NCBI GenBank assembly: GCA_018303655.1
Contig: JAGVXT010000012.1
Span: 17,996-81,995 of the forward strand
Source: Candidatus Woesearchaeota archaeon
Lineage (GTDB): Archaea; Nanobdellota; Nanobdellia; Woesearchaeales; GW2011-AR4
Reading direction: 5' to 3'
DNA: 64,000 nucleotides
Shown: piece after piece, positions 1 through 64,000 of the stretch
Layout of the letters: each line of letters begins with the position of its first letter
How positions within the stretch are numbered: position 1 is the first letter of the stretch
Translations under genes and position numbers: made by a program
Notes under the pieces: model-generated
Database searches by the model: none
What the model was told of the DNA's origin: nothing
What the model saw: only the letters and a program-made list of their open reading frames with translations

Positions 1-126
1 ATATGACGAAAGTGCAATGCATCTTAATAGATATAGGGGGATATCAAGCGAAGTTGCTCCTTCAGTCGAAGCATTTCAGCTTGCTGGATTTAGGAATTTT
101 TTTAACATGTTTGCAAGAAGATAAAA

Positions 127-924
127 ATGGACTTATCACTTGTTATACCGGTTCATAGCGACGTAAGAATTGAAAGATGCGTCCAAAGCATCGACCAAGC
201 AGTTGAAGTTGTGGTTGTTATGAATAATCCCACGAAAGAAGTATCAGATATAGTTGCTAGATTAGGCATTAGGTCAGTTGTAATCCCGCAGCAAAATCTT
301 GGCATATGCTACAATCAGGGAATGGACGCTTCTAATAATGAACTGGTTTTATTTATGGATAGCGATTGCGTTTTTGCTGCTGGAACGATTGAAAAGATGT
401 ATGTTGCAAAGGAAAAAAATCCACAAGCCTTGGTAAGAGGTAATGTGGCCTTCCAAGAAAACTCATTTCAGTCTAGGATAACTAAATCAGCGAGAGAAGT
501 GACTACTTCAAACGTGCCTTATGCGTTTATTCCGCCTCTCTTGCTTGACAAGGACGTTTTTGGAAGAATTGGTGATAGATACAGGTTTGCCGAGGATGTT
601 GGATGGTGTGTAGACTTTGAATTTGAGATAAGACGCAGAAAAGCAGGAATAGGGCTTGTTCATTTGGCGGATGCGCCAATATATCATGACCCTATTACAA
701 TTATGGATGATTTTAGGAGTGCTTTCAAGTATGGAACAGGAAAGAGGATAAGGCATGAGAGAACAGGGGAGCAAGTTAATTTCTTAGATGTGCTGAAGGA
801 CCCCATAATCAAAGGTTACAGAGAAAGAGGCTTGTCAACTGCACTTTACCTTAGTTTATGGAAAGCTGTGCTATATTCAGGCTATTACGCCCAGGCACTA
901 AGATTGTACAAAGCAAATAGGTGA
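127..924 (+). CDS. family-2-like glycosyltransferase
   Basis: 265-aa ORF. The N-terminal LVIPVH segment and the FMDSDCVF (DxD-like) motif are typical of GT-A fold GT2 enzymes. Confidence 0.65.
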   Translation: MDLSLVIPVHSDVRIERCVQSIDQAVEVVVVMNNPTKEVSDIVARLGIRSVVIPQQNLGICYNQGMDASNNELVLFMDSDCVFAAGTIEKMYVAKEKNPQALVRGNVAFQENSFQSRITKSAREVTTSNVPYAFIPPLLLDKDVFGRIGDRYRFAEDVGWCVDFEFEIRRRKAGIGLVHLADAPIYHDPITIMDDFRSAFKYGTGKRIRHERTGEQVNFLDVLKDPIIKGYRERGLSTALYLSLWKAVLYSGYYAQALRLYKANR

Positions 925-930
925 TGTAAT

Positions 931-2193
931 ATGGAGCCACAGACGGTAGATGATTTAAGAAATTTAACGTTAAGGGATACAGCAGTATCTGTTAAGACTG
1001 GCAATCCCGCAATTGACTCGAAAGTAATTGAAAATATAAGGAAAAGGGGAAGAGTTCCTTTTATATTATCATTTGATTCAAGCTACAATGGAACAAGCGG
1101 TGATATTTTCAATGATGGAGGTTCATACTACCAATTCTTTTCAATCGACGATGTATTAAATCGAATAGCAGAAAATACTAATTCGACATTATTTGATGCT
1201 AGAAATACATTTGGTTACTTTCTTTTTATGTATTCAGTCGCTGTTGCCAGAGCTGAGTCAATGGCATCATCGGCAGTTGTTATTCCTCAAAGTGTTATTC
1301 CTGTCAGGCCCAGAGATCCCGACCAATTGCATCAACTACTTCAGAAATTAACCGATGAAGGCACTTCTAGAGATACAAACATCACATTAGACCTTCTATT
1401 AGCAGACGATACGAAGCAAGGACACGAAGAAAGAGATATTGCTAAAAATAATGTAGCTGTGTTGATATCGGGCGGTACAGACAGCATCGGAGTTGCTTAC
1501 ATAGAACGAGGCTTAGGTAAAGCAATATCCCCCGTTCAAATTCTTTATGGACAGGCTGCAAGGCATCAAGAATCTTGGTGCGTCGAAAGAATTGCTGAGG
1601 ATTTAGGGCTTGGTTTAGACATGCTCTGCAGAGTCGATATGCCAGTTCTAAAAAGATTTGGTGCATCTGGGTTGCTAAGAGATGATGTGAAAATTACTGA
1701 AAAAAATAAAAAAATAGAATATGTTCCATTTAGGAACACTGTATTTATCTCTCTTGGAATGATACACGCTGAATTAACAGGCACGCCATACATTGCAATT
1801 GGTGCTAACCATGACGATACATTAGCTCCTGACGGAACTCCGTCTTATGTTGAAGCTATCAATGCCGTTATTGAATCGGCGGGTTGGCCTATACGCATTA
1901 TTGCACCACTGCTGGGATTTGGTGGCAAGCCGGAGATAATTAGAACAGGAAAAGAATTAGGTGTTAATTTTTCCCATACATGGTCATGCCACAGTTATAT
2001 TCCCCCAGAAGAAGTTGGATCAAAAGCAAGAGCATGTGGAACTTGTGGCAATTGCTCAACAAGGTACTCTGCTTTTTTGAAACTTGGATTTGAAGATCCT
2101 ATTGGGTATAAAAAAGTTCCGAAAATAAGAACAAACTGGGCAGGACCTCAGCACAATTATGAAGCGTTAAGGAGGACATTAAATATTAAGTAA
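931..2193 (+). CDS. QueC/ExsB-like PP-loop ATPase with an unknown ~170-aa N-terminal domain
   Basis: 420-aa ORF. The C-terminal ~245 aa carry SGGTDS (PP-loop), YGQ..RH, YVPFRNT and the CGTCGNCSTR zinc motif, as in 7-cyano-7-deazaguanine synthase. I do not recognise the N-terminal domain. Confidence 0.7.
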   Translation: MEPQTVDDLRNLTLRDTAVSVKTGNPAIDSKVIENIRKRGRVPFILSFDSSYNGTSGDIFNDGGSYYQFFSIDDVLNRIAENTNSTLFDARNTFGYFLFMYSVAVARAESMASSAVVIPQSVIPVRPRDPDQLHQLLQKLTDEGTSRDTNITLDLLLADDTKQGHEERDIAKNNVAVLISGGTDSIGVAYIERGLGKAISPVQILYGQAARHQESWCVERIAEDLGLGLDMLCRVDMPVLKRFGASGLLRDDVKITEKNKKIEYVPFRNTVFISLGMIHAELTGTPYIAIGANHDDTLAPDGTPSYVEAINAVIESAGWPIRIIAPLLGFGGKPEIIRTGKELGVNFSHTWSCHSYIPPEEVGSKARACGTCGNCSTRYSAFLKLGFEDPIGYKKVPKIRTNWAGPQHNYEALRRTLNIK

Positions 2194-2195
2194 GC

Positions 2196-2975
2196 TCATT
2201 GCTTCTGTAAAACTAGAATATACCTGCATGAATTAGTCTTGATCCCATATTTAGTGTTATGTTTTTTTGATATGTCTCTGACAAATTTACAATCTTTGTG
2301 GATATTGAACCGAGGTATTATTGGCGTATTTTCAAGTAAGAAGATTAAATCATTGTACTTATAATACTCTGTAGCGCAGTAATGGCTTTTTCTCACTATC
2401 TTGAATCCGAGTTTTCTTGCTTCAGCAGAATACTTATTTATCAAACTACCCTCCCTCTTTTTGTAAGACTGTCCCCGGCCAAAAATACCCTTTATGTTCT
2501 GCTTATCCCGTTCACCAACCTGTTGGGTGATAAATATGCCTTTTTTCTTCAAAACTCTGTAAATTTCCCTTAAATTAAATGGTGAATGCCTGCAGCTTAC
2601 TGTGTCAAATTCTTCGTCTTTGAAAGGCAGCTTATTAGAGTCTGCAAGCTTAAATTCTACATTGCTGATTTTGGCATTAATAAGATTTTCATTTGCTTTA
2701 TTAATCATAGATTTAGAATTGTCAATGCCTATGACTTTATTGCATATTATTGGGAGTTTGAAAAGTTTCTCACCACTCCCCGCCCCTATATCTAGTAATT
2801 TTCCGTTTTTTTTAAGAAATTTGGCAACTTCTTGGTAAAAATCCCATTTTTTGTTTTTAACAATTATCCTGCTATTTAAAACAGAAAAATCCCAGCCAAT
2901 TCTCTTGCCCACAGACTCATAGAACTGTTTCTGTTTAACCATTAGATAATGATAGAATATGTGATATTTAAGCAT
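2196..2975 (-). CDS. class I SAM-dependent methyltransferase
   Basis: Motif I is LLDIGAGSGEK. The start is probably the internal Met at 2942 (MVKQKQ), which leaves a divergent promoter gap. Confidence 0.7.
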   Translation of the reverse strand: MLKYHIFYHYLMVKQKQFYESVGKRIGWDFSVLNSRIIVKNKKWDFYQEVAKFLKKNGKLLDIGAGSGEKLFKLPIICNKVIGIDNSKSMINKANENLINAKISNVEFKLADSNKLPFKDEEFDTVSCRHSPFNLREIYRVLKKKGIFITQQVGERDKQNIKGIFGRGQSYKKREGSLINKYSAEARKLGFKIVRKSHYCATEYYKYNDLIFLLENTPIIPRFNIHKDCKFVRDISKKHNTKYGIKTNSCRYILVLQKQ

Positions 2976-3023
2976 TTAGTATTTCAGAAATATTTTTATT
3001 GCTTCCTTAATTACCAATTGGCA

Positions 3024-3824
3024 ATGGTGTATGAAAAAGAAGTTCAAAGATTTTATGACAGGGTGGCGTCAGGCTATAGCGCTACGCATGCTGGAAGATT
3101 TTCTGATGAGATTATGGAATATTTTTTGCTTAGAACTCTTCCAGCAGGAAGACTGAGAATACTTGACGCAGGCTGTGGGGTGGGTAGATTTGCAATGCCT
3201 TTGGCACGCATGGGTCACGAAGTTACTGGAAGTGACTTGTCAGCAAAGATGCTTAGGCAATTAGAAAAAAATGCGTCACGAGAGGGAATTGAAATTAAGC
3301 TTGTTCAAGGGTCATTGACTGATATGCCTCAGGTTGAAAGCGATTATTATGATGTTGCAATTGCCTTAAACCAAGTCTTGGATATTGTTGCAGATTATAA
3401 CCTGGCTTTAGCCGAAATAGCAAGGGTAACTAAAACAGGAGGTTTGCTAGTCGGTTCAGTAAATAACAGATTTGCATATGCAGTTATTGAAGATTTGCAA
3501 AAAGGTTATTTTAGAAAGTTCAGAAATGCAATGGAAACTGGCGATAGATATGTTAATTGGACCGGTAAAGGCAAAGGTCATGTCAGTCACGAATTTACTC
3601 TTGAGGAATTGACAGCAGCACTTGTGTCCAACAGTTTCTCGGTCATTCAGATTTTAGGTATATTTAACCTGTTTAATAAATACCAATTGCCAAAATGGAT
3701 TAAAGATCCAAAAAAAAGAGAAGCGCTGAAGCAACTCCAAATCGAGTTTGCACAAAAACCAGAATTTATAAATAACTCGCAAGAGTATTTTTTTGTCGCC
3801 CAAAATCATAAAAATTCAGATTGA
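3024..3824 (+). CDS. class I SAM-dependent methyltransferase
   Basis: Motif I is ILDAGCGVGRF. The ORF-track start at 2949 overlaps the divergent gene, so I prefer the in-frame ATG at 3024 (MVYEKEV). Confidence 0.7.
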   Translation: MVYEKEVQRFYDRVASGYSATHAGRFSDEIMEYFLLRTLPAGRLRILDAGCGVGRFAMPLARMGHEVTGSDLSAKMLRQLEKNASREGIEIKLVQGSLTDMPQVESDYYDVAIALNQVLDIVADYNLALAEIARVTKTGGLLVGSVNNRFAYAVIEDLQKGYFRKFRNAMETGDRYVNWTGKGKGHVSHEFTLEELTAALVSNSFSVIQILGIFNLFNKYQLPKWIKDPKKREALKQLQIEFAQKPEFINNSQEYFFVAQNHKNSD

Positions 3825-4099
3825 AAACAAACTATTCTAACAAAGGATAGCCCATTTCATCATTTTTGATGTAATTGCTGAGAAACATCTCTAAGAAGCT
3901 GATGGTGAAGGTTTAAATATCTTTCTCATTTTCTTTAAACAATGCCAAAACTTCCATTCAAATTCTGGCTTCTCAGCAACGTCGAAAATTTTTAAATTTT
4001 CGGAGTTTCTGAAATCTAAAGGATTTCAGCAACATTTATAAAGCAAGATTATTTCTCCGACGTAATCTCAAAAAATTAGTATTTTGGAGAAATGGCAAA

Positions 4100-4873
4100 A
4101 TGAGCGTTGCAATTGACTTAAAAGGAAAAAAGGCAATAGTGTTTGGGATTGCGAATGACAAGAGCATTGCATGGCACATTGCTAAAAGGCTGAATGAGGC
4201 AGGATGCAGGATTGCAGCAGGCTACCAGGAAAGGATTGAGCCATTGTTCATGCCGCTGATGAAGGAGCTGCACAACCCAGTTTATGAAAAATGCGATGTT
4301 GTAGATGACGCTTCAATGGATGCTTTCTTTAAAAAAGTGCAGGAAGAGTTTGGCAAAGTTGATTTTTTGGTTCACAGCATAGCTTTTGCCAAAAGAGAGC
4401 ATCTCCAGGGCAAGTTCATGGATGTTGACAAAAGAGGCTACCAGGTTGCCCACGAAGTGAGCGCTTATTCATTGGTAGAATTAACAAGGCGGGCAGCGCC
4501 TATGCTTAAAAAAAACGGCTCAATAATCGCAATGACTTACCTTGGAAGCGAAAAAGCAGTTCCGGGCTACAATATAATGGGCGTTGCAAAAGCAGCCCTT
4601 GAATCATGCGTAAGGTACCTTGCAGTTGACTTGGGAGAGAAGCAGATAAGGGTCAATGCAATCTCTGCAGGCCCGATAGCAACGCTTGCTGCATCAGGAA
4701 TCGCAAACTTTGCCGATATGCTTCTAAACTATGTTGCGAAAGCGCCATTGAAGAGAAACATTACAGCTGATGAGGTTGCAGACTGCGCATTATTCCTTTG
4801 CAGCGACCTGTCAAAGGCAATTACAGGGCAGGTTATTTACGTTGATGCTGGATACAGCGCGATGGGTATATAA
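4100..4873 (+). CDS. fabI: enoyl-[acyl-carrier-protein] reductase (NADH), FabI type
   Basis: 257 aa, collinear with bacterial FabI: GIANDKSIAW, VHSIAFA, YLGSEKAVPGYNIMGVAKAALE, RVNAISAGPI.TLAASGI, FLCSDLS..ITGQVIYVDAGY. Confidence 0.85.
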   Translation: MSVAIDLKGKKAIVFGIANDKSIAWHIAKRLNEAGCRIAAGYQERIEPLFMPLMKELHNPVYEKCDVVDDASMDAFFKKVQEEFGKVDFLVHSIAFAKREHLQGKFMDVDKRGYQVAHEVSAYSLVELTRRAAPMLKKNGSIIAMTYLGSEKAVPGYNIMGVAKAALESCVRYLAVDLGEKQIRVNAISAGPIATLAASGIANFADMLLNYVAKAPLKRNITADEVADCALFLCSDLSKAITGQVIYVDAGYSAMGI

Positions 4874-4900
4874 ATATTAAAATTAGTTTTAGGATTCGCT

Positions 4901-5446
4901 ATGGGCAATGAAAGAATTTTAATTTTTCAGCCACATGATCTGGCAGGATACACTAATTCTCGAGAGGGTATCGAGGATTTTGTGGATAACGTGAGGCAAT
5001 GGCATCCCAACGATATTAAGGGGCAATTTCAATTATTCCCTTACGTGCTTCCAGACATAGGAAGAAAAGGCTGGAATTATGCAGGAATTGTTTACAGAAG
5101 AGAAATGAAAAACATTGATGAACATCCTTTAAATTTTATTCCAGGTCAACAAGTTGTTGAGAGCTTTCGCGATTTGGCATCAAGATTAGGCGCTGAAACT
5201 CGAGACTTGGAATTTTTTAAGGGCAGAATTGAAATACCAGGACCAACCCAAGAGCAATATTTAAGAACTATTGAAGCTGCTTACTCCCCTACACATGAGG
5301 AGTTTAAAGCTGCAGGATTAAGGAAGCCAAAACAGGTAACAAGATTTTTTTTGAATTTACATGATTCCCTAGTTGAACAAATTATTATGCCTTATCTTGA
5401 GTTGATGGGATTTAAAGGGGATATTAATGTTAAAAAAGTGGCCTGA
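4901..5446 (+). CDS. hypothetical protein
   Basis: 181-aa ORF in an operon-like array. No motif recognised. Confidence 0.5.
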   Translation: MGNERILIFQPHDLAGYTNSREGIEDFVDNVRQWHPNDIKGQFQLFPYVLPDIGRKGWNYAGIVYRREMKNIDEHPLNFIPGQQVVESFRDLASRLGAETRDLEFFKGRIEIPGPTQEQYLRTIEAAYSPTHEEFKAAGLRKPKQVTRFFLNLHDSLVEQIIMPYLELMGFKGDINVKKVA

Positions 5447-5474
5447 TTTGTAAAATGACCAAAACCGTGCCACT

Positions 5475-6098
5475 ATGATAACTGTACAACCTTATACCTA
5501 CGAAGATTTATTTAGGGATTTGCCGAACTTGGGCAACGGCATTCTTTTGGATTTGGGTTGCGGTAGCCAGCGGGGATTTACAAGAACCTATATCTCATAT
5601 TTATACAAGAGATTGGCTGCTGATACGAATCCTACAGCAATGGCAGAGGCTTCAAGACGCCCAGAAAATAATACAATTGCTGTAGATTTAGAACATAAAC
5701 TTCTGGAGGCATTACCGCTTGGAAAATCTGTCTGCTCTGATGCGAGATGTCTGCCTTTCAGCGATGCTTTTTTTGATATAGTTGCAATGGGATGGTTATT
5801 GGATCGCCTTAAAGGCAAGCAAGAAATTTATAAAGTAATGAGAGAGTCATCGCGCGTTTTGAAAGAAAGGGGATACTTAATCGGAGACGTGGCACTTCAC
5901 CCAATTAGGTCAGTTCACGAAAGACTTGGAGGAGCGGAACTTTCATTTGATTTGCCAAGCTATTACAGACAAATGGTGTTTTATCGCAATATACTTCCCA
6001 AATTTGGTTTTAACATATTAAGTAGTGGTATGGGTTTTAATTCTGAACAAATTGACGAGTATCATACTTTTTATTTTGTGGCACAAAAAGTAACTTAA
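5475..6098 (+). CDS. putative SAM-dependent methyltransferase
   Basis: Motif-I-like LLDLGCGSQRG and a later FDIVAMGW segment. Confidence 0.55.
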   Translation: MITVQPYTYEDLFRDLPNLGNGILLDLGCGSQRGFTRTYISYLYKRLAADTNPTAMAEASRRPENNTIAVDLEHKLLEALPLGKSVCSDARCLPFSDAFFDIVAMGWLLDRLKGKQEIYKVMRESSRVLKERGYLIGDVALHPIRSVHERLGGAELSFDLPSYYRQMVFYRNILPKFGFNILSSGMGFNSEQIDEYHTFYFVAQKVT

Positions 6099-6133
6099 AA
6101 ACCTTTATAAACACTTATTCTTACTCTTTTATT

Positions 6134-7237
6134 ATGAAGCAAAGCTACCAAGACAGAGAATCAAAAGCTGTTGATGCCATTAAAAAAAATATACCTTCTT
6201 CTTTGAAATCAGGCATGCTGCCCCAAAGCAAGGGCATGTTTGCCGAATTGTTTGAAAACAATGAAGCGTTTCCAAGGCATTACATTGCAACTGCAATTGA
6301 CAGCGTGGGCACAAAAATAATGATTGCAGAGGCTATGGAAAAATATGGCACAATTGGAATTGACTGCGTTGCAATGAGTGCAAACGACTTGGCAACTTTG
6401 GGCGCTGTAAATCCTTTTTTGTTCATGGACTGCATATCCTGCCAGCCTGAAATTCAGGAAAAGGCAATAACAGGCGACATAGTAAATGGGATGTCAAAAG
6501 GATTGGCGCAATGCGATGCGTCAAAAATACTGAGAAACTCGATAAGGGTAAATTTTGGCAAGGGCGAGACAGCCTCTGTTGACGAGCTTTTGAGCTCTCC
6601 AAAATCTGGTTACGGGTTTGAACTTGTCGGTTCAATGATTGGGTTTGTAGAGAAAAACAAGATAAAAAAGCAAAAAATAAAGCCCGGGCAAAAAATAATT
6701 GCATTAAAAAGCTCAGGGACTCATTCCAATGGGTATACTGATTTAAGGCATTGTTTATTGAAAGGAGATTTTGAAACAAGAACAGAATTCAAGAAAAAGT
6801 ATAAAGGCAGGTTTTCTCTGGACGACGGGTTTGACGGCTCGACAATTGGCAAAATTTTGCTTGCGCCAACCAAAATTTACATTGAAACAATGGCTAAAAT
6901 ATCAAAGAACTTTGATGTTGTTGGGTTTAACAATACCGGATATGGATTGAAGAATCTAAACAGGGCAAAAGAGAAAGTTGAATTCAGAATCAATGCTCCT
7001 TTAAAGCCGCAGCCAATCTTTGATTTGATGCAGAAGGAATCAAAGTTCAGCGATGAGAAGATGTACGGCACTTTTAATATGGGAATGGGTTTTTTTGTTG
7101 TATGTGGTAAAGATAATGTTGATGATATTTTAGATATTACAAAAAATGCTGATGTTGTTGGAGAAGTCAAGAAATCAAATAAAACAATGACCGTTCTGGA
7201 AAAAAATAATAAGAAGATTGCGTTTGAGGGGTATTGA
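6134..7237 (+). CDS. PurM-like (AIR synthase-related) protein
   Basis: 367 aa. AIDSVGTKIMIA, IGIDCVAMSANDL, GETA, SSGTHSNGYT, LLAPTKIY and TFNMGMGF align with PurM landmarks, but the protein is divergent. Confidence 0.7.
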   Translation: MKQSYQDRESKAVDAIKKNIPSSLKSGMLPQSKGMFAELFENNEAFPRHYIATAIDSVGTKIMIAEAMEKYGTIGIDCVAMSANDLATLGAVNPFLFMDCISCQPEIQEKAITGDIVNGMSKGLAQCDASKILRNSIRVNFGKGETASVDELLSSPKSGYGFELVGSMIGFVEKNKIKKQKIKPGQKIIALKSSGTHSNGYTDLRHCLLKGDFETRTEFKKKYKGRFSLDDGFDGSTIGKILLAPTKIYIETMAKISKNFDVVGFNNTGYGLKNLNRAKEKVEFRINAPLKPQPIFDLMQKESKFSDEKMYGTFNMGMGFFVVCGKDNVDDILDITKNADVVGEVKKSNKTMTVLEKNNKKIAFEGY

Positions 7238-7409
7238 TTATTTTAGCCACGGCATTCCGCAATTCTAGCATATTTTCCGTTATGGGTATATGGACGTTCT
7301 TCAAGCTCTATGTACAAAAACCACTGAAAATTTGATACAAAATAGTAAAAATTTGTCTTCTTTACCCTAAATAAGCCCGATTTTGCTCTTTTTTAGCGCG
7401 ATTAAACCT

Positions 7410-8528
7410 TTATATTGTCTGATTCACAGGCACTTTTTGATGCACCTGCATGTCATTCCAGTCGAAATACAGGTTTTCAGGCTTTGGCATTGAAGATTCA
7501 TTCAAATTCAAGCTGAAATAATAAGTTGTTGTCTGAATCTTCTCATAGCATTCCCTATGCTGCCATGCTGTGTTAGCGCTATCAACCCATTCCCTGATGG
7601 TATTTAGGTTTCCATCAACATACTCAACATACCATCTGCCATCTATTGCCTTTGCGCATGTTACAAAGGCTTTTTCTGTCCATATAAGATTTGGTGAGTT
7701 CTGGCTTAATGTCCCATATGCTAGGTTTCCTGTTATATTTGCGTTTCCTGACACATGCAATGTCCTTGTAGGACTCGCTGTTCCAATACCGACGTTGCCG
7801 GTGCTTGTTATCCTTACCTGTTCTGCTGGCGCGGCATTGTTGGTAAACAACCGTATATCATCAGCGCCATTGCCAATTACCATCTCATTCGATGCACCGA
7901 CATAAATAACGCGCAAGTTTGCTGTTCCTGCAGCATTCCTTACCCCAAACCCGCGATCATTGCCAGTAATGATGGAGGCGGCGCCAGTTGTACCATCAAC
8001 ATGCAAGAGTGTCTGTGGTCCCGTCGTCCCGATGCCGACGTTGCCAGATCCCCCTTGTATCCTCATATACTCAGTTCCTCCGAGCTTGAAAGTCATGTCA
8101 TTTACCCCGCCTGCCGAACTACCAAAAACTAAATTATTAGCGCCATCGACTTGAATAATATCAACACTTGTACCAGCACTATTTAGTGAGCGATAGTAAT
8201 TTTGCCAAGCGAGTCTTAAATTTCCATTAACATCTAACTTCTCTCCAGGACTCGTCATCCCGATGCCGACCAACCCGCTTGCGGAATTTACATATAATGT
8301 AGTTGTGTTGACTATTAAGCTATTTGAAACGTTTAAATCCCCATTTTCAACTGTGATGCCTGCTCCGCTGATGAATAAAGCAGCCATAAGGAATAGAGCT
8401 AACGCTATGGTAAGCTTTAAGATTGAGGTGAAATATTTATTCAATTTAGGTGTATTATTTACACCAAATTTTTCTATCTTATTTTTCGTATATATTCTAT
8501 TTATTTCTTTCATTTTATTCCACCTCAA
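7410..8528 (-). CDS. membrane-anchored or secreted fibre-repeat protein
   Basis: 372 aa with an N-terminal TM segment. The motifs VGIGMTSPGEKLDVNGN, GNVGIGTTGPQTLLHVDG and GNVGIGTASPTRTLHVSGN recur and resemble tail-fibre or adhesin repeats. Confidence 0.55.
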   Translation of the reverse strand: MRWNKMKEINRIYTKNKIEKFGVNNTPKLNKYFTSILKLTIALALFLMAALFISGAGITVENGDLNVSNSLIVNTTTLYVNSASGLVGIGMTSPGEKLDVNGNLRLAWQNYYRSLNSAGTSVDIIQVDGANNLVFGSSAGGVNDMTFKLGGTEYMRIQGGSGNVGIGTTGPQTLLHVDGTTGAASIITGNDRGFGVRNAAGTANLRVIYVGASNEMVIGNGADDIRLFTNNAAPAEQVRITSTGNVGIGTASPTRTLHVSGNANITGNLAYGTLSQNSPNLIWTEKAFVTCAKAIDGRWYVEYVDGNLNTIREWVDSANTAWQHRECYEKIQTTTYYFSLNLNESSMPKPENLYFDWNDMQVHQKVPVNQTI

Positions 8529-8616
8529 TTAAACATTTTGAACATATTGTGGGCTAAGGGGGTGGTTAATACACGGTAAAAGAGGTATAAAACCGTTCTT
8601 CAGCCAACAATTAGCA

Positions 8617-10410
8617 TTAAGGGTTACCATTTTGCGTTAAAGTTCCTTTTGCAAACAAATACCCAGTTTCATTGATATTAGTCTTGAACTCGCCATTCCA
8701 TTTAAGCCTGAATTCATTCCTGTCCATGTCAACATTTATTGTTCCTTGGTTTTCCTGCAAAGTTCCATCAATATACATACTTCCATTGTTTTCAATTATT
8801 AAAACATCATTCAAGTTATTTCTTATTTTGAATGCAAAATTATTTGTTGCAATGAAATTTGAGTTTTGCTCTAAAACACCTTTTAAGACAATGTTTCCAG
8901 CATCTCCAAACCAAGCAATATTGCTTCCGCTTGCATTTTTGATAAGGAATTTGTCTATATCATGATAAATTGAAAATGTTTCTGATGTGTCATTACCAGT
9001 ATTAATTCCGTCAGTAGCTAAAATCTTTATTTTGTACTGATTGCTTTCTACAAAATTGGTTGAATTTATTGTTAAGGTAGTGTTAGGGTAGTCTATTTCT
9101 AAAGTTGAGAATGTGTTGCCATTGTCGGAAGAGATTAAGACGGCATAATTAATAGTGTCATTATCTAAGTCGGAAGCGTTCCAAGTTAATGTAAATGATT
9201 TATCGAAGGTTTCACTGCCTGATGGGGAGGTTATGGTTATGGTTGGGATGTTTGCAGTGACGTTGATCTCTTGTTTTACCGTATTATTCTCCTTGTATAG
9301 TATTTTTGCTAAAGTTTCGTTGAAAGGTACAATAAAAACAAAATAAGAGCCATTCACTTCTTCTGCTGTACCCTTTTGGTCATAAACAATTGAATTATTA
9401 AACCTTAGGTTAAACAATGGATTGCTATTGTTATCAATTAAATTTATTTCATATTTGCTATTGTTTATACTTAAATTTTGAGTTGTTATAAAGCCTTCAT
9501 CAAGTATATAAGTGTTATCTATAGTTAAATTTGTTGCACCTGTAGATTGGGAACGCACAAATTTTCCACTAAACATGATTCTTTTTGGTACAAAAAATAG
9601 TGATTCAAAAAATGAGCTCTCAGTTTTATTTAAAAGAATCGAATAGGTCTCATTACTAACCCAAGAAGTAGCGTTATTATTATCACTCCCCATAAAATTA
9701 TGTAGTTTTGTATTATCCGGCTGTCCTGTTAAGGGTTCTATACTAAAAGCTTCACATCCGTCATTTGTGTTACAATCATCATCAAGTAAATCTGGAATTG
9801 GACCTTCAGCATTAGGACAAAATGTACCATCTCTATTGTTACGATCCCAAGCACTTCCATCGCCTTCATCACATAAGTCTGCTAAATCATGTGATATTTC
9901 ATGAGTGGCAGTGGTTCTTGTATTTGTTTGTGCTAAAACTGCATTTAAACCGCATGATAAGCCTGTTGAATTTTCATAGCCAATGTCAGCAAAAAAGCTT
10001 TGTGGGGCTATGCCAACAACATAATCCGCTAAAAACTGAAATCTTTTCAATCTTTGCATGATTTTACAAGCAGCTTCATTCCTCTTAATATCGTTATTTT
10101 GAAATTCATCAATTATTTCGGTGAATTCAAAAATCTTATCAGTATCAGTTTTATTAACTAATCCGTCATCACTAAGTGGATAGACTTTTTTCATAAAATC
10201 GGTATTATCCGTTGCCATTATGTGAAAATTTGCAATATCTCTGATTGGTAGATATTCTAACGTAAAGTCTACAGTTCTTTTCACAGTAATGTTTATACTC
10301 ATAGCATTATTAGAGGTATCAAAATCCGTTAAACTATAAGCATTTTGAACTATTATAAAAACTAAAAGTAAGCATACAACTTCAAATTTTATTATTTTAT
10401 GCAGTTTCAT
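8617..10410 (-). CDS. secreted protein with a HExxH zinc-metalloprotease-like motif
   Basis: 597 aa. It has a signal-like N-terminus, THEISHDLADLCDE followed by a Cys/Asp-rich stretch, and many N-x-S/T sequons. Confidence 0.55.
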   Translation of the reverse strand: MKLHKIIKFEVVCLLLVFIIVQNAYSLTDFDTSNNAMSINITVKRTVDFTLEYLPIRDIANFHIMATDNTDFMKKVYPLSDDGLVNKTDTDKIFEFTEIIDEFQNNDIKRNEAACKIMQRLKRFQFLADYVVGIAPQSFFADIGYENSTGLSCGLNAVLAQTNTRTTATHEISHDLADLCDEGDGSAWDRNNRDGTFCPNAEGPIPDLLDDDCNTNDGCEAFSIEPLTGQPDNTKLHNFMGSDNNNATSWVSNETYSILLNKTESSFFESLFFVPKRIMFSGKFVRSQSTGATNLTIDNTYILDEGFITTQNLSINNSKYEINLIDNNSNPLFNLRFNNSIVYDQKGTAEEVNGSYFVFIVPFNETLAKILYKENNTVKQEINVTANIPTITITSPSGSETFDKSFTLTWNASDLDNDTINYAVLISSDNGNTFSTLEIDYPNTTLTINSTNFVESNQYKIKILATDGINTGNDTSETFSIYHDIDKFLIKNASGSNIAWFGDAGNIVLKGVLEQNSNFIATNNFAFKIRNNLNDVLIIENNGSMYIDGTLQENQGTINVDMDRNEFRLKWNGEFKTNINETGYLFAKGTLTQNGNP

Positions 10411-10768
10411 ATTTTTGCTTTAATTGTTTATACAATTTTATAATAAGTGATGATAGTATGTAAAGGATTGCTAAATCCAAAATTAAATTCATTATCCTAA
10501 TCTTATAATTCGAATCACAAGTAATGACGTCACCAGCTTCTACAGCATTTGCACACCCAAAATAAAGAAAAGGCAATGGCAATCCTGATTCATAAAAATA
10601 TGTGTCATCTCCTTGTTTAAGTAAAGGAAAAGTACCATATGGGGTAAAATACCCCCAGATAAAAGATAATATCCCAAGTACAATAAACAATATTATTTTA
10701 CCTTTACTAGGTCTAAAAAAAGCTTTTACCTTCCCCATAAAATCATTATTTTTCCTTTCCATCCTCAT
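10397..10768 (-). CDS. small membrane protein
   Basis: 123 aa with two hydrophobic segments. Its start and stop overlap both neighbours, consistent with one operon. Confidence 0.5.
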   Translation of the reverse strand: MRMERKNNDFMGKVKAFFRPSKGKIILFIVLGILSFIWGYFTPYGTFPLLKQGDDTYFYESGLPLPFLYFGCANAVEAGDVITCDSNYKIRIMNLILDLAILYILSSLIIKLYKQLKQKYETA

Positions 10769-12801
10769 CCCACACTCACCTCCGCTATAATACTGCTAGT
10801 CCCAACGGTACTTGGATTAAAGCTAAAATCAAAAGTTTGATTTTTAGAAACATTAATCAATTTAGTTGCACTATCTCCTGGGTAAACACTTAATAAATTA
10901 CCATCTAAAGTAGCATTTACTATTGCATTTGCATTTAAAGGTCCTTTATTCTTAACAACAACTCTTACAATGCCGGATTTGTCCTTAACCATATCGACAT
11001 CTTTAACCACTTGAATTGGGATTATCTCTAAAATTTCAAGGTCTGTAGAATTTGCAGGCGTTAAATTGGATTCATACCAGTTTATTGAATTATCATTGAA
11101 ACATGCACTTAATGCATCAACATCATTATCTTTATCTATATCTATTGCATAGACCGATTTTGCATTATTACAGTTAGTGCTTATATTATGTACTGTCCAG
11201 CCCGGTAGAGAAGATCCATTGTTCTCGTACCAAGCTATTCTACCATCAGCTCCAGAAGCACTCAAGACATCAATGTCATTATCGTTATCTATGTCTTTGG
11301 CAAAAACGGCAAATGCCCCAGCAGCAGAAGTAGTTATATTACGAGCAGTCCATGAAGGAGGAGATGAGCCATTATTCTCGTACCATGTTATTTTATTGTC
11401 AAGGCTAGACGCACTTAAAACGTCAATATCGTTGTCCTTGTCTATATCTATTGCGTAGACTGACCTTGCTGAATCAGCAGAAGTAGTTATAATCCGAGCA
11501 GTCCAATTTGGAGGGATGCTACCCTTATTCTCGTACCACGCTATTTTGTCATCAACAGATGAAGCACTCAATACATCAGTGTCATTATCTTTATCGATAT
11601 CTATTGCAAAGACAGATCGAGCATTTATGGCAGATGTGTTTATGGTATGGGTAGTCCAATTTGGAGGATAACTGCCATTGTTTTCATACCAAGCTATTTT
11701 ATTGTCATTGACAGAAGCACTTAATACATCTATATCCTTATCACTGTCTATGTCTATTGCAAATACTGAAAATGCGAAGTTAGTAGTTGTAGCTATAGTA
11801 TGTTTAGTCCAACCTGGAGGTGAGCTTCCATTATTTGCGTACCACTTTATTCCACCAGAATCTGAGGCACTTACTACATCTATATCGCTATCGTTATCAA
11901 CATCAATTCCATAAACTGACCTAGGACCAGCAGCAACAGTGTCTATAGCACGTCTTATCCAACCCGGGGGTGTGCTGCCATTGTTTGCATACCACATTAT
12001 TTCATTATTAAAATTTGCTGCGCTGACTACATCTATATCACTATCTTTGTCTATATCAATAGCAAAAACTGAATGCGCACCATTATCTAATGTGGTTATG
12101 GTACGGGTCGTCCAACCAATCACAGGATATACTATAAATTCACTTAAACCTCTAATATCTTGGCTTATTTCTAGATTAATATAATCTTTATTATTCAAAG
12201 AATATACAGAAACAGTATAATTCAAATCAATAACATCTTTAAAATCATAATAATTGTTTCCAAAAGTCAATGTATGTCCAGTTAAAGAGGTTTCATTAAA
12301 ACCAGGAAATATTTCTTCTTTAACTTCAAAAGCTTTAAAATAAATATGCCCATTACTAATAGTATATTTTGTGCCGTTCCAAATAATGAAATCAGAATCT
12401 ATCTCATATAGAATATTTAATTTTATATTCTTTTTCGTGTTTAATAAATTCCTAAGAATATAAGTTTGCTTTACTGGTTTTTCATCAACATTAAAAAAAC
12501 TTGTATCAATTTCTTCGTAAACACTCTCGATTTCTGTGTTTTGCGATTTAAACTTGTTTCTTATCTTTTTACCAGAAAAAGGAAGAGTTTCTTTATCAAA
12601 TGCTTCAACAGCAATATTATCATAGTCAATACTAAATCCAATCTGCTTAAACCCTTTTAGATGATTAAATTTATCAACAGCCACTATATCACTAATAATT
12701 GTTTTTGATTTATTATCGTTTAAATCAACAGCACCAACAAATAAAGATAGAATAATCCCTATAAAAATCATAAAAAGAAGATTTACTTTATTCAAATTCA
12801 A
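10765..12801 (-). CDS. secreted FG-GAP/VCBS-type seven-repeat (beta-propeller) protein
   Basis: 678 aa with a signal-like N-terminus. It has seven ~57-aa repeats of the form SVFAIDIDKDNDIDVLSAS...I.WYENNGS.PP.WT, with Ca-binding-like DxDxDxD. Confidence 0.7.
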   Translation of the reverse strand: MNLNKVNLLFMIFIGIILSLFVGAVDLNDNKSKTIISDIVAVDKFNHLKGFKQIGFSIDYDNIAVEAFDKETLPFSGKKIRNKFKSQNTEIESVYEEIDTSFFNVDEKPVKQTYILRNLLNTKKNIKLNILYEIDSDFIIWNGTKYTISNGHIYFKAFEVKEEIFPGFNETSLTGHTLTFGNNYYDFKDVIDLNYTVSVYSLNNKDYINLEISQDIRGLSEFIVYPVIGWTTRTITTLDNGAHSVFAIDIDKDSDIDVVSAANFNNEIMWYANNGSTPPGWIRRAIDTVAAGPRSVYGIDVDNDSDIDVVSASDSGGIKWYANNGSSPPGWTKHTIATTTNFAFSVFAIDIDSDKDIDVLSASVNDNKIAWYENNGSYPPNWTTHTINTSAINARSVFAIDIDKDNDTDVLSASSVDDKIAWYENKGSIPPNWTARIITTSADSARSVYAIDIDKDNDIDVLSASSLDNKITWYENNGSSPPSWTARNITTSAAGAFAVFAKDIDNDNDIDVLSASGADGRIAWYENNGSSLPGWTVHNISTNCNNAKSVYAIDIDKDNDVDALSACFNDNSINWYESNLTPANSTDLEILEIIPIQVVKDVDMVKDKSGIVRVVVKNKGPLNANAIVNATLDGNLLSVYPGDSATKLINVSKNQTFDFSFNPSTVGTSSIIAEVSVG
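11076..12081 (-). repeat. seven tandem ~171-nt coding repeats (propeller blades)
   Basis: The periodicity is visible in the translated repeats of ORF 10765..12801 and in the antisense ORFs that mirror it. Confidence 0.7.
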
Positions 12802-12967
12802 ACTTCCACCCCTTTATTATAAATTGTAAACTGCAACTGCTATTTATACCTTTCTTTTTGTCGTCAGCAAATTCAACATGACTTACACTATTAAAATGAT
12901 TCTTTGTCTTATCTTTGCACAAATTGAGAATACCCAGCCATGTTACGCTGTTTGTTACTTTATGTCA

Positions 12968-13216
12968 AAAACCACCCATCAGTCGAATGCGAGTGAGCAA
13001 ATCATTCGCTCACAATTCACTGGGTGGCATGTTTAGGTGCTATCCCATTCAGATGGTTTTGGACATCACAAAAACCATAGGTTTTTGGAATCCCGAAAAT
13101 CTGTGATTTTCGCGACTACAAAATTCCACTTATTAATGGATGATTTTTGAGCACATCCAAATTCCATGCAATATGCTTGTAACACATAAACCACTTATGA
13201 AACATAAGTGGAATTT
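12968..13216. other. hairpin-dense intergenic island (candidate structured ncRNA)
   Basis: Hairpins seen: CCACCCA...TGGGTGG enclosing GTGAGC..GCTCAC; ATGGTTTTG..CAAAAACCAT; CAAAAACCATAGGTTTTTG; CGAAAATCtgtGATTTTCG; CCACTTATgaaacATAAGTGG, plus a distal AATTCCACTTAT partner. Confidence 0.4.
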
Positions 13217-13254
13217 TGATGTTTGAAAAATCTTTCACTCAAAAATAAAGAAAA

Positions 13255-14256
13255 TCACTCATAACAAAGCACAGTCCTTGCCACATTCCTGATTTCGACT
13301 GCTGTTGCCTTCAGGTTTTCAATGATTTTTGCAACTGCAACAAGATTTGAGATTGTACCCTTGTTTTTAAGATTAACATGCGTGTTGGTGTACTTCTCAA
13401 GGAACTTGCTGCATGCAGCTGTCCTGTCCTTGTTTGTCACTTCTGCATTAAAGGCTATCTGCTTGTCTTTGTTGTAATAAGACTTCATTACACCGTTATA
13501 AGATTCTGCTATGTCGGTGTGTATCCTGTCAATCTCTGCAAGCGTGCTCCTGTCAAGGCTGGCTGCGCATATGTACCTTGCAATCCTTTTCTGCCTGTCG
13601 GCAATCTTCTCAATGCTTAAAATCATAAGCTCATCAGAGTGCAGCTGCCATGGCCCTATCCCAAGCGATTTAGCAATTCTTGGATTCATAATCGCATTTT
13701 TAATGACCCTGTAGCCAAGGAAATAAAGCCTGTTTACATCAAAATCCCTATTGTGTATGCTTTCATAGTTGCAATTGCCCCTGCAGCATAATATTGCGTC
13801 TTCCATCATTGCCCTTGTTATTATGTCCATCCTTCTTATTATGTTGCTGATGGATATGTCATTGATATTGATAAGGTTTTTAGCCACAATTCTTGTTGAT
13901 GTCTGCTCCATTATCTCCAATCCGGAAAGGTTTCTTATGACATCCTTTATCTTCGGGGCTTCCTTGCTGTTGCTGTCAAACAAGATGTTTATTGTATCAT
14001 AGCCGTTTAAATAAGAAGATGCAATTTCCGCTTTCAGCATTTCAATATCCTTGTTTCTGGAATCAATGTCTATGTCTTTGAACCCGGGCTTTTTTTCCTG
14101 CTGGTTTGCGCTCAGGGTTAATTCAAATCCATCATCATTTACAGAAATCAAATCCCCTTTTTTCAGATTGTTTTTTTCAACCCAGCTTTTTGGCATTGAC
14201 AGTATGAAAGAGCCCTTGCCAAAGCTTATCAGTTTTCTGACATCGATATTAACCAC
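13255..14256 (-). CDS. PhoU-domain regulator with an N-terminal AbrB/SpoVT-like domain
   Basis: 333 aa. The N-terminus (FGKGSFILSMPKSWVEKNNLKKGDLISV) is AbrB-like. It is followed by two PhoU-like helical repeats. Confidence 0.7.
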   Translation of the reverse strand: MVNIDVRKLISFGKGSFILSMPKSWVEKNNLKKGDLISVNDDGFELTLSANQQEKKPGFKDIDIDSRNKDIEMLKAEIASSYLNGYDTINILFDSNSKEAPKIKDVIRNLSGLEIMEQTSTRIVAKNLININDISISNIIRRMDIITRAMMEDAILCCRGNCNYESIHNRDFDVNRLYFLGYRVIKNAIMNPRIAKSLGIGPWQLHSDELMILSIEKIADRQKRIARYICAASLDRSTLAEIDRIHTDIAESYNGVMKSYYNKDKQIAFNAEVTNKDRTAACSKFLEKYTNTHVNLKNKGTISNLVAVAKIIENLKATAVEIRNVARTVLCYE

Positions 14257-14441
14257 CCCTTTATGTTAATTTATTTTGCTTATGTAACTTTAAGGCTTAT
14301 ATAAGGATTATTATTGGAAATTATAGATATTGTAGAATATATTGCAATATATAGATGTGTTCTTTTTTATATAGCATATATGTTATATAGGTTAATTATT
14401 TATATAAAAACCCAACATTTGCTTGTTAGCGGGGCGATAAT

Positions 14442-14588
14442 ATGCTGAAAAAAAAGCGATACAGTGATGGGGAAAGCGATGAAGACAATGACATCTATTC
14501 GAAAGATGCCAGAGAATTATTGCTTGATGACGATGAATTATCCCCAATGGAAGAGGCATTCATGAATGGGTATGGGGATGTTGCATAA
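14442..14588 (+). CDS. small acidic protein (48 aa)
   Basis: Manual translation gives MLKKKRYSDGESDEDNDIYSKDARELLLDDDELSPMEEAFMNGYGDVA. It is below the ORF-track cutoff. Confidence 0.3.
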   Translation: MLKKKRYSDGESDEDNDIYSKDARELLLDDDELSPMEEAFMNGYGDVA

Positions 14589-14602
14589 ACAAAAGGTGCA
14601 AA

Positions 14603-14743
14603 ATGGCAAGATATATCTGCATTAATTGCGGAACTTATATTATGAAAAGCGCGATAAGCGACCCTTACATGTGCAGGGACTGCGAGAAGCTGCTTGAAGG
14701 CGCTGAAGACAGGGAAAGGTACACCTATCTTGACAATTATTAA
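14603..14743 (+). CDS. small zinc-ribbon protein (46 aa)
   Basis: Manual translation gives MARYICINCGTYIM...YMCRDCEKLL, with CxxC...CxxC. Confidence 0.4.
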   Translation: MARYICINCGTYIMKSAISDPYMCRDCEKLLEGAEDRERYTYLDNY

Positions 14744-14749
14744 GGAAAA

Positions 14750-15049
14750 ATGAAATTATACCGGCAGTTTGACCTGAACCTTAATGCATTGAATGTAGGT
14801 GCTTTTAGAGACATAAATATGCCTAAAGCAATAAATGAAATCCCAGCCTTGGTTGAAAAATTAATCAAAGACCTTCTTAAGGACGGGTACATTGTGATTG
14901 AGTCATCTGCTCACCATATGGGAATCCCAAGAAGCATAACTGTTGTCAGGGATTTCACAGGCCCTTTTGCCACAAAGTTTTCCGCAAAAATACAGCATGA
15001 TTTTAATACCCTTTCCAATAGGATAGGAGTTGAGAGATTGTTTGAGTAA
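14750..15049 (+). CDS. hypothetical protein
   Basis: 99-aa ORF following the two small ORFs. Confidence 0.45.
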   Translation: MKLYRQFDLNLNALNVGAFRDINMPKAINEIPALVEKLIKDLLKDGYIVIESSAHHMGIPRSITVVRDFTGPFATKFSAKIQHDFNTLSNRIGVERLFE

Positions 15050-15306
15050 TCGACGTGTCTAAAAACCTAAAATACTGCCATTTTAAGCCTTAAAAAGCCA
15101 TTCTAGGAACGAAAGGTTTATATAGTTAAGTGTTCTAAAAACTACAGAAACAAGGGCTGATTTATCGACTATAAAATTGTGGTTTTTAATATTTTTATAT
15201 AATGAATGAGTAGGCATAAAACTAGCAAAGTTTTTGAGTTGTTTTTAAAAATATAAAATTAAGTATTGCGCTGTGAAAGAGAAAAATACATTCAATTTAA
15301 CATTAA

Positions 15307-17302
<1,996 letters not shown>

Positions 17303-17420
17303 GGGATTTATGAACTCTTTATATAAATTTTCAATCCGCCCCTTCGGGGCAATAGTTAGTGCTCGGCTTCCGCTTCCATTCAATCGCTCCAGCCTCGCTT
17401 ATTGATTCAATAAAAATATC

Positions 17421-17466
17421 AAAAGCGGTTTACTTTCTGCACTTTGCAGCCAAAAGTCGCTCTCGT
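17421..17466 (+). repeat. bipartite dispersed element, copy 1
   Basis: AAAAGCGGTTTACTT-tctgcactttgcagcc-AAAAGTCGCTCTCGT followed by a T-rich run. It lies downstream of a GC-rich island (17335-17400). Confidence 0.7.
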
Positions 17467-17530
17467 TTTATTGATATTTTATTAATTGTTGTTTTATAAT
17501 TTGAATGATTTTTTAATTACTGAAACATAA

Positions 17531-17541
17531 ACCTTTATAAA
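17531..17541 (+). promoter_or_regulatory. TATA box (ACCTTTATAAA) upstream of rps3ae
   Basis: TTTATAAA ends 30 nt upstream of ATG 17572. The same aacctttata/aa word precedes several genes in the window. Confidence 0.45.
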
Positions 17542-17571
17542 GCATAATATTTTCCATAAACTCAATTTAAA

Positions 17572-18195
17572 ATGGCACAAGAACAGGTTGCAAAATTAAA
17601 GAAAAAGCAGTGGTTTCCCATCATTGCGCCAAAGCAGTTTGAAAATGCGGTCATAGGGGAAACTTTAGTTTACTCTCCAAGCCAGATGCTCGGCAAGACA
17701 TTAAGCCACAGCCTGATGAACCTCACAAACGACATGAAGAGGCAGAATATCAGCATTCATTTCAAGGTTGTTGAGGTTGAGGACAACAAGGCAAAGACAA
17801 GCATCATAGGCTACCAAATAACACCTTCTTCAATCAAGAGATTTGTAAGGAGAAACAGCGAGAAGATGGACAATGCCTTCACCTGCGAAACTGCTGATAA
17901 TGTTTTCTTGAAAGTCAAGCCGCTGATTATCACAAGAGGAGATGTAAAGGGCTCGGTTGCAGCAAAGATGCGAAACAATATCACAAGCTTTCTTGCCAAG
18001 ACCATCAAAAAAATGACATATGACGAGATTATCAATGACCTTATAACCCACAAACTGCAGTCCTTAATGAGAGAAAGCCTGAATAAGATTTATCCATTAA
18101 AAGTGTGCGAAATAAGGTACCTTGGCATCGAGGCAAGGGAAAATCCGCAGGAAGCCAAAGCTGAAGCCAAGGAAGAGCAGAAGCAAAACTTATAA
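17572..18195 (+). CDS. rps3ae: 30S ribosomal protein S3Ae (eS1)
   Basis: 207 aa. KKKQWFPIIAPKQF..IGETL and the overall layout are typical of eS1. Confidence 0.85.
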   Translation: MAQEQVAKLKKKQWFPIIAPKQFENAVIGETLVYSPSQMLGKTLSHSLMNLTNDMKRQNISIHFKVVEVEDNKAKTSIIGYQITPSSIKRFVRRNSEKMDNAFTCETADNVFLKVKPLIITRGDVKGSVAAKMRNNITSFLAKTIKKMTYDEIINDLITHKLQSLMRESLNKIYPLKVCEIRYLGIEARENPQEAKAEAKEEQKQNL

Positions 18196-18221
18196 AACAA
18201 AGCTTGTTCTTTTTTGTTTAC

Positions 18222-18310
18222 AGCCCCGTAGTCTAGCGGTCAAGGATAGGGCCCTCTGGAGTTTTTAACATAGAAAGGCTCTGACGGCAGTTCGAATCTG
18301 CCCGGGGCTA
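18222..18310 (+). tRNA. tRNA-Gln(CUG) with a 16-nt canonical intron
   Basis: Manual cloverleaf: acceptor AGCCCCG/CGGGGCT, anticodon stem GGGCC/GGCTC, loop CTCTGG|A, T-arm GGCAG-TTCGAAT-CTGCC. Anticodon at 18256-18258. Intron about 18260-18275. Confidence 0.8.
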
Positions 18311-18348
18311 TACAAATATTTTTAAATAAATCAGTCTTCAATTAGGGT

Positions 18349-18726
18349 ATGGAAGTTTCAACAACACCTCAAGCTTCGGATATTTCTCACCTAGCTACTG
18401 CACCAACACATATGTTTTATAGAGCCACAACTAATGATGAATATAGCCAATATAAAAAAAATGGATTTGTGCCACCTTTTAAAAATTGGGCTGGACATCC
18501 AATTGACGGGATTGGTTTTAGGATACTCAATAGATTAAAACACTGGGTTTTATATGGTGACTTGCTTTTTGGAGATTATAGGGTATTATTAAAAACACAA
18601 GGTTCATTGGAAGAATTTAGAGAAGATGGGATCGAAGCAGGAGTCTATCAAAATAGGGTGCCAATTTCTATTGATAGAATTGTTGAAGAGATTGTGATTA
18701 CTAAAGATGATAAATTACCTTTATAA
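18349..18726 (+). CDS. hypothetical protein
   Basis: 125-aa ORF. No motif recognised. Confidence 0.4.
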   Translation: MEVSTTPQASDISHLATAPTHMFYRATTNDEYSQYKKNGFVPPFKNWAGHPIDGIGFRILNRLKHWVLYGDLLFGDYRVLLKTQGSLEEFREDGIEAGVYQNRVPISIDRIVEEIVITKDDKLPL

Positions 18727-18752
18727 ATAAATTGATTTTTCTATTATTCATG

Positions 18753-19361
18753 TTGAAGAAACTAATCGCGCAGGGAGCTGAAGCGAAGTTATTTCTTGAA
18801 GACAATAAAGTAATTAAAAACCGCTTTAAAAAATCATACAGAATCAAGGAGATAGACGACAGGCTAAGAAACTTCAGGACAAGAAGAGAGGCAAAAATTC
18901 TGCAAAAACTGCAGGCGATAGGATTTCCGGCCCCAAAACTAATAAGAAATGATGAAAAGGAAAATTTAGTGATTGAAAATATTGGCGGAAAGCTGATAAA
19001 AGATATCCTTGAAAAAAATAACTGTAAAAAATTGTGCAGCGAAATCGGCACAAAAATTGCAATTCTTCACAACAACATAATCATTCACGGCGATTTGACA
19101 ACGTCAAACATGATTTTAAACAAACAAATATACTTTATAGACTTTGGACTGTCATTTTTTTCAGAAAAGGCAGAGGACAAGGCAGTGGACCTGCATCTGC
19201 TAAAGGAAGGGCTTGAGTCAAAGCACTACAAAATATGGGAAGGCTGCTTCAAATGCGCGCTTGATGCTTACAGAAAAGAAGCAAATAAAAGCAGTGAAAC
19301 CTTAAAAAGATTGGAGATTGTTGAAAAAAGGGGAAGATATCGTGCGAGGAAGGGAAGCTAA
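18753..19361 (+). CDS. bud32: Bud32/PRPK-type KEOPS kinase
   Basis: Carries GAEAKLF, RTRREAKIL, HGDLTTSNMIL, IDFGLS and a C-terminal RGRY. The start is probably MLKKLIAQ at 18753 (ORF track gives 18732). Confidence 0.8.
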   Translation: MKKLIAQGAEAKLFLEDNKVIKNRFKKSYRIKEIDDRLRNFRTRREAKILQKLQAIGFPAPKLIRNDEKENLVIENIGGKLIKDILEKNNCKKLCSEIGTKIAILHNNIIIHGDLTTSNMILNKQIYFIDFGLSFFSEKAEDKAVDLHLLKEGLESKHYKIWEGCFKCALDAYRKEANKSSETLKRLEIVEKRGRYRARKGS

Positions 19362-19363
19362 CC

Positions 19364-19377
19364 GAAAGATTTATATA
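19364..19377 (+). promoter_or_regulatory. BRE/TATA (GAAAGATTTATATA) for vapBC
   Basis: The TATA ends 23 nt before ATG 19401, which fits a leaderless transcript. Confidence 0.5.
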
Positions 19378-19400
19378 TGTTTAAACATAAACATATGTTT

Positions 19401-19661
19401 ATGGTTGTGAAAACAATAACTGTGACAAAAAAAGCGTATGAGGCTTTGGCTAGTGAAAAAAAGCCTAACGAGAGCTTTACAGAGGTAATCCTAAGAACGC
19501 ATAAGAAGAAAGGAAATGTTGAAGATATTATGGAGTTTGCAGGCGCATGGAGTGACATGAGTGAGGAAGAGGCAAATAAGCTTCATAAGCACATACAGGA
19601 CATGAGAAAAAGAGCTGGAAAGCAAAGACGAAAAGAACTAATGGGGCATTTATCATCATGA
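19401..19661 (+). CDS. vapB: VapB-type antitoxin (archaeal family)
   Basis: MVVKTITVTKKAYEALASEKKPNESFTEVI is typical of archaeal antitoxins paired with PIN toxins. The stop overlaps the vapC start (ATGA). Confidence 0.65.
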   Translation: MVVKTITVTKKAYEALASEKKPNESFTEVILRTHKKKGNVEDIMEFAGAWSDMSEEEANKLHKHIQDMRKRAGKQRRKELMGHLSS

Positions 19662-20056
19662 TTTGCCTAGACTCTAGTTTAATGGTAGATTTTCTTAGGA
19701 ATAAAGGGAATGCAATAGCCCGTATTAGAAGTTTGGAGAACGAAAATATTGTGACAACAATAATAAATGTTTATGAATTAGAGTCTGGAATTTGGGCTAT
19801 GAAAAATGCGAATTATCAAGTCCGTATAGAAAACTTGAGCAAACTCCTTTCCAGGATAGGGTTGCTGCAGTTAGAATCTGAATCGGTCAACAAGTCCGCA
19901 AGGATTTTTGGAGAATTGGGCAGGGAAGGGAAAGTTATAGAGGACATGGATATATTGATTGGAGGCATATGCTTAGTTAATGGATGCAATAAGATAATAA
20001 CGAAAAACGTAAAGCATTTCTCACGAATTAAAGGCTTAAAAGTTGAAACTTATTAG
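19658..20056 (+). CDS. vapC: PIN-domain toxin VapC
   Basis: 132 aa. It has the N-terminal LDSS acidic motif, the right size and coupling to the antitoxin. Confidence 0.7.
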   Translation: MICLDSSLMVDFLRNKGNAIARIRSLENENIVTTIINVYELESGIWAMKNANYQVRIENLSKLLSRIGLLQLESESVNKSARIFGELGREGKVIEDMDILIGGICLVNGCNKIITKNVKHFSRIKGLKVETY

Positions 20057-20275
20057 TAGTAACAGAAAGATTTATATACTAGCTATGCTTTCTAATTGTT
20101 ATGAAACGAGTTGATTGTCTTCATATTGAGTAAAAATAATTCTTGTTTAAATAGTTTCAACTCTAAAAATTCAAAATCAATTTTGAAAATTTATATTGGT
20201 ACTGTAACTTCTGTACATCATCATTGATTTCTTTATTTTTAAAAATTAGTTATAAGACTAAACTACAAATCAAAA

Positions 20276-20302
20276 ACCAGTCGGCGGGCTTAAAGCGCGG
20301 AG
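20276..20302 (+). repeat. conserved leader motif, copy 1 (CGGCGGGCTTAAAGCGCGGAG)
   Basis: Identical 21-nt core to 20728-20748. It ends in a GGAG Shine-Dalgarno 11 nt before ATG 20314. Confidence 0.6.
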
Positions 20303-20313
20303 TAATGGTTAAA

Positions 20314-20634
20314 ATGTCGTACCAAGATGAAAAATTAGAGGCAATTAGCAGAGCTAGAAAAAAATACAATGCTTTGATGGGAGTTTTGCGAAGAGGAGGT
20401 AACCCAGCTATACCGAATGAATTAGCGATAGCCATAGCGGATTACGAGAAATTAGGAGCAGTCCGTAATAGTTATGATTTTGAAACGGCTTTAAAGAGAA
20501 ATTGGAGACAGATAAACATTCCATCCGAATTGAAGCCGAAACTCGAACGAATTGCTATGGAAGATGGTCCTCGATTTTTCCTTGAAGATGAAAGACCGTA
20601 TTGGGAAAGATGGAAGCAGGAGTTAGAACAATAA
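20314..20634 (+). CDS. hypothetical protein
   Basis: ORF track gives 20224..20634. I prefer MSYQDEK at 20314 because of the upstream GGAG. No motif recognised. Confidence 0.45.
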   Translation: MSYQDEKLEAISRARKKYNALMGVLRRGGNPAIPNELAIAIADYEKLGAVRNSYDFETALKRNWRQINIPSELKPKLERIAMEDGPRFFLEDERPYWERWKQELEQ

Positions 20635-20642
20635 AAAAATTT

Positions 20643-20714
20643 GGCAGCAGTATTTCAACGGCAGAATAGACGACTGTGGCTCGTCTGATAGGAGTTCAAT
20701 TCCCCTCTGCTGCC
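20643..20714 (+). tRNA. tRNA-His(GUG) with encoded G-1, no intron
   Basis: G-1 pairs with C73. Acceptor GCAGCAG/CTGCTGC, anticodon arm GACGA-CTGTGGC-TCGTC (anticodon 20676-20678), T-arm AGGAG-TTCAATT-CCCCT with one A-C mismatch. Confidence 0.75.
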
Positions 20715-20721
20715 CTAATAA

Positions 20722-20750
20722 AAAAGCCGGCGGGCTTAAAGCGCGGAGGA
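20722..20750 (+). repeat. conserved leader motif, copy 2
   Basis: AAGCCGGCGGGCTTAAAGCGCGGAGG lies directly after tRNA-His and 10 nt before ATG 20759. Confidence 0.6.
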
Positions 20751-20758
20751 AAATAAGA

Positions 20759-21070
20759 ATGCAACTGAATAAAAGAATTGATGGAATATTGGGTGTAATT
20801 GGAAATAAAGCCTTCCTAGTATATGTAGGAATTCGTGAATGGGCTTCACCTACAGAGGGCGAATATTTAATTGTTGCACCAAGCGGAAACGTTTTGTATA
20901 TAGGACCCTCGCTAAGAGAAAGATTAAGAAAAAGATTAGACGGAGAATATCTGCAAAATCCTGGAGTGCTTTCCTCAAAATCAGCGTATGGAACTTTTTG
21001 GACAGAAGACAAAGTTAGATATGATAGAAAGAGCCCTTACCTTAAAGTTGATATAACGGAAGGTAGGTAA
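20759..21070 (+). CDS. hypothetical protein
   Basis: 103-aa ORF with an SD-like GGAGG upstream. Confidence 0.45.
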   Translation: MQLNKRIDGILGVIGNKAFLVYVGIREWASPTEGEYLIVAPSGNVLYIGPSLRERLRKRLDGEYLQNPGVLSSKSAYGTFWTEDKVRYDRKSPYLKVDITEGR

Positions 21071-21193
21071 AAATGAATGAAAATCAAGGTAATTTAGAGG
21101 ATAAAGCACAAAAAAGTGCTGGTTTAGTTCATAACTCAATTAGAATTTGTTAGAAATAATTACACATCAGAAGAGTTACCGCAAAAATTATTC

Positions 21194-22066
21194 ATGGGCT
21201 TTGGATATAATCCAAACCTGGAAAGAAATGGCGAAAGAATCGATATGTTTAACTTTTTCGCTTGGATGTTAAAACTTCAAGAAATCGGTGTTAGTCAATG
21301 GTTTATTTGGGACGCAAGTGGATTTTATGTTGTAAATAGAATACCAAAGAAAAGAATAGATGGTATTGGAAAACCAAATGGAAAAAAATTACTCGAACTT
21401 ATTATAAACGAGCAAGATGGGCTTGGCTATGGGGAAGGAAGACGCAATGAAGAAAGGAAAGAACTTAAGAAAAATTGGGATTTACGTTCTGTATATCTTA
21501 AGCGTTTAATTAAAATAACAGAAATAAATGGATTATATCTTGATTCTAGAGTTATTTTTAGGACAGACCCAAGATACGCAACAGCATTAGATATTGCTTT
21601 AGATTGTGTTGAAAAACTTAAAAAAGACAATCCAGAGACTTTAGAAAGAATTCTGCCTGCAAACAGTAACAACCCTGCTAGTTGGTTGTATTTGCCACTT
21701 GAGATGGCCGAGGCAATTTACTTTCAGGAAGTAATGGATGTTGAGGGAAAATTTGGGCCAAAAAGTGAGGAATATTTCGATACATTTATTCTTGCAGCAC
21801 AAGAAGGAAGAAAAACACCCTATATGGTTGTTTGGTGTCCTCTAGGCCCAAGTGCCAAGGAGTTTGGTCAACAGAAGCCTGCTTATCTAAGTGACATCGA
21901 AGTTTTATGGACAAAAACGCCAAAGGACTACGTTGCTGATTTATTGGAAAATTCAGTATACCAAAGTTATGTACGACAGTATGCACAAATGTTCCAAAAG
22001 GATGGAGAAACACTCTTGGATTGTGTTATGAGGCTAAAACGTAGACTAAATAGCATTAAAAAATGA
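21194..22066 (+). CDS. hypothetical protein
   Basis: 290-aa ORF. No motif recognised. Confidence 0.5.
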   Translation: MGFGYNPNLERNGERIDMFNFFAWMLKLQEIGVSQWFIWDASGFYVVNRIPKKRIDGIGKPNGKKLLELIINEQDGLGYGEGRRNEERKELKKNWDLRSVYLKRLIKITEINGLYLDSRVIFRTDPRYATALDIALDCVEKLKKDNPETLERILPANSNNPASWLYLPLEMAEAIYFQEVMDVEGKFGPKSEEYFDTFILAAQEGRKTPYMVVWCPLGPSAKEFGQQKPAYLSDIEVLWTKTPKDYVADLLENSVYQSYVRQYAQMFQKDGETLLDCVMRLKRRLNSIKK

Positions 22067-22770
22067 AGCAAAAATACCGAACAATTGGGATACTTGGAGG
22101 AATGGGTCCAGCTGCAACAGCAGATCTTTATAATAGGATAATCAATATATTTCAACAAAGATTTGGTGCGAGGTATGACAAAGATTTTCCTGAAATTGTG
22201 ATAATTAGCTTACCAGTTCCAGATGTAGTAGAAAGTATAGAAAATGAAAATCTAACATTAACAATGCTGACAGATGCCGCAGTGCGATTAGAAAAAATTG
22301 GTTGTTTTATTATAGCCATTCCTTGTAATACAGTACATGCATATATTGGCAAGCTTAGGGGTATTGTGAAAATACCAGTAATAAGCATAATGGAAGAAGT
22401 TGCACTTTATTGTAAGGAAGAGAATTTATTAAATGTCGGTCTATTATCAACAGAATTTACCAAAAATCAAGAATTATATGATTCAGAATTGACTAAATAT
22501 ACAATTAACCTTATTAAATTGAATGATAAAAGACAAAAAATTTTAACCAGATTAATAATGAGTATACTTAATGGAGAGATAAATCAATCAAATAGGGACA
22601 TACTTTTAGAATTAATTAATAATTTTAAAAACAAAAAAGCAGAAGCAATAATACTTGGTTGTACAGAATTGCCATTGTTGATAAATCAGGAGTCCTCCGA
22701 TATTCCACTCATTGATACCATTCAATTATTAGCAGAAGCGTGTGTGAGAGAGTCTACAAAAGTTATTTAA
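22063..22770 (+). CDS. aspartate/glutamate racemase family protein
   Basis: GILGGMGPAATADLY plus the two catalytic Cys contexts IAIPCNTVHAY and ILGCTELPLL. Confidence 0.8.
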   Translation: MKQKYRTIGILGGMGPAATADLYNRIINIFQQRFGARYDKDFPEIVIISLPVPDVVESIENENLTLTMLTDAAVRLEKIGCFIIAIPCNTVHAYIGKLRGIVKIPVISIMEEVALYCKEENLLNVGLLSTEFTKNQELYDSELTKYTINLIKLNDKRQKILTRLIMSILNGEINQSNRDILLELINNFKNKKAEAIILGCTELPLLINQESSDIPLIDTIQLLAEACVRESTKVI

Positions 22771-22794
22771 ATATAATCAAAACAAAGTTACAAA

Positions 22795-24069
22795 ATGAAC
22801 CTTCAAATACCCAAAGGAACGCGAGACTTTTCCCCGGAAGAGAAGATATTGAGGGATAAAATAGTCGGCACTCTAAGGGAAGTCTTTGAGCTTTATGGAT
22901 ATGCTCCTTTGGAAACACCAATCCTTGAGAGATTTGATGTTCTGTCTTCCAAGTATGCCGGCGGTGCAGAGATTTTAAAGGAAACTTTCAGGCTGAAAGA
23001 CCAGGGCAGCAGGGACTTGGGATTAAGATACGATTTAACTGTTCCAATGTGCAGGTACATTGCAATGAATCCAGCTATAAAGATGCCTTTCAAGCGATAT
23101 CAGATAGGGGAGGTTTTCAGGGACGGGCCTGTTGCATCCGCTAGGTACAGGCAGTTCACCCAATGCGATGTTGATGTTGTTGGCTCTTCTTCAATGGCAA
23201 GCGATGCAGAGATTATTGCGTTGATTTATGTTGCATTCTGCAAGTTTAACATGGAAGTCAATATCAAGGTGAATAACAGAAAAATGCTGAATGATGTCCT
23301 TGACTATTGCGGTATTGAGAAAAGCAGGCTGGAAAATGTTATTTTATCCGTAGATAAGCTGGAAAAATTTGGAATTAATGTTGTCAGGAATGAATTAAAA
23401 GAGCAAAAGATTGATGTCGGTAAAATAGACAAAATACTAAACATAATAATCATCAAAGGAAGCAACAATGAGAAACTGTCGCAATTAAAAAAAATATTGA
23501 AAGATTCCCAAGGCTTAAAAGAAATTGAAGAATTGCTGAATTATCTGAAAAATCTTGATTTTGAGGCTGATTTTGATGTTTCGCTTGCAAGAGGGCTTGC
23601 ATATTACACAGGCACCGTCATTGAAGCATTCCTGAAAAACAGCAATGTTAAAAGCTCTGTTTGCGCAGGCGGCAGATATGACAACATGATTGGGGCTTTC
23701 CTTGGCAAGGGAAGCTATCCGGCTGTTGGGGTAAGCTTCGGAGTTGACAGGATATATGATGCTTTGGCTGAAAAGCAAAAGGCAAAGCAAAAAACAAACA
23801 CAAAAGTTTACATAATTCCGATAAAAACTATAAATGAAAGCATGAAAATAGCGCAGCAGATGAGGGACGCTGGCATCAACACGGACATTGACTCGATGGA
23901 CAAGGGCCCAAGCAAGAACCTTGAATATGCGAATTCGCTTGGCATTCCTTATGTTGTTTTTGTCGGAAAGAAAGAGCTGCAGGACAATAAGTTAAAGCTG
24001 AGGGACATGAAAAGCGGGAAAGAGGAATTGCTGGAGTTTAAGGAAATCGTCAATAAATTAAAAGATTAA
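22795..24069 (+). CDS. hisS: histidine--tRNA ligase
   Basis: 424 aa. PKGTRDF, LRYDLTVP, FKRYQIGEVFR, RYRQF.QCD, GGRYD and the anticodon-binding C-terminus. Confidence 0.9.
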   Translation: MNLQIPKGTRDFSPEEKILRDKIVGTLREVFELYGYAPLETPILERFDVLSSKYAGGAEILKETFRLKDQGSRDLGLRYDLTVPMCRYIAMNPAIKMPFKRYQIGEVFRDGPVASARYRQFTQCDVDVVGSSSMASDAEIIALIYVAFCKFNMEVNIKVNNRKMLNDVLDYCGIEKSRLENVILSVDKLEKFGINVVRNELKEQKIDVGKIDKILNIIIIKGSNNEKLSQLKKILKDSQGLKEIEELLNYLKNLDFEADFDVSLARGLAYYTGTVIEAFLKNSNVKSSVCAGGRYDNMIGAFLGKGSYPAVGVSFGVDRIYDALAEKQKAKQKTNTKVYIIPIKTINESMKIAQQMRDAGINTDIDSMDKGPSKNLEYANSLGIPYVVFVGKKELQDNKLKLRDMKSGKEELLEFKEIVNKLKD

Positions 24070-24100
24070 ATTTATAAATATCTAATTTTTCGCTCAATGA

Positions 24101-24661
24101 ATGCCAAATTTAACTTACAATATAATTGTACAAGCAGATAGGGTCGGCTTTAATTATTGGGAAAGAATTCGGGATTTGGCCAAAGCTTATGGAATCCAAG
24201 GCTCATTAATTGTATGCAATACTAATCGTGTAACAGTAGTCAGTTTTAAAGAAAGGCCAATAGAAACTAAAGTATTCAAAGGCAAGCCATATGGCATGAT
24301 GCCCGTAGCAGTTAACGATTATGAGGCAGGCATCCCGCAAACAGACACGCCGCGGTGGGTTATTGCACCGCCTAGTGTTATTGATAAAGTAAGTGAAGGG
24401 CTGCTAAGAAATGCTGGAGTGTTAAAAGGAAGTAAATTCTTTTATGTAGAAATTGGGGCTGTTTATGACAACAATGGTGGTCCAATTAATTATGGCCAAG
24501 CAACACTTCCCGAAGTAAAAAGCCTAGGAGCTGATGATGTGGCTGATAAGATAACTGATGACAGATTAGCCAAATTACTTGAAACTGCCCGAATTCAGGA
24601 GGTTAGAACCGACCCCAAAAGGCCAAATTTAGCAGAATTAATTGAAAAAGTTTCCAGATAA
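24101..24661 (+). CDS. hypothetical protein
   Basis: 186-aa ORF. No motif recognised. Confidence 0.45.
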   Translation: MPNLTYNIIVQADRVGFNYWERIRDLAKAYGIQGSLIVCNTNRVTVVSFKERPIETKVFKGKPYGMMPVAVNDYEAGIPQTDTPRWVIAPPSVIDKVSEGLLRNAGVLKGSKFFYVEIGAVYDNNGGPINYGQATLPEVKSLGADDVADKITDDRLAKLLETARIQEVRTDPKRPNLAELIEKVSR

Positions 24662-24680
24662 TTAAATAGTTAAAATCAAC

Positions 24681-25571
24681 CTATGGTTTGGTCAGCACAA
24701 CAACTTCCCCCTCATCATCAATCAAGATAGAATGCTCTGCCTGGGTTACGATGCCTTTATTGACCTCAACTAATGGCGGAAACTGGTGGATCATGCCAAG
24801 CTGCGTTAATTCCCTTAATGCAAAGTTTGCCTTTGCCCCGAATTTTCTTGTAAGCCATCTTTTTGCAAACGGCAATCTTTCATATGTTTCAATTTCCTTC
24901 AAAACTTCCCTTGTTATCGGGCTTCTTACAGGCCTTTTATGCTCGAGCATGAATACAGTCGGCATGCCGCTGTCAACAACAACCCCAGAGCCTGTTGTTG
25001 CAAACGGCTCTACTGCAAAAGCCATTCCTTTCTGCAGCTTTGTTTTATTTCCATCATCAATGTTTGGAATTGTCGGCTTTGTGTGTATGCTGTACAAATC
25101 CAACCCGTGCCCTGATAAATTCCTTACAGGATTGTACCCGTAGCTTTTGATTGTGTCATTTATTATTTTTCCAATTTCCCTTAACTCTGTGCCAACATTT
25201 ATTATCTTTAATGCTTCTTCCAATGCCTTCTGCGCAGCCCTGACCAGGCCATTGTACTTTCCCAATAAATCAATTGTGTACGCATTGTCGCCGATTGCGC
25301 CATCAACATGAACCCCTAAATCCAAACTTACAACCTGCTCGTCAAAAACGGTTTTGTCATCTTCTTCCACGCAGAAATGGGCAGCAATCTCGTTGCATGA
25401 AACCTGGACAGGAAATGCCGGCTTTCCCCCCAATTCATAAATTTTTTTTTCAATCAATTCTGTTGCTTCAAGAATTGAATTGCCCTTTTTGATTAATGAT
25501 TTCCCGTACTCTAGGGCTTCAGCGGATATTCTGCCTGCTTTGATGTAGTTTTGCTTTGTTTGTATATCCAT
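24681..25571 (-). CDS. map: type II methionine aminopeptidase
   Basis: 296 aa. Pita-bread fold landmarks with the archaeal-type insertion: FPVQVS.NE.AAH, DLGVHVDG, GHG and AQAEHSILI. Confidence 0.85.
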   Translation of the reverse strand: MDIQTKQNYIKAGRISAEALEYGKSLIKKGNSILEATELIEKKIYELGGKPAFPVQVSCNEIAAHFCVEEDDKTVFDEQVVSLDLGVHVDGAIGDNAYTIDLLGKYNGLVRAAQKALEEALKIINVGTELREIGKIINDTIKSYGYNPVRNLSGHGLDLYSIHTKPTIPNIDDGNKTKLQKGMAFAVEPFATTGSGVVVDSGMPTVFMLEHKRPVRSPITREVLKEIETYERLPFAKRWLTRKFGAKANFALRELTQLGMIHQFPPLVEVNKGIVTQAEHSILIDDEGEVVVLTKP

Positions 25572-25611
25572 TAGAAAAAAAATTGAAATGGATTATTTAA
25601 AGGTTTCCGCC

Positions 25612-25625
25612 GAAAGATTTATATA
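25612..25625 (+). promoter_or_regulatory. BRE/TATA (GAAAGATTTATATA)
   Basis: The same 14-mer occurs upstream of vapB. It lies about 40 nt before ATG 25667. Confidence 0.4.
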
Positions 25626-25666
25626 CTTAATATATAATAAGTATATAAGTGATTATATGACTGAAG

Positions 25667-25884
25667 TTACGACAATTCAGCTGGACAAGAGAATTGTGGC
25701 AAAGCTCAAGAAAGCCAAGGAGCACCCTAGGCAGACTTATAATGAACTTCTTGACAAGGCGGTTTCTGTCTTTATGGCAGTCAAAAAAGTAAATAGCTAT
25801 GACGAATTCCTTCATAAGGTGCAACAGCCGAAAATGAGGGAATTATGGGGCAATAAGGAAGACGAGGCATGGGAGAGTGTATAA
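25667..25884 (+). CDS. putative antitoxin partner of the MazF/PemK-like toxin
   Basis: Reads MTEVTTIQLDKRIVAKLKKAKEHPRQTYNELLDKAV. It overlaps the downstream toxin by 8 nt. ORF track start is 25588. Confidence 0.55.
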
Positions 25885-26182
25885 TGCAGGGGACGTGATT
25901 CTCGCACAGGTACAATTTACAGACACTTTTGAGGTTAAAACAAGGCCTGCTGTAGTTCTTTTTGAAGAGTATGGCAATATAGTAGTTGCTGGCGTCACAA
26001 GCAACACTGAAATGGAAGGCATACCATTGACAAAAAAAGAAGGCGCTGTAAAGGACAGCATCATAAAAGTAAATTATATCTTTACAATCTCGGAAAAAAT
26101 GGTGAAAAAAAGATTGTTTTCTTTATCTCAAGAGAAGAAAAGGATTTTGATATCTGAATTCGTAAAAAGGCTGAATAAATAA
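25877..26182 (+). CDS. PemK/MazF-like toxin
   Basis: 101 aa. GDVILAQVQFTD....KTRPAVVL....NIVVAGVTSN is typical of the family. Confidence 0.65.
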   Translation: MYNAGDVILAQVQFTDTFEVKTRPAVVLFEEYGNIVVAGVTSNTEMEGIPLTKKEGAVKDSIIKVNYIFTISEKMVKKRLFSLSQEKKRILISEFVKRLNK

Positions 26183-26478
26183 GCATATTTATGGGTTTTT
26201 GGGGATGGAGTAAGTTGGTTGAAAGTTCATTTAACGTACAATTTTAAGTGAGGTTTTTCTCCTCGAAAAATTCCCCTCGTGAGCAAAATTGAGGCAACCC
26301 ACAAGTTTCAGAGCGGATAAATTTTGTAGAGCTGAAAAAATGTTAGGTTGAGTGAGCGATGCCTTTGATGGCTGAGCGAACGAACTGGCTTTGATGCCCG
26401 ATTTCGTGAGGATTTAGTTGTGAGTGTCGCCCAAATCCGCTTTGATGCGGATTTGGATTTACTTCTCATATTATTTTA

Positions 26479-26541
26479 GTGGAAGAGCGGCTTTTTGTAA
26501 AAAAGTTTCTGAAACTAGTTCGAAAACCCGCCGTAAATCCC
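26479..26541 (-). repeat. left inverted copy of the island-flanking element
   Basis: The reverse complement reads GGGATTTACG-GCGGGTTTTCGAA-CTAGTTTCAGAAAC...ACAAAAAGCCGCTCTTCCAC. The first 23 nt are identical to the split right copy at 31015-31055. Confidence 0.75.
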
Positions 26542-26591
26542 AGTTGTTGCTGTAGTATATCTGTAGCAAATAGCACTGGACATTTGTGGGC

Positions 26592-26603
26592 AAGGTTTAT
26601 AAA
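26592..26603 (+). promoter_or_regulatory. TATA-like box (AAGGTTTATAAA) and SD (AGGGAG, 26631-26636) for the restriction gene
   Basis: Both lie upstream of ATG 26641. Confidence 0.4.
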
Positions 26604-26640
26604 TCAGTTCCATATAATATATCAAAATAAAGGGAGTGAA

Positions 26641-27498
26641 ATGCCAAACAATGTTTTAAGAGGAATTTTGAATATAGCTTCATTTAAGAATAATAACCTT
26701 AAAAGCTATGCTTCTACTTACTTAAACAGGATTAACGCAGTTGGAGAGCAATTAGAATTTTATGTAAAAGACGCCATTGCAACATCTTTTAAGCTACCTT
26801 ATGATAAAAAGCCGGAAGTATATTCTAAAGTATTTTCTTGGCTCGGAACCCAAAACCATCCGCCAGACATTATCATAAAAAATGGTGATGCTTTTGAGAT
26901 TAAAAAGATTGAAACCATAAAAGGCTCACTTCAATTAAACAGCTCTTCTCCAAAAAATAAGCTTCTTGCCACCGATTCTAGGATAACGGCAGACTGCAAA
27001 AAATGCGATGGCGGAAATTGGAAAGAAAAAGACTTATTTTATGTGATTGGGAATGCAAAAGGTGGGGAAATAAGCTACTTATTTTTTGTGCATGGGGTTT
27101 GCTATGCTGCTGACCATAAAGTTTATGAAAAAATCCACGAGCCTATAAAAAAAGAAGTGGATTCCGTCCTTGATTCTCTTGGATTGGAAAAAGGCGAAAC
27201 TGTAGAATTGGGCAAAGTTAGGAGAGTTGACCCGCTTGGAATAACTGAATTGAGAATAAGGGGAATGTGGAGCATAGAAAATCCACTTAATGTTTATGAT
27301 GGATTGTGCGAGCTTGGAAAAAATAAATTTCATCTTTTTGCCTTATTGAGCAAAGAGAAATATCTTTCTTACTCTAAAGAAGACATCAAAGAATTAGAAT
27401 CCCATAAAGAAATTTCCGTTAAAGACGTAAAAATCAAAAGCCCAAATAACCCTGCTAATCTAATGGAGGCAAAGCTAATAGCTTTTGTAATAAAATGA
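26641..27498 (+). CDS. type II restriction endonuclease candidate (PD-(D/E)xK)
   Basis: 285 aa counted from MPNNVL. HPPDIIIKNGDAFEIKK fits PD...ExK. It overlaps the m5C methyltransferase start by 4 nt. The ORF-track N-terminal extension (26479-26640) runs through the repeat element. Confidence 0.65.
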   Translation: MPNNVLRGILNIASFKNNNLKSYASTYLNRINAVGEQLEFYVKDAIATSFKLPYDKKPEVYSKVFSWLGTQNHPPDIIIKNGDAFEIKKIETIKGSLQLNSSSPKNKLLATDSRITADCKKCDGGNWKEKDLFYVIGNAKGGEISYLFFVHGVCYAADHKVYEKIHEPIKKEVDSVLDSLGLEKGETVELGKVRRVDPLGITELRIRGMWSIENPLNVYDGLCELGKNKFHLFALLSKEKYLSYSKEDIKELESHKEISVKDVKIKSPNNPANLMEAKLIAFVIK

Positions 27499-28535
27499 AA
27501 ATTGCATCATTTTTTTCAGGAGCCGGAGGATTAGATTTAGGATTTACTAATGCAGGCTTTAAGCTAGCTTTTGCAAATGACAATTGGGAAGGCTGCTGGG
27601 AAACATTTGAGAAAAACCATAAAATACCTATTAATAAAAAATCAATTACTAAAATAAAGGCTGATGAAGTTCCTGATGTAGTAGGATTTGTTGGAGGGCC
27701 GCCTTGCCAAAGCTGGAGCCTTGCAGGAGCCATGAGGGGCATAAATGACCCAAGAGGCCAAGTTTTTTATGATTATGTTAGGCTTATTAAAGAAAAAAAG
27801 CCATCATTCTTTTTAGCTGAAAACGTTGCAGGGCTATTATCAAGTAGCCACTATCTCGAATTTATGAAAATTGTTAATGCTTTTAAGCAAATTGGGTATA
27901 ATGTTTCCTTTAAACTGCTTGATGCGAATGATTATGGAGTTCCGCAAGAGAGAAAAAGGGTAATTGTAGTGGGCTACCATGAGAAATTAGGAAAAAAATT
28001 TGAGTTTCCAAGCCCATTAAGCCAGAAGCCAGCACTAAAAGATGCAATCGCCGATTTGCCAGAGGCAATTCCAGCAAGCCATTACAATAAAACCAACGGA
28101 AAATTAGAAATTTATAACCATGAGTACATGAATGGGGGATTTTCTACTATTTATATGTCAAGAAATAGGGTACGAAGCTGGAATGAGCCTTCATTTACAA
28201 TTCAGGCAGGAGGTCGGCATGCTCCTTGCCACCCCAAAGCCCCAAAAATGAGGCTTATAGGGAAAGATAAAAGAGAATTTATTAAAGGCAAAGAGAATCT
28301 TTATAGAAGATTGTCAGTAAGGGAATGTGCCAGAATACAAACCTTTCCAGATGATTTTGTATTTTATTATAGCAATGTTGCAGATGGGTATAAGATGATA
28401 GGCAATGCCGTCCCTGTTAAATTGGCTGAAGCGCTGGCAAAGCAAATTATGAAAGACCTTAAAGGAATAAGACCACAAGAAAAATGGCAGACAAGTTCAG
28501 CAAAGCAAAAAGAAGCGCAATTATGTCCAGAATAA
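27495..28535 (+). CDS. DNA (cytosine-5)-methyltransferase, M.HaeIII-like (predicted GGCC)
   Basis: Carries FSGAGGLDLGF, GGPPCQSWS, ENV, QERKRV and GNAVPV. By my recollection the variable target-recognition region (NHEY..STI.MSRNRVR.WNEP.FT.QA.GR....HP.AP.M....GKE.LYRRL.VRECAR.Q.FPDDF) follows M.HaeIII closely. Confidence 0.85.
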   Translation: MKIASFFSGAGGLDLGFTNAGFKLAFANDNWEGCWETFEKNHKIPINKKSITKIKADEVPDVVGFVGGPPCQSWSLAGAMRGINDPRGQVFYDYVRLIKEKKPSFFLAENVAGLLSSSHYLEFMKIVNAFKQIGYNVSFKLLDANDYGVPQERKRVIVVGYHEKLGKKFEFPSPLSQKPALKDAIADLPEAIPASHYNKTNGKLEIYNHEYMNGGFSTIYMSRNRVRSWNEPSFTIQAGGRHAPCHPKAPKMRLIGKDKREFIKGKENLYRRLSVRECARIQTFPDDFVFYYSNVADGYKMIGNAVPVKLAEALAKQIMKDLKGIRPQEKWQTSSAKQKEAQLCPE

Positions 28536-28885
28536 GGTCTAAAAATACTTCTTTAGAGGTTGAGTTCAGAAAACTCCTTTGGAAAAATGGGCTTGGTCAC
28601 TATCGCATTCATTATAACTTGCCTGGAAAGCCCGATATTGTTTATGTTTCCAAAAAAATTGTAGTTTTTCTTGATGGCGACTTTTGGCATGGCTACAATT
28701 GGAAAAAACTAGGCAAAGTTCCGCCTAGAAAGTACTGGCAGAAGAAAATACAGAAAAACATCGACAGAGCGAAAAAGTATAATAAACTGCTGAGAAAAGA
28801 TGGGTGGAAAGTTTTACGATTTTGGGAGCATGATGTGAAGAAAAATTCAAATAGTTGTATTAAACATATAATAGATAGATATTAA
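28484..28885 (+). CDS. vsr: very-short-patch repair endonuclease
   Basis: RSAIMSRIRSKNTSLE and PDIVY....VVFLDGDFWHG. It overlaps the methyltransferase 3' end in another frame. Confidence 0.8.
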   Translation: MADKFSKAKRSAIMSRIRSKNTSLEVEFRKLLWKNGLGHYRIHYNLPGKPDIVYVSKKIVVFLDGDFWHGYNWKKLGKVPPRKYWQKKIQKNIDRAKKYNKLLRKDGWKVLRFWEHDVKKNSNSCIKHIIDRY

Positions 28886-29123
28886 TAAATTCAGTAAAAC
28901 TATTATTATATAAAACAGATATATTAAGCATTTATATATCAAAATTTCTAATAATAAGTATAAATAATCAATATTTAAAATGTTGATAACTCACTTAAAT
29001 ATCTAACTTAAGACTATAAAATGAATAGATTTTTAAATAAGGAGTATACATCATAGAAAATAATAGTTATATTGAACTAATTATTTAATTTTAATATCTC
29101 GTCTATAAATTCAGCAAAAGCAT

Positions 29124-29139
29124 ACATTTATATATAAAA
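29124..29139 (+). promoter_or_regulatory. TATA-like box (ACATTTATATATAAAA) and SD (AAGGTGG, 29158-29164) of the three-gene cassette
   Basis: Both lie in the 285-nt AT-rich spacer before ATG 29171. Confidence 0.4.
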
Positions 29140-29170
29140 TATCCTTACCATATATCTAAGGTGGTTTTAA

Positions 29171-29737
29171 ATGATAGATGAATTAAAAGAAAAAATTAAA
29201 CTTGCTCAGCAAGCAGTTGAAGATGTAATTGACCCTAAGCTTAAAGAGAAAGCTTTCGAGGTTGTATTAAATAATTTGATTAGTGGAAATAATCAACTAG
29301 TGCCAATACTACAAACTGATAGCCAGCCGATTCAAACTCAAAATAAGGTTACGAACGACAAGCTGTACAATTTTCTTAATGCAACAAACGTTACAGAACA
29401 ACAAATAACAAATATTTTTGATTTAGATGGGGAGTCAATTCGAATTATAGGGGCCATTCCTGGTAATACTGACAGCAAAAAGCAAAGAAATGCTACTTTA
29501 ATTTTGCTTACTGCGAAACATTATATAAAAAACGAAAGGGAGATTAATGTACCAGAACTTAAAAAAACACTAGAAGATTTAGGTATCAGATCATTGGTAA
29601 ATTTATCCACTAACCTTAAAGGCTTTGAGAATTTTATAATAATGAAGGGGAGTAAAGGTAGTAAGAGCACTTCTTACAGGATTACAAATCCGGGTGTAAC
29701 CCAAGGAGTCGAACTGATAAAGGGAATGGTGGCATAA
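29171..29737 (+). CDS. unknown protein A (N-terminal helix, Q/N linker, wHTH-like C-terminus)
   Basis: 188 aa. The N-terminus (AVEDVIDPKLKEKAFEVVLNNLISG) is paralogous to protein B. The C-terminus (VPELKKTLEDLGI...SYRITNPG) looks like a winged helix. Confidence 0.6.
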   Translation: MIDELKEKIKLAQQAVEDVIDPKLKEKAFEVVLNNLISGNNQLVPILQTDSQPIQTQNKVTNDKLYNFLNATNVTEQQITNIFDLDGESIRIIGAIPGNTDSKKQRNATLILLTAKHYIKNEREINVPELKKTLEDLGIRSLVNLSTNLKGFENFIIMKGSKGSKSTSYRITNPGVTQGVELIKGMVA

Positions 29738-29738
29738 A

Positions 29739-30230
29739 ATGAATAAAGAAGAGATAGGGGAAATATTAAAACAAGCTGAAAAACTAGTTGCTGATAATAT
29801 AAAAGATGAGTCACTAAAAGTAAAAGCATTTGAGTTGGCTTATAATGAGCTGTTGGGTAAAATAATGCCTCCTGTTACTAAAGAAAGCCATACATTGACT
29901 TCCGGACAACACCAGCAAGTTAAAAAATCAGAATCTATTGTTGAACATTGTAAACGATTTAAGATAAATAACGAAATAGATAGGACCCTAATATTTGCCT
30001 CATTTCTTGAGAAACAAGAAGGGCAAAATTATTTCATCACAAAAAATATTCAAGATTGTTATTTTAAGGCAAAGGAAAAACAACCACCCAACATTCCTGA
30101 TAAAATTAGTAAAAACATCAGCAAGGGTTTTATTATGGAGTCAAATGAAAAACCTAAATCTGGGAAAGGGTATGTGCTAACAAGAACTGGCGAGGAAGAA
30201 GTTAAAAAGCTGGAACTTAAAAATGAATGA
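29739..30230 (+). CDS. unknown protein B, paralog of protein A
   Basis: 163 aa. LVADNIKDESLKVKAFELAYNELLGK matches the A N-terminus. The C-terminus (..GYVLTRTGEEEV) is wHTH-like. It starts 1 nt after the A stop. Confidence 0.6.
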   Translation: MNKEEIGEILKQAEKLVADNIKDESLKVKAFELAYNELLGKIMPPVTKESHTLTSGQHQQVKKSESIVEHCKRFKINNEIDRTLIFASFLEKQEGQNYFITKNIQDCYFKAKEKQPPNIPDKISKNISKGFIMESNEKPKSGKGYVLTRTGEEEVKKLELKNE

Positions 30231-30978
30231 AATAAAACAAATTCTTTCAGAAAAAATAGACCCAGTTATCACGGATAAGCTTATAGCTGAGTATATAAAT
30301 GTAAAAAAATATCATTACTATAATGATATTGAAAAAACAATTCTTCACGGAGCAAGATTTGCAGAATGTTCTTTAGCCGCTATAAAAAATCAATTAGACT
30401 CTAGCATTGTAAATCTAAATGAGTTACATTTTGAAGCAGTGTTTAATGAAATCACTTCAAAACCAAAGAAAAATTCAAACGATGAGCAATTGGCCCTTGT
30501 TATTCCCAATGTTTTAAAGACTATATATTCAATAAGAAATAAAAAAAGAGTTACTCATATGAAGGATGCTTTACCTGATAAGATTGATGCAGAATATGTT
30601 TTATCTGCATGTAACTGGACAATTTCACAATTTTTAATAATTATCAAAGGTATGGATGTCAATTTAATCTATAGATTACTAGAATCAATAAATTCAAAAC
30701 AAATACCCATAATAGAAGAATTTGAAAAGAATGAGATTAAAGTACTCACTTCTGATTTAAGTTTTAAGGACGAATTATTGGTGGTGTTATACAAATATTC
30801 AAGTAGAATTAGTGTGGCTCAATTAAATTTACTTTTAAAGCCAAAAAATAAATCTTATGTTACTACTAATCTTAGTAGGTTAAACATAGAAAGATTAATT
30901 CAACTTAATAATGATGGAGCAATTATCACAAAGTTAGGCATAGACTACATTGAGTCAAAAGTTCTAGTTATAAAATAA
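30223..30978 (+). CDS. unknown protein C (HEPN-like N-terminal domain plus C-terminal wHTH)
   Basis: 251 aa. GARFAECSLAAIK followed by YSIRNKKRVTH fits the Rx4-6H HEPN signature. The C-terminus (SVAQLNLLL....VTTNLSRLNIERLIQ) is wHTH-like. It overlaps B by 8 nt. Confidence 0.55.
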   Translation: MNEIKQILSEKIDPVITDKLIAEYINVKKYHYYNDIEKTILHGARFAECSLAAIKNQLDSSIVNLNELHFEAVFNEITSKPKKNSNDEQLALVIPNVLKTIYSIRNKKRVTHMKDALPDKIDAEYVLSACNWTISQFLIIIKGMDVNLIYRLLESINSKQIPIIEEFEKNEIKVLTSDLSFKDELLVVLYKYSSRISVAQLNLLLKPKNKSYVTTNLSRLNIERLIQLNNDGAIITKLGIDYIESKVLVIK

Positions 30979-31013
30979 ATTTTGTTATGGGGTTTAACGT
31001 AGGCGACAACAAA

Positions 31014-31118
31014 GGGGATTTACGTTTTAGTATCAACGATAAGCGGGTTTTCGAATTGCATTTAATCCTAGTTTAAGACCTGCGTATAAATTTTCAAATT
31101 ATACGAAAGTTCTTCCAC
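31014..31118 (+). repeat. right inverted copy of the island-flanking element
   Basis: GGGGATTTACG[18-nt insert]GCGGGTTTTCGAA[12-nt insert]CTAGTTTAAGACC...GAAAGTTCTTCCAC. Collinear with the reverse complement of 26479-26541. Confidence 0.75.
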
Positions 31119-31197
31119 GACCTGAAAGGAAAAACCATAATGAAGAAGCGGCACGAACGAACATGTAACACAGGTTTAATGAACTTTCTACAATATT

Positions 31198-33090
31198 TTA
31201 CTTCACCCTAACAGTTTCCAGGTTCCTTGGAGCAACTGTCTCTATCCTGAAGCCCTTGTGTATCGAGCTTGCCAAGTCAAGGCATCTTGAGTTTTCACCG
31301 TGGTTGACAATCACTTTTTTCGGGCGAGGCTCGCATTTTGCAACAAAGTTCATCAGCTGGTTTCTTGAGGAGTGGCCCGAAAACCCTTCCACAGTGTGCA
31401 CTTTCATCTTAATCTGCAGCATTTCCTGCTTGCCCCCATCTGAAAATGTGAATTCACGCTCGCCCATCTGCATCCTTCTCCCCAAAGAGCCGTCGCCTTG
31501 GTAATTTACAAAGCCTATTGAATTCTTCGGATTGTCGCACAAATGCTTCAAATATTCTACAGAAGGGCCTCCGGTAAGCATCCCTGATGTTGCCAAAATC
31601 ACGCAGGGCCCTGTGTTTTCAATGATGTCCATCCTTTCCTTTTGCGAGCCTACTCTTTTAAAAATCTCGTGCAAAAACGGGTTCTGGTCCTTGTGGAAAA
31701 TAAGCTTTCTGACTGAATTATTAAGATATTCAGGATAGGCTGTATGGATTGCAGTAACATCCCAGACCATTCCATCTATGTATACAGGAACGGGCGCCAT
31801 CCTTCCTTCCCTTGCCATCTGCTCGATTGCAAGCATGACCTCTTGCGCCCTTCCGACCCCAAGAGTGGGTATCAAAACCTTTCCTCCCCTTCCAGTTGTC
31901 TCTTGTATAACTTTCATTAGCTCCTCATCAGTTTCCTGGCGATGTGGCATTATGTTGTCCTTGCCGCCGTATGTTGCTTCAAGCATCAAAGTTTCAAGCC
32001 TTGGGAACATTGTGACAGCCGGCTCAAGCAATAATGTCCTTCCATACTTCTGGTCGCCGGAATACAATATGTTATGCAGCCCGTTGCCAACATGCAAATG
32101 CACCATTGCGCTTCCCAGAATATGCCCTGCATTATGCATGGTTATCCTCACATCAGGAGTTACATCGCTGACTTCATCATATTCAAGAGTTATTGTGTGC
32201 TTGACCATTTCCTTGATTTCTTCTGACGTGAATATTGGATCAGTGCCGTCTGCTCTTTGTATTTTTATGTAGTCAAGCAAAAGCAAAGCAGAAACATCTC
32301 TCGTAGGCTCTGTGCAGTACACAGGCCCCCTGTACCCGTATTTGAAAAGGTAAGGTATAAACCCGCAATGGTCAATATGCGCGTGGCTTAGTATGACAGC
32401 GTCAAGATCGTTAATGTTGAATTCAGGAGCGTCAAGATAAGGGTACGGCTTTTCGTCTGATGCAACATTAATCCCGCAGTCCAGCAAAACCCTTGATTCA
32501 GGAGTCTGCAAAAAAATGCAGCTTCTTCCAACTTGGCGCCCGCTTCCAAGGTAGGTCAACCTTATCCATTCATGCTTCTTTTCCCTCCTCCAACCATCAT
32601 AAATCCTGTGGCCGACCTTGTCAAGAAATTTTCTCCTGTAATCGCTGTTCTGGTACAAAACAGCCCTTATGTTTTCAATCAGTTTTGACCTTATTGCGGG
32701 CTTTCTCCTTATCAGCGGCACCCACAATGTCTGCATCCTTATGTCCCTCAAAATCGAGCCCTGCTTGCCTATTGCAAGGCCTGGCTTGTCAGCCTCAACT
32801 ATCACCCTGCTTCTTTGAGAGTCAAAAATGACCTGGTCAACTCCCGCTTCCTCCGGGACTATAGCCCTTATTATCTTTTCAGCCTCCTCCAATTCCATTG
32901 TAATGCTCGGGTCCGGCCTTAATTCAACCCTCTTCTTGATATTGTCCACAATTCTCTTTATAATCCCGTTGTTGTTCAGGAAAAAGTCCTTGTCTTTTGT
33001 GTAGAGGACTATGTTAGCGCCCTCAAAATTCACGTCGCTTATCTTGTTCTCAGGCAGGCTCTTCAGAATTTCCTTTACAATGTCTCCCAT
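31198..33090 (-). CDS. aCPSF1/FttA (KH domains plus beta-CASP metallo-beta-lactamase RNase)
   Basis: 630 aa. N-terminal KH repeats, HAHIDHCG, and beta-CASP motifs through to the C-terminal HGE. Confidence 0.9.
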   Translation of the reverse strand: MGDIVKEILKSLPENKISDVNFEGANIVLYTKDKDFFLNNNGIIKRIVDNIKKRVELRPDPSITMELEEAEKIIRAIVPEEAGVDQVIFDSQRSRVIVEADKPGLAIGKQGSILRDIRMQTLWVPLIRRKPAIRSKLIENIRAVLYQNSDYRRKFLDKVGHRIYDGWRREKKHEWIRLTYLGSGRQVGRSCIFLQTPESRVLLDCGINVASDEKPYPYLDAPEFNINDLDAVILSHAHIDHCGFIPYLFKYGYRGPVYCTEPTRDVSALLLLDYIKIQRADGTDPIFTSEEIKEMVKHTITLEYDEVSDVTPDVRITMHNAGHILGSAMVHLHVGNGLHNILYSGDQKYGRTLLLEPAVTMFPRLETLMLEATYGGKDNIMPHRQETDEELMKVIQETTGRGGKVLIPTLGVGRAQEVMLAIEQMAREGRMAPVPVYIDGMVWDVTAIHTAYPEYLNNSVRKLIFHKDQNPFLHEIFKRVGSQKERMDIIENTGPCVILATSGMLTGGPSVEYLKHLCDNPKNSIGFVNYQGDGSLGRRMQMGEREFTFSDGGKQEMLQIKMKVHTVEGFSGHSSRNQLMNFVAKCEPRPKKVIVNHGENSRCLDLASSIHKGFRIETVAPRNLETVRVK

Positions 33091-33147
33091 TTTAGAATTT
33101 TATTTAATTTCGATTAAGATTTTTATTTAGTTTTTTGTTATAATTAA

Positions 33148-33341
33148 ATCCGTCGCTTCGCGACAATATCCAGGCTCGCCGGTGAGATGCGAAAGCTCGA
33201 GATGCACGCGAGTTTGAGATGCTTGCGAGAGTGGAATGCGAAAGCTTGCTTTCGCTCGCTTATCTTACAAGCAAGCTCGCGTTCAACTCGTGCTCGCAAA
33301 CAACTCTTTCGCTCGCTTATCTACCTGCTCGCCTATGCATC
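33148..33341. other. GC-rich hairpin-dense island (candidate structured RNA or repeat)
   Basis: Hairpins GTCGCttcGCGAC and AGCTTGCTT...AAGCAAGCT. The words GAGATGCGA, GAGATGCAC, GAGATGCTTGCGAG and CGCTCGCTTATCT recur (the last twice). Three overlapping plus-strand ORFs here look spurious. Confidence 0.4.
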
Positions 33342-33441
33342 AAAAGCGGTTTACTATCGAAAATGCAAAGCATTTTCGGAAGTCCCAAAAACCAAAGGTT
33401 TTTGATACTTTCAACACCTTGCTGTCAAAAGTCGCTCTCGT
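33342..33441 (+). repeat. bipartite dispersed element, copy 2 (long insert)
   Basis: AAAAGCGGTTTACTA...[72-nt insert with hairpins CGAAAATGCaaaGCATTTTCG and CAAAAACCaaaGGTTTTTG]...AAAAGTCGCTCTCGT followed by a T-run. Confidence 0.7.
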
Positions 33442-33516
33442 ATTTTTTAATCAAATTTTATTTTAACGGTTTATATAAAATTCAAGCAAAGTTTTATTTA
33501 ATATTTTTCAGAAAAG

Positions 33517-34161
33517 CTATAATTCAATCCTCATCTCCAATTCCTTGGAAAATACTTTTTTAATGCCGTCTTTTGTTATTGTGATGATGTCTATGCCGTT
33601 TCCTGATGCTATGTCCCTTTGCACAGCTGCATTTACGCACTTTGCAGCCAGCTTAACTCCTTCATCAACACTTAATCCTTTCTTGTACATTGTTTCCAAA
33701 ACTCCAAACACCATTACAGAGCCGGAGCCTGAAGATATGTAATCATCAACTTCCACAATTGAGCCGTCAGGGCTCAAGTCATAAAGATGAAATCCGCTTG
33801 AGTCCTTTCCCCCTACAATGAAATGGGAAATGCCAGGTATTAAGCTCAGCTTTCTTATATTGCTGTAGACAAAGTTTGCCAATAAATTTGCAGCTTCCTT
33901 CACGCTTGTTTCTCTGCCTGTCCTTATGTCTTTTAATTTAAGCTCTGCCTTGAGGTATTTTGTCAACAGCTGCACATCTGAAACTGTGCCTGCAACTGTA
34001 ACCGCTATGTTGTTTGTCACCTGCATTATTTTGTCAAACTTTTTCCATGCTATCAAGTAGCCCGAAGTTGCCCTTTTGTCTGCAGCCAAGACTAATCCGT
34101 CCTTGCAAACTAATCCTAAAGTTGTCGTGCCTGTTGTAGTTTCCTTGTTATCCATTTTCAA
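33517..34161 (-). CDS. psmB: proteasome subunit beta
   Basis: Propeptide followed by TTTLGLVCKDGLVLAADKRATSG. Confidence 0.9.
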   Translation of the reverse strand: MKMDNKETTTGTTTLGLVCKDGLVLAADKRATSGYLIAWKKFDKIMQVTNNIAVTVAGTVSDVQLLTKYLKAELKLKDIRTGRETSVKEAANLLANFVYSNIRKLSLIPGISHFIVGGKDSSGFHLYDLSPDGSIVEVDDYISSGSGSVMVFGVLETMYKKGLSVDEGVKLAAKCVNAAVQRDIASGNGIDIITITKDGIKKVFSKELEMRIEL

Positions 34162-34238
34162 AACTGGAAGAATTTCTTAATATTTATGATATTTAAGGTA
34201 GTATTTAAATGTTTTGGAAAAATTGATTTATTGAGAGA

Positions 34239-34634
34239 TTATTCCCCTAAAGTTGATTTGACTGCGCCTATAAATTTACCAGTGTCAAATAGATAGCGTG
34301 GTGGAAGGTAAGTCACTTCAATGCCTTCATTTCTTAATGCGGCTATAAGTCGCATAACTTCTGCTTCTTCACGACCGCTTTGGAGCATAAATTTTGTATT
34401 AGGGCTTACCACTCGCACATTTCTGATTAAATCAAGACCACCTAAAGATGGCATTTGCAAATCAGTAATCAACAAATCAATTGAATTCCCGCTTCGAGCT
34501 CTTTGGTCGGCAACATGAAATGCATTTACGGGATCAAAGTCTGTAATCAGTTCGTATCCTGAATCTCTAAAACAAACCCTAAACAAGTCCAAGATATAAT
34601 GTTCATCATCCACAGCCAAAATAGATTTAGCCAT
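34239..34634 (-). CDS. response-regulator receiver-domain protein
   Basis: ILAVDDE, DLLITDLQMP..GGLDL, and CheY-like size (131 aa). Confidence 0.75.
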   Translation of the reverse strand: MAKSILAVDDEHYILDLFRVCFRDSGYELITDFDPVNAFHVADQRARSGNSIDLLITDLQMPSLGGLDLIRNVRVVSPNTKFMLQSGREEAEVMRLIAALRNEGIEVTYLPPRYLFDTGKFIGAVKSTLGE

Positions 34635-34644
34635 TTATAAAAAG

Positions 34645-35415
34645 TTATTTCAAGCTTTCCTCAAACAAAACATTCACAGCATTCACAAAGAAAGGGCTGA
34701 TTATCCAGACTGCAACCTCATAATCAGGGGCAACATTCTGGTTGGAAACTATGAAAAGCATTTCTTTTCCGTCGATTGTCACAAAGCTTGAATTTGCATT
34801 GTACTCAACGTGCTCGACATTTTGCAGCTTCTTGGCAAGGGGCTTGTTTTGGGCAGTGTAAAGCCTTGCCTTTATCCCATTTTTTGAAAATCCAGGGATG
34901 AAATTTTTCAGCAGTTTAACGCTCCTTTCAGCCTGCTCTTGGGCTAACACAACAACAACACTAGATTTTGCTTTTGACAGCATGTCCTTGATGTACCTGT
35001 TGATTCCTGTTCTTCCTACAATTGATTTGGATATGCTTGAGATGTCTACATGCTGAACTCCTGTCTTGTGCAGCAGCTCCAGCTCCTTGAACTCGTCTGT
35101 GTCCTTTATGCTTTCAAACTGTGATGTCAGCTCATCAGCCTCTTCCCTAATGTTTTTCTTGACCCTGTCAAGTATGACATCCGGCCTTACAGCAAGATAT
35201 TTTATCGGCTTTCCTATCTTCATAATTATAAATCCTTTTTTCTCCAAAGATTCAAGAACATCATAGCACCTGCTTCTTGGAACTCCGGAAATGTCAGCAA
35301 GCTCGCCTGCAGAAGCGATTCCCCTGCTTAGCAAAGCCGTCCATATCTTCACTTCGTAAATATTCAATCTAAAGTGCTTCTTCAAATCCAGCAAAAATTG
35401 TTTTTCCTGTTGCAT
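34645..35415 (-). CDS. TrmB-family transcriptional regulator
   Basis: N-terminal wHTH (YEVKIWTALLSRGIASAGELADISGVPRSRCYDVLESLEKKGF) plus a C-terminal TrmB-type domain. Confidence 0.75.
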   Translation of the reverse strand: MQQEKQFLLDLKKHFRLNIYEVKIWTALLSRGIASAGELADISGVPRSRCYDVLESLEKKGFIIMKIGKPIKYLAVRPDVILDRVKKNIREEADELTSQFESIKDTDEFKELELLHKTGVQHVDISSISKSIVGRTGINRYIKDMLSKAKSSVVVVLAQEQAERSVKLLKNFIPGFSKNGIKARLYTAQNKPLAKKLQNVEHVEYNANSSFVTIDGKEMLFIVSNQNVAPDYEVAVWIISPFFVNAVNVLFEESLK

Positions 35416-35479
35416 TCTTGGCTAGAAGTATTAATTATCTGTATTTAAAGGTTTCTATTCTGTAACTACTTTAGAGGGG

Positions 35480-35803
35480 TTATATATTTTGCGGCTGTAC
35501 TTCGTAAGTGCCGTCTGGTGGAATATTTATCCTATCACCTTCATATAGAAAAACCCATTGCCCATTTTTTATAGGAAATCGTGTTCCTCTTGTTCTAACT
35601 TTAAAATATCCGGCTAACACTTCAGCTACAATATAATCCGCTTGGGCAGTGAGCCTCATTTGCGCAAATTCTTGTGCATTATGCTGTGTGGGCATGGCCT
35701 TCTCGAGAATTTTTGTGACGCGCGTGTCTATAACATCGCCGTACCTGTTTGCGCTGCCTGCTTTTATTCTTTTCAATATTAAATGTTTATTATCAGGTGA
35801 CAT
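35480..35803 (-). CDS. hypothetical protein
   Basis: 107-aa ORF. Confidence 0.45.
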   Translation of the reverse strand: MSPDNKHLILKRIKAGSANRYGDVIDTRVTKILEKAMPTQHNAQEFAQMRLTAQADYIVAEVLAGYFKVRTRGTRFPIKNGQWVFLYEGDRINIPPDGTYEVQPQNI

Positions 35804-35842
35804 TTTTAAACATAATAGGACTATAAGAAATATTTTTAAGTT

Positions 35843-36916
35843 TTATCCCCTTCTCCTGAACAGGCTGACAACAAGCACAATGCCCACAATCACGGCAACT
35901 ACTTCTGCAATTATGATTCCTGTTACAAATGCGTTGCTCCTGAAAAAGCCTTCCTGAGATATTGTTGCGCCTTCAGGGGCTTCCTCAACAACTGTTGTTG
36001 TGGTGCTGCCTGTTGTTGGAGTTATGACTGTGACATCTTCGCCCTCTTCACTTGTTGAGCTTGTTGACGAAGTTGTGCTCTTAGCTGCTGCTGTTGCGCA
36101 ATCGTTTACTGTCAAAGTTGCTGTTTCCTCTGCCTTTTTCTTGTCCTCGTCATACAGCACCCTAAAGAGTATCGGATAGCTGCCTGCTTCCGCATCATTA
36201 GGCACGTTAAATGAATATGAATTTGAAAACCTGCTTTCATCCTCGTTTGGCTCTGCGGTCAGCTCAGACACTGCCTGCTCTATATCAATGCCAAGATCAG
36301 AGTTTGACATGCTGATCGTGACATCTTCCTCATCCTCATTGCCGATGTTTATTGCAGTCAGTCCAGCCTGCACGTTCTTTCTGCTGCAGGATATCTCTGC
36401 AGGGTTTAATGTGTTCCTTGTTATCATAATCTTGTGGCTTTCTTTGTCCACCTCAAGCCTTAACCTCATATCTGCCTCATGGTCTGTGCCGTTTTCGTCT
36501 TCTCCCTCAGCATGAATAAGCACGTCGAATGTGTCTTCTTCAACCTCTATCGGAACATGGAATTCTATATTGACTCTCTTGTCCCTGTCTGCCCTTAAGT
36601 CAAAATCCGTGGACTCATCATCCAAATCATCGCCGTCATCTATGCCCTCAACTGTCACCTCAACGGTTATGCCCTCAATGTCCAGGTCTTCAGCGTTTGT
36701 GAAATTATTTTTTACTTCTACCCTGAATTCAACTGCATCGCCGGGCTCTGCCTCGTCATTGATTGTGTCGCCATCATCAAGATTTTTGGATGTCTGGCTG
36801 CCTACCTTTACATCAACATCGGAGAATATAAGCTTGGATTGGGCATAAGCTGCGCTCATCAAAAGTACAAACACAACCAAACAAATCAATAATAACTTAA
36901 TCCTTATTTTAACCAC
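35843..36916 (-). CDS. acidic secreted protein with an S/T-rich stalk and a C-terminal membrane anchor
   Basis: Signal-like N-terminus, D/E-rich body, TSSTSSTS...TTGSTTTT linker, then a C-terminal TM segment plus RRRG. Confidence 0.55.
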   Translation of the reverse strand: MVKIRIKLLLICLVVFVLLMSAAYAQSKLIFSDVDVKVGSQTSKNLDDGDTINDEAEPGDAVEFRVEVKNNFTNAEDLDIEGITVEVTVEGIDDGDDLDDESTDFDLRADRDKRVNIEFHVPIEVEEDTFDVLIHAEGEDENGTDHEADMRLRLEVDKESHKIMITRNTLNPAEISCSRKNVQAGLTAINIGNEDEEDVTISMSNSDLGIDIEQAVSELTAEPNEDESRFSNSYSFNVPNDAEAGSYPILFRVLYDEDKKKAEETATLTVNDCATAAAKSTTSSTSSTSEEGEDVTVITPTTGSTTTTVVEEAPEGATISQEGFFRSNAFVTGIIIAEVVAVIVGIVLVVSLFRRRG

Positions 36917-36972
36917 CTGGGCTGTGCAAAAAGCCCGTAGTATTTAAATTTTACTATTTTTAAATGGTAACG

Positions 36973-37722
36973 TTACAGAAAAATGAGCCCTACTCCCAGC
37001 ACTATGCTTATTGGCACAATTATCCTCTTGAGCCATGCCCCGCTGAACTTCAGTATGAGGCTTGCCCCTATCCAGCCGCCAATAACATTCACTATAAACA
37101 GAGGTATGCCCAGCCTATAGTCAATAATGCCTTGATACACAAAAACCAATGTTGCAATTATGGAAACAGGAAGGGTAACTGCCTTTTGGTTGGCAACAGC
37201 ATCGTGAAAGCTAAGCCCGTAAATCATAACAAGAAGCAAAATAACTAATGTTGCTCCTCCGCCTCCAAGAACCCCTATGTAGCTTCCTATGAATATGCCG
37301 CTCAGAGCGCTCAATGCATGATGCTTTAAGGTTATTTTTTCATGCAGTTTTTTTGGCTTTACGAAGTCTTCAAACAGTACAAAAATCGATACAATTATCA
37401 TGAAAATGCCTATTGCTGTCTTTAATGCCTTCTCATTGAAGCTTGTAAGAAACGATGCCCCTATTAATGAGCCGATAACTCCCGCTATGGCAAATGCCAT
37501 AAAATACCTTGGCCTCAATTTCTCATTCTTTGAAAATTTGGTTATATTGCCAAGATTTATCCCCACCATTGAAAACCTTCCTGTGGCAACAGCTGTGTGA
37601 ACCGGAATTCCCAAAAAAAGCATCACAGGAAGAAGTATGAGCATTGCCATGCCTATCATTGTGCCCATTATGGCTAAAAAAAAGCTTACAACAAGCAGCA
37701 AAGCAAAACTTAGCATTTCCAT
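36973..37722 (-). CDS. TSUP (TauE/SafE, DUF81) family membrane transporter
   Basis: Polytopic, with the GxGGG-type motif (YIGVLGGGGATL). The start is set at MEMLSF (37722) to avoid overlap with the divergent gene. ORF track gives 37839. Confidence 0.65.
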   Translation of the reverse strand: MEMLSFALLLVVSFFLAIMGTMIGMAMLILLPVMLFLGIPVHTAVATGRFSMVGINLGNITKFSKNEKLRPRYFMAFAIAGVIGSLIGASFLTSFNEKALKTAIGIFMIIVSIFVLFEDFVKPKKLHEKITLKHHALSALSGIFIGSYIGVLGGGGATLVILLLVMIYGLSFHDAVANQKAVTLPVSIIATLVFVYQGIIDYRLGIPLFIVNVIGGWIGASLILKFSGAWLKRIIVPISIVLGVGLIFL

Positions 37723-37776
37723 TGCAATTTTGCAACCAGCAGAAAGTTTATAAATCTTGTTCAAACCAATTTTCTT

Positions 37777-38352
37777 ATGGTTGGCAACATCCCTAATTTC
37801 ACAAAAATTGACATCCTGCGCTGTTTTCTTAGGTTCCAAAAAAACACGGGAAGGCAGGAAATCGCAAAAGACCTGGAGCTTGGAGAGGGAACAGTAAGAA
37901 CAGTCCTTGAAATATTAAAATCAAAAAAATTGCTGGATTCAACCAAAAAAGGGCATTTTTTAAGCAAAAGAGGCGAGGAGATATTAAACCAAATTTATGA
38001 AATTTTAAGCACGCCAAGAAATGTTGCAATGCGCCATCTTTACCCTGATTTCAAGAAAATCGGCGTTATTGTCAGGAATGCATCAAACTTGAAGGAATTG
38101 TACAAGCTGAGGGACATTGCTGTTAAAAATGGCGCTGACGGCGCGCTTATCCTCAAGTTTGAGAACAGATTGTATGCACCTGAATCGGACTATGAGCAGG
38201 ACTACAAAGAGCTGGAAAAGAGCTTTGATTTCAGAAATGGCGACGTTTTAATTGTTGCCTTTGCAAATGACAAAAGAAACGCTGAAAACGGGGCTCTTGC
38301 AATAGCGGTTGAATTAAGCAATTTTCTCAAAAGGTTTATAAGCGAGTTTTGA
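37777..38352 (+). CDS. wHTH-domain protein (putative regulator)
   Basis: GRQEIAKDLELGEGTVRTVLEILKSKKLL. Lies upstream of prs. Confidence 0.5.
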   Translation: MVGNIPNFTKIDILRCFLRFQKNTGRQEIAKDLELGEGTVRTVLEILKSKKLLDSTKKGHFLSKRGEEILNQIYEILSTPRNVAMRHLYPDFKKIGVIVRNASNLKELYKLRDIAVKNGADGALILKFENRLYAPESDYEQDYKELEKSFDFRNGDVLIVAFANDKRNAENGALAIAVELSNFLKRFISEF

Positions 38353-38364
38353 AAAGGGGATTAT

Positions 38365-39243
38365 ATGCTAATTGTCAGCTGTTCGCACGGAAAGCATCTT
38401 GACTCTTTGATAGCAAAAAAGTCAGGGATTAATCATTCCATACTTCATGTTGATAAATTTCCCGACGACGAGCTTCGCGTTAGATTTGAGCCGGAGTTAA
38501 AGAATAAAAGCATAGCTTTAATACAATCTTTCTATAAAAATATCAGCGACTGCATTATTGAAGTGATTCTTGCAGCCAAAACTGCCAAAGAATTAGGGGC
38601 AAAAAAAGTCATTTTAGTTGCGCCTTATTTTCCTTATATGAGGCAGGACAAGAGATTCCATAAAGGCGAGGCAGTAAGCCAGCTAATCGTTACAGGATTA
38701 ATCGGCAAATACTTTGATGCTGTTTATTTGATGGACCCTCATCTGCACAGGAAAAATAAACTAGGGCATATTTTCAAAATAAAATCAAAAAAACTGACGG
38801 CAAACGGTCTGATTGCAGCCTACATCAGAAAACACATCAAAAACCCAGCCATTATAGGCCCTGACGAAGAAAGCTACAAGTGGGCGAAAAATGTTGCCGA
38901 GATGATTGATGCGGAATCAATGATATTAAACAAAAAAAGATATTCATCTCATCATGTTGAAATCAAATTAAATAAAAAAATTAATTTAAGAAATAAGAAT
39001 GCCGTTATTGTCGATGACATAATAAGCACGGGCAATACAATTCTGGAAACTGCAAAAATATTGAGAAGGTTAGGCGCAAAGAAGATTTATTGCATATGCG
39101 TTCATGGAATTTTTGTTAATGATGCGCTTTCAAAATTAAAAAAGGCGAAAATAAATGTGATTTCCACAAATACAATTCCCAATAAAGCTGCAAGGATTGA
39201 TGTCAGTGGCTTGATTGCCGAAAGCTTCAAAGATTTGGATTAG
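38365..39243 (+). CDS. prs: ribose-phosphate pyrophosphokinase
   Basis: PYFPYMRQDK and the PRPP loop VIVDDIISTGNT. Confidence 0.85.
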   Translation: MLIVSCSHGKHLDSLIAKKSGINHSILHVDKFPDDELRVRFEPELKNKSIALIQSFYKNISDCIIEVILAAKTAKELGAKKVILVAPYFPYMRQDKRFHKGEAVSQLIVTGLIGKYFDAVYLMDPHLHRKNKLGHIFKIKSKKLTANGLIAAYIRKHIKNPAIIGPDEESYKWAKNVAEMIDAESMILNKKRYSSHHVEIKLNKKINLRNKNAVIVDDIISTGNTILETAKILRRLGAKKIYCICVHGIFVNDALSKLKKAKINVISTNTIPNKAARIDVSGLIAESFKDLD

Positions 39244-39319
39244 TTACTTGGACAACGATGACTTTCAGTTCAAGTAAAATTTTTTCTATTTTTTATGTTA
39301 TTTATTAAACATCATTTGA

Positions 39320-39904
39320 TTAGAAACTCTGGGGAGAATCTTTGGCCTTTTCTTTTAGCGAATCAGTACAAGGTTGACAAAAACTTAAAGATACTTCTTC
39401 AAAAGTTTCTGGAGTGTCTGTATTATTCATTATGCATCTCTTATTACCAACATAATTCTCACAATGAATTTCAGAAAAGTTCCAAGTTGCAGGATGTTTT
39501 AATATTGCATGGGCTATTTCATGACTTGCTATCACAACATTCCCATCGTTACGAGAATTTAGTCCACCTACAACAATAATTCTATCTTCATTATCACATA
39601 GTCCTGCATAGCGAGTACTCCCTTCTTGTTTTCCAATCCATTCGAATACTGATGACTTACCACCACCAGAATAAGAAAAGGGTGTATGTGTAAAAATAAG
39701 TAAATATTCATCTAATCCGCTTGGTGATAATTTTGTGCCTAAATGTCTTAAATTATACATCCACCCACCCCCCTTAGAATATCTTTCTCCCAACACGGAT
39801 AAACTTAAACTAACAGGAACAACTCGTGATACACCTTCTAACAGATGGTCAATTGTTTCTTTGTTCGTTCTTTCTTCAAACAGCACTTGTAATTTCATAG
39901 ACAA
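39320..39904 (-). CDS. archaemetzincin-like zinc metallopeptidase
   Basis: HEIAHAILKH...HCENYVGNKRCIM...(17-20 aa)...FCQPC resembles the HExxH...C...CxM...CxxC archaemetzincin signature. Confidence 0.55.
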   Translation of the reverse strand: MSMKLQVLFEERTNKETIDHLLEGVSRVVPVSLSLSVLGERYSKGGGWMYNLRHLGTKLSPSGLDEYLLIFTHTPFSYSGGGKSSVFEWIGKQEGSTRYAGLCDNEDRIIVVGGLNSRNDGNVVIASHEIAHAILKHPATWNFSEIHCENYVGNKRCIMNNTDTPETFEEVSLSFCQPCTDSLKEKAKDSPQSF

Positions 39905-40109
39905 AGTATACTGTGTGTATTTTTAATTCTTTTGTTAATCTCAAACCACAACTTTATGATAATCAATCTTGCACCTTCCGCATATTCTTGAGTTCTTCTG
40001 CCTTTCAGTAATCTTAAATTTGAAGAAATTGATGTATCTTTTGCAGAATCTTGTTTTAAAGTAATGGAATTTTATTATTCAATACCCTTTCCCGAACAAA
40101 GCCCATAAT

Positions 40110-40334
40110 TCATTTTGACTCTTCAAATTCTTCCAATGTCAAGCCTGCATCTTTTATTATCCTGCTTAACGTGCCTTTCTTCAATTCAGAATGTAGTGGA
40201 ACTGTAATCTTGATAGTTTTATTACCAACATATTTTTCGAGCCTTACATGTGACCCTTTCTGTCTTGTAGCAATAAAACCAGCTCTCTTTAACCGCTTAA
40301 TAACTTTAATTCCAGAAATGAGGGGAAGCTTCAT
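40110..40334 (-). CDS. hicA: HicA toxin
   Basis: 74 aa. KVIKRLKRAGF...RQKGSHVRL. Confidence 0.75.
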   Translation of the reverse strand: MKLPLISGIKVIKRLKRAGFIATRQKGSHVRLEKYVGNKTIKITVPLHSELKKGTLSRIIKDAGLTLEEFEESK

Positions 40335-40531
40335 ACTGAAACAACAACTTTCTCACCACTAAAATCAATAAGCTCGTTTGTGTCTGCCTCTAAATATAAT
40401 TCAATAGCCTCCTTAATATTCTTAATAGCTTCTTCTTTAGTGTCGCCTTGTGAGATACAGCCAGGCAAAGAAGGCACGTATGCAGTAAAACCCCCTTCTT
40501 CTTGCGGTTCCAAAACAATGGTTAATTTCAT
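40331..40531 (-). CDS. hicB: HicB antitoxin (UPF0150)
   Basis: 66 aa. EEGGFTAYVPSLPGCISQGDTKEEA. It overlaps hicA by 4 nt. Confidence 0.75.
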   Translation of the reverse strand: MKLTIVLEPQEEGGFTAYVPSLPGCISQGDTKEEAIKNIKEAIELYLEADTNELIDFSGEKVVVSV

Positions 40532-40579
40532 ACATTGACCAATAATAAAACTAATATATAAATCTTTGCTGTTTTTATT

Positions 40580-42040
40580 TCAATACCCTTTCCCGAACAC
40601 AGCCCATGACTTGGCTTCTGCATTGCATTGAATGCATTTTCCATGCGCCGATTTCTGCTCGAACGGTATGCACCTGCATGTCGCCCCTTCTGCCTTGTCT
40701 TTTATGTTAGTCTCGCATTCATCCTGGCCGCAGAACAGTGCCTTGGCCATTTTCTTGCTTTTGATTGCATTCAAAAAATCATTGAAATTGTGGACTTCAA
40801 CAATGCTTTTCGCCAGATATTCCTTTGCCTTGTTCAATAAGCTGTCCTGTATGTCATTCAATGTATGCTCAACTTTTTTCTCCAAATCCTTTGTTTTGAT
40901 TGTGATTTTTTCGTTTGTGTCCCTTCTTACCAATACAAGCTGGTCAGCCTCGACATCTTTTGGGCCGATTTCAATTCTCAATGGCACGCCCTTTAATTCC
41001 CACTCATTAAATTTCCATCCTGGTGTATATCCATCCCTGTCGTCAAGCTCAACAGCATGGTTTTTTAATTTTAATTTTTTTGCAATTTCCTTGGCTTTTG
41101 TTATTATTGATTCTTTGTTTTCCCTGAAGACAATCGGAACAACAACCACATGCACTGGAGCTATTCTTGGCGGCATTATCAACCCCTTGTCATCCCCATG
41201 CACCATGACAATCGCTCCTATTGTCCTTGTGCTTAGCCCCCAGGATGTCTGCCATGCAAATTTCTCTTTTTCATCCTTGTCAAGGAATTTAATGCCGAAA
41301 ACCTTTGAGAAATTCTGCCCGAGCAAATGTGATGTGCCCATCTGCAAAGCCTTGCCGTCAGGCATGAAAGCCTCAACGGTTGTTGTATAGTCAGCGCCTG
41401 CAAACTTCTCCTTGTTGGTTTTCTTGCCTGCAATTACCGGAATTGCCATGAAATTTTCAATTAAGTCAACATACTCAAACAGCTGCTGCATCACTTCCTT
41501 TTCTGCATCCTCCTTGGTTGCATGCACAGTATGCCCTTCCTGCCATAAAAACTCTCTCGTTCTTAAGAACGGCTTTGCGTGCTTGAACTCCCACCTTACA
41601 ACAGAATTCCATTGATTCAGCAATAAAGGCAGGTCCCTCCATGAGCGTATCCATTTTGCATAGCTTTCGTACATTATAGTTTCTGAAGTAGGTCTTATGG
41701 CTAGCCTTTCATTCAATTCTGTATTGCCGGCTTTTGTGACCCATGCAACCTCCGGATTAAAGCCTTCAACATGCTCTGCCTCCTTTTTCAGCAGGCTTTC
41801 AGGAATAAACATTGGGAAATAGCAGTTTTTATGCCCGGACCTCTTTATCTTGTCATTGAAGATATTCTTAATTTTCTCCCAGATTGAATAAGAATTTGGC
41901 TTGAAAATGATGCACCCAGACACGGAGCTGTAGTCCATCATGTCTGCCTTCAGCACAACTTGGTTGTACCATTCATTAAAGTCCTCTGATTTTTTTACCG
42001 ATAAGCCAAGCTGCTCATCTTTTCCGTCTTTCTGTTCCAT
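40580..42040 (-). CDS. proS: proline--tRNA ligase (archaeal/eukaryal type)
   Basis: 486 aa. Class II motifs and a C-terminal zinc-binding extension ending in GKGY. Confidence 0.9.
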   Translation of the reverse strand: MEQKDGKDEQLGLSVKKSEDFNEWYNQVVLKADMMDYSSVSGCIIFKPNSYSIWEKIKNIFNDKIKRSGHKNCYFPMFIPESLLKKEAEHVEGFNPEVAWVTKAGNTELNERLAIRPTSETIMYESYAKWIRSWRDLPLLLNQWNSVVRWEFKHAKPFLRTREFLWQEGHTVHATKEDAEKEVMQQLFEYVDLIENFMAIPVIAGKKTNKEKFAGADYTTTVEAFMPDGKALQMGTSHLLGQNFSKVFGIKFLDKDEKEKFAWQTSWGLSTRTIGAIVMVHGDDKGLIMPPRIAPVHVVVVPIVFRENKESIITKAKEIAKKLKLKNHAVELDDRDGYTPGWKFNEWELKGVPLRIEIGPKDVEADQLVLVRRDTNEKITIKTKDLEKKVEHTLNDIQDSLLNKAKEYLAKSIVEVHNFNDFLNAIKSKKMAKALFCGQDECETNIKDKAEGATCRCIPFEQKSAHGKCIQCNAEAKSWAVFGKGY

Positions 42041-42120
42041 GATAAGGAAATGCTTTTATTTTGTTTATAAAGATTTTGATGAGCTGTAAAGTAAACGGGT
42101 GTTATTTTGCTCAAAAAAAA

Positions 42121-42282
42121 TTAACTTTTCCTAATAGTTAGTTTTTTGTCTTTAATTTCTGTTTCTAAATCTTGTCCTTCTTTCCATTCAAGTTCTTTAA
42201 TTGTTTCAGGCGGTATAACAATAACCCATTTAGCATATTCTATATTTCCCACTTTTCTAGAAAGTTGTTTTTGTAACTTCAT
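42121..42282 (-). CDS. AbrB/SpoVT-like small DNA-binding protein (53 aa)
   Basis: Manual translation gives MKLQKQLSRKVGNIEYAKWVIVIPPETIKELEWKEGQDLETEIKDKKLTIRKS. It is below the ORF-track cutoff. Confidence 0.5.
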   Translation of the reverse strand: MKLQKQLSRKVGNIEYAKWVIVIPPETIKELEWKEGQDLETEIKDKKLTIRKS

Positions 42283-42384
42283 AAAATAAAAAATAATCAC
42301 TTCTATTTAAATCTTTAGGTACCAACTAGCGAATAGTAACTTAGGTACCGAAAGATATATAAAGAGTAGGTACCTAATTATATT

Positions 42385-43167
42385 ATGAAAGAAATGATTT
42401 GCCCGCATTGCAAAGAGAAGAACATTAAGAAAGATGGATTAAGAACAACAGAAAAAAGAGGAAAAATCCAGAGATATAGATGTAAAATTTGTAATTATCG
42501 ATTTGTCGTAGATGATGGCTTTTACAGAATGAGAAACAATGAAAAAATTATTACAATGTCAATTGATATGTATATTTCTAATTTATCAAGCAGAAAGATG
42601 AGAAATCAATTAAGCAGACATTTAAACACCAAAATAAGCCACATAAGTATTCTTGATTGGGTAAGAAGATATACTCTAAAAGTCAGTAAATTTGTTGATA
42701 AACTACAATACAATATGGGAAGTAGCTTTTATGCAGATGAAACTTTAATTGATTGTGAAGGTAGAGATGATAGATTTTGGTGTTGTCTTGATTGGGATAC
42801 TAGATTAATTACAGGAGTTCATTATAGTTTATCAGGTAATCCAATAGAAGCACAAAAATTCTTATTTAAGTCAATTCAGAAAGGAAAACCTAAATTCATT
42901 CAGACTGATGGCGGAGTTTTCTATCCGAGAGCATTTAGAAAGCTCTTCTATTCCAATAAGATTGGCAGTCTAACAGTTGAGCATAAAATACAAAATGCGA
43001 GTGTTACTAAAATCCACAATTACAGAATAGAAACAGTCTTTATGAAAATTAAAGACAGAGTAGATGATTTTCGAGGGATTAAGGCATTGTGGTCTGCTCC
43101 AATTTTAATGAATGCCTTAGTTATTCAACATAATAAGTTCCATGCAATAGAGCGGGACAGGAGTTAA
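42385..43167 (+). mobile_element. IS6-like DDE transposase gene (element ends not resolved)
   Basis: 260 aa. N-terminal zinc ribbon (CPHC...CKIC), then DDE candidates YADETLI, IQTDGG and NYRIETVFMKIKDR. GGTACC occurs three times in the 85 nt upstream. No convincing terminal inverted repeats seen. Confidence 0.65.
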
Positions 43168-43202
43168 ACTTAGGAGAAAATAGATGGCTAGGGTTGATCC
43201 AT

Positions 43203-43409
43203 TTATCCAGTAGGTAATGCAGGAGGTTGGGGTATTGAACCTCCACCATTAGCAATAGAAGAAGAATCTCCAGTTAGCCAGAAATAAATTCCAATTCCTA
43301 CTCCGATTAAAATTAGAATTATTAAAATCCAAATCCATGCGCTCATCCCTTTTTTGTTTTTTATCATTTTAATTTGGTATTGTTGGAGGCGTTGTAATGC
43401 TTTGACCAA
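43203..43409 (-). CDS. small membrane protein
   Basis: 68 aa with one TM segment (WIWILIILILIGVGIGIYFWL). Confidence 0.4.
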   Translation of the reverse strand: MVKALQRLQQYQIKMIKNKKGMSAWIWILIILILIGVGIGIYFWLTGDSSSIANGGGSIPQPPALPTG

Positions 43410-44226
43410 GTGTACAAGTGGCGGACACCTTAACTGCCAAAGGCATGTATAAATAATTTATGTCTATCTTTGTATTTAATAGTTGGTTAGCTTGTTCTTG
43501 GGCTTCAGAAGAGGTATATTGCCACTTTTGATTTATAGGGTCCCATTGATTTACACTAGTAATTTTACAATCACCAACAACTTCATTAAGAGTTTTATCA
43601 TAAAATCCGGCTGAAAGAAAAATTAAATTCCAGCCCTGAGATAATTTTGTTTTCTTTAAACCATCAGAATAGATTTTATCAACATCTCTAACCTCTAATT
43701 GTGCTAGGGGATACTGGCACTCCATATCTGAATAAACCCAACGAGAAGTTGTATAGACTGACCAAATTCCATCATTTCCACCCATTTCAGAAGACAAATA
43801 ATAATTTCTTATGGCATTGTCTGCTTTTTGTTGAACAGAACTCTCAAAACCATTACTATTGTAATCTATTTTGCCACCAATATATCCTTCTCCTGGAACA
43901 TAAATATAACCATATTTTATTTGATAACCTGAAAAGTCATTTCTCTTATTTCCACAACCCATCTCACTAGAATAGCCAAAATAATTATCAGGACTTCGAG
44001 CAGGGGCTTGAATGCCTTGACCAGGCGAAGGAATTAAATTCCAACCTTTATATATTTTGAACGAAGAAGCAACATAAGGAAGGTCTGATGAACTACCATA
44101 AACAACATCTTTCGCAGTTACTTTATCATTCTGCACTACCCCATAATTAGTAATCGCTAAAACTGAAGTTACAAGTCCAACTAAAATTACTATAATTATT
44201 ATTGGTGCAATCAATTTATTGTTCAT
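43369..44226 (-). CDS. secreted hypothetical protein
   Basis: 285 aa with an N-terminal TM or signal segment. No motif recognised. Confidence 0.5.
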   Translation of the reverse strand: MNNKLIAPIIIIVILVGLVTSVLAITNYGVVQNDKVTAKDVVYGSSSDLPYVASSFKIYKGWNLIPSPGQGIQAPARSPDNYFGYSSEMGCGNKRNDFSGYQIKYGYIYVPGEGYIGGKIDYNSNGFESSVQQKADNAIRNYYLSSEMGGNDGIWSVYTTSRWVYSDMECQYPLAQLEVRDVDKIYSDGLKKTKLSQGWNLIFLSAGFYDKTLNEVVGDCKITSVNQWDPINQKWQYTSSEAQEQANQLLNTKIDINYLYMPLAVKVSATCTLGQSITTPPTIPN

Positions 44227-44324
44227 GATAATAAATATAATGGGAACCTATTTAAAAAGCTTTCGAAAGCTTTGGCACAAACCTTTGGATATTGTGCTAT
44301 AAAGGTTTTAGTCCAAATCTTTGT

Positions 44325-44528
44325 ATGAGCAAATACAAAGAAATGATTTTATCTATTCTCTCAAAAACAGAGATAAAAAGTACAAATGAAATTCTAGAAG
44401 ATTTACAAAAGAAAGCAGACAAGGTAATCAATTGGCATGCTCTCTATAGGGTTTTAATGGAACTTCAATCAGAGAATAAAATTGAAAGATTGGAAAGCAA
44501 AGCAGGATTCCTTTGGAAGAAAAAGTGA
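44325..44528 (+). CDS. small wHTH-like protein
   Basis: MSKYKEMILSILSK...STNEILEDLQKK......YRVLMELQSENKIE. ORF track start is 44292. Confidence 0.45.
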   Translation: MSKYKEMILSILSKTEIKSTNEILEDLQKKADKVINWHALYRVLMELQSENKIERLESKAGFLWKKK

Positions 44529-44579
44529 GCATTTAGCTCCCTTTAACTTTACAGCTCAGATTTTGATTAGTTTTAAAAA

Positions 44580-44671
44580 TGGGGCTGCGGAGACTTTCGA
44601 AAATAATAAATTATTCGAACTCCGGTCACGAGGCCCCGAACCCCGGATACTGCCAACTGTACTACAGCCCC
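44580..44671 (-). tRNA. tRNA-Pro(CGG) with a 20-nt intron at 59/60 (T-loop)
   Basis: Acceptor GGGGCTG/CAGCCCC, anticodon arm CGGGG-TTCGGGG-CCTCG with no intron there, T-arm CGGAG-TTCGAA|intron 44594-44613|T-CTCCG. BHB register: TTCG pairs with CGAA, flanked by 3-nt bulges. Confidence 0.75.
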
Positions 44672-44713
44672 AAAAGAAAGCGATTGACAAGACAATAAAA
44701 AGCTTATTGAAAT

Positions 44714-45298
44714 TTATAACAAAGGCCCGATAATATTCAAAATACCCCCTGTTATGAATTTGACGGCAACTGCCGCCAATATAATGCCCATGATTCTTGA
44801 TATGGCGCTGGTCCACTGCTCGCCCAGTATTTTGTACAATCTTGACGAATTAATTAATATAATCCATGTTGCCAGCAAAGTCAAAAATGCTGCAATAACT
44901 GTCACTAAAATGCCACTTTCTTTAACTAGAATTATGGTTATGGTGATAACCCCGGGCCCTGTAAGCAGCGGCGTTCCGACAGGAACGCTTAAATTGAATC
45001 CATGTGATTTCACATATTTAAGGGACGTGCCAAAAACGTACAATATGCCCATTATCAACAAAATAATGCCGCCTGCGATCTGAAAGCTGTCAAGGTCTAT
45101 TCCAAAGAAATTAAATACCTGCACCCCAAAGAACAGGAAAATGAAAAGAAGCACGCCAGCAACAAAGACCGACCCGTCAACGTTCCTTTTGATTTCCTTT
45201 ATAGGCATGCCCTTTGTCAGGCTGATCAATATTGGAAGATTCCCTATCGGGTCCATTATGACAAATAAAGCGATAAATGCCTCAAGCAACCCTTCCAT
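44714..45298 (-). CDS. MarC-family (UPF0056) membrane protein
   Basis: FIALFVIMDPIGNLPI and a polytopic profile. Confidence 0.75.
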   Translation of the reverse strand: MEGLLEAFIALFVIMDPIGNLPILISLTKGMPIKEIKRNVDGSVFVAGVLLFIFLFFGVQVFNFFGIDLDSFQIAGGIILLIMGILYVFGTSLKYVKSHGFNLSVPVGTPLLTGPGVITITIILVKESGILVTVIAAFLTLLATWIILINSSRLYKILGEQWTSAISRIMGIILAAVAVKFITGGILNIIGPLL

Positions 45299-45306
45299 CT
45301 TTTTTA

Positions 45307-45750
45307 TTAATGTTTATTTGCGTTTTTGGGTGTTTTACCTGCCATTCCTTGGATTAGATTTTTACTGGTTATTTTTTTCTTTGGCAGCAGGATGAACAAT
45401 GAAGTACCCACTACAATGATTGTATAGGTGATTGAGTACCTTACTACATCTGTCGCATCCACTGCCTTATACGCATAAATAACAAGGCCTGCCATACCTG
45501 CAAAAAACAGCAAAGGAGCCAAAGTATGGTAGCCCACTTTCTCGGCATGAAAATAAACCCCAGAAATCAAGAAGAAAGAAATGATTGTTATAAACAAGAA
45601 AACCACAACAATGTTCATATACATTATGTTCTCAAAATGTATCGCGGAATAAATTGATATGTACATTGTAAACAGGAATGCAGCCAAAATAGAAACATAA
45701 TAGAACCATTGCGGAGATTTAGCTGTCTTCACCTCTTTTATTTTCACCAT
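45307..45750 (-). CDS. membrane protein, hypothetical
   Basis: 147 aa with about four TM segments. Confidence 0.5.
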   Translation of the reverse strand: MVKIKEVKTAKSPQWFYYVSILAAFLFTMYISIYSAIHFENIMYMNIVVVFLFITIISFFLISGVYFHAEKVGYHTLAPLLFFAGMAGLVIYAYKAVDATDVVRYSITYTIIVVGTSLFILLPKKKITSKNLIQGMAGKTPKNANKH

Positions 45751-45782
45751 CTTGTTATTCTTAAAATAGCAAATATTTAAAG

Positions 45783-46721
45783 TTATTGGTTTTGCGCCGC
45801 TTCGTAATCGCTTATAATTTTATTGACGACTTGCTTTACTTTATTGGATGATATTGCAAACCCCAGCCCTTCAAATCCCCCAGCCTTGAAATTGTTGACG
45901 CCGATTATCTCGCCTTTTGTATTGATCAATGGGCCTCCGGAATTGCCTGGGTTGATTGGAACATCAGTTTGAATGTAGTTTATTCCATTAAATGTCCTGA
46001 ATGCGCTTACAATGCCCTCTGTTACAGTAAATGCCAATCCAGCGGGGTTGCCTGCTGCAATGACTTTCTCCCCAATCTTGACATCATCTGAGTTGCCAAA
46101 GTTAAATGCCTTCAAATCAGGCGCTTCAATCTTCAGCACAGCTATGTCAGCAGCGGAGTCGTAGCCAACAAGCACATTCACACCATATGTCTTGCCGGCG
46201 TATGTAACTGCCTTTACGATTGATGCGCCGCTTATTACATGGACATTTGTCACAATATAACCTTTAGTGTCGATTATCGCGCCAGAGCCCTGGCCGACAT
46301 TTGTCTTTATGCTAACCGTGGACTGCAATACATCCTCCACAATTGCCGAGAAATCAGCGCTTTTTATCCTGATGTTTTTTAGCTCGTCCTTTAATTCATT
46401 TAATTTTATATTGCTCTGCTGCTCTATCTGGTCAATTAAATTGGACAGGGTGTTTATCTCTATCTGGTTCTGGGTCTTGAAGTTTTGAAGGCCCATATCA
46501 ACCAGCCCAATCTGCGACGAAAGATTGGAGCCCAAAAGCGATATCTGATTTTTTAAATCTTGCAAATTTTGTGTAAATTGCTCATTTAACTCAAGTATCT
46601 TTGTGCCGTAGTCCTGCCTGACAAGATTCAGGCTGTAGTTAAAGTAGTAAATCACGCCTCCTGTCAGCATCAATACTCCTAAAATTATCAATATTGTGTT
46701 CTGTGTTTTTTTATTAACCAT
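45783..46721 (-). CDS. membrane-anchored trypsin-like serine protease (HtrA-like, no PDZ seen)
   Basis: GSGAIIDTKGYIVTNVHV, DIAVLKI and NPGNSGGPLIN form the His/Asp/Ser triad context. It also has an N-terminal TM segment and a coiled coil. Confidence 0.75.
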   Translation of the reverse strand: MVNKKTQNTILIILGVLMLTGGVIYYFNYSLNLVRQDYGTKILELNEQFTQNLQDLKNQISLLGSNLSSQIGLVDMGLQNFKTQNQIEINTLSNLIDQIEQQSNIKLNELKDELKNIRIKSADFSAIVEDVLQSTVSIKTNVGQGSGAIIDTKGYIVTNVHVISGASIVKAVTYAGKTYGVNVLVGYDSAADIAVLKIEAPDLKAFNFGNSDDVKIGEKVIAAGNPAGLAFTVTEGIVSAFRTFNGINYIQTDVPINPGNSGGPLINTKGEIIGVNNFKAGGFEGLGFAISSNKVKQVVNKIISDYEAAQNQ

Positions 46722-46722
46722 C

Positions 46723-47049
46723 TTATTCTTTTATTTTGTATTCTGCATCAAGATATTCGGCATTTTTGTGCTTTTTATGAACTTTTTTAAATTTAATCAT
46801 TGTAACCAAAAATATCAGCAAAGAAATTAGTATAACAAATAAGATAACTGCCAATGACAGCAGCATCAAGCCACCGGCAATTATTAAGTACCATTTTGAT
46901 ACCAAAGCCAGCAAAGTCCATTCTTTCTCTTTAGAATGCAGATATATAAAATATACGGCTATAAGGCTGAAAATCGTGCCCACTCCAAAGTTGAACGCGA
47001 GCCCGCGAGCGTTCTCGCGCGCATCTCCCCATCTTTTTTGAATGATCAT
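46723..47049 (-). CDS. small membrane protein
   Basis: 108 aa with 2-3 TM segments. Confidence 0.45.
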   Translation of the reverse strand: MIIQKRWGDARENARGLAFNFGVGTIFSLIAVYFIYLHSKEKEWTLLALVSKWYLIIAGGLMLLSLAVILFVILISLLIFLVTMIKFKKVHKKHKNAEYLDAEYKIKE

Positions 47050-47050
47050 C

Positions 47051-47434
47051 TTATTTTACAAAATTCTGCTGTATGAAAGAAGCCATTTGCGTATTGTCCG
47101 CAGCTTCATAGGCTTTTGCTGCCAATTTGTAGCTTTTTGCCTGAATGCAGAGAACCGCAGCGCTGCTTAGCCTTTGCTTGTCCTTTGTGGGAATAAAGCA
47201 AAGAGTTGCAAGCTCTGTTTTGCTTTCTGATAAAAACAAATCGCCCAATTTTGTTAGTTTCTCGATGTCATTTGCCTTGGCCATTATTTCAATGGCTTCC
47301 GCAAACTTGTTCTGTTTGTACAGCCTTTCCGCAGCATCGCTTAAAATCCCCCTTCTTGCGCTTTCGTCAAGCATTGAAAGGTTTACTGAGTTAATGCCGT
47401 CCCTAAGGATTTTTTCAACGATTGGGTGTTCCAT
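47051..47434 (-). CDS. hypothetical helical-repeat protein
   Basis: 127 aa with TPR-like A..A..Y periodicity. Confidence 0.45.
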   Translation of the reverse strand: MEHPIVEKILRDGINSVNLSMLDESARRGILSDAAERLYKQNKFAEAIEIMAKANDIEKLTKLGDLFLSESKTELATLCFIPTKDKQRLSSAAVLCIQAKSYKLAAKAYEAADNTQMASFIQQNFVK

Positions 47435-47545
47435 AGGTGTTTCTTAAGAATTGGTTTATTTAAAGGTTTTTATTAAGGTTAATTTTTGGTTATCTTTATT
47501 GGCATAACTTTTTAAATTAGCCATGATAAATCCGGGAAGTTCGCA

Positions 47546-48316
47546 ATGAAACAAACGACAACCCTGAGAACGCTGTCTTTTGACGGGCTCGAGACGAGGA
47601 TTTTGTCATTGAGTGAAATAATGTTGGGCCGTATTGGATCAAAAGAACAAAAGTATCCGGCAAAGCCTTTTGAAATAAGCCTCCTAATTGAGGAAGTAGT
47701 TGCTGAATATACTAAGGTTAATCCTTTTCTTGATGCAAAACTTGTTTCTGAAGCGGCCAGGATAAGTTATGAAGCTCATGAAGGCTACAAAAGAAAAAAC
47801 GGGCTTCCTTATATAGTTCATCCATATCAGGTTGGGTATATTCTTGCATTGATGGGCATGGACTTTGAAACTATTGCAGCAGGCCTTAATCACGATGCCA
47901 TTGAGAAATCAGGCGCTGGGAGAAAAAATATTACTGAAAAAATAATGAAGTCATTAGGAGAACATGTTCTTGAAATGGTTTTGGGTGTAACCAGGATTCC
48001 GGACAGTGAAATATCTTTGTCAGGTTATGATTGCGACACCATGGATAAACTCCTGAGAATGATGAAAGAAAAAAAACCGGATGCAAGAATCGACGCAATC
48101 AATGTGGCCGATGGCATCAGCAATCTGCTGTCTATGGATGGGTTAAAGGCAGGACCAAATAATTTTTTTGATGAAAGAATGAAAAGCATACAAAACTCTG
48201 AATTATATGTGAAGCCTGCCGCATCTAGGCTTGATAACACATTCGGCTTGGATGGAAATTTCAGATTTTACGATTTTGTTGTTCTGCTAATACAAAGAGG
48301 CAGAACCAGCATATGA
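47546..48316 (+). CDS. RelA/SpoT-type HD-domain hydrolase (stand-alone)
   Basis: GLPYIVHPYQVGYILA....DFETIAAGLNHDAIEKS matches the (p)ppGpp-hydrolase HD pattern (Y..HP..VA..L....D......LLHD..ED). Confidence 0.6.
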   Translation: MKQTTTLRTLSFDGLETRILSLSEIMLGRIGSKEQKYPAKPFEISLLIEEVVAEYTKVNPFLDAKLVSEAARISYEAHEGYKRKNGLPYIVHPYQVGYILALMGMDFETIAAGLNHDAIEKSGAGRKNITEKIMKSLGEHVLEMVLGVTRIPDSEISLSGYDCDTMDKLLRMMKEKKPDARIDAINVADGISNLLSMDGLKAGPNNFFDERMKSIQNSELYVKPAASRLDNTFGLDGNFRFYDFVVLLIQRGRTSI

Positions 48317-48323
48317 ATTGTAG

Positions 48324-48412
48324 TGAGCCTGGGGGGATTCGAACCCCCACTGCCCGGTTTCATCTTATTGCAAAGCCGAAGCCGAGTCTGCTATCCATTA
48401 CAGCACAGGCCC
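48324..48412 (-). tRNA. tRNA-Arg(UCG) with a 17-nt canonical intron
   Basis: Acceptor GGGCCTG/CAGGCTC, anticodon stem CTCGG/CCGGG, loop CTTCGG|A (anticodon 48377-48379), intron 48359-48375, T-arm GGGGG-TTCGAAT-CCCCC. Confidence 0.8.
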
Positions 48413-48508
48413 AGTGTCTTGTGAGCGAGTAGCTCACTCGCATTTCACTATTATTTTCTTATTGATTATTAAAAGTTTCTAAAGAAATACCGCAAGAATA
48501 CAGAATAA

Positions 48509-49954
48509 TTATCCGCCAACGCTTGCCCTGTTGGAGTTGCTTATGATTACTTTGTCTCCAATTTTGGTTCTTGCGCTTGCAGCAGGCAGGTTAAGCTCTC
48601 CCAATATCGGAAGCCTTGACTTCATCCTGTAGGATAATACCCTTTCATCGCCTGCTTCCAAAGTTTCTATGTTCCATCTTATCATAATCCCTTTTTTAGG
48701 GTGCTTCAATATAGCATGGGGTTGCATGGAGCCGATTGAAAGCTCCTTTTCAACATGTGCGATATGGGGAAGATTGTCCACAACCTCAATATCTGTTATT
48801 TGATTTTGGCTCCTGTTCTTGACCCTTACAACAATCTTTGCCTCTGAAATTCCGCCATAGCTCATTCCAACATTTCCAATTGCTTTGCTCACTACGATGG
48901 GGCTTCTAAACAGGAAGTACAAAACTATTGCAGCGATTACCAATAAAATAAGAACAACAATTGGCCTGTAATTTTCACTTGTGCGGATAGAAATTGTCTT
49001 GTCCGGGCCGACTTCCACCTCCCATACCAAATAATTCCTGCCATTTTCCTTTACTACCTCGGCTCTTGGAGAAGCTGTCATGAACAGATTTTTGATTGGG
49101 GTTGTTTCAACTTTTACGATGCCCTTGTAATCGGGGTTATTCGACATAACCTTTATTCCTTTTCTTATTTTTAAAAAAGACTGCTCTTTTGGAAGGTCTT
49201 CCTGAACCGCATACTCAATAACCTCAAATTCCTTTACAATGGGGCTGACAATCAGCCTTTCATCCTTGAATATGGCAATAACCAGCCTGTCTTTTTGAGG
49301 CACAGTCATATCATCCAGTTTTTTTGTTACCTCAATTGTCCTGTCTTTTTTTGGGCCAAGTTGCACATATAACTCGTCCTTAAAGAGGTTGCTTTCAATC
49401 TTTATTGTGAGATTTGGGTAGTCCAAAACATTTTGGTTGTTCAGCACAATTGTTATTGTAAAATCCCCCCTAGGGTCAATCTTCTCAGGAGAAATGCTTG
49501 TGCTGGTCAGAACTGTTGGTATGTAGCCCCCTATCAAAGGCTCTGTTGATTTTATTCCAACTGTAATTGGCACTTTTTGCTCCTGGCCTGTGCTCTCAAG
49601 AACAATGCCCATATCAAGAGTATATGTGTCAACAGAGGTGATATACAAAGGGTCAACAAAAAGCTTTATTGATGATGTGCTTTGTGCAGGCACTTTTAAG
49701 GTGATGGGATTCTGCAATGGCTTGGTATACATGTCCCAAAACGGGTAGCCTGCCTTTTTTATCAGGTATTCCTCGTCTGTATCAAGATTGTTTTGGACAT
49801 CTATGTCAAATTCCGCAACTTCATCCACTACAATCTTGTCTGTTATAGGTGTGACTTTCACATCAAAAGATGCGGCAAATGCGATATTTACCAATACAAG
49901 GAGGACAGTTGCAAGAATGAAGAATTTGCCCATTTTTCCCGTTAAGCGCGTCAT
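48509..49954 (-). CDS. surface or membrane protein with a late TM segment
   Basis: 481 aa. Signal-like N-terminus, beta-rich ectodomain, TM at about aa 330-350 (PIVVLILLVIAAIVLYFLF). Confidence 0.55.
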   Translation of the reverse strand: MTRLTGKMGKFFILATVLLVLVNIAFAASFDVKVTPITDKIVVDEVAEFDIDVQNNLDTDEEYLIKKAGYPFWDMYTKPLQNPITLKVPAQSTSSIKLFVDPLYITSVDTYTLDMGIVLESTGQEQKVPITVGIKSTEPLIGGYIPTVLTSTSISPEKIDPRGDFTITIVLNNQNVLDYPNLTIKIESNLFKDELYVQLGPKKDRTIEVTKKLDDMTVPQKDRLVIAIFKDERLIVSPIVKEFEVIEYAVQEDLPKEQSFLKIRKGIKVMSNNPDYKGIVKVETTPIKNLFMTASPRAEVVKENGRNYLVWEVEVGPDKTISIRTSENYRPIVVLILLVIAAIVLYFLFRSPIVVSKAIGNVGMSYGGISEAKIVVRVKNRSQNQITDIEVVDNLPHIAHVEKELSIGSMQPHAILKHPKKGIMIRWNIETLEAGDERVLSYRMKSRLPILGELNLPAASARTKIGDKVIISNSNRASVGG

Positions 49955-49989
49955 TTTTTACGAGATTTTTTATTCAATTACTTATATTG

Positions 49990-50150
49990 CCAACCACAAC
50001 AAAACCTATTTATTTTTGTGGTCGGCAAGAGTCAGTTGTGAGCGAGTTCGCAGTGAGTTGCGAGAGCTCGCCTCTCGCTCGCTCATCTCCCAGCTCACTC
50101 GCATGTCACTCGACAACAAACAATTTGTAATATCTAATTACTTTGTTGTT
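49990..50150. other. GC-rich hairpin-dense island in a divergent intergenic region (candidate ncRNA)
   Basis: Hairpins GCCAACCACAA...TTGTGGTCGGC, GAGCGAG...CTCGCTC, the GCGAGAGCTCGC palindrome and GACAACAAA...TTTGTTGTT. It contains GCTCACTCGCATGTCACT, which is shared with 48437-48455 and with the tRNA-Ser T-loop intron. Confidence 0.4.
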
Positions 50151-50224
50151 CGGCTATATATAAATCTTTCCTAACAATTTTGGGCATAGAAACCTTTATA
50201 TATTATTATATTCAGGAAAAATTC

Positions 50225-50788
50225 ATGAAGCCGGAAGACATTATACATTTCTCAGAAGCTGGCGCAACACCCGTATATATACAATACAAGGGAATTTTTG
50301 ACATGCAGGACCTTTACGAGACAATTGCGGATTTTTTCAGGCAGAAAAAGTTCAAGTTTTATGAAATCCAGCAAAGGCACAGAAGACCCGGTCCTTTCGG
50401 AGCAGAGGTTCTTTATCAGTTCAAAGCAACACGCAAAGTTGAAGAGTTTTATGAATGGATTGTTAATGTCACAATAGAAACCTTCGACATGCACGACATA
50501 GAAGTTATCATGAAAGACGGAACAAAGAAAAAGATGGCAAAAGGCAGGATATGGATACAGATTTTAGGCAACTGTCTAACAGACTATGAGGGCGTATGGG
50601 AAAAGAGTGCATTTCTAGCACATCTTAAGAGCTTTTACAACAAATACATAATAAAGAAAAAAATTGAAGGGGTATGGTGGGATGAATTGCAGTACAAGAT
50701 AGTGCTGAGGCTTCATGCTTTAATAAAGGAAAGACTGAAAATGGCATCTGAAGGCTCTGAGTTCAGGCACATGGCCGGCGTGCATTAA
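50225..50788 (+). CDS. unknown-family protein, paralog 1 of 3
   Basis: Distant similarity to the next two ORFs: Y.G.F...LY..I.DFF, DG.KKKM.KGRI.I.I.G, Y.KYI. The start is probably MKPEDII (ORF track gives 50180). Confidence 0.55.
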   Translation: MKPEDIIHFSEAGATPVYIQYKGIFDMQDLYETIADFFRQKKFKFYEIQQRHRRPGPFGAEVLYQFKATRKVEEFYEWIVNVTIETFDMHDIEVIMKDGTKKKMAKGRIWIQILGNCLTDYEGVWEKSAFLAHLKSFYNKYIIKKKIEGVWWDELQYKIVLRLHALIKERLKMASEGSEFRHMAGVH

Positions 50789-50806
50789 CTTCAAAAAAGA
50801 GGCATC

Positions 50807-51334
50807 ATGGGACATATAAAAATAATTGTTGATCATGACAAGATAGACTACAGCGGGCCCCTTAATGTGACAGAACTGCTCAAGATGGTTGAAAATTTCA
50901 TATTCCACATGGGCTTTGACAAGAGGCAAGACAAGGATTTTGAGCAGAACACCGCTAATGGAAAGTTCATAGAATGGCAGATATCGCCATGGAAGTGGAT
51001 AAGCGACTATGCAAGGTACATCATAAAGGTAAGGGTGCTTGGCTACGACATAATGAAGGCTGATGCAATTGTCAACAGCAAAAAAGCAAAGGTTGACAGC
51101 GGAAGGATGCTGATTGTAATCGACGGGTTTGTCGAGTATGACTTGCAGAGCAAATGGGAGCAGAACCCTGTTTTTCATTTTTTAAGGGCGATATACGACA
51201 ATTTCATATACAAGGCTTACACCGAAAGGTTTGAGCAGAGGCTGGTCAACGATGTAAACCACCTCCATGAGGAGATTGAGAAATTTTTCAACCTTTACAG
51301 GCATTATTCAGTCATATCGAAGCAGGGACCATAG
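50807..51334 (+). CDS. unknown-family protein, paralog 2 of 3
   Basis: Clear similarity to paralog 3: YSGP, GF.K, GK.IEW.I, LI.IDGF, P..F.RA..D.F.Y, FFNL. Confidence 0.6.
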   Translation: MGHIKIIVDHDKIDYSGPLNVTELLKMVENFIFHMGFDKRQDKDFEQNTANGKFIEWQISPWKWISDYARYIIKVRVLGYDIMKADAIVNSKKAKVDSGRMLIVIDGFVEYDLQSKWEQNPVFHFLRAIYDNFIYKAYTERFEQRLVNDVNHLHEEIEKFFNLYRHYSVISKQGP

Positions 51335-51341
51335 GTGCATA

Positions 51342-51854
51342 ATGTCAGAAAAAAAACAAGTGCTTTATGACTTGAGGACGGCTTACAGCGGCCCTTTTGC
51401 AGTCGAGGATTTCTATGCTGAAGTTGACAGATGGATAAAAGAAAAAGGTTTTGAAAAAGAGCCGAAAAAAAAGATGGAGCACGTTACAAAAAGCGGCAAA
51501 AAGATTGAGTGGGTTATTGAGGCGCACAGCCATCTGGACAATTTGCACCATGAAGTTATTGTGCTAAGGGCGCTGCTCGACAATGTAAAGGAATCTGTAA
51601 TTAAAAAAGACGGCAAAAAAATAAGAATAAATAATGGCGATGTTCTTATTAACATAGACGGCTTTATCCAGTCCCACATACACGGCAGCTTTTACCAGGC
51701 AAAGCCAATCTATTATTTCATAAGGGCATTGGTTGACAAGTTTGTTTACATGTTCTGGTCCTTCAAGTGGGATGGCACAGTCAATTCTGACGGCAGGGAA
51801 TTGTTCAAGAGGATTACTTCGTTCTTTAATCTGCAGAAGTTCAAGTATCAGTAA
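51342..51854 (+). CDS. unknown-family protein, paralog 3 of 3
   Basis: Start set at MSEKKQV (ORF track 51267 overlaps paralog 2). The motifs are those listed for paralog 2. Confidence 0.6.
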   Translation: MSEKKQVLYDLRTAYSGPFAVEDFYAEVDRWIKEKGFEKEPKKKMEHVTKSGKKIEWVIEAHSHLDNLHHEVIVLRALLDNVKESVIKKDGKKIRINNGDVLINIDGFIQSHIHGSFYQAKPIYYFIRALVDKFVYMFWSFKWDGTVNSDGRELFKRITSFFNLQKFKYQ

Positions 51855-51930
51855 AGCGATAAAAATCCAATAGTGAAAAGTTTTTAAGAATAAAATATGA
51901 TAAAAATAAAAGAACAATCGCTTTAATCAT

Positions 51931-51944
51931 AACCTTTAAATATA
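51931..51944 (+). promoter_or_regulatory. TATA box (AACCTTTAAATATA) for the tRNA-Leu/tRNA-Thr pair
   Basis: It ends 34 nt upstream of tRNA-Leu position 1. Confidence 0.45.
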
Positions 51945-51977
51945 GTTTTCTACTTCAAAAATATTGCCAGACAATTT

Positions 51978-52155
51978 GCGGGGGTAATTCCAAAGCATTA
52001 GTTTTGGAATCCTTAGAGCGAAGTCTGGCCAAACGCGCAGGACTTAAGGAGCACCTATTGTAAATAGGATTTCAGATATCCTGTTCCTTAGTGGATCCGA
52101 GGGTTCAAATTGCAGCAAGCGAGCATGCTTGCGCATGCATATCCCTTCCCCCGCA
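51978..52155 (+). tRNA. tRNA-Leu(UAA) with three introns (8/9, 37/38, 59/60)
   Basis: Exons assemble to an 86-nt class II tRNA: GCGGGGG-T-A-GCG-AAGTCTGGCCAAA-CGC-G-CAGGA-CTTAAGA-TCCTG-variable arm-GAGGG-TTCAAAT-CCCTT-CCCCCGC-A. Introns are about 51986-52016 (31 nt), 52049-52077 (29 nt) and 52110-52141 (32 nt). Each has a BHB-like register. Confidence 0.75.
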
Positions 52156-52162
52156 TTATTAT

Positions 52163-52247
52163 GCCTCTGTAGCATAGCAGCCATTGCGTTGCCTTGGTAA
52201 CATTTCTAAATAGGCAAAGGTCGGGGGTGCAAATCCCCTCAGAGGCT
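52163..52247 (+). tRNA. tRNA-Thr(GGU) with a 12-nt canonical intron
   Basis: Acceptor GCCTCTG/CAGAGGC, anticodon stem TTGCC/GGCAA, loop TTGGTA|A (anticodon 52196-52198), intron 52200-52211, T-arm GGGGG-TGCAAAT-CCCCT. Confidence 0.75.
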
Positions 52248-52307
52248 TAACCCAAATAAGTAACCATTCGAAACCTTTAAATACTTCGGTATATACTGTA
52301 CTTACAG

Positions 52308-52517
52308 GTGTTACAACTGGCAATCTTATTCAGCAGGCATGCAAGAGAGCAGATGGTTGCCAGGGGAATTTCAATTTTTGAAGTTCAGGAAGCTATTAGT
52401 AGGGGTTCAAAACAAATCCAGAAACCAGATAAGATTTTGTCTAACTACCGGTATTTTTGTGTAGTTTACAAAAAAATTAAAAACAATATTTTTGTTATAA
52501 CAGTGAAGCCAAGGTGA
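52308..52517 (+). CDS. DUF4258-like putative toxin
   Basis: 69 aa with a GTG start. FSRHAREQMVARGISIFEVQEAI is typical of that family. Confidence 0.5.
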   Translation: MLQLAILFSRHAREQMVARGISIFEVQEAISRGSKQIQKPDKILSNYRYFCVVYKKIKNNIFVITVKPR

Positions 52518-52523
52518 TTTAAA

Positions 52524-52850
52524 ATGAAATGTCCGGTATGCGCAAAAGGTGATATTAAAACAGGAAAAATCAAGGAAGAAATGTTTGGAGTTTACTTAGG
52601 GGAATTTCCGGCCCAAATATGCAGCAAGTGCAATGAATCTTTTACTGATGAAGAAACTACCAGAAAAATAGAAGACGCGGCAAAGGCAAAAGGAATCTGG
52701 GGCCTTGGGAAAAAGACAAAAATTACTAAAACTGGAAACTCATTAGCGATAAGAATACCCAAGGAAATTGCAGATTTTTTAAATCTAAAAGAAGGCAAGG
52801 ATGCTTACATTCATCCAGATAAAAATAAACTAGTAATTGAATCCCCTTAA
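52524..52850 (+). CDS. zinc-ribbon plus AbrB/MazE-like putative antitoxin
   Basis: N-terminal CPVC...CSKC, and a C-terminal KITKTGNSLAIRIPKEIADFLNLKEGKD (SpoVT/AbrB fold pattern). Confidence 0.55.
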   Translation: MKCPVCAKGDIKTGKIKEEMFGVYLGEFPAQICSKCNESFTDEETTRKIEDAAKAKGIWGLGKKTKITKTGNSLAIRIPKEIADFLNLKEGKDAYIHPDKNKLVIESP

Positions 52851-52865
52851 TGACTACTTTTTCGG

Positions 52866-52887
52866 GTCGTTCCCTTCAGAGGCTTAT
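52866..52887 (+). repeat. partial duplicate of the tRNA-Thr 3' end
   Basis: TTCCCTTCAGAGGCTTA compared with TCCCCTCAGAGGCTTA at 52233-52249. A degenerate T-arm (CGGGTCGTTCCC) precedes it. Confidence 0.6.
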
Positions 52888-52978
52888 TTAACTTAATTTT
52901 ACACATTTATAATTTATTCAAAAAAACAAGCGACCCATTTGCTTCTAAAGAAGTTGAATTGGCACCCCGCAGTTCTGT

Positions 52979-53025
52979 AAAAGCGGTTTACTTTTATCAC
53001 CTTTACTTATAAAAGTCGCTCTCGT
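52979..53025 (+). repeat. bipartite dispersed element, copy 3
   Basis: AAAAGCGGTTTACTTTTATCACCTTTACTTATAAAAGTCGCTCTCGT followed by a T-run. 46 of 47 nt are identical to copy 4. Confidence 0.75.
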
Positions 53026-53124
53026 TATTTTTTGGATAATTTTTTATTTGGATGTGCCGCCAATTAATCCCGCATAATCATAAAAATTAAATACTCCTGC
53101 AAAATAAGCAAAAATTGGTTTGGG

Positions 53125-53817
53125 ATGCCTAAAAAACTATTGGTAATTTTTTTCATAATATCTGTCTTCGTATTGGGATGCTCTTCTGATGAAGGCATTA
53201 CCGGAAAGACTGCGGCAGCCGAGCCAAGTATCTATGAAGATGATCCGGCAACTGAGCAGCAGGCTGAAAATCAAACCCAGAGTGAAGACCAAACCACTGA
53301 AGAAGCCACAGGGGAAAACATTACTGACGTGCAGGAGATACAGATCAAAACCGGAGAGGAATATTATGACGAGCTCGTGAATGACAAGCCCAAAGAAAGC
53401 ATAAACCCGGAAGAATTCAAGTTCAGCCCTGAAAGCATTGTTAGCACCCAGAATAACATCTCGCTTTCGCTTGACGGCATCAGGCATGAAATTAAAAATG
53501 AGTACTGGGGCAAGATAATTGAGTTAACCTCAACAGTGCTAAACAAGGAGCATGGCGCTTTTAAGCCTAAGCTGCTGGTCTTGCTGTACGACGAGAAAGA
53601 CTTCAGGGAAGACTGGCTCAAGCCAAAAGCGGAAATAGGATTTGATATTGCGCAGCTAAACCCAGGAGAGCATGCAACTCGGCAGGCAATTGTAAGCATA
53701 TCTTTTGATGATCTTTCCCTGACAAAGCACTTTAAATTGATACTTGTTGATGCTGCTGACATTGGCAATAAGCCTTTGGTTGTTGTCGAGAAAGAATTCA
53801 ACCCTGTGCTTGGATAA
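53125..53817 (+). CDS. putative lipoprotein or secreted protein
   Basis: Signal plus lipobox-like VLGCSS, then an acidic Q/E/T-rich linker. Confidence 0.5.
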   Translation: MPKKLLVIFFIISVFVLGCSSDEGITGKTAAAEPSIYEDDPATEQQAENQTQSEDQTTEEATGENITDVQEIQIKTGEEYYDELVNDKPKESINPEEFKFSPESIVSTQNNISLSLDGIRHEIKNEYWGKIIELTSTVLNKEHGAFKPKLLVLLYDEKDFREDWLKPKAEIGFDIAQLNPGEHATRQAIVSISFDDLSLTKHFKLILVDAADIGNKPLVVVEKEFNPVLG

Positions 53818-53842
53818 TTATATTATTTTAAACTAAAAAGGC

Positions 53843-54511
53843 CTAAGGCGTTACATCAGCGTCTGTTACGCTATTGACAGCCAACTGCTCAAACCTGTAG
53901 GTTTTGCCGCTTGAATCAGCTTTCAAAGGAATGCCATAGAAAGTGTCCACCCATAAAATGCCTTTGTCTGTTTCAATTTTCCATGTACTTCTTGATTCAA
54001 TAACTTCTTCTCCCACCTTCTTGGCGCTTGTAACGCTAAGCCAGTCAAAGACTGTGCCTATATAAGCATCATCATAATTCAGGTTATCTTTTTTCCCTTT
54101 GTAAGTGCAATACGCAGCCGTGCAGTAAGATTGCGCAGTCTTAGCAACTTTGTCAATAAAAATAGCATCATATGAATCTGGCCTGTCTAAGGTTTTTGTT
54201 TCAAGAGATGGATTGTATTTTATTTTGTTTCCTTTTACATAGAACTCATGAAAGTTGCTGCCTGTTTCAGGCCCCCTGTATTTATAATAAACGCCGGTTA
54301 TCTTAGTCTTGTGCTTGCTTAGCAAATCCTTGACATCTGCTGCAATTTCTCCTGCTGGTTTTTCCTGAGTCGTTGTGGCTTGTGTTTTAGCTTCTGCACT
54401 TGATTCAGTCTTTGGTGCAGTTGCTGTTTTTGGCGCTTCCTGTGCAGGCGCGCAGGATACTATTAAAACTAAAAGAGAAACAATGCACAATGCTGACAAT
54501 CCCCCTTTCAT
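53843..54511 (-). CDS. putative lipoprotein or secreted protein
   Basis: Signal plus LIVSCAP, then an A/T/E/K-rich linker. Confidence 0.5.
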   Translation of the reverse strand: MKGGLSALCIVSLLVLIVSCAPAQEAPKTATAPKTESSAEAKTQATTTQEKPAGEIAADVKDLLSKHKTKITGVYYKYRGPETGSNFHEFYVKGNKIKYNPSLETKTLDRPDSYDAIFIDKVAKTAQSYCTAAYCTYKGKKDNLNYDDAYIGTVFDWLSVTSAKKVGEEVIESRSTWKIETDKGILWVDTFYGIPLKADSSGKTYRFEQLAVNSVTDADVTP

Positions 54512-54562
54512 AAATTAAGGTGAGCCAAACTCATTTAAAAGCTTTTCCAATGCAAACACACA

Positions 54563-55078
54563 ATGCAAACTCATACGAAAACTTTTTATATGACCAGCAT
54601 AATAAAATCATTGATGGCAAGAGTTAGTAAAATAATGTTAACTGACGTTCCAATCTTGAAAAAAGAGGCGAAAATAGAAGAAGCAGGTAAATTGCTGGTC
54701 CAAAATCAAGTTGGCTGCGTGATGATAGTTGAAGATAAAAATCCAATAGGCATTGTGACAGAGCTTGATTTTGTGAGAACTGCAGTTTCTAAGGGAAAGA
54801 GCCTGAAAGAGCCTGTAAGCAGGATAATGAGCTCTCCGCTCACCCTTATGACGCCAAATATGAAGCTTGACGAGGCGCTGAAAATCATTGACACGAAAAA
54901 ATTCAGGAAGTACCCTGTTGTCGAGAACGGGGCACTGGTTGGGCTGGCTACAAAGAAAGATGTTGTAAATGCCATAAGCGACAACCTAAGATTCCATAGG
55001 AATATACAAAATGCTGTGCTGATACTTTTTATCCTGTTTGAGCTGTTTGTTTTTGTAATTGGAAGGTACATACCGTAA
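54563..55078 (+). CDS. CBS-domain pair protein with a C-terminal TM helix
   Basis: Two CBS repeats (GCVMIVED..PIGIVTELD and KYPVVENGALVGLATKKD) and a hydrophobic tail. The start is uncertain. Confidence 0.65.
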   Translation: MQTHTKTFYMTSIIKSLMARVSKIMLTDVPILKKEAKIEEAGKLLVQNQVGCVMIVEDKNPIGIVTELDFVRTAVSKGKSLKEPVSRIMSSPLTLMTPNMKLDEALKIIDTKKFRKYPVVENGALVGLATKKDVVNAISDNLRFHRNIQNAVLILFILFELFVFVIGRYIP

Positions 55079-55095
55079 TATTTTGCTTTTGGGGC

Positions 55096-55572
55096 TTGAA
55101 AATGATAAAAATAAGAAGCATAATGACAAAGGAGGTTGTAACGATTTCGCAAAACTCAAGCATAGTCGAAGCTGCAACCAGTATGTCGTCTAAATTTGTT
55201 AGCAGTTTGCCAGTAGTCATTGAGAAGGATAAGCCTATTGCCATTATAACGGAAAAAGATATAATAAAAGGCGCCATTTCCAAGAAAAAAAAGGTTAAAG
55301 ATATCATGAATAAAGAATTTAAGATTATCTCAACCGATGCAAGATTTTCTGAGGTCATTAAGTTTTTGAAAGAAGGAAAAACTGAAAGATTTATTGTTAT
55401 GGAAAATGAAAGATTAATGGGATTGATAACAGAAACTGACGTAATACAGGCAACGAGGGACTTCACAAGATTCCACCAGATGGTGCAAGAGGCCATACTG
55501 GCCATTTTTGGTTTTGCAACAGCCTTCTTTTTATTTTACTTCAGCCCAATGGGAGCATCTGTTTTTGGGTGA
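55096..55572 (+). CDS. CBS-domain pair protein with a C-terminal TM helix
   Basis: Tandem paralog of the previous gene (SLPVVIEKDKPIAIITEKD and RFIVMENERLMGLITETD). Confidence 0.65.
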   Translation: MKMIKIRSIMTKEVVTISQNSSIVEAATSMSSKFVSSLPVVIEKDKPIAIITEKDIIKGAISKKKKVKDIMNKEFKIISTDARFSEVIKFLKEGKTERFIVMENERLMGLITETDVIQATRDFTRFHQMVQEAILAIFGFATAFFLFYFSPMGASVFG

Positions 55573-55620
55573 ATAGCCATCAGAAAAATATATATACATC
55601 ACGAAAACCAAATGTGCTGA

Positions 55621-55787
55621 GGGCCTGTGGTCTAGCGGCTATGACATCGCCTCGACATTTGCTTTAATTCAGCTATCGGCACGGCGAAGGTCACCAGTTC
55701 GAAATGTCGAGTCCCGAGATGCGAGGTTCGCGAGAAACTCGCTCACCAGCTACCGAGACTCGCAAACCGAAAATCTGGTCGGGCCCA
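55621..55787 (+). tRNA. tRNA-Val(GAC)-like with two introns (37/38 and 59/60) and an unusual C33
   Basis: Acceptor GGGCCTG/CGGGCCC, anticodon stem TCGCC/GGCGA, loop T-C-GAC-A|C, intron 1 at 55658-55681 (24 nt, good BHB). T-arm ACCAG-TTCGAA|intron 2 at 55704-55773 (70 nt)|T-CTGGT, with TTCG pairing to CGAA and 3-nt bulges. Confidence 0.65.
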
Positions 55788-55852
55788 TTTATTACATAAA
55801 AAAAGGTGAGAGAATTAAATCAAGGCTTTATCCAAGGATATTCTTCTCTGTA

Positions 55853-56896
55853 TTGTTTTTTGCAATCTTGCTGCTTGCTTTCTACATAACAAGGCCTTTT
55901 CTGCCGGCGCTTTTCACAGGAGCAATCATAGCCTATTTGGCGTATCCATTGTATGAGAAAATATTAAGGCGCATCAGGAAAAAGCACATTGCTGCATTTA
56001 TTGTCACAATATTTATAATTCTTCTATTCACATTGCCATTTGTCCTTATTCTTGGTGTTGTTTCAAAAGAAGCTTACGCCACATATATAACCTTAAGCCA
56101 GCATAACCTTGGGACAAACTTCCTGAAGGTAGTATGTAAGGATGAGAACTGGCTGTCCTGCAAATTTACAAAATCCTTTGTCGGATTTTTGCCGGAAGAA
56201 GACCTTGATTATTACCTTCAGGCCACAATTAAAAGAATAACGGGCTTTATTATAGACAATGCCTCTAAATTTGTGGCTACAATCCCCTCAATCCTGTTGA
56301 ATTTCTTTGTCATGATTTTTGTGGTTTATTATTTGCTTAAAGACGGCGAAGCAATAGGAAAGAGGATAAAAAACATACTGCCTTTGAAAGAGTCCCACAA
56401 GCAGCATGTGCTCGATAAGTTCAGTGAGGTTACATCAGCGGTACTCTATGGCAACATCTCAACAGCGCTTATGCAGGGCATTTTGGGTGGTCTTGGATTC
56501 TGGATAATTGGAATGTCATCGCCGATTTTATGGGGGTTTGTGATGATGCTGTTTGCATTAGTGCCTTATTTCGGCACAGCCATTGTGTGGCTGCCAGCTG
56601 CATTAAACCTCATATTCATAGGTTATCTTCAAAATGACAACTCATCTACAATTCGTGGCATTATTCTGGTTGCCTATGGGATATTGGTTATAAGCAGCAT
56701 TGATAACATACTTAAGCCAAGATTGATAGGAGCAAAAGGAAAAGTGCATCCTGTTTTGGTGCTTCTTGGAGTCTTAGGCGGCCTGAGCCTGTTCGGGTTT
56801 ATAGGGTTAATTCTGGGGCCTGTGATGCTTGCCCTGCTGATGACGTTTGTCGGCATATATGAAGAGGAAAAAGCAGAGCTTGAGAAATATTTTTGA
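55853..56896 (+). CDS. AI-2E family (PerM/UPF0118) transporter
   Basis: 347 aa, polytopic, with a characteristic C-terminal half (ALVPYFGTAIVWLPAAL...ISSIDNILKPRLIG). Confidence 0.75.
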   Translation: MFFAILLLAFYITRPFLPALFTGAIIAYLAYPLYEKILRRIRKKHIAAFIVTIFIILLFTLPFVLILGVVSKEAYATYITLSQHNLGTNFLKVVCKDENWLSCKFTKSFVGFLPEEDLDYYLQATIKRITGFIIDNASKFVATIPSILLNFFVMIFVVYYLLKDGEAIGKRIKNILPLKESHKQHVLDKFSEVTSAVLYGNISTALMQGILGGLGFWIIGMSSPILWGFVMMLFALVPYFGTAIVWLPAALNLIFIGYLQNDNSSTIRGIILVAYGILVISSIDNILKPRLIGAKGKVHPVLVLLGVLGGLSLFGFIGLILGPVMLALLMTFVGIYEEEKAELEKYF

Positions 56897-58386
56897 CCAA
56901 AATGAAGCTTAAGATTAAGGATATAGCCATCGCAAGCGGCGGCCCTTTAATTGCAGTCATGAACAGTAAGGATGCTGCAATGTTTGATATCCACGTGATG
57001 GACAGGATAAAGATAAAAAAAGGGAAGATTATTGAGACTGTTGTTGTTGATATAGCACAAAGCAAAAAAGTAGTCCCAAAAGGCAGGCTTGGTGTTTTTG
57101 AAGAAGTGATCAGATCTTTGAATTTAAAAAATAATGACATTGTAGATATCGCCATTGCCAGAAAGCCCCTGTCGATTGATTACATTAAGAAAAAACTAGA
57201 TGGGCAGAGATTAAGCAAAGAAGAAATTAACCAGATAGTGTGGGATATTGTGCACAACAAGCTAAGCGCTGTTGAAATGACATATTTTGTTGCAGCATGC
57301 TATACAAATGTCATGACAACTGAAGAAACAATATTGCTGACTAAGGCAATGGTTGAGCACGGCGATGTGCTAAAGCTGAACAAGTATCCAGTTGTGGACA
57401 AGCATTCTATTGGAGGAATCCCTGGCAACAGGACTACACTTGTTGTTGTCCCGATAATCGCTGTTGCCGGATATTACATTCCAAAAACCAGCTCAAGGTC
57501 GATAACAAGCGCTGCCGGAACTGCCGATACAATGGAGGTTCTTGCAGATGTGACCTTTCCAATAAAAAAGATGAAGGAAATTGTCCTGAAAACAAGAGGA
57601 TGCATTGTATGGGGCGGTGCATTAAACCTTGCTCCTGCTGATGATAAGATTATAGCAGTTGAAAGGCCTTTGGAGATAGACGCTGAAAGCCAATTGCTTG
57701 CTTCAATAATGGCAAAGAAGCATTCTGTTTCAAGCACCCACATCCTCATTGATGTTCCTGTCAACAAGGACTCAAAAGTAAAAAACAGGGTTGAAGCTTT
57801 AAAACTCAAGAAGGAATTTGAGAAAATCGGAAAAAAGCTGAAAAAGCATATTAAGGTGCTGATAACAGACGGCAGGCAGCCAATAGGCAATGGCATAGGA
57901 CCTGCTTTGGAAGCAAGGGATGTACTATGGGTGCTGAAGAGGGATCCTAGGAGACCAATTGATTTGGAAAAAAAATGCCTGATGATGTGCGCCAATATTT
58001 TTAGCATGGTTGGACTAAAAGAAGGGTATAAAAAGGCTTTATCAATTCTAAATTCTGGCAAAGCTTACCAAAAAATGGTTGAAATAATAAAAGCCCAAAA
58101 CGGCAAGGAAATTGCAGCAGAAGACATTAAGATCGGCAAATACTCTTATGATGTTTTGTCAGCAAAAAGCGGCAGAATTATCGACATAGATAATGTGCTT
58201 GTTTCAAGAATCGCAAGGATTGCAGGAGCTCCTCACGATAAAGGCGCTGGAATTTATTTGTATAATCATATTGGCAGCAAAGTAAAAAAAAAGGAGAAAT
58301 TGTTTACAATCTATTCTGAAAGCAGGCACGAGTTTGAGTATGCTAAAGATATGGCTAAGAGTTCTAAGGTGTTTATTATAAGATAA
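56893..58386 (+). CDS. deoA: AMP phosphorylase / archaeal thymidine phosphorylase family
   Basis: 497 aa. The N-terminal extra domain (KLKIKDIAIASGGPLIAVMN) precedes the glycosyltransferase-family-3 core (DKHSIGGIPGNRTT, SRSITSAAGTADT). Confidence 0.8.
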   Translation: MTKMKLKIKDIAIASGGPLIAVMNSKDAAMFDIHVMDRIKIKKGKIIETVVVDIAQSKKVVPKGRLGVFEEVIRSLNLKNNDIVDIAIARKPLSIDYIKKKLDGQRLSKEEINQIVWDIVHNKLSAVEMTYFVAACYTNVMTTEETILLTKAMVEHGDVLKLNKYPVVDKHSIGGIPGNRTTLVVVPIIAVAGYYIPKTSSRSITSAAGTADTMEVLADVTFPIKKMKEIVLKTRGCIVWGGALNLAPADDKIIAVERPLEIDAESQLLASIMAKKHSVSSTHILIDVPVNKDSKVKNRVEALKLKKEFEKIGKKLKKHIKVLITDGRQPIGNGIGPALEARDVLWVLKRDPRRPIDLEKKCLMMCANIFSMVGLKEGYKKALSILNSGKAYQKMVEIIKAQNGKEIAAEDIKIGKYSYDVLSAKSGRIIDIDNVLVSRIARIAGAPHDKGAGIYLYNHIGSKVKKKEKLFTIYSESRHEFEYAKDMAKSSKVFIIR

Positions 58387-58389
58387 AAA

Positions 58390-58575
58390 TACGCCGCGAC
58401 TCGGACTTGCATGTGGCAAACAGTGACATGCGAGGCTCACTAGGGACTCGCTCGCCATTTACCCGCTTGCCACAATTTGAACCGAGAAACCCTTGCGGGA
58501 ACCAGCTTTCGCATTGCGGGGAATTCCCATGAATTCCAGCTCAAGGCTAGCGCAGTGCCAGATTGTGCCATCGCG
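58390..58575 (-). tRNA. tRNA-Ser(UGA) with two introns (37/38 and 59/60)
   Basis: Acceptor GCCGCGA/TCGCGGC plus G73, anticodon stem CTAGC/GCTGG, loop CTTGAG|A (anticodon 58539-58541), intron 1 at 58506-58537 (32 nt). Long variable arm (CCCgcaaGGG). T-arm CTCGG-TTCAAA|intron 2 at 58404-58473 (70 nt)|T-CCGAG. Confidence 0.75.
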
Positions 58576-58690
58576 GCAATAAGAAAAAGTTTTACTGGTT
58601 AATTTAAATTTATTGATTAATTTTTAATCAGAAAGCTAATCCCGTCAAAAACCTCTGGTTTTTGGGGTGCTCGAAAATCTTTAATTTTTG

Positions 58691-58766
58691 ACACTTTGCA
58701 GGGTTTGAACCCAGACGTCCTTGCGGACGGGAGGTTCTCAGTCTCCTGTATGCCACTTTGAGCGGC
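58691..58766 (-). tRNA. tRNA-Leu(GAG)-like sequence without a matching 5' acceptor strand
   Basis: On the minus strand: GCC-GCTCAAAGT-GGC, GGAGA-CTGAGAA-CCTCC, variable arm CGTCCgcaaGGACG, T-arm CTGGG-TTCAAAC-CCCTG, 3' CAAAGTG. No CACTTTG 5' strand, and 4 extra nt sit before the anticodon stem. A TTTATAAA box lies about 40 nt upstream. Confidence 0.3.
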
Positions 58767-58848
58767 CTTTTATTTCTTCAAGTAAATGTAGTAGGACTTC
58801 TCTTTTATAAATATCACGTGAAGATGTCCAGTGGTAGAAAAAGCAAAT

Positions 58849-59058
58849 TTACTTAGTTTTAGGCGGCAGCAACACAGGAACACCTTCTTTTATTGGATAC
58901 TTTTCGCCGCATTTAGAGCATAAAAGCCCTTTTTTGTCTTTTGTGTACTCCAAGTCTGCCTTGCACAGTGGGCAAGCCAGAATATCAAACAAATCCTTTG
59001 GAATTGGGTCATTGACACTTTTAGTTGTTTTTGCCATTTTACAGTTCCCGAGGGACAT
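58849..59058 (-). CDS. trm112: Trm112-like zinc-ribbon protein
   Basis: 69 aa. LFDILACPLCKADL....LLCSKCGEKYPIKEGVPVLL. Confidence 0.75.
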   Translation of the reverse strand: MSLGNCKMAKTTKSVNDPIPKDLFDILACPLCKADLEYTKDKKGLLCSKCGEKYPIKEGVPVLLPPKTK

Positions 59059-59261
59059 CCATTCTGCCTAGACGGTGCATAGGTCTCCTATTTTTGAATC
59101 ATAGGTTTTTACCGCTTTCAAACCGAAATCTTTATATATAACCTCTTGCTACTTCTTTATAAATCTTACCAAAGTCATCGACACTGTTGGTTTTTCAATT
59201 GGGGGTAGGGGTTAATAAACATTGTTGTTTTAGAAAACTATTTTGCACAGGTGAATCAAAA

Positions 59262-60188
59262 ATGCCAGAGCTAGTAAAGAAATGCCCGGAATGCGGCGGA
59301 ATAAACCTTTCTTGGAATAGAGATAGGGGCGAGATTATTTGCAGGGACTGCGGATTAGTTATAGAAGAGAAAATGGTTGATTTCTCCCAGGAATGGAGAG
59401 AGTTTGATTCTGAAGAAGGAGAAAAAAGAAGGCGTTCAGGCGCTCCAATGACTTACACTCAATATGACCAGGGCTTGGGAACAGAGGTTGGCCAGAAGGC
59501 TGACTTGTTCAAGCTTGGCGGCAAGGACAGAAACAAGTTCTTTAGGCTAAGAAAATGGCAATACCGGATATCAACTGCCATTGAAAGAAACCTTAAATTA
59601 GCTTTGGCTGAATTGAAAAGGGTTAGCTCTTACTTGAAACTGCCAAAATCAGTTGAGGAAGAGTCAGCTAGAATTTACACTTTGGCTGTCCAGAGAGGCC
59701 TTGTAAGAGGAAGAAGCATGGAATCTGTTGTTGCTGGCGCTTTGTACGCTGCATGCAGAAGGCATGATGTCCCAAGAACACTTGACGAGCTTAGCGAAGC
59801 TTCTGGAATTGAAAAGAAAGAAGTCGGAAGAACATACAGGTTCATCACAAGAGAGCTTGGAATTACAATTTTGCCATCAAACCCAGCAGACTACATTGCA
59901 AGGTTTGCAAGCGCATTAAAATTAAGCGCAGAAACCCAAAGCAAGTCAATCGAAATTCTTGAGCAGGCCCAGAAGTCAGAATTAACAAGCGGTAGAGGGC
60001 CAACAGGAATTGCAGCTGCCGCTTTGTATGTAAGCGCATTGATACATGGCGAAAAAAGAACACAAAGGGAAGTTGCTGATGTAGCTGGAGTAACAGAAGT
60101 CACAATCAGGAACAGGTATAAGGAACTCTTGGACGAGCTTGACCTTGAAGACGACATCAAGAAGACCAAGAAAAAGAAGAAGAGATAA
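59262..60188 (+). CDS. tfb: transcription initiation factor IIB (TFB)
   Basis: Zinc ribbon (CPECGG...CRDCGLV), B-finger and two cyclin repeats. The start is MPELVKK at 59262 (ORF track gives 59187). The tail is K-rich. Confidence 0.9.
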   Translation: MPELVKKCPECGGINLSWNRDRGEIICRDCGLVIEEKMVDFSQEWREFDSEEGEKRRRSGAPMTYTQYDQGLGTEVGQKADLFKLGGKDRNKFFRLRKWQYRISTAIERNLKLALAELKRVSSYLKLPKSVEEESARIYTLAVQRGLVRGRSMESVVAGALYAACRRHDVPRTLDELSEASGIEKKEVGRTYRFITRELGITILPSNPADYIARFASALKLSAETQSKSIEILEQAQKSELTSGRGPTGIAAAALYVSALIHGEKRTQREVADVAGVTEVTIRNRYKELLDELDLEDDIKKTKKKKKR

Positions 60189-60315
60189 TTCTTTTTTGTT
60201 TTATTTTTTAAAATGATTAATTCTACAGCTGACAGGGTAAGCGCCTTGATTAAGTACACTTTCTAATTAATGATAGTATATAATAATTTACTGGCTACTT
60301 CATATGATTTGTATT

Positions 60316-60330
60316 CGAAAGATTTATATA
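60316..60330 (+). promoter_or_regulatory. BRE/TATA (CGAAAGATTTATATA) inside the IS630 left end
   Basis: It ends 24 nt upstream of the ORF start at 60354. Confidence 0.4.
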
Positions 60331-60353
60331 TATGTAGCCCTTAACTAATTTGG

Positions 60354-61010
60354 GTGATTCTAATGCACTACGAAATATACAAAATCAGAGGTAGAAAATA
60401 CAAATATGCTGTTGAAAATTATAGAGCTGGTAAGAAAGTGAAACACAAAAAAACCTATATCGGCGCTTTGGAGCCGATAAACAAAGCCAAAAGGAAAAAG
60501 GGTGGTGGTAGAAAACCAGTCCTCTTTGTCAGACAGATTACAGAGGAAGAAAGAGCAGAACTTATGAGAAACTCAAAGAGCCAAGATGCTTTCATAAGAG
60601 ACAGAGCAAGACTAATTCTGTTCTCTTGTCAAGCCTTAAGAGTCAAAGAAATAGCAGGCAACATGAGTTGCGGCATAAGAAAAGTCAGAAAAGCAATAAA
60701 AGACTTCAATAAAAAGGGGCTTGCTGCTTTGCAGAGAGGCAAAGCAAAGGGCGCTGTTCCTAAATTTGACAATGTGATAAAGAAAATGATTCTTATGCAC
60801 TTCTCACAAAAACCAAGCAAATTCAACTATCATTTCACAACATGGACACTGCCAAGATTTACAAATCACCTTATAGACTATAAAGTCGTTGAATCCATCA
60901 GCATAGAAAAGGTTAGGCAGATACTCGAAGAGGCTGGAGCAAGGTTGAAAAGAAGCAAGCGATGGCAATACTCTCCAGATAAAGATTTTGATAAAAAAAA
61001 CTTGCAATAG
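60354..61010 (+). CDS. IS630 transposase, N-terminal HTH part (orfA)
   Basis: 218 aa. HTH and winged-helix segments (RARLILFSCQALRVKEIAGNMSCGIRKVRKAIKDFNKKGLAAL). It ends just after the GATAAAAAAAAC A8 run. Confidence 0.75.
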   Translation: MILMHYEIYKIRGRKYKYAVENYRAGKKVKHKKTYIGALEPINKAKRKKGGGRKPVLFVRQITEEERAELMRNSKSQDAFIRDRARLILFSCQALRVKEIAGNMSCGIRKVRKAIKDFNKKGLAALQRGKAKGAVPKFDNVIKKMILMHFSQKPSKFNYHFTTWTLPRFTNHLIDYKVVESISIEKVRQILEEAGARLKRSKRWQYSPDKDFDKKNLQ

Positions 61011-61045
61011 AGCAAGCTATTGCGTATCTTCCGCAAAACAGCGTT

Positions 61046-61522
61046 TTGCTATCTTTTGACGAGAAAGGAAAGACTGCAATCAAAATCTATGGAGGGCAAA
61101 AGTATGTCTTTCGAGGGTACTATCACATACCTTATGGGCAGAAAATTAAAGGAATTTGTGATTTATTCATGGCCCGCAACATTCATACAGGCAAAAGGCA
61201 TTACGCCTTTTATGACTGGAAAAACAGCTTTATTGTCACTGAATTTCTTGAAAAGTTGTTGGAGATTTATCCAAACATGGACATTTACATAATTTGGGAC
61301 GGATGGAGCGCTCATAGAAGCGAGCATACAAAGATGTTTTTGGATTTACATCCGAGAATAAAGATACTGCCTTTGCCAACAAAGGCATCATGGCTAAATC
61401 ATGTTGAAAGGGATTTTAGCAGCATACAAAGATTTCTGCTGAATAATAGTAATTTTGAAAGTGTGGTTGAATTTATCCAAGCAACAGAAATATTTATTGA
61501 AAAGGAGCTATGTTCTAGTTGA
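61046..61522 (+). CDS. IS630 transposase, DDE_3 catalytic part (orfB, -1 frame)
   Basis: The frame is open from 60995 (KKLAIEQAIAYLPQNSVLLSFDEKG...). It carries LSFDEKG, IIWDGWSAHRS and LPTKASWLNHVERDF. Confidence 0.75.
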   Translation: MLSFDEKGKTAIKIYGGQKYVFRGYYHIPYGQKIKGICDLFMARNIHTGKRHYAFYDWKNSFIVTEFLEKLLEIYPNMDIYIIWDGWSAHRSEHTKMFLDLHPRIKILPLPTKASWLNHVERDFSSIQRFLLNNSNFESVVEFIQATEIFIEKELCSS

Positions 61523-61748
61523 AAGTGTAATTAAGGCATTGGAAATAAAAGGTCATGAAGACAAAGCATTGGAAGTTGCCACAAGATTTTCCGATTTAAA
61601 CATATTAGTTGATAGGGATATGGCGCTTAGCACAAGAGATATGCGTGCTGTTTTTTCAGGAGTAGAGGATAGATTTAATCAAAGAGAAGCTTACCGAAGA
61701 AAGCTTTATGATAGGTTTATTAAACCTTACGAAGCATTACTGGATTAA
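61455..61748 (+). CDS. hypothetical ORF adjoining the IS right end
   Basis: 97-aa ORF. Its first ~28 codons overlap the IS630 end, so it may be a remnant or start later. Confidence 0.25.
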   Translation: MKVWLNLSKQQKYLLKRSYVLVESVIKALEIKGHEDKALEVATRFSDLNILVDRDMALSTRDMRAVFSGVEDRFNQREAYRRKLYDRFIKPYEALLD

Positions 61749-61766
61749 GAATAACTAAAAGATAAA

Positions 61767-62303
61767 CTAAACGCTTCTCGGCGCTGTTGGATGCGATTCC
61801 TGCACTTTAGGCCTTGCGGGCATTCTTGGAGCGTGCTGCGGGTGATGCTCTTTCTTTAGCTCTTTTATCTCTTCCTTCTCAATCTTTTTTGCCTCTTCCG
61901 CCCTTTCTTCCTTTATTTCCTCAACTTCTTTTTCAAGCTTCTCCTCTGGCTTTTCCGCTTTTGCTTCTTTTTTCTCTTTTTTTGCAGCTTTCTTTTCCTC
62001 AACTTTGGGCTTTTCTTTCGGAGCACCAACCAGTTCAACAAAAATCTTGCCTTTGTCGTCTTTCACTGCATTTACTTTAACATGATGCGGCGGGTTTTTT
62101 GCGCCATGTTCCCAGATTTTCAAATTGAGGCGTTTTCCAATCATAACATTCTCTGACTTCATGTGCTTCGAGATAAACTGCTTCACTGTTTTCACAGCCT
62201 TGTTTGCTTTTTTAAAAGGAGGAACTTTCAAAGTTTCCCTTCTAAGCGGAATGTTGTAAACCCTTTCCAAAACTGTTTTTGATGATTCCTCTTTCTTTGC
62301 CAT
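61767..62303 (-). CDS. rpl31e: 50S ribosomal protein L31e (eL31) with a ~90-aa K/E-rich C-terminal extension
   Basis: The core is YNIPLRR....PPFKKANKAVKTVKQFISKHMK......IGKRLNLKIWEHGAKNPPHHVKV. The tail is EKKAAKKEKKEAKAEKPEEKLEKEVEEIKEER... Confidence 0.85.
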   Translation of the reverse strand: MAKKEESSKTVLERVYNIPLRRETLKVPPFKKANKAVKTVKQFISKHMKSENVMIGKRLNLKIWEHGAKNPPHHVKVNAVKDDKGKIFVELVGAPKEKPKVEEKKAAKKEKKEAKAEKPEEKLEKEVEEIKEERAEEAKKIEKEEIKELKKEHHPQHAPRMPARPKVQESHPTAPRSV

Positions 62304-62305
62304 TT

Positions 62306-62803
62306 TTATTCCCCTTGTGGATAAATGAAAAGTATTTCTCTTGGTGCATATCCAAAACTTTGTGCTGTTTGCCTGACTGCATCTTCCAATTCTGGACGGA
62401 TTTCTTTTGGGACTAGCCCATCAAATAAGATTGGTTTGGTATCCATATCACCTGAAGTTTCTTTTGGATCAGGCATTTGTTTGCGAACCGAATTGATTAA
62501 GATAGTTACCTTTTCCAATCCCCCAGTTGCAGGTAAATTGGTTCTGCCAGGCACTTCAGCAATCGGTGATAAGTCATGAATTTCTGCTGAAAACTCCCTA
62601 ACGGTATATTGTAAATGATGACCCGAATATGCCACAATAAAACTTAAAGGTCTTCCACTTTTAATATCGCTAAGGCTCATTGTCATTTTTTTCACGCCTT
62701 TGTCTTTGTCCTTCGCCAGCTTCTCTTCAGCTTTGTGTGCCTGCCGGGGTGGATTCTTCTTGTCTTGCCGTATATCTTTGGCACTGTCCAGAAAGGCGCC
62801 CAC
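62306..62803 (-). CDS. hypothetical protein in the ribosomal-protein operon
   Basis: 165-aa ORF between the PDCD5-like gene and rpl31e. No motif recognised. The start could be the internal MTMSL. Confidence 0.4.
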   Translation of the reverse strand: MGAFLDSAKDIRQDKKNPPRQAHKAEEKLAKDKDKGVKKMTMSLSDIKSGRPLSFIVAYSGHHLQYTVREFSAEIHDLSPIAEVPGRTNLPATGGLEKVTILINSVRKQMPDPKETSGDMDTKPILFDGLVPKEIRPELEDAVRQTAQSFGYAPREILFIYPQGE

Positions 62804-62865
62804 CTTGTCTGCTTCCTTATTCTTGCCAGCCTTTTCTTCCTGCTTGGATGCTTGTATCGCGCCAT

Positions 62866-63201
62866 TTAAACTCTCTTTATTTTGATTTCTTTCTTCTTTG
62901 GAGTTAATTGCTCCAAAACCTTTTTCAGTGTTGAATCGTCGATTTTGCTTTGAACCTGTCCTTTTTGTATTGCCTGGAACAAGATCAAAAGCAGTTGCAG
63001 CGCCTTTTCCTGATGCGCTGTCTTCAAATTTCCGTACCTTGCCAGCGCTTCTTTTGTCATGAACTGCCTGACAATGGTTTCCATCTGCTCAATCTGCTGC
63101 TGTATCTGCGCATGCTCATTGGACTGCCCCTGCATTCTTTCCTGCTGCAGCTGCATCAATTCCTCAAGCTTTCTTTTTTTTATTTCGTCAAGAGTAGGCA
63201 T
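62866..63201 (-). CDS. PDCD5/TFAR19-like DNA-binding protein
   Basis: 111 aa. KRKLEEL..LQQ...., FMTKEALARYGNLK...... The position between rps19e and rpl31e is typical of archaea. Confidence 0.7.
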   Translation of the reverse strand: MPTLDEIKKRKLEELMQLQQERMQGQSNEHAQIQQQIEQMETIVRQFMTKEALARYGNLKTAHQEKALQLLLILFQAIQKGQVQSKIDDSTLKKVLEQLTPKKKEIKIKRV

Positions 63202-63206
63202 TTGAT

Positions 63207-63731
63207 TTACTGCTCTTTGCTCTCTTCTTTTTTCACTGCCTTTTGTTCCTGCTTTATTTCTGCAACTTCTTTTTTTGGTTCAATCTGAATTTCCTGCCTT
63301 GGCCTGATGCCGTGAATCTTAGTAGCTATCTTGTCCAAGAAGGATTTTCCTTTTGGAGTTATTATTCTTCCCTTATGGACGCCTTTTTCCGCAAACTTGA
63401 CAAAGCCTGCTTTTTCCAGCTGCTGCAGCGCCTTTCTTAAAATATTTCCTGAGCCTTTGTAGAAATGCTCTTTCTTCACGCCCCTGTTTTTTTTGCCGCC
63501 GTATTTTGTCCTTAATTTTGAAACTCCGACAGGGCCGTAGCGGTAGATGTTCCTTAAAACAGATGCGCTTCTCACATACCACCAGTCTTCGTCTACAGGA
63601 GGCCTTTCCTTGTGCATGCCTGTCTTTACAAACTGCGCCCATGAAGGGGCTTTTATTTCAGGTATTTTCTTCAGCTCTTCGGCCGCTTTGTTTATCAGCT
63701 CCTGCGGCTCCGCATCATACATTGTTGTCAT
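63207..63731 (-). CDS. rps19e: 30S ribosomal protein S19e (eS19) with a K/E-rich tail
   Basis: [42 protein letters not shown]. Confidence 0.9.
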
Positions 63732-63881
63732 TTTTGTTGCAAATATTTTATTCCTGAATTTTATTTATTTTAATCCAAAAATTTTGTATACAAAATTTTC
63801 ATAATTTGTGCGCGTCGGCATTCTCCTGCGGAGTAATAATCATTTTTGTACTACTCCTCCGCGCCAACTCATTAAAACACC

Positions 63882-63928
63882 AAAAGCGGTTTACTTTTAT
63901 CACTTTTACTTATAAAAGTCGCTCTCGT
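63882..63928 (+). repeat. bipartite dispersed element, copy 4
   Basis: AAAAGCGGTTTACTTTTATCACTTTTACTTATAAAAGTCGCTCTCGT followed by a T-run. It is preceded by a GC-rich long hairpin at 63806-63868. Confidence 0.75.
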
Positions 63929-64000
63929 GATTTTTAATTTAATGATTTATTATTAATTATATTTATTCGCACCTTGCGGTGTTAGACTGGCTAACTCGGT

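Follow-up and report, generated by a model that had tools for sequence, protein, structure and literature searches.

The REP/BIME sequences of Escherichia coli (e.g., the malE–malF REP) are dispersed, multi-copy imperfect palindromes that lie in transcribed intergenic and intercistronic regions, are built as mosaics of a few hairpin types and linkers, and are present or absent between relatives. The element of Woesearchaeota reported here likewise consists of multi-copy imperfect palindromes with a mosaic composition, an intercistronic location and variable presence between relatives, and its sequence and setting suggest that it is transcribed. Stabilisation of upstream mRNA segments and an influence on termination have also been proposed for REP/BIME sequences, and the present element may act in a similar way. 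However, it is archaeal (DPANN) and much larger, combining three distinct helices with long single-stranded motifs that do not vary; its copies lie directly before the next promoter and strongly tend to share the orientation of genes, and no RAYT-type enzyme was seen near them. Other comparable repeats are ERIC/IRU, the Correia elements of Neisseria and bcr1 of Bacillus cereus (~100–160 bp, transcribed and folding as RNA), which are similar in size (~130–160 nt) and in having a conserved RNA structure. Their co-transcription with neighbouring genes, to which they can bring terminator or promoter activity, is a likeness that may extend to the present element by analogy. Nevertheless, these families have clear terminal inverted repeats and, in the case of Correia elements, target duplications, neither of which was found here, and they show no sequence or Rfam similarity to it. 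CRISPR repeats of the hairpin-GGAUUGAAAC type (e.g., types I-C and I-B) share a short GC hairpin directly followed by GGAUUGAAA, but no repeat–spacer arrays occur in ~0.5 Mb of related sequence, and the motif varies in this family to GGAUAUAAA and GGAUUAAAA. Finally, archaeal C/D and H/ACA guide RNAs also form many paralogs per genome with conserved motifs around variable parts, whereas the present element has no C, D or ACA boxes where these are required, its variable part is not kept between orthologs, and its tandem G·A pairs form no K-turn since the 3-nt bulge is missing. To our knowledge, DPANN archaea have been cultured with difficulty or not at all, and their RNA biology is almost unstudied. 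A literature search returned no description of an element of this kind from Woesearchaeota or DPANN, and the family described below, multi-copy and modular, with an RNA-type structure selected on one strand, is newly described.

The window, i.e., the 64-kb stretch of Woesearchaeota DNA that was analysed, has a G+C content of ~38% and encodes, according to Pfam and tRNA scans, the ribosomal proteins S3Ae and S19e, FttA/aCPSF1, a proteasome subunit and tRNAs with introns. Two sequence halves of 14–15 nt, AAAAGCGGTTTACT and AAAAGTCGCTCTCGT, each occur exactly four times in the window, always on the plus strand, and are paired at 17421–17466, 33342–33441, 52979–53025 and 63882–63928. With up to three mismatches, the right half has no site in the window beyond these four (1.36 chance matches expected), and the left half has 10 matches against 10.2 expected, so that only its four exact occurrences stand out; an HMM search of the window with the whole hairpin also returns four copies and no more. 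Exact pattern matches at all four sites bear out the original prediction of four copies in the same orientation, including its statement that copies 3 and 4 are identical at 46 of 47 positions and that every copy is intergenic and followed by oligo-T, which is a T4–T6 run directly after each copy on the plus strand. The central lengths of 16, 17 and 17 nt given for copies 1, 3 and 4 are right, and that of copy 2 is 70 nt instead of 72. The GC-rich islands noticed upstream of copies are also real, and they correspond to the other helices of a larger element of which the paired halves form one part.

A single hairpin, termed T1, contains both conserved ends as the two sides of its basal stem, and the centre forms its apical part. 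The 46-nt unit first taken for the whole element is one hairpin within an element of 150–330 nt, whose common form measures ~140–165 nt. On the RNA strand, which is the complement of the strand on which the repeat had been noticed, the element is composed of an A-rich tract, T1, an AU-rich linker, the helices P2 and P1, and the 3' motif GGAUUGAAA, which varies to GGAUAUAAA and GGAUUAAAA. T1 comprises a basal stem GAGAGCG/CGCUUUU (7 bp, two of them G·U), an AAAC bulge, an inner stem ACUUU/AAAGU and a variable apex, while P2 has tandem G·A/A·G pairs at its base and a UGGCAG loop, and a UUGAUGU within the linker varies to AAUG or GAUU. Read on the plus strand, the alignment of flanks gives the order TTTCAATCCG, P1, CAAATTCTTGTGCTCG, P2 (with a CTGCCA loop), CTCGCCTATTTATTCAATAAACATYAAA, T1 and T-tracts. 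A core of ~30 nt is invariant across 18 genomes. An additional outer helix between the A-rich flank and the U-rich linker finds no support, as its folding energy (-4.7 kcal/mol) is no better than that obtained with shuffled flanks (-3.9 kcal/mol).

Around this core, the family is modular. About half of the T1 copies among the matches listed are followed by the canonical body, termed A, and the rest by A', by B or T2, by C, or by none. Alternative bodies (A', B and C), alternative cap hairpins (T2 in L009; T3 in L047 and L023), copies reduced to T1, inverted pairs and nested insertions were all found, the modules T1, T2, T3, A, A', B and C being variously combined and T1 and T2 used in either orientation. 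Body A', that of window copy 4, is also present in the metagenome set, and body C, that of window copy 3, recurs in the metagenome copies L098, L143 and L144. In at least 13 non-redundant cases, T1 is followed by an ORF start 9–55 nt downstream.

The fold of this element is firmly assigned to the strand opposite to that on which the repeat had originally been read. In the consensus fold of the complementary strand, which consists of four helices (T1 basal, T1 inner, P2 and P1), 94.8% of the cells are paired. Double-sided changes occur at 13 of the 27 pairs and amount to 84 cells, against 24.8 ± 3.7 in column shuffles, none of 500 of which reaches 84, and against 9–24 in controls with slid partners; thus, the covariation proposed as a check of the original prediction is present. 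Across the family, both sides have changed in 7 of the 10 pairs of P2, and variant T1 copies replace the inner stem ACUUU/AAAGU by GCUUU/AAAGC and CCUUU/AAAGG. In turn, 5 of the 6 pairs of the T1 basal helix never vary, which suggests sequence-specific recognition. The strand call is given by the wobble pairs, since the complementary strand contains 71 G·U cells against a single A·C (43 against 1 when an invariant pair is left out), and these 71 cells turn into A·C mismatches on the plus strand. Likewise, the tandem G·A/A·G at the base of P2, which is also found in several P1 variants, becomes U·C/C·U. Folding energies agree with this call, being lower on the complementary strand in each of 33 full-length copies (mean -35.8 vs. 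-25.2 kcal/mol), with mean z-scores of -3.0 (complementary) and -2.25 (plus) and consensus folds of -21.3 and -8.8 kcal/mol, respectively. A closing stem between the two ends, as initially suggested, does exist, although it pairs in full solely on the complementary strand, as GAGAGCG/CGCUUUU.

From the strand call it follows that all four RNAs of the window lie on the minus strand, and that the T-run, which had been considered the end of an RNA, is an A-rich tract located ahead of it and not a terminator. The case illustrates that an A-rich leader can pass for a terminator when a repeat is read on the wrong strand. A small RNA of the plus strand, or a plain intrinsic terminator, with a guide-like centre and ending at the T-run is therefore very improbable. 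Such a product would account for the run of at least 5 T that follows T1 on that strand within 15 nt in 52 of 68 copies and within 30 nt in 62 of 68, and the TATA box of the next gene is placed where a divergent transcript could start. However, a transcript starting 24–26 nt from that box would begin inside P1, orthologs differ in the centre, T1 follows a small minority of genes, and the A·C mismatches, U·C pairs and weaker folds described above would all have to be accepted. A generic archaeal oligo-T terminator was also rejected, as the T-run is opposite to the selected fold, T1 is found in only four intergenic regions of the 64-kb window, and the ~30-nt core is invariant in 18 genomes; the objection raised in the original prediction, namely that a simple terminator consensus after most genes might explain the distribution, does not apply. 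By comparison, a run of at least 5 T lies within 60 nt of the stop codon in ~29% of other genes. The direction of transcription is inferred from the G·U asymmetry together with the orientation of genes, although the corresponding G·T asymmetry could also stem from hairpins in single-stranded DNA.

The four window copies, all on the minus strand, represent several of these forms, and their folds have z-scores from -2.4 to -5.5. Copy 1 (17329–17490) is of type A, is matched by T1 (nhmmer E 6e-17) and domain A (E 2e-17) profiles and folds with -44.6 kcal/mol (z = -3.6). It contains the T1 hairpin at 17421–17466, defined by its exact halves and the structure alignment, the P2 helix with its tandem G·A/A·G base at 17361–17398, supported by covariation in the family, and the P1 hairpin at 17338–17350, followed by the 3' tail GGAUUGAAA at 17329–17337. 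Copy 2 (33142–33480) is canonical with a greatly expanded P2 (33170–33336) and folds with -117.8 kcal/mol (z = -5.5); its P1 lies at 33152–33164, a weak domain-A HMM match spans 33142–33180, and a TATA-like TTTTATATAAA is located at 33470–33480. This copy is flanked by two minus-strand genes, identified with Pfam as those for a proteasome beta-subunit and FttA (fttA), and its T1 hairpin (33342–33441) has a nested insertion in the apex. Copy 3 (52920–53091; -28.3 kcal/mol) is a probable stand-alone small-RNA gene, with a TATA-like box at 53080–53091, a GC-rich leader at 53054–53073, an A-rich spacer, T1 at 52979–53025, a type C body and an end formed by GGGUCGCUUG and U7 at 52920–52936. Copy 4 (63773–64000; -39.3 kcal/mol, z = -4.8) is located upstream of the S19e operon and runs beyond the window end. 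It is composed of leader hairpins (among them CACC-GCAA-GGUG at 63970–63982), an A-rich spacer, T1 at 63882–63928, a type A' body at 63808–63865, an AT-rich hairpin and the motif GGAUUAAAA, which precedes the S19e ATG by 45 nt.

The variable centre of T1 had been interpreted as guide-like or intron-like; the former interpretation does not hold, and the latter appears unlikely. Apical sequences differ between orthologous copies at the same genomic position, as observed at the S19e-upstream site of the window, L004 and L047, as well as in the sets L019/L020/L049 and L023/L041, the proteins adjoining same-position copies being 73–92% identical between species. This argues against a guide function. 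The guide-RNA idea was abandoned on these grounds, and an extension of the conserved AUCAC/GUGAU towards the anti-Shine–Dalgarno/Shine–Dalgarno sequences was not enriched either. Concerning copy 2, its 70-nt centre is explained by another, independent repeat, a double hairpin (CGAAAAU-n5-AUUUUCG plus CAAAAACC-n3-GGUUUUUG), a copy of which is nested here as the mini-repeat CGAAAAUgcaaaGCAUUUUCG plus CAAAAACCaaaGGUUUUUG at 33358–33404. This repeat of ~50 nt (as DNA, CAAAAACC-n3-GGTTTTTG plus CGAAAAT-n5-ATTTTCG) is also found in the window at 3982–4030, 13060–13112 and 58645–58690 and in L016, L021, L024, L027, L029, L035, L041 and L051. It occurs in either orientation, either intergenic or, in other genomes, nested in the P2 loop or the linker of the larger element, and it behaves like a small mobile palindromic insert. 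In comparison with the bulge-helix-bulge (BHB) motif of archaeal introns, in which two 3-nt bulges flank a 4-bp helix, T1 bears a single 4-nt bulge on one strand only, and the insertion in copy 2 is a dispersed repeat that is also found outside RNA elements.

Known RNA families do not account for the element. The Rfam comparison suggested with the original prediction was carried out, and no family reaches its gathering threshold: Rfam 15 scans of the window return only tRNAs, focused scans (E up to 10) of copy 1 and of the copy 4 locus give chance-level matches only, with scores of 17 bits for snR66 (gathering threshold 65), 12.8 for CRISPR-DR10 (39) and 18.9 for mir-70 (90). A C/D box sRNA was discarded since neither strand of the consensus keeps RUGAUGA or CUGA. 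An H/ACA sRNA was discarded as well, since ACA follows P2 in ~60% of cases, the outer stem has 2 bp, the G·A pairs are at the base where an upper-stem position would be required, and a pocket is lacking. Inspection by eye also spoke against K-turn, hammerhead, group II domain V and sarcin–ricin motifs, whose defining nucleotides are either missing or variable. A CRISPR array or crRNA-like origin was also set aside, as there are no arrays in the loci or the window, no conserved neighbour protein, and only the sub-threshold DR10 match.

An exact scan for the T1 pattern, with one genome per species, located 63 T1 loci, all of them in Woesearchaeota (18 assemblies, a few records being labelled 'Methanosarcinales'). 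No assembly has more than 11 of these, and related genomes contain 6–11 copies of the exact core each. A relaxed pattern added at least 100 further copies in metagenome contigs from groundwater and aquifers, and a profile of the non-T1 part alone found 58 copies in the fetched loci, including copies with variant T1 or other terminal hairpins. Copy density is roughly one per 16–60 kb. Viral contigs contained no match to the T1 pattern, and their 14 matches to the domain-A pattern were all due to chance in GC-rich coding DNA. Individual sites are dispensable, and the element is gained and lost between close relatives. This is seen at the junction between the genes for a dsDNA-binding protein and L39e, which abut in the window with the sequence TAAATG (62858–62870). 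At the same junction, L063 (4198–4407) and L004 (1419–1640) contain an insertion of ~215 nt in which the element lies between an A-rich and an AT-rich tract, and L047 contains an element with a different cap hairpin. The comparison of filled (L063, L004) and empty (window) sites reveals a possible TAAA duplication, which is indistinguishable from the AT-rich background. The L39e gene (start at 62862, minus strand) is too short for the ORF list, and in the window nothing interrupts the operon of S19e, the dsDNA-binding protein and L39e.

These observations raise the question of whether the family is a selfish mobile repeat (REP/RAYT-, PATE- or MITE-like) whose strand-specific hairpins are needed for transposition as single-stranded DNA, any effect on transcripts being incidental. 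The multiplicity and spacing of the copies, the mosaic modules found in either orientation (T1, T2), the nested insertions, the filled and empty sites in close relatives, and the near-identical copies within one genome (window copies 3 and 4; L017 and L032) would all be expected of such a repeat. Nevertheless, the only terminal inverted repeat shared by the ends of the element is TTCAA/TTGAA, no target-site duplication is clear, and no transposase is enriched nearby. Its ends do not resemble those of the IS630-like transposon of the window (60.3–61.8 kb), which led to the rejection of a MITE of this local transposon. Moreover, its orientation follows the local genes, even in two opposite copies on a single 72-kb contig, which argues against an orientation set by the direction of replication, and same-position copies persist across species (73–92% protein identity) with an invariant core and compensated stems. 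For these reasons a selfish origin of this kind is considered unlikely. Concerning the broader original proposal of either a small-RNA gene family or a MITE-like element, the dispersed, multi-copy, mosaic and structure-selected nature of the family and its gain and loss are upheld, and the readings of its unit, strand, T-run and centre are not.

No partner protein, mobilising enzyme or cas gene was seen among the neighbours of the copies within ±3 kb. No conserved protein was enriched there, the largest cluster being associated with 4 of 68 copies, and the same applies to the RAYT family (IS200/IS605-like Y1 transposases). Gene orientation shows a clear pattern, as upstream and downstream neighbours are co-oriented with the RNA strand in 49 of 60 and 48 of 63 cases, respectively. 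An independent metagenome set gave 55 of 67 and 46 of 62 among the matches listed, with both neighbours co-oriented in 33 of these and both anti-oriented in 6. Of the copies, ~80% point along with both flanking genes and ~20% are anti-oriented, including window copies 1 and 3. The distance from the upstream stop codon to T1 has a median of 53 nt, the spacer being composed of 58% A and 4% G, and 4 of 31 such spacers contain a run of at least 5 T. At the other end, the 3' tail GGAUUGAAA is located ~38–47 nt ahead of the next ATG, just upstream of the usual TATA position, and some T1-only copies lie 9–20 nt ahead of the next ATG. Certain copies are flanked by linked gene pairs, such as class II FBPase/aldolase and pyrE/pyrF. 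These linked pairs, together with the T1-only copies close to an ATG, imply that the RNA must often be part of a polycistronic transcript.

Signals for independent transcription are restricted to some loci. TATA hexamers of ordinary genes start with a sharp peak at -33 to -28 in these genomes, whereas no positional peak of a TATA box was found before T1 across copies generally, and a dedicated promoter before every T1 was therefore rejected. On the RNA strand, half of the copies lack a run of at least 5 T within 180 nt. Nevertheless, four S19e-linked orthologs contain an invariant TTTTTAAA box, followed after ~24 nt by a conserved leader that has two hairpins, one bearing a GCAA tetraloop. This promoter, as well as the TATA-like box and U7 end of copy 3, makes some copies look like stand-alone small-RNA genes. 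In an alternative reading, the element would encode, on the minus strand, trans-acting small RNAs or RNA subunits of one ribonucleoprotein, in which the core (the T1 base and bulge, the P2 GA motif, the UGGCAG loop and GGAUUGAAA) would bind a common protein and the variable parts would differ in partner. The near-invariance of the T1 basal helix (5 of 6 pairs) agrees with this, and the peripheral helices expand as they do in ribonucleoprotein RNAs. However, most copies have neither a positioned promoter nor a same-strand terminator, apices that differ between orthologs make conserved targets unlikely, and both the dispensability of individual sites and the T1-only copies 9–20 nt before start codons are difficult to reconcile with it, so we regard a trans-acting role for the family as doubtful.

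The reading tentatively preferred here, to which we would assign somewhat less than an even chance, is that of a REP/BIME-like transcribed intergenic boundary module acting in cis on mRNA ends, by analogy with the bacterial systems. As such a boundary module, the element would be transcribed as a 3' extension or intercistronic spacer of the upstream gene and, at some loci, from its own promoter. The folded RNA may shield mRNA segments from exonucleases by capping them, or it may mark the sites of processing, and the invariant core probably binds a host protein. In addition, the T-tracts that follow T1 on the complementary strand could stop antisense transcription from the intrinsically symmetric TATA box of the next gene. 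The 30-nt invariant core and the conserved loops exceed what a simple stabiliser hairpin would need, and a dedicated ribonucleoprotein fits at least as well. In its boldest form, and with low confidence, the element may be the RNA part of a previously unknown archaeal system of transcript punctuation, i.e., a sequence-specific ribonucleoprotein or a self-processing RNA placed between cistrons instead of a passive hairpin. Such a system would define 3' and 5' ends of mRNAs and separate units in compact DPANN genomes, with stand-alone small-RNA versions at certain loci, and a dedicated nuclease or binding protein would recognise the core, the tandem G·A, the UGGCAG loop and the CRISPR-repeat-like hairpin-GGAUUGAAA end. 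Regardless of its mechanism, this is a covariation-supported element with tens of copies per genome, found at the boundaries of transcription units and inside operons, and it provides an annotation model for dozens of 'GC-rich intergenic islands' per genome. If the boundary module has a stabilising, processing or insulating effect on transcripts, these archaea would have their first described REP/BIME-like system, and the element would provide a handle on how genomes nearly free of intergenic space avoid interference between neighbouring genes.

Several other features were observed in the window and in related loci. In L030, L032, L040 and L054, another conserved hairpin, followed by T7 (GTGGCTCAGCAATGGGCCAC-ATTTTTTT), ends a convergent gene of 352–356 aa that adjoins the element (upstream in the plus-strand sense), and it appears to be an ordinary terminator hairpin. 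Two repeats at 26479–26541 and 31043–31118 had been considered diverged members of the family, but the family HMM gives only a partial match (E = 0.64). They belong to inverted repeats of ~40 nt (CAACAAnnGGGATTTACG...GCGGGTTTTCGAA; 26440–26600 and 30990–31150) outside the T1 family, which flank a 4.5-kb island (26.5–31.1 kb) coding for an NgoPII-like restriction endonuclease, a C5 cytosine methyltransferase, a Vsr endonuclease and unknown proteins. This region looks like a mobile restriction–modification island, and a MazF-like toxin gene (25877–26182) lies just upstream of it.

A tRNA-Leu(GAG)-like fragment is located at 58690–58790 on the minus strand, with a good anticodon arm, a long variable arm, a weak T arm and no 5' acceptor strand. 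It was called by neither ARAGORN nor Rfam and could be a split, permuted or decayed tRNA. This fragment was also considered as a relative of the element and rejected, as the two have only the adjoining double-hairpin repeat in common. The GC-rich ~200 nt beside it (58386–58600) match no Rfam family. Around tRNA-His (20644–20715), a 32-nt direct repeat (20274–20305 and 20720–20751, 88% identical, AAAnnAGyCGGCGGGCTTAAAGCGCGGAGnAA) may represent an integration-site duplication or processing or regulatory sites. At 60354–61748, remnants of an IS630-family transposon, with HTH and DDE_3 domains spread over several frames (gene calls L078–L085), look degraded, and their ends are unrelated to the repeat families. 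The gyrB gene (15340–17302) is split into two overlapping frames, 15340–16662 with the ATPase and GyrB domains and 16598–17302 with the Toprim and C-terminal domains, which could reflect a frameshift, a sequencing error or programmed recoding. Lastly, the ORF at 10765–12801 on the minus strand (678 aa) contains six to seven tandem repeats of 153 nt (51 codons) at 11072–12081, 64–79% identical, and this repeat-domain protein is probably a surface protein.

What the first reader, a model, noticed from the sequence alone, without database searches (positions are those of the whole stretch)
26479..31118. Inverted copies of a dispersed element bracket a 4.6-kb cargo island (R-M-Vsr plus three unknown genes)
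- **Seen, core repeat:** plus-strand 26519-26541 (TTCGAAAACCCGCCGTAAATCCC) is the exact reverse complement of 31015-31024 plus 31043-31055 (GGGATTTACG / GCGGGTTTTCGAA).
- **Seen, indels and extent:** the right copy carries an 18-nt and a 12-nt insertion. Collinear similarity continues outward (CTAGTTT[C/A]AGA, then AAAG..TCTTCCAC) to 26479 and 31118.
- **Seen, content:** the six genes between the copies are co-oriented, and the right half (28.9-31.2 kb) is much more AT-rich than its surroundings. The flanks are core genes: map plus a small TA pair on the left, aCPSF1 on the right.
- **Seen, no recombinase:** no transposase or integrase lies inside.
- **Inference:** the island was mobilised or captured between two copies of a repeat family, in a composite or MITE-flanked manner. 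It is a defence island.
Basis: partly seen in the sequence, partly recalled or inferred. Interest (0 to 1): 0.8.

Follow-up and report, generated by a model that had tools for sequence, protein, structure and literature searches.

The report
Repeat-bounded defence cassette in Woesearchaeota
A 4.9-kb block of defence genes in a DPANN (Woesearchaeota) archaeon has been inserted into the loop of a terminator hairpin. It is one member of an apparently undescribed family of gene cassettes bounded by structured inverted repeats, which carry varied cargo and encode no recombinase of their own.

Summary
26519-26541 is the exact reverse complement of 31015-31024 plus 31043-31055, with the stated 18-nt and 12-nt insertions. 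The two arms are each other's best match in the window by a wide margin. The gene content is as described: a GGCC restriction-modification pair (NgoPII-type endonuclease, HaeIII-type methylase), Vsr, and three unknown genes. The AT-rich right half is also real.

Two corrections.
- The inserted block runs from 26236 to 31169 (4,934 bp). A relative (L003) has an intact 13-bp terminator hairpin between MazF and aCPSF1. In the window its two arms sit at 26221-26235 and 31174-31188. The repeats therefore lie 243 bp and 51 bp inside the true ends.
- The repeat has no further copy in this window. It is a family elsewhere: 42 metagenome contigs carry the 23-nt core. A hairpin-bearing "L" end and an "R" end bracket 1.5-4.5 kb of unrelated cargo, sometimes in tandem. 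Cargo includes HEPN-MNT, PIN, GNAT, GmrSD and restriction-modification genes.

Junctions consistently fall after (T)AAC, and no target duplication longer than 4 bp is seen. No recombinase was found in the island or in about 58 kb around it.

Best reading: a non-autonomous, site-specific cassette, like an integron cassette or a dif module, moved in trans. It is not two MITE copies that captured genes. The enzyme and mechanism are inferred.

The parts
26221..26235 (+). Left arm of the split target hairpin (GAAAGTTCATTTAAC). This is the last host sequence before the insertion and it ends in TAAC.
   Evidence: It is complementary (14/15) to 31174-31188. L003:2712-2802 has the uninterrupted hairpin AAGTTCGTTTAAC-ACAA-GTTAAACGAACTT between MazF and aCPSF1 ([I16], 17, 19, 31).
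26236..26340 (+). 'E100' module, the left terminal segment of the inserted element (it starts GTACAAT). In other family members it is a long imperfect hairpin. The window copy is degenerate.
   Evidence: Copies in 7 metagenome contigs (11 aligned with the window's) all begin right after (T/A)AAC, in at least 5 unrelated upstream contexts. The ssDNA fold z-score is -5.4 in L122 and -4.0 in L127, but -1.3 for the window copy. Five apical pairs show compensatory changes. The module is missing from strain variant L082.
26341..26478 (+). Hairpin-rich spacer with three stem-loops that share the loop TTTGAT, including the 10-bp stem CCAAATCCGC/GCGGATTTGG at 26430-26457. A 40-bp insertion/deletion polymorphism lies after about 26399.
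   Evidence: Sequence. The whole left non-coding region 26236-26560 folds with z -3.7. The 53-aa ORF at 26308-26469(-) has no family hit and is probably spurious.
26479..26556 (+). L-type end, the left arm of the inverted repeat. The invariant core TTCGAAAACCCGCCGTAAATCCC is at 26519-26541. Upstream are a hairpin (CTTTTTT/AAAAAAG) and a mini-hairpin (TTTC-T-GAAA).
   Evidence: There are 23 L-type copies in the family. The upstream hairpin co-varies: GCCCC/GGGGC, TGAG/CTCA, GCCAG/CTGGC, ACCCC/GGGGT.
26570..26609 (+). Promoter-like motif CACTGGACATTTGTGGGCAAGG followed by TTTATAAA, about 35 nt upstream of the endonuclease start codon.
   Evidence: The same motif lies upstream of unrelated sequences in other Woesearchaeota loci (L010, L028, L030). 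The promoter function is inferred.
26641..27498 (+). Type II restriction endonuclease of the NgoPII family (GGCC).
   Evidence: Pfam RE_NgoPII, E 8.6e-84. PADLOC REase_II. More than 2,300 homologues exist, and those that carry a name are labelled Nanoarchaeia, Nanoarchaeota or Woesearchaeota, with one Margulisbacteria.
27495..28535 (+). C5 cytosine DNA methyltransferase, a full-length homologue of M.HaeIII (GGCC).
   Evidence: Pfam DNA_methylase, E 2.4e-96. PDB 1dct M.HaeIII, E 1.2e-116 over residues 1-319.
28484..28885 (+). Vsr very-short-patch T:G mismatch endonuclease. It repairs deamination of the 5-methylcytosine made by the methylase.
   Evidence: Pfam Vsr, E 6.2e-24. PADLOC Vsr. The role is from established knowledge of Dcm/Vsr.
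28886..29170 (.). Spacer of 17.5% GC between two cargo sub-modules. Sister elements diverge from the window here.
   Evidence: GC. L111, L098 and L132 match the window at about 85-90% only up to about 28846-28872 and then carry other genes. There is an internal 30-nt inverted repeat, 28883-28912 / 29054-29083.
29171..29737 (+). U1, 188 aa, unknown. Its C-terminal part resembles a repeated winged-helix-like domain.
   Evidence: No Pfam, NCBIfam, PHROGs or PADLOC hit. Residues 108-187 are 36% identical to both halves of the 247-aa protein that precedes the U3 homologue in L091.
29739..30230 (+). U2, 163 aa, unknown.
   Evidence: No significant family hit.
30223..30978 (+). U3, 251 aa. It belongs to an unannotated family of about 250-aa proteins. 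It has an N-terminal helical domain with invariant R105 and D122 and near-invariant H112 (an Rx6H motif, HEPN-like), and a C-terminal winged helix.
   Evidence: 505 representatives at E<=1e-3. The C-terminal wHTH matches PDB profiles at E about 1e-3. The AF2 model has pLDDT 77, and Foldseek gives only non-significant partial matches to HEPN domains. The HEPN assignment is tentative.
30985..31066 (-). R-type end, the right arm of the inverted repeat. The core is split by an 18-nt insert (31015-31024 plus 31043-31055). It ends in GATTAAATGCAA, where the family consensus is GTTAAATGCAA.
   Evidence: There are 27 R-type copies, about 84-91% identical to the window over this stretch while the cargo differs. 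nhmmer E 6.9e-24.
31067..31169 (-). Outer right-end segment. 31067-31118 extends the inverted repeat (TCTTAAACTAG ... GTGGAAGA). 31119-31169 is terminal and ends in CATGTAAC.
   Evidence: Alignment. The same outer end, 90% identical, is found in sister element L132, ending CATATAAC followed by unrelated DNA.
31170..31188 (+). Host target: hairpin loop ACAG (31170-31173) and right arm GTTTAATGAACTTTC (31174-31188), just downstream of the aCPSF1 stop codon.
   Evidence: The same right half-site is preceded by different DNA that also ends in TAAC in L001; L009 and L026 show TAAC followed by divergent right arms.

Best explanation
Window 26236-31169 is one integrated copy of a non-autonomous, cassette-type mobile element of groundwater Woesearchaeota.

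Anatomy:
- A structured left non-coding region of about 400 nt: the E100 hairpin module, extra hairpins, then the L-type end.
- Cargo.
- An R-type end of about 190 nt.
- The L and R ends are inverted variants of one sequence: GTTAAATGC ... TTCGAAAACCCGC ... CGTAAATCCC ... GTTGTCGCC.

Cargo: a GGCC restriction-modification pair with Vsr, in a host-like GC range. This is joined through a 17.5%-GC spacer to a more AT-rich three-gene module (U1-U3, probably a HEPN-like protein with winged-helix partners).

Shown:
- The block sits exactly in the loop of the terminator hairpin between the convergent MazF and aCPSF1 genes, right after TTTAAC.
- The element's own right end is TGTAAC.
- Every family junction examined falls after (T/A)AAC.
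- Cargo differs between family members, and its orientation relative to the ends is not fixed.
- Cassettes occur in tandem.
- Where two cassettes abut, the junction (ATTTAAC-N4-GTTAAAT) has the same dyad architecture as the empty target (GTTTAAC-ACAA-GTTAAAC).

Inferred:
- The element moves as a unit by site-specific recombination at a short TAAC (AAC/GTT) core. The site is dyad-symmetric or hairpin-forming.
- The recombinase is encoded elsewhere in the genome, as with integron cassettes (IntI) or Acinetobacter dif modules (XerC/D).
- The conserved, structured ends are the recombinase's recognition and accessory sites.

Once inserted, the element gives the host GGCC restriction, methylation with mismatch repair, and probably a second defence or toxin module.
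For: Insertion and ends:
- Empty site with an intact 13-bp hairpin in L003, also in L011 and L012.
- Split arms at 26221-26235 and 31174-31188.
- Strain variant L082 joins a different left flank (ParE ... CGTATAAC) to the same GTACAAT terminus.
- Sister element L132 has the same right end and then unrelated DNA after TATAAC.
- In another species (L001), different DNA ending in TAAC abuts the same right half-site; L009 and L026 show TAAC next to divergent right arms.

Family:
- 42 metagenome contigs carry the core.
- L...R pairs bracket 1.5-3.1 kb of unrelated cargo in L096, L099, L105, L112/113, L121, L122/127, L124 and L135, against 4.5 kb in the window.
- Tandem units are seen in L122 and L127.
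- All aligned E100 copies start after AAC.
- The R end terminates at ...TTGCATTTAAC.

Structure: the hairpin upstream of the L core co-varies. The E100 hairpin has z -5.4 and 5 compensatory pairs. The left non-coding region has z -3.7.

Not promoter or terminator modules: cargo genes face either way relative to the L end.

Not generic: no other copy in the window and only 2 weak hits in 80 related loci.

No recombinase: no hit for U1-U3. No integrase or transposase family appears in the gene tables that cover about 58 kb of the window.

Cargo of family members: HEPN+MNT, PIN, GNAT, an N6/N4 methylase, HD plus an RT fragment, and HEPN_RiboL-PSP plus GmrSD. The leading functions reported for archaeal integron cassettes are the same types: TA, R-M and acetyltransferases (PMC9668308).
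Against: - No recombinase has been identified, so the mechanism is an inference from junction anatomy only.
- TAAC at both junctions fits a 4-bp target duplication equally well.
- The window element's outermost ends (GTACAAT ... CATGTAAC) form only a weak dyad.
- Its E100 hairpin is degenerate, so this copy may be immobile.
- Breakpoints between strains are not confined to the TAAC junction. L137/L138 share the window sequence up to 26385 and then differ. Cargo also varies inside the brackets after Vsr. Homologous or illegitimate recombination therefore contributes too.
- The only possible second right-hand context of this same island (L085) is probably an IS inserted 4 nt beyond its end.
- No circular form or excision product was observed.
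- Metagenome contigs can be chimeric at repeats.
Confidence: 0.55

Rival explanations
1. Two copies of a dispersed MITE or IS-like repeat flanked the site or landed on either side of it. The genes between them were mobilised as a composite element by a transposase acting on the outer ends.
For: A significant inverted repeat brackets co-oriented cargo that has no recombinase. The repeat is a multi-copy family in metagenomes. A DDE transposase (DUF772 + DDE_Tnp_1) lies next to family ends in L124 and L125.
Against: - The empty site (L003) has neither repeat copy.
- The arms are subterminal, 243 bp and 51 bp inside the real ends.
- L and R are two distinct end types that always pair as L...R. They are not interchangeable copies with ends of their own.
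- There is no duplication longer than TAAC, and the hairpin arms and loop are each present once.
- The outermost termini are not inverted repeats.
- The termini of the neighbouring IS (CTTCAGCCTGTCCCACAATT) do not resemble the family ends.
Confidence: 0.08
2. An IS200/IS605-like (HUH/Y1) single-strand transposition product: a cargo-carrying, non-autonomous 'PATE-like' element. It inserts 3' of the tetranucleotide TAAC and is cleaved after its own terminal TAAC. Subterminal hairpins guide a TnpA supplied in trans.
For: Insertion directly 3' of TAAC, with the element ending in TAAC, no terminal inverted repeat at the very ends and no duplication. In family members the E100 hairpin foot lies 18 nt from the left cleavage point. 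From my own recollection of the literature, not checked here, this is similar to the ~19 nt in IS608. The target lies in a hairpin loop, which would be single-stranded when extruded.
Against: - No Y1 transposase or TnpB was found in the window or in any scanned cargo or flank.
- IS200/IS605 ends carry similar hairpins on the same strand. Here the conserved ends are reverse complements of each other.
- The right non-coding region is not significantly structured (z +1.7).
- Elements of 2-5 kb with multi-gene cargo are unusual for that family (my own knowledge).
Confidence: 0.12
3. A canonical integron gene cassette (IntI/attC chemistry) that has integrated at a secondary, attG-like GTT site outside an integron. 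The E100 hairpin would be its attC.
For: - Every junction has AAC on one strand, which is GTT on the other. From my own knowledge of the integron literature, this is the only invariant triplet of attC/attI.
- ATTTAAC and GTTAAAT fit RYYYAAC and GTTRRRY.
- E100 is an imperfect hairpin of about 85 nt with all bulges on one arm.
- Cargo types match those reported for archaeal integrons, which include Nanoarchaeota (PMC9668308).
- Tandem arrays exist.
Against: - The crossover point lies 18 nt outside the E100 hairpin foot, not in an R' box at its base.
- Most E100 copies lack a GTT box at the far side.
- Cassettes are multi-gene and their cargo orientation varies.
- Each cassette also has the large L/R inverted ends, which integron cassettes lack.
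- No IntI was found.
- The attC covariance model could not be run here.
Confidence: 0.1
4. Not a mobile element. The L, R and E100 modules are conserved structured regulatory or insulating sequences, or a non-coding RNA, of a variable genomic region. Cargo is swapped between strains by homologous recombination across these shared modules.
For: Strain breakpoints occur inside the modules and not only at TAAC: 26385 in L137/L138, a 40-bp insertion/deletion, and loss of E100 in L082. Cargo also varies inside the brackets after Vsr. The ends are far better conserved than the cargo. The left region is strongly structured. The aCPSF1|map gap is a variable hotspot in many species.
Against: - The first arrival in a site that lacked any module (the L003-type hairpin) cannot be explained by homology.
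- Junctions are nucleotide-precise after TAAC in unrelated contexts.
- Cargo orientation is not fixed, so the ends are not simply a promoter and a terminator.
- There is no Rfam match.
- The modules are absent from most intergenic regions.
Confidence: 0.15

Closest known systems
Integron gene cassettes and attC arrays without an integrase (CALINs), including those reported in Archaea (Ghaly et al. 2022, PMC9668308)
   Same: Promoter-poor, recombinase-less cassettes. They occur in tandem arrays. Junctions fall at an AAC/GTT triplet within RYYYAAC/GTTRRRY-like boxes. Imperfect hairpins sit at cassette boundaries. The cargo is dominated by TA, R-M and acetyltransferase genes. Insertion at hairpin-like secondary sites is known for bacterial integrons.
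   Different: The boundary module is about 350-400 nt, with long inverted L and R arms around the hairpin. The crossover lies outside the hairpin foot. Cassettes hold up to six genes in either orientation. No IntI or attI was seen. The attC models were not run.
Acinetobacter dif modules (pdif / XerC-XerD modules; PMC6449649, PMC13141974)
   Same: Discrete gene modules (TA, resistance or adaptive genes) bounded by inversely oriented recombination sites. They have no recombinase of their own and are shuffled between replicons by a host-encoded enzyme. Insertion sequences target the sites there (PMC10132070). Here a DDE IS abuts the family ends in L124 and L125.
   Different: pdif sites are 28 bp (11-6-11) and are shared between neighbouring modules. 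Here each cassette has its own 60-110-nt structured ends plus an E100 module. The host is an archaeon and the elements are chromosomal. No Xer binding consensus was tested.
IS200/IS605 family and its non-autonomous PATE derivatives
   Same: No terminal inverted repeats at the extreme ends and no target duplication. Insertion is immediately 3' of a specific tetranucleotide. A subterminal hairpin lies about 18 nt from the left end.
   Different: The conserved ends are inverted rather than lying on the same strand. No Y1 or TnpB gene was found. The cargo is large and variable.
MITEs and composite or 'TIR-bounded cargo' transposons
   Same: Inverted repeats bracket passenger genes, the elements are non-autonomous, and the family is multi-copy.
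   Different: The repeats are subterminal, there are two distinct end types, no duplication beyond TAAC is seen, the target is site-specific, and no matching transposase is known.
NgoPII / HaeIII-type GGCC restriction-modification systems with an associated Vsr
   Same: RE_NgoPII endonuclease, an M.HaeIII homologue (E 1e-116) and Vsr in one operon. This is the classic arrangement for a C5-methylase system.
   Different: None of note. It is ordinary cargo. Named homologues are mostly labelled Nanoarchaeia or Woesearchaeota, in several other contexts that lack these repeats.

Membership tests
   The L and R arms are systematically different half-elements. L has the upstream hairpin and R has a split core. 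They occur as L...R pairs. The empty site has neither.
   Hairpin arms and loop are each present once. Only TAAC occurs at both junctions, which could be a 4-bp duplication or a shared crossover core.
   The true ends are 26236 and 31169. The repeat arms start 243 bp and 51 bp inside them.
Integron gene cassette | Recombination junction at the conserved AAC/GTT triplet of RYYYAAC / GTTRRRY boxes | tested here: met
   All aligned E100 copies (7 metagenome contigs plus the window), the R-type ends (...ATTTAAC), the window junctions (TTTAAC|, TGTAAC|) and L132, L001, L009 and L026 all have AAC at the junction.
Integron gene cassette | One attC (55-141 nt imperfect hairpin with R''/L''-L'/R' boxes; crossover in R' at the hairpin base) at the cassette 3' end | tested here: not met
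   The E100 hairpin exists. However, the junction lies 18 nt outside its foot and most copies have no GTT box on the other side. The attC covariance models were not available.
Integron gene cassette | Integron integrase (IntI) and attI adjacent to the array | tested here: not met
   No Phage_integrase-type hit appears in gene tables covering about 58 kb of the window or in the scanned metagenome loci. The rest of the genome was not available.
dif (Xer) modules | Modules bounded by inversely oriented copies of a recombination site, with no recombinase inside | tested here: met
   L(+)...R(-) brackets in the window and in 10 contigs. The cargo has no recombinase.
dif (Xer) modules | Sites are 28-bp XerC-6 nt-XerD (archaeal XerA: 11-6-11) dif-like sequences | not testable with these tools
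   Cassette junctions read as dyads, e.g. TTGCATTTAA-CTCTTG-TTAAATGC. The dif site and XerA of this lineage are unknown, so nothing can be compared.
IS200/IS605 / PATE | Insertion 3' of a fixed tetranucleotide, no TIR at the termini, no duplication | tested here: met
   TAAC| at every left junction, and the termini GTACAAT / CATGTAAC are not inverted repeats.
IS200/IS605 / PATE | Similar subterminal hairpins on the same strand at both ends, and a Y1 TnpA in the genome | tested here: not met
   The conserved ends are reverse complements. The right end is not structured (z +1.7). No Y1_Tnp or OrfB hit was found anywhere scanned.
Type II R-M (GGCC) with Vsr | REase of a GGCC family + C5 methylase homologous to M.HaeIII + Vsr, co-oriented and overlapping | tested here: met
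   The genes overlap at 27495-27498 and 28484-28535.
HEPN nuclease (for U3) | Four-helix HEPN fold with a conserved Rx4-6H motif | tested here: inconclusive
   R105 is invariant and H112 at least 90% conserved (Rx6H) in 73 family members. No Pfam HEPN hit. Foldseek matches to HEPN domains are partial, with E>0.1.

The most novel reading that the evidence does not exclude
Woesearchaeota (DPANN) carry a previously undescribed cassette-recombination system, functionally analogous to integrons or dif modules. Multi-gene defence and toxin cassettes would circularise through a composite recombination module of about 400 nt (R arm, E100 hairpin, accessory hairpins, L arm). They would then integrate at TAAC within dyad or hairpin sites such as terminators. 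The work would be done by a host recombinase of unknown type, possibly guided by the structured DNA or by an RNA transcribed from it.
Probability: 0.35. Interest if true: 0.8.

Novelty: new variant of a known kind. Interest (0 to 1): 0.62.

Why it matters
DPANN archaea have tiny genomes and depend on hosts, and little is known about how they acquire and exchange defence genes. This locus gives a nucleotide-precise example with an empty site, an occupied site and sister elements. A family of recombinase-less cassettes shuffles restriction-modification, HEPN/MNT, PIN, GmrSD and unknown genes between strains.

If the trans-acting enzyme is found, it would define a new archaeal gene-capture platform and could yield a new site-specific recombinase with a hairpin-type target. 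The conserved 23-nt core and the L, R and E100 profiles also give a practical probe for finding variable defence cassettes, and the unknown genes they carry, in metagenomes.

If instead the modules turn out to be only recombination-prone regulatory sequences, the finding is a well-documented hotspot and of modest interest.

Tried and rejected
- Rfam found only tRNAs, both at gathering thresholds on the window and at permissive thresholds on the island and seven family loci. The modules match no known RNA family.
- tRNA-adjacent integration is rejected. The nearest tRNAs are at 20644 and 48324.
- The viral-contig scan for the core found nothing.
- Searching the 80 Woesearchaeota aCPSF1 loci gave no exact core. 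Profiles gave only two weak hits, in L033 and L036.
- I first took L085 as a second genomic context for the island. This was withdrawn. Its flank starts 4 nt beyond the island end and shares a 15-nt motif with the terminus of a DDE IS seen in L124 and L125.
- The hunt for a recombinase failed. About 50 proteins from cargo and flanks, plus three gene tables around the window, were scanned with Pfam. The only hits were one IS5-like DDE transposase outside a family end (L125) and, in unrelated R-M contexts, a Rep_1 with a tyrosine integrase (L152).
- The 17-19-nt insert in R ends is not a conserved hairpin. About half the variants do not fold.
- A promoter/terminator reading of the ends is rejected, because cargo genes face either way.
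- The left hairpin arm is not retained in L001, L009 or L026. Only the window shows both split halves.
- U3 as a bona fide HEPN protein could not be established.

Full report

Yes. TTCGAAAACCCGCCGTAAATCCC at 26519-26541 (+) is the exact reverse complement of 31043-31055 plus 31015-31024. These two blocks are separated in the right copy by an 18-nt insert.

- a further 6 of 8 matches inward, to 26549 and 31007;
- TCTGAAACTAG / TCTTAAACTAG;
- a 12-nt insert, GATTAAATGCAA;
- GTGGAAGA at 26479 and 31118.

Its score is 52.5. Against 2000 shuffles the null is 20.2 +/- 2.9 (maximum 40). Against 2732 random pieces of the window it is 21.4 +/- 3.5 (maximum 47.5). In a scan of the whole window each arm's best non-self match is the other arm, and the next place scores 32.5.

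The gene content is as stated (Pfam):
- left flank: map, a DUF7557/MazF pair;
- island: an RE_NgoPII endonuclease, a C5 methylase, Vsr, and three ORFs with no family hit in Pfam, NCBIfam, PHROGs or PADLOC;
- right flank: aCPSF1/FttA.

The methylase is a full-length M.HaeIII homologue (E 1e-116), so the system most likely recognises GGCC. GC content is 36.0% for R-M-Vsr, 17.5% for the 285-bp spacer, 30.2% for U1-U3, and 37-42% for the flanks.

**2. Where the inserted DNA really begins and ends**

aCPSF1 is 92-94% identical to proteins of Woesearchaeota/Nanoarchaeia MAGs. Across 80 such loci the order aCPSF1 then map is conserved, with a gap of 50 bp to 7.5 kb. None of those loci has homologues of the six island genes.

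L003 has aCPSF1, then 90 bp, then MazF-antitoxin-map. Those 90 bp contain a perfect 13-bp hairpin, AAGTTCGTTTAAC-ACAA-GTTAAACGAACTT. L011 and L012 have equivalent intact hairpins.

In the window the left arm (GAAAGTTCATTTAAC) is at 26221-26235. The loop and right arm (ACAG GTTTAATGAACTTTC) are at 31170-31188. The insertion is therefore 26236-31169, or 4,934 bp. It lies between TTTAAC and the loop, and it ends in TGTAAC. Arms and loop are each present once, so there is no duplication beyond the TAAC found at both junctions.

Independent support:
- Strain variant L082 joins a different left flank (a ParE gene ... CGTATAAC) to the same terminus GTACAAT.
- Sister element L132 has the same right end at 90% identity. 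It ends CATATAAC and then continues into unrelated DNA.
- In another species (L001), different DNA that also ends in TAAC abuts the same right half-site. L009 and L026 show TAAC next to right arms that have diverged.
- Many short contigs that carry this exact MazF break at 26240-26280.

I first read L085 as a second genomic context. I withdrew that. Its foreign flank starts 4 nt beyond the island end and shares a 15-nt motif with the terminus of an IS.

**3. Is the repeat a family?**

Not within this window. Exact, mismatch-tolerant and profile searches find only the two arms.

A metagenome scan for the split core returned 42 contigs. Their record names suggest groundwater samples, which is my inference from the names. 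Aligning about 50 copies shows that both arms are variants of one sequence: GTTAAATGC - [x] - TTCGAAAACCCGC - [y] - CGTAAATCCC - nGTTGTCGCC.
- L-type ends fill x with a hairpin plus a TTTCG-TC-CGAAA mini-hairpin. In y they have nothing or CGTA.
- R-type ends have an empty x and a 17-19-nt y.
- The L hairpin keeps its position while its stem sequence changes in a compensatory way: GCCCC/GGGGC, TGAG/CTCA, GCCAG/CTGGC, ACCCC/GGGGT, and in the window TTTTTT/AAAAAA.

In ten contigs both ends are present, always as L(+)...R(-). They bracket 1.5-3.1 kb of cargo whose DNA is unrelated to the window, while the ends are about 77-97% identical to it.

Cargo:
- recurrent HEPN+MNT pairs;
- PIN, GNAT, an NHL-repeat protein, a KaiC-like ATPase and an AAA ATPase (the last lies beside an R end with no L end in view);
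- an N6/N4 methylase;
- in elements that also carry this R-M-Vsr at about 90% identity, an HD protein with an RT fragment (L098), or HEPN_RiboL-PSP with GmrSD (L132).

Cargo genes face either way relative to the L end, so the ends are not simply a promoter and a terminator.

A third module, E100, corresponds to window 26236-26340. It recurs at about 75% identity. In other members it is an imperfect hairpin of about 85 nt with all bulges on one arm (z -5.4 and -4.0) and five compensatory pairs. The window copy is weak (z -1.3).

Every aligned E100 copy starts immediately after (T/A)AAC, whatever lies upstream. In L122, L127 and L135 that upstream sequence is an R end finishing ...TTGCATTTAAC, which makes tandem cassettes. 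Where an R end directly meets the next L end, the junction reads GCATTTAAT-TCTT-GTTAAATGC (L128) or GCGTATAAC-CCTT-GTTAAATGC (L124). This is the same dyad architecture as the empty target GTTTAAC-ACAA-GTTAAAC.

**4. What moves it?**

Nothing recognisable inside.
- U1-U3 have no family hits.
- U3 belongs to an unannotated family (505 representatives). It has invariant R105 and D122, near-invariant H112, and a C-terminal winged helix.
- The structure model (pLDDT 77) gives only non-significant partial matches to HEPN domains.
- A U3 homologue (48% identical) lies three genes away from a large serine recombinase in an unrelated archaeal element. That is a lead, not evidence.
- Gene tables covering about 58 kb of the window show no integrase or transposase family.
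- Among about 50 scanned proteins from family loci and from the aCPSF1|map gaps of other species, the only transposase is an IS5-like DDE enzyme. It lies outside a family end, and its own terminus is unrelated to the family ends.

**5. Most likely mechanism**

Shown:
- nucleotide-precise insertion after TAAC in a hairpin loop;
- an element end that is also TAAC;
- consistent AAC junctions across the family;
- tandem units;
- target and inter-cassette junctions that share a dyad architecture;
- conserved and structurally constrained ends;
- variable cargo;
- no resident recombinase.

Inferred: site-specific recombination in trans at a short AAC/GTT-containing core, as for integron cassettes or Xer-dependent dif modules. 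In a circular form the R arm, E100 and L arm would be contiguous as one composite site. I put this at about 0.55.

It is not a canonical integron cassette:
- the junction is 18 nt outside the E100 hairpin;
- most copies lack the second box;
- cassettes are multi-gene;
- no IntI was seen.

Single-strand HUH transposition (IS200/IS605-like) fits the TAAC rule and the lack of duplication. It does not fit the inverted ends or the absence of a Y1 gene.

The composite/MITE model fails on the empty site, on the two distinct end types and on the subterminal position of the repeats.

A purely homologous cassette-exchange model explains several strain breakpoints:
- 26385 in L137/L138;
- the 40-bp insertion/deletion;
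- loss of E100 in L082;
- the switch of co-cargo after Vsr.

It probably operates alongside site-specific recombination. It cannot explain arrival at a site that had no module.

**6. The cargo**

The R-M-Vsr operon is ordinary. The named homologues at 68-94% identity are almost all labelled Nanoarchaeia or Woesearchaeota. They occur in other contexts without these repeats: next to Rep_1 and a tyrosine integrase in L152, with GmrSD in L155, and as R-M-Vsr alone in L154.

Its leader carries a promoter-like motif that is shared with other Woesearchaeota loci. The U1-U3 half is more AT-rich and is replaced by other defence genes in sister elements. The island is therefore a mosaic of at least two cargo modules inside one bracket. 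'Defence island' is fair for the R-M part and plausible but untested for U1-U3.

**7. Novelty**

I found no Rfam family and no paper describing these modules. The general kind is known: recombinase-less cassettes bounded by recombination sites. The architecture and the host lineage are not. I rate it a new variant of a known kind, with interest 0.62. The main uncertainty is the unidentified enzyme.

Noticed in passing
whole window: GATC is strongly depleted: 40 observed against 171 (Markov) or 222 (composition) expected. GGCC is moderately depleted: 90 against 155 Markov-expected. This suggests long-term exposure to GATC- and GGCC-specific restriction.
   Followed up: no
window 26570-26609; L010:13874-13903, L028:4232-4265, L030:4711-4747: A conserved motif, CACTGGACATTTGyGnGnrAGGTwTATAAA, precedes the endonuclease gene. 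It also precedes unrelated sequences in other Woesearchaeota. In L028 and L030 it is followed by similar non-coding stretches (GAAAAAGAGrACACGC...), possibly a lineage-typical strong promoter in front of an RNA gene.
   Followed up: partly
L124 (right flank of its R end), L125:2-1240, L085:4654-4820: An IS5-like DDE insertion sequence (DUF772 + DDE_Tnp_1; terminus CTTCAGCCTGTCCCACAATT) sits 0-1 nt after the TAAC end of a family element in L124, and beside an E100 module in L125. A related 15-nt motif starts 4 nt after the island end in strain variant L085. The IS may target these junctions, much as IS1202-family elements target pdif sites.
   Followed up: partly
L137/L138 (match window 19877-26385): Nine contigs carry the identical map-antitoxin-MazF block and E100. 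They diverge from the window after 26385 into other DNA: two unknown genes, then purN and purH, with a degenerate L-type end. This is either another cassette at the same site, a module-mediated rearrangement, or an assembly chimera.
   Followed up: partly
L001, L004, L009, L011, L017, L030, L080 (gap between aCPSF1 and map): The aCPSF1|map gap is a variable hotspot across Woesearchaeota species. Its contents include a TIR-domain (CAP12/Pycsar-type) effector (L009), a Fic/DOC protein (L080), an SNase-domain protein (L001), UPF0182 and a Mur-ligase-like gene. No recombinase was found.
   Followed up: partly
L091-L094: The closest U3 homologue (48% identical) lies in another archaeal lineage. It follows a two-domain U1-like protein and sits upstream of two unknown genes, a large serine recombinase and a histone-fold gene, which looks like an integrated element.
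   Followed up: no
window 18222-18310, 48323-48412, 52163-52247: The tRNA callers disagree. ARAGORN reports an 89-nt tRNA-Gln and a 90-nt tRNA with an undetermined anticodon, and misses 52163-52247. Rfam calls 48324-48412 and 52163-52247 but not 18222-18310. The long ones may contain introns.
   Followed up: no
window about 26399/26400: The window lacks a 40-bp segment (GCCTAAAATGTGTTATATGAATTAAGCCGCAACGAATGAG) that is present in otherwise 99.5%-identical copies L081, L082 and L084. The left non-coding region contains repeated sub-motifs (AAAATGTTAGGyGAGTGAGC, TTTGAT loops) that may drive such insertions and deletions.
   Followed up: no
L152:7013-9904 and 15332-16486: A 79%-identical NgoPII-type R-M pair in another metagenome contig sits directly downstream of a rolling-circle Rep_1 gene and about 6.5 kb from a tyrosine integrase. 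The same R-M therefore also travels on an integrated plasmid-like element.
   Followed up: no

Follow-up and report, generated by a model that had tools for sequence, protein, structure and literature searches.

Within the window, that is, the whole 64,000-nucleotide stretch of Candidatus Woesearchaeota archaeon DNA that was analysed, three plus-strand open reading frames form a compact cassette in the order A-B-C. Gene A (29171–29737) encodes 188 aa, gene B (29739–30230) encodes 163 aa, and gene C (30223–30978) encodes 251 aa; A and B are separated by 1 nt, and B and C overlap by 8 nt. The spacer between the upstream Vsr gene and A has 285 nt (28886–29170) and contains, on the plus strand, a TATA-box-like element, TTTATATATAAAA, at 29127–29139 (32–44 nt 5' of the A start codon) and a Shine–Dalgarno-like GGTGG at 29160–29164 (6 nt ahead of the same codon), while a second GGTGG on the plus strand (29728–29732) is placed 6 nt ahead of the B start codon. 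In L008, a variant strain with 89% nucleotide identity to the window in gene A, which also served as the reference for dN/dS, the TATA-like element is kept while the rest of the spacer differs, and the Shine–Dalgarno-like GGTGG is preserved as well; the element at 29127–29139 is a putative promoter of the cassette. The coordinates of the reading frames and the conservation of these signals in L008 bear out the original prediction of an operon with tightly coupled genes, a TATA box and a Shine–Dalgarno sequence of its own, and a 285-nt spacer. Moreover, A, B, and C have dN/dS values of 0.16, 0.18, and 0.20, respectively, with respect to L008 and, thus, they are not chance reading frames, but real genes under purifying selection. 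The G+C content of the cassette is 0.28–0.31, as compared with 0.40–0.45 in the flanking housekeeping genes, and a distance of 220 nt separates C from the convergent aCPSF1 gene downstream. The order of A, B, and C, the 1-nt gap, and the 8-nt overlap correspond to the generic layout of type II toxin–antitoxin systems, in which a translationally coupled gene of DNA-binding type lies upstream.

Directly upstream of the cassette, on the plus strand at 26479–28885, Pfam searches recognize an NgoPII-type restriction endonuclease, a Dcm C5-methyltransferase, and Vsr (E 1.6e-83, 2.4e-96, and 6.2e-24, respectively), which is the restriction-modification (R-M)-Vsr module that had been proposed to stand beside it. 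A DUF7557-type antitoxin and a MazF/PemK-like toxin are encoded at 25588–26182, also on the plus strand (Pfam). A sister contig has a ParE toxin gene in place of the DUF7557/MazF pair. The description of the region as a repeat-bounded island did not hold, as the best repeats from flank to flank are 11-nt exact matches, a length that is reached in 13% of shuffles. A search for a sister contig free of the island, carried out with the exact aCPSF1 protein, showed collinearity with the window, as far as each contig reaches, in all five contigs compared out of 14, and an Rfam scan of positions 25000–33500 gave no match.

Protein C seems to consist of two parts. The N-terminal part (aa 1–160; 30223–30702, plus strand) appears HEPN-like in its AF2 model, Foldseek matches, and topology. 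This model (pLDDT 77, built from a 4-sequence alignment, with pLDDT <50 in the loop of H112) places helices at residues 14–32, 36–59, 85–110, 116–141, and 146–157, with an insert (70–78) separating helices 2 and 3. The motifs of the domain are GARFAECSLAAIK at aa 43–55 and YSIRNKKRVTH at aa 102–112; the latter includes R105-N-K-K-R-V-T-H112 (30535–30558, plus strand), an Rx6H motif that constitutes, according to the family alignment, the predicted catalytic centre. The fit of YSIRNKKRVTH to the Rx4-6H signature of HEPN RNases, noticed in the original prediction, is strengthened by the invariance of R105 and H112, which are found in all of the 184 aligned C relatives. In the same set, N or S occupies position 106 in 182 sequences, D122 is conserved in 183, and W132 in 182, and this conservation persists despite pairwise identities of only 20–48% among the relatives. 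In helix 2, Glu48 (codon at 30364–30366, plus strand) belongs to a GxFxE motif of the family alignment, whose consensus continues as Ex3R; among 175 aligned relatives, position 48 is occupied by Glu in 169 and by Asp in 5, an Arg stands at position 52 in 90 of 176, and E48 falls within the helix modelled at 36–59. HEPN domains are characterized by Rx4-6H, in which the Arg is followed directly by a polar residue (N, D, or H), and by a conserved acidic residue in helix 2, often in the form of Ex3[KR] (PMC3710099). Protein C has the Rx4-6H motif, the polar residue after the Arg, and the acidic residue of helix 2, and its modelled topology agrees with the published description (PMC3710099), the RNKKRVTH region being located in a predicted helical bundle at the place of the HEPN Rx4-6H motif.

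When the N-terminal domain of C was compared with the PDB through Foldseek, HEPN proteins were the sole recurring matches, with probabilities of 0.85–0.98 and E-values of 0.24–0.65, none of them at E ≤1e-3. They include the sacsin HEPN domain 3o10 (E 0.30, probability 0.98, TMt 0.60), TT1696 1ufb (E 0.42, probability 0.95), Csm6 6tug (E 0.24, probability 0.93), and HEPN-MNT 8xeh (E 0.49). Neither Foldseek (best E 0.24) nor Pfam searches gave a significant match of C to any known HEPN family, and a profile of the N-terminal domain alone found no relative in the PDB. Pfam Abi_C matched weakly 3 of 62 C relatives (E ≥0.014) and 2 of 29 N-terminal domains (E ≥0.0055). The motif, the topology, and the sub-threshold fold matches are the features from which the domain is predicted to be a HEPN member. 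Alternatively, C could be a non-catalytic HEPN-like or other helical-bundle regulator that binds a ligand or a partner, in the manner of MtlR or the sacsin HEPN domain, and A-B-C would then be a multi-subunit set of transcription factors with no nuclease. HEPN domains devoid of catalysis are known, and the Rx4-6H motif has been lost wholly or partly in the nucleotidyltransferase substrate-binding HEPN modules and in some MtlR proteins (PMC3710099); the absence of a significant match of C to a catalytic HEPN family and the winged helix-turn-helix (wHTH) ends of all three proteins would also be compatible with such a regulator. Nevertheless, there is next to no variation at the R, the H, the polar residue after the R, and the helix-2 Glu across 184 divergent C sequences, and the patchy distribution, low G+C content, and conflict-gene neighbours are unlike those of housekeeping regulators, so that a purely regulatory C is considered quite improbable.

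The C-terminal part of C (30703–30978, plus strand) is formed, in the AF2 model, by a conserved beta-hairpin, IPIIEEF...VL, at aa 162–175 and a winged helix at aa 181–250, after which the stop codon follows. Besides the model, the wHTH-like C-terminus that had been proposed for C is borne out by a comparison of the full-length family profile with the PDB, which retrieved wHTH proteins only, including MarR (E 4.7e-4), and by Foldseek matches to wHTH proteins with a probability of 1.0. A fold search in BFVD also gave wHTH matches only, and the PADLOC retron model WH_III-A matched weakly 7 of the 62 C relatives (best E 2e-4).

Protein A combines an acidic N-terminal helical hairpin (aa 1–38, pI 4.8), a disordered linker (aa 39–61), and a C-terminal part with a beta-hairpin and a winged helix (aa 83–187, pI 9.4), and its homologues span 88–31% identity. 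Protein B starts with the same hairpin motif (aa 1–41) and ends in a wHTH-type domain at about aa 66–160. The N-terminal motif that A and B had been noticed to share is real, as an HMM of this motif recovers A, B, and their orthologues, and the A-family and B-family profiles align over 158 columns, at the N-terminus as well as in the C-terminal domain (hhalign probability 88.7%, E 2.6e-6); when A is compared directly with B by BLASTP, the match is not significant alone (E 0.89). The winged-helix ends attributed to both proteins are likewise supported, in A by the AF2 model (pLDDT 78), where a wHTH is predicted, and by Foldseek matches to MarR, ArsR, ORC-WH, and AspA (TMt about 0.55–0.64, all with E >0.05), and in B by the alignment of its C-terminus to the wHTH of C (hhalign E 4.5e-6). 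These profile comparisons indicate that A and B are distant paralogues and that the wHTH of B is homologous to that of C. No nucleotidyltransferase match, which would be expected of a HEPN-MNT antitoxin, was found in A or B. Weak matches to Hjc and DUF2161 in 4 of 18 B relatives raised the possibility of B being a PD-(D/E)XK nuclease, which was rejected because no residue is invariant across the B family and because the part in question corresponds, when aligned, to the wHTH wing of A and C.

An exhaustive profile search assigns C to a family that comprises, at 50% identity, at least 1222 clusters, with lengths of about 250 aa in almost every case; this search superseded a word-indexed protein search that gave just 4 C, 6 A, and 3 B relatives, and a GTDB scan with a narrow back-translated pattern gave 3 loci. 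No named family in Pfam, NCBIfam, PADLOC, or PHROGs matches C. P0085 and P0119 are family members with a high G+C content. Dozens of archaeal metagenome contigs contain the gene set again, with restriction, toxin, and mobile-element genes as neighbours, and an A/B-type gene directly adjoins C in 28 of 33 distinct loci. Genes of both types precede C in four distinct loci, as A-B-C in the window and in L009 and as B-A-C in L017 and L018; in L009, the three proteins are 43, 42, and 49% identical to A, B, and C, respectively, and the triad is located between unrelated metabolic genes in the absence of an R-M system. Thus, the triad does co-occur elsewhere, in these orders, in the adjacency of its genes, and in fused form. 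The order of the genes shifts from locus to locus and the adjacency stays; for instance, L014, L032, and L034 have the A-type gene downstream of C. Fusions of the types A-A (L001), D-A-A (L016 and L021), and C-B (P0047) argue for a physical association of the parts only. D is a third wHTH family, present in 11 loci and compared with A and B at hhalign E-values of 0.004–0.008 and probabilities of 5–8%. In addition, a HerA-type ATPase (DUF87) stands beside C in 6 of the 33 loci, often with overlapping reading frames, either immediately 3' of C (L005, L035, L036, and L039) or 1–2 genes away (L025 and L041); L036 has a D-B-C-ATPase version. In the relatives, this short ATPase (about 480 aa) bears a coiled coil and a C-terminal wHTH; no HerA/DUF87 ATPase is found in the cassette of the window.

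The neighbourhoods of the related loci, which offer an anecdotal picture from about 10 informative loci, include an EcoO109I-like restriction endonuclease and an N6/N4 methyltransferase in L028, a tyrosine integrase, a Cas4-like nuclease, and Dcm in L013, Fic and a tyrosine integrase in L016, an nSTAND3 NTPase and an NDT-like protein in L032, and a serine recombinase in L001. It is well established that R-M loci can contain HEPN proteins (PMC3710099), whose genes are well documented within R-M operons. The cassette might be an extension of the adjacent NgoPII/Dcm/Vsr system, i.e., a C-protein-like regulatory or second-line unit that is not autonomous. In every contig of the population of the window, the cassette lies directly 3' of Vsr and points the same way, which would agree with such a dependence, and so would the R-M genes that adjoin the module in L028 and the Dcm gene near it in L013. 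However, after the 285-nt spacer, the cassette is provided with a conserved TATA box and Shine–Dalgarno sequence of its own, the L009 triad lies among metabolic genes with no R-M system, and an R-M neighbour is missing at most of the 33 loci; a mere extension of the R-M system therefore seems very improbable.

The recombinases and the ATPase lead to another explanation, in which the module serves a mobile element: the wHTH proteins would be regulators of transcription, partition, or replication of an integrated plasmid or provirus, the ATPase would move or package DNA, C would be an RNA-processing or regulatory factor, and the window would hold a remnant without the ATPase. Such an origin would account for the tyrosine integrases beside the module in L013 and L016 and by an orphan A-type gene in L010, for the serine recombinase near the module in L001, for the DUF87 ATPase at or near C in six loci, whose best PHROG match carries the annotation 'terminase large subunit', and for the presence of AspA and TubR, which are plasmid centromere binders, among the Foldseek matches to A. 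In the archaeal 'dark matter' islands, no families are more common than HerA-like ATPases, wHTH regulators, and integrases (PMC4158269). Nevertheless, no C relative was found in IMG/VR viral contigs, GenBank phage records, or PLSDB plasmids, a PHROG match is absent for A, B, and C, and the ATPase is missing at most loci. Moreover, the island in the window lacks an integrase, a replication gene, and a structural gene; even so, the cassette has stayed intact and is subject to purifying selection. A strictly invariant RNase-type R...H pair would not be expected in a mere regulator. A function in the service of a mobile element is, all in all, unlikely.

No profile or structure search assigns a known non-defence function to A, B, or C, and the original statement that the architecture is not that of any named defence or toxin–antitoxin system agrees with the lack of matches above threshold in Pfam, NCBIfam, PADLOC, and PHROGs; in PADLOC-DB v2, there is no meaningful match for A, B, and C, and the 62 C relatives matched weak wHTH models only. 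The HEPN-MNT type II toxin–antitoxin systems (SO_3166/SO_3165; PADLOC PDC-M05, enriched in archaea) resemble the cassette in having a small Rx4-6H HEPN protein in a compact mobile operon, with the partner gene upstream of the effector gene, and in being common in archaea and defence islands. However, the partners in the cassette and its relatives are winged-helix proteins, from one to three in number, that bear an acidic helical hairpin, C has a wHTH of its own, and its motif has the Rx6H spacing; since the partner is not a nucleotidyltransferase, neutralization of the AMPylation type is impossible in the cassette. The abortive-infection families AbiJ/Abi_C, AbiD/F-Abi2, AbiU2, and AbiV, and EC042_2821 (HEPN, wHTH, and restriction endonuclease), join, as C seems to do, a HEPN domain to a nucleic-acid-binding or sensor domain, and abortive-infection and R-M-embedded HEPN genes are often located beside R-M systems, as is the cassette. 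Apart from wHTH families, Abi_C is the one Pfam family with recurrent, though weak, matches among the C relatives. In contrast to C, the Abi-type HEPN families are bacterial and mostly consist of a single gene, and EC042_2821 has a restriction endonuclease domain that C lacks. AbiJ has its accessory domain N-terminal to HEPN, while C has the reverse order, with HEPN at the N-terminus and wHTH at the C-terminus. The assignment of C to AbiJ/Abi_C was rejected, as the C of the window has no Abi_C match, the matches of its relatives are far below the Pfam threshold, and the order of domains is that reverse of AbiJ.

The Csx1/Csm6 proteins (CARF-HTH-HEPN) also unite a HEPN RNase and modules of helix-turn-helix type in one polypeptide, with an activity gated by a sensor module, and the Csm6 structures 6tug and 5yjc are among the top Foldseek matches to C (probability about 0.9, with non-significant E-values of 0.24–0.65). 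However, the cassette has neither a CARF domain nor a CRISPR-Cas neighbourhood, and the order of domains is reversed. The six related loci with a DUF87/HerA-type P-loop ATPase beside the predicted effector are reminiscent of Sir2-HerA and DUF4297-HerA, from which they differ in that the predicted effector is HEPN rather than Sir2 or PD-(D/E)XK and in the additional wHTH proteins, and the window has no ATPase. Two further candidates were discarded. The CTD11 domain of ABC-3C (PF20277) reached 12.6–14.7 bits as compared with a cut-off of 27.7, in 1 of 29 relatives, and the match covers helices 1–2 and misses the motif; no ABC ATPase was found in the window or in any related locus. A link to retrons, raised by PADLOC WH_III-A and NDT_II-A and by Foldseek matches to retron effectors, corresponds to generic wHTH similarity only, with no reverse transcriptase.

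With slightly better than even chances, the cassette can be considered a small, horizontally mobile conflict module of an unnamed kind, similar to toxin–antitoxin or abortive-infection systems, with a HEPN effector, C, and wHTH partners. The genomic context suggests a role in defence or abortive infection, and likewise the part of sensor, regulator, or antitoxin components that the original prediction had assigned to A and B. C would be the effector, whose N-terminal HEPN-type domain is predicted to dimerize, as HEPN domains do, with R105 and H112 forming a metal-independent RNase site assisted by E48, while its wHTH could bind nucleic acid or partner proteins. A and B, with a basic wHTH like that of C and an acidic hairpin, would be paralogous partner subunits that assemble with C, keep its RNase silent, and probably repress the promoter of their own operon. 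A trigger, for which the DNA or RNA of an invader, the loss of the element, and a breakdown of the adjacent R-M system are candidates, would make A and B release or activate C, and the resulting cleavage of RNA would lead to growth arrest. From this combination of features, we infer that C has RNase activity, that a complex is formed, that A and B exert the silencing, what the trigger could be, and that the phenotype is one of defence or addiction. Some relatives add the HerA/FtsK-type ATPase, with its own C-terminal wHTH, and D to these parts, of which the window contains a minimal three-gene version.

The layout of the cassette is like that of type II toxin–antitoxin systems, with small genes of DNA-binding type first and abutting or overlapping frames. 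Against its reading as a conflict module, it can be noted that the C-B fusion and the many wHTH partners suit a labile antitoxin poorly, that the integrases and HerA/FtsK-type ATPases of related loci also suit the maintenance of a mobile element, and that the family is missing from PADLOC. A broader and more tentative proposal, judged to be well short of an even chance, is that of a widespread, mostly archaeal immune system in which three to five proteins with the same winged-helix module (A, B, D, the HEPN effector, and, in the full versions, the HerA-type ATPase) co-assemble via or on this module, for example on the nucleic acid of an invader, and the assembly switches on the HEPN RNase; the partners would then act as sensors or scaffolds and not as labile antitoxins.

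According to a survey of 7747 archaeal genomes, nearly a third of them have no defence system detected beyond CRISPR-Cas and R-M, and both of these are under-represented in DPANN archaea (PMC12988326). An unnamed family of such size, with an invariant RNase-type site, conserved partners, and neighbourhoods of defence and mobile-element genes, represents a gap in annotation. If the cassette were a working toxin or abortive-infection module, it would provide a new HEPN family and a new type of partner, in which an acidic hairpin is combined with a wHTH shared with the effector, and would aid the annotation of thousands of 'hypothetical' archaeal genes. The cassette is experimentally tractable, as it comprises 1.8 kb, three genes, and two obvious point mutants, and the variants with a HerA-type ATPase offer a second route into the mechanism.

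The cassette consists of three plus-strand ORFs, A (29171-29737, 188 aa), B (29739-30230, 163 aa) and C (30223-30978, 251 aa), and the ORF listing gave these, together with the 1-nt gap between A and B and the 8-nt overlap between B and C, exactly as the original prediction described them. The source annotation of this Candidatus Woesearchaeota genome lists C as "hypothetical protein J4234_02710" and A as "J4234_02700". An AT-rich spacer of 285 nt separates Vsr from A and contains, as read from the sequence, a TATA-like run (29127-29139, +) and a GGTGG located 6 nt upstream of the A start codon; a second GGTGG lies upstream of the B start codon. A divergent variant strain (L008) shares 89-94% nucleotide identity with the window over the three genes and retains the TATA and Shine-Dalgarno (SD) elements, and the remaining spacer sequence diverges. 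Since dN/dS values against this strain are 0.16, 0.18 and 0.20 for A, B and C, respectively, all three are expressed genes under selection. The G+C content is 0.28-0.31 in the cassette, 0.35-0.36 in the restriction-modification (R-M) genes and 0.40-0.45 in the housekeeping genes at either flank (HisRS and methionine aminopeptidase; aCPSF1 and the proteasome beta subunit). The claim that the cassette lies in a "repeat-bounded island" was the only part of the original observation to fail confirmation, in a flanking-repeat comparison.

Protein C has no recognised match in the curated libraries Pfam, NCBIfam, PADLOC and PHROGs, and a word-indexed search found only four relatives. An exhaustive profile search covering 1.84 billion cluster representatives yielded 1222 matches at E <= 1e-3, 838 at <= 1e-10 and 312 at <= 1e-30, with a length of 240-279 aa in 133 of the 150 best matches, and a functional name is absent from all ten family clusters checked. 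Across an alignment of 184 relatives, 20-48% identical to C, R105 and H112 are invariant (184/184 each), D122, W132 and P95 are present in 183, 182 and 181 relatives, respectively, and the residue following R105 is N or S in 182. Moreover, position 48 is Glu in 169 of 175 relatives and Asp in five, and position 52 is Arg in 90 of 176, which gives the consensus Ex3R.

The AlphaFold2 model of C (pLDDT 77, pTM 0.60, from an input alignment of only four sequences) predicts N-terminal helices at residues 14-32, 36-59, 85-110, 116-141 and 146-157, a short inserted helix at 70-78, and a beta-hairpin (164-174) followed by a three-helix winged helix (181-250). In this model, R105 is located at the end of helix 85-110, E48 lies within the second helix, and H112 opens a low-confidence loop leading to the next helix. 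The predicted arrangement of the N-terminal domain matches exactly the published description of HEPN domains, in which a polar residue directly follows the motif Arg, helix 2 carries a conserved acidic residue, often as part of Ex3[KR], and helices 2 and 3 are frequently separated by an insert (PMC3710099). No Foldseek match of the model to the PDB reached a significant E-value, and the only recurrent PDB matches to the N-terminal domain, at this non-significant level, were HEPN proteins, including sacsin HEPN 3o10 (probability 0.98; target-length-normalised TM-score, TMt, 0.60), TT1696 1ufb (0.95), Csm6 6tug and 5yjc (about 0.9) and the HEPN-MNT toxins 8xeh and 8yuf. A few C relatives match Pfam Abi_C weakly, and a profile of the N-terminal domain found no relative among PDB sequences. 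This domain, with no significant match, probably belongs to the HEPN superfamily. The C-terminal domain is a winged helix, with Foldseek matches at probability 1.0, a match of the family profile to a MarR protein (E 4.7e-4) in a PDB profile search, and weak matches of many relatives to winged helix-turn-helix (wHTH) Pfam models. In our reading, C joins an N-terminal HEPN-type domain to a C-terminal wHTH and belongs to a family not previously catalogued. The winged helices could also fit a set of non-catalytic regulators, an improbable alternative to set beside the invariant R105 and H112.

In a direct BLASTP comparison, A and B show no significant similarity (E 0.89). At the family level, an HMM built from the first ~40 residues picks up A, B and the orthologues of both, jackhmmer merges the two families, and hhalign of A (11 members) against B (18 members) gives a probability of 88.7% (E 2.6e-6) across 158 columns that include both ends; by this evidence the A and B families are related. 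The AF2 model of A (pLDDT 78) begins with two helices (2-15 and 22-37), continues through a disordered linker (39-61) and a beta-hairpin (83-92) and closes with a winged helix (101-187), and its Foldseek matches are MarR, ArsR, ORC-WH and AspA folds with TMt of about 0.55-0.64 at E > 0.05. The C-terminal domain of B is homologous to the wHTH of C (hhalign probability 86.6%, E 4.5e-6), whereas the same comparison is weak for A (E 3e-3). A and B each combine an acidic N-terminal hairpin (pI 4.8-4.9) with a basic wHTH (pI 9.1-9.4). Neither family has a Pfam match; weak Hjc and DUF2161 matches of a few B relatives were set aside, since no residue is invariant across the B family.

Linkage was assessed in 33 distinct loci carrying C relatives, obtained by exact-protein look-ups and by scans of GTDB genomes and JGI metagenomes, and every ORF in them was scored against the A, B and C profiles and an N-terminal-motif profile. 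A gene of the A/B superfamily directly adjoins C in 28 of the 33 loci, usually upstream with overlapping or abutting frames and downstream in L014, L032 and L034. Both A-type and B-type genes lie upstream of C in four distinct loci, in the order A-B-C in the window and L009 and B-A-C in L017 and L018. Other loci show a B-C form (for example L022, L023, L026, L030, L035, L036, L038, L039 and L042) or an A-A-C form (L005), and fusions occur as a 247-aa A-A protein (L001 group), 466-468-aa D-A-A proteins (L016, L021) and a 344-aa relative of C joined to a B-type domain (P0047). D, another wHTH family whose members are about 140 aa long and give weak TrmB/MarR-type matches, is present in 11 loci. 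Six loci contain a P-loop ATPase of the DUF87/HerA type, about 480 aa long, which has a coiled coil and ends in a wHTH; its gene often overlaps the end of C. Since other loci add D or the ATPase, the window cassette represents a minimal three-gene form. Gene fusions, and adjacency kept despite shuffled gene order, are a standard comparative-genomics sign of joint action, and by this evidence the A/B-type and C products probably act together. The partner family can also occur separately from the HEPN protein, since L010 (1-3546) carries an A-type gene (199 aa; 39% identity with A) but no C gene; its neighbours are a tyrosine integrase and a gene whose product has a PD-(D/E)XK-like C-terminus. 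As for the ATPase, in L041 (2092-4641) it is an 849-aa protein broken by an intein-like insert with LAGLIDADG_3 and weak Intein_splicing matches between its halves, and in L035 (1339-2765) it appears as two overlapping ORFs (298 and 187 aa) that jointly align with the full-length ATPases of L005 and L036, reflecting either a frameshift or an assembly error.

Upstream of the cassette, the window carries a DUF7557/MazF pair and NgoPII restriction endonuclease-Dcm-Vsr genes, and in L028 an EcoO109I-like restriction endonuclease and an N6/N4 methylase lie directly downstream of C. The cassette might be regarded as an accessory unit of the neighbouring R-M system, a highly improbable reading to be placed beside L009, where A, B and C (43, 42 and 49% identical) are flanked by unrelated ATP-grasp-like and sugar-dehydrogenase-like genes. 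Further neighbours include a tyrosine integrase, a Cas4-like PD-(D/E)XK nuclease and a Dcm methylase (L013), a Fic/DOC protein and an integrase (L016), an nSTAND3 NTPase and an NDT-like protein (L032), an LRR protein (L031) and a large serine recombinase (L001), which is suggestive of conflict or mobile-element islands. A role in mobile-element maintenance or regulation seems rather unlikely; integrases and a recombinase occur among these neighbours, and no relatives were found in IMG/VR viral contigs, GenBank phage records or PLSDB plasmids. Organism labels of the relatives, where given, are archaeal (Woesearchaeota, Thermoplasmatales, a "Methanosarcinales" MAG and Micrarchaeota).

The slightly favoured reading is a HEPN-effector conflict module: C would be an RNase that its wHTH partners restrain and possibly also target, expression would be autoregulated via the module's own promoter, and a trigger would lead to RNA cleavage and dormancy. 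What the analysis shows is the invariant motif, the predicted fold and topology, the homology of A with B and of B with C, the linkage, the fusions and the genomic context; catalysis by C, complex formation, silencing, trigger and phenotype are what we infer. Partners acting as sensor or scaffold fit better than a classical labile antitoxin, because of the C-B fusion and because several partners carry the effector's own wHTH. The original interpretation as a defence or abortive-infection module withstood scrutiny on three points: no non-defence assignment emerged, the genes co-occur elsewhere, and the predicted fold is HEPN-like.

In its predicted working, the cassette resembles HEPN toxin modules, namely HEPN-MNT, Abi HEPN proteins and R-M-embedded HEPN proteins. 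However, it lacks the nucleotidyltransferase that defines HEPN-MNT, its family matches to AbiJ/Abi_C are sub-threshold with a reversed architecture, and it falls outside ABC-3C CTD11 by the defining test of that group. Retron-associated wHTH effectors were likewise rejected by their defining test, and every PADLOC model fails on the cassette. The HEPN family tables of PMC3710099 contain no archaeal HEPN-wHTH protein of ~250 aa with wHTH partners, and the literature searched on archaeal dark matter and archaeal immunity does not describe the cassette, a coverage that is incomplete and leaves room for an earlier description. In our rating, the HEPN family, the partner type and the operon architecture are new, the module follows a logic that specialists would anticipate for HEPN modules, and its function is predicted; the cassette is a solid, testable candidate backed by a large uncharacterised family.

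The slot between methionine aminopeptidase and the NgoPII gene (window 25588-26339; L044 15793-16179) holds the DUF7557/MazF pair in the window, but in a sister contig, L044, otherwise 99.7% identical to the window, a ParE toxin gene occupies it, and similarity breaks off at about window 26339. The slot is therefore variable, a toxin-antitoxin (TA) hot spot beside the conserved R-M and A-B-C block. As listed mechanically, the NgoPII endonuclease ORF (26479-27498, 339 aa, starting at a GTG) probably overstates the length of the gene; its Pfam match begins at residue 58, and the sister-contig gene calls are of 285 aa, equivalent to an ATG at about 26641. The interval between the MazF and restriction genes (26183-26480) is ~300 nt of non-coding sequence with G+C above its surroundings; it contains CTTTGATG three times in comparable contexts (GCCTTTGATGGC, GGCTTTGATGCC and GCTTTGATGCGG) and has no Rfam match. 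On the other side, the aCPSF1-proteasome beta intergenic region (33182-33462) contains a direct repeat of CTTTCGCTCGCTTATCT at 33249 and 33306 and a 16-nt direct repeat pair at 33182 and 33231, and the 57-nt segment 33406-33462 has an inverted copy at 17431-17483 (79% identity). Within window 40070-40611, ~34-nt direct repeats, TTCAATACCCTTTCCCGAACA[A/C]AGCCCAT, flank a HicB-HicA TA pair (about 40110-40531, minus-strand genes). One copy spans about 40079-40110, and the other, at about 40580-40611, falls at the 3' terminus of the prolyl-tRNA synthetase gene; this locus looks like a cassette insertion with a duplicated target. Finally, ARAGORN reports a 90-nt tRNA at 48323-48412 (-) with a two-base anticodon call, "tc", which may be an intron-containing archaeal tRNA.
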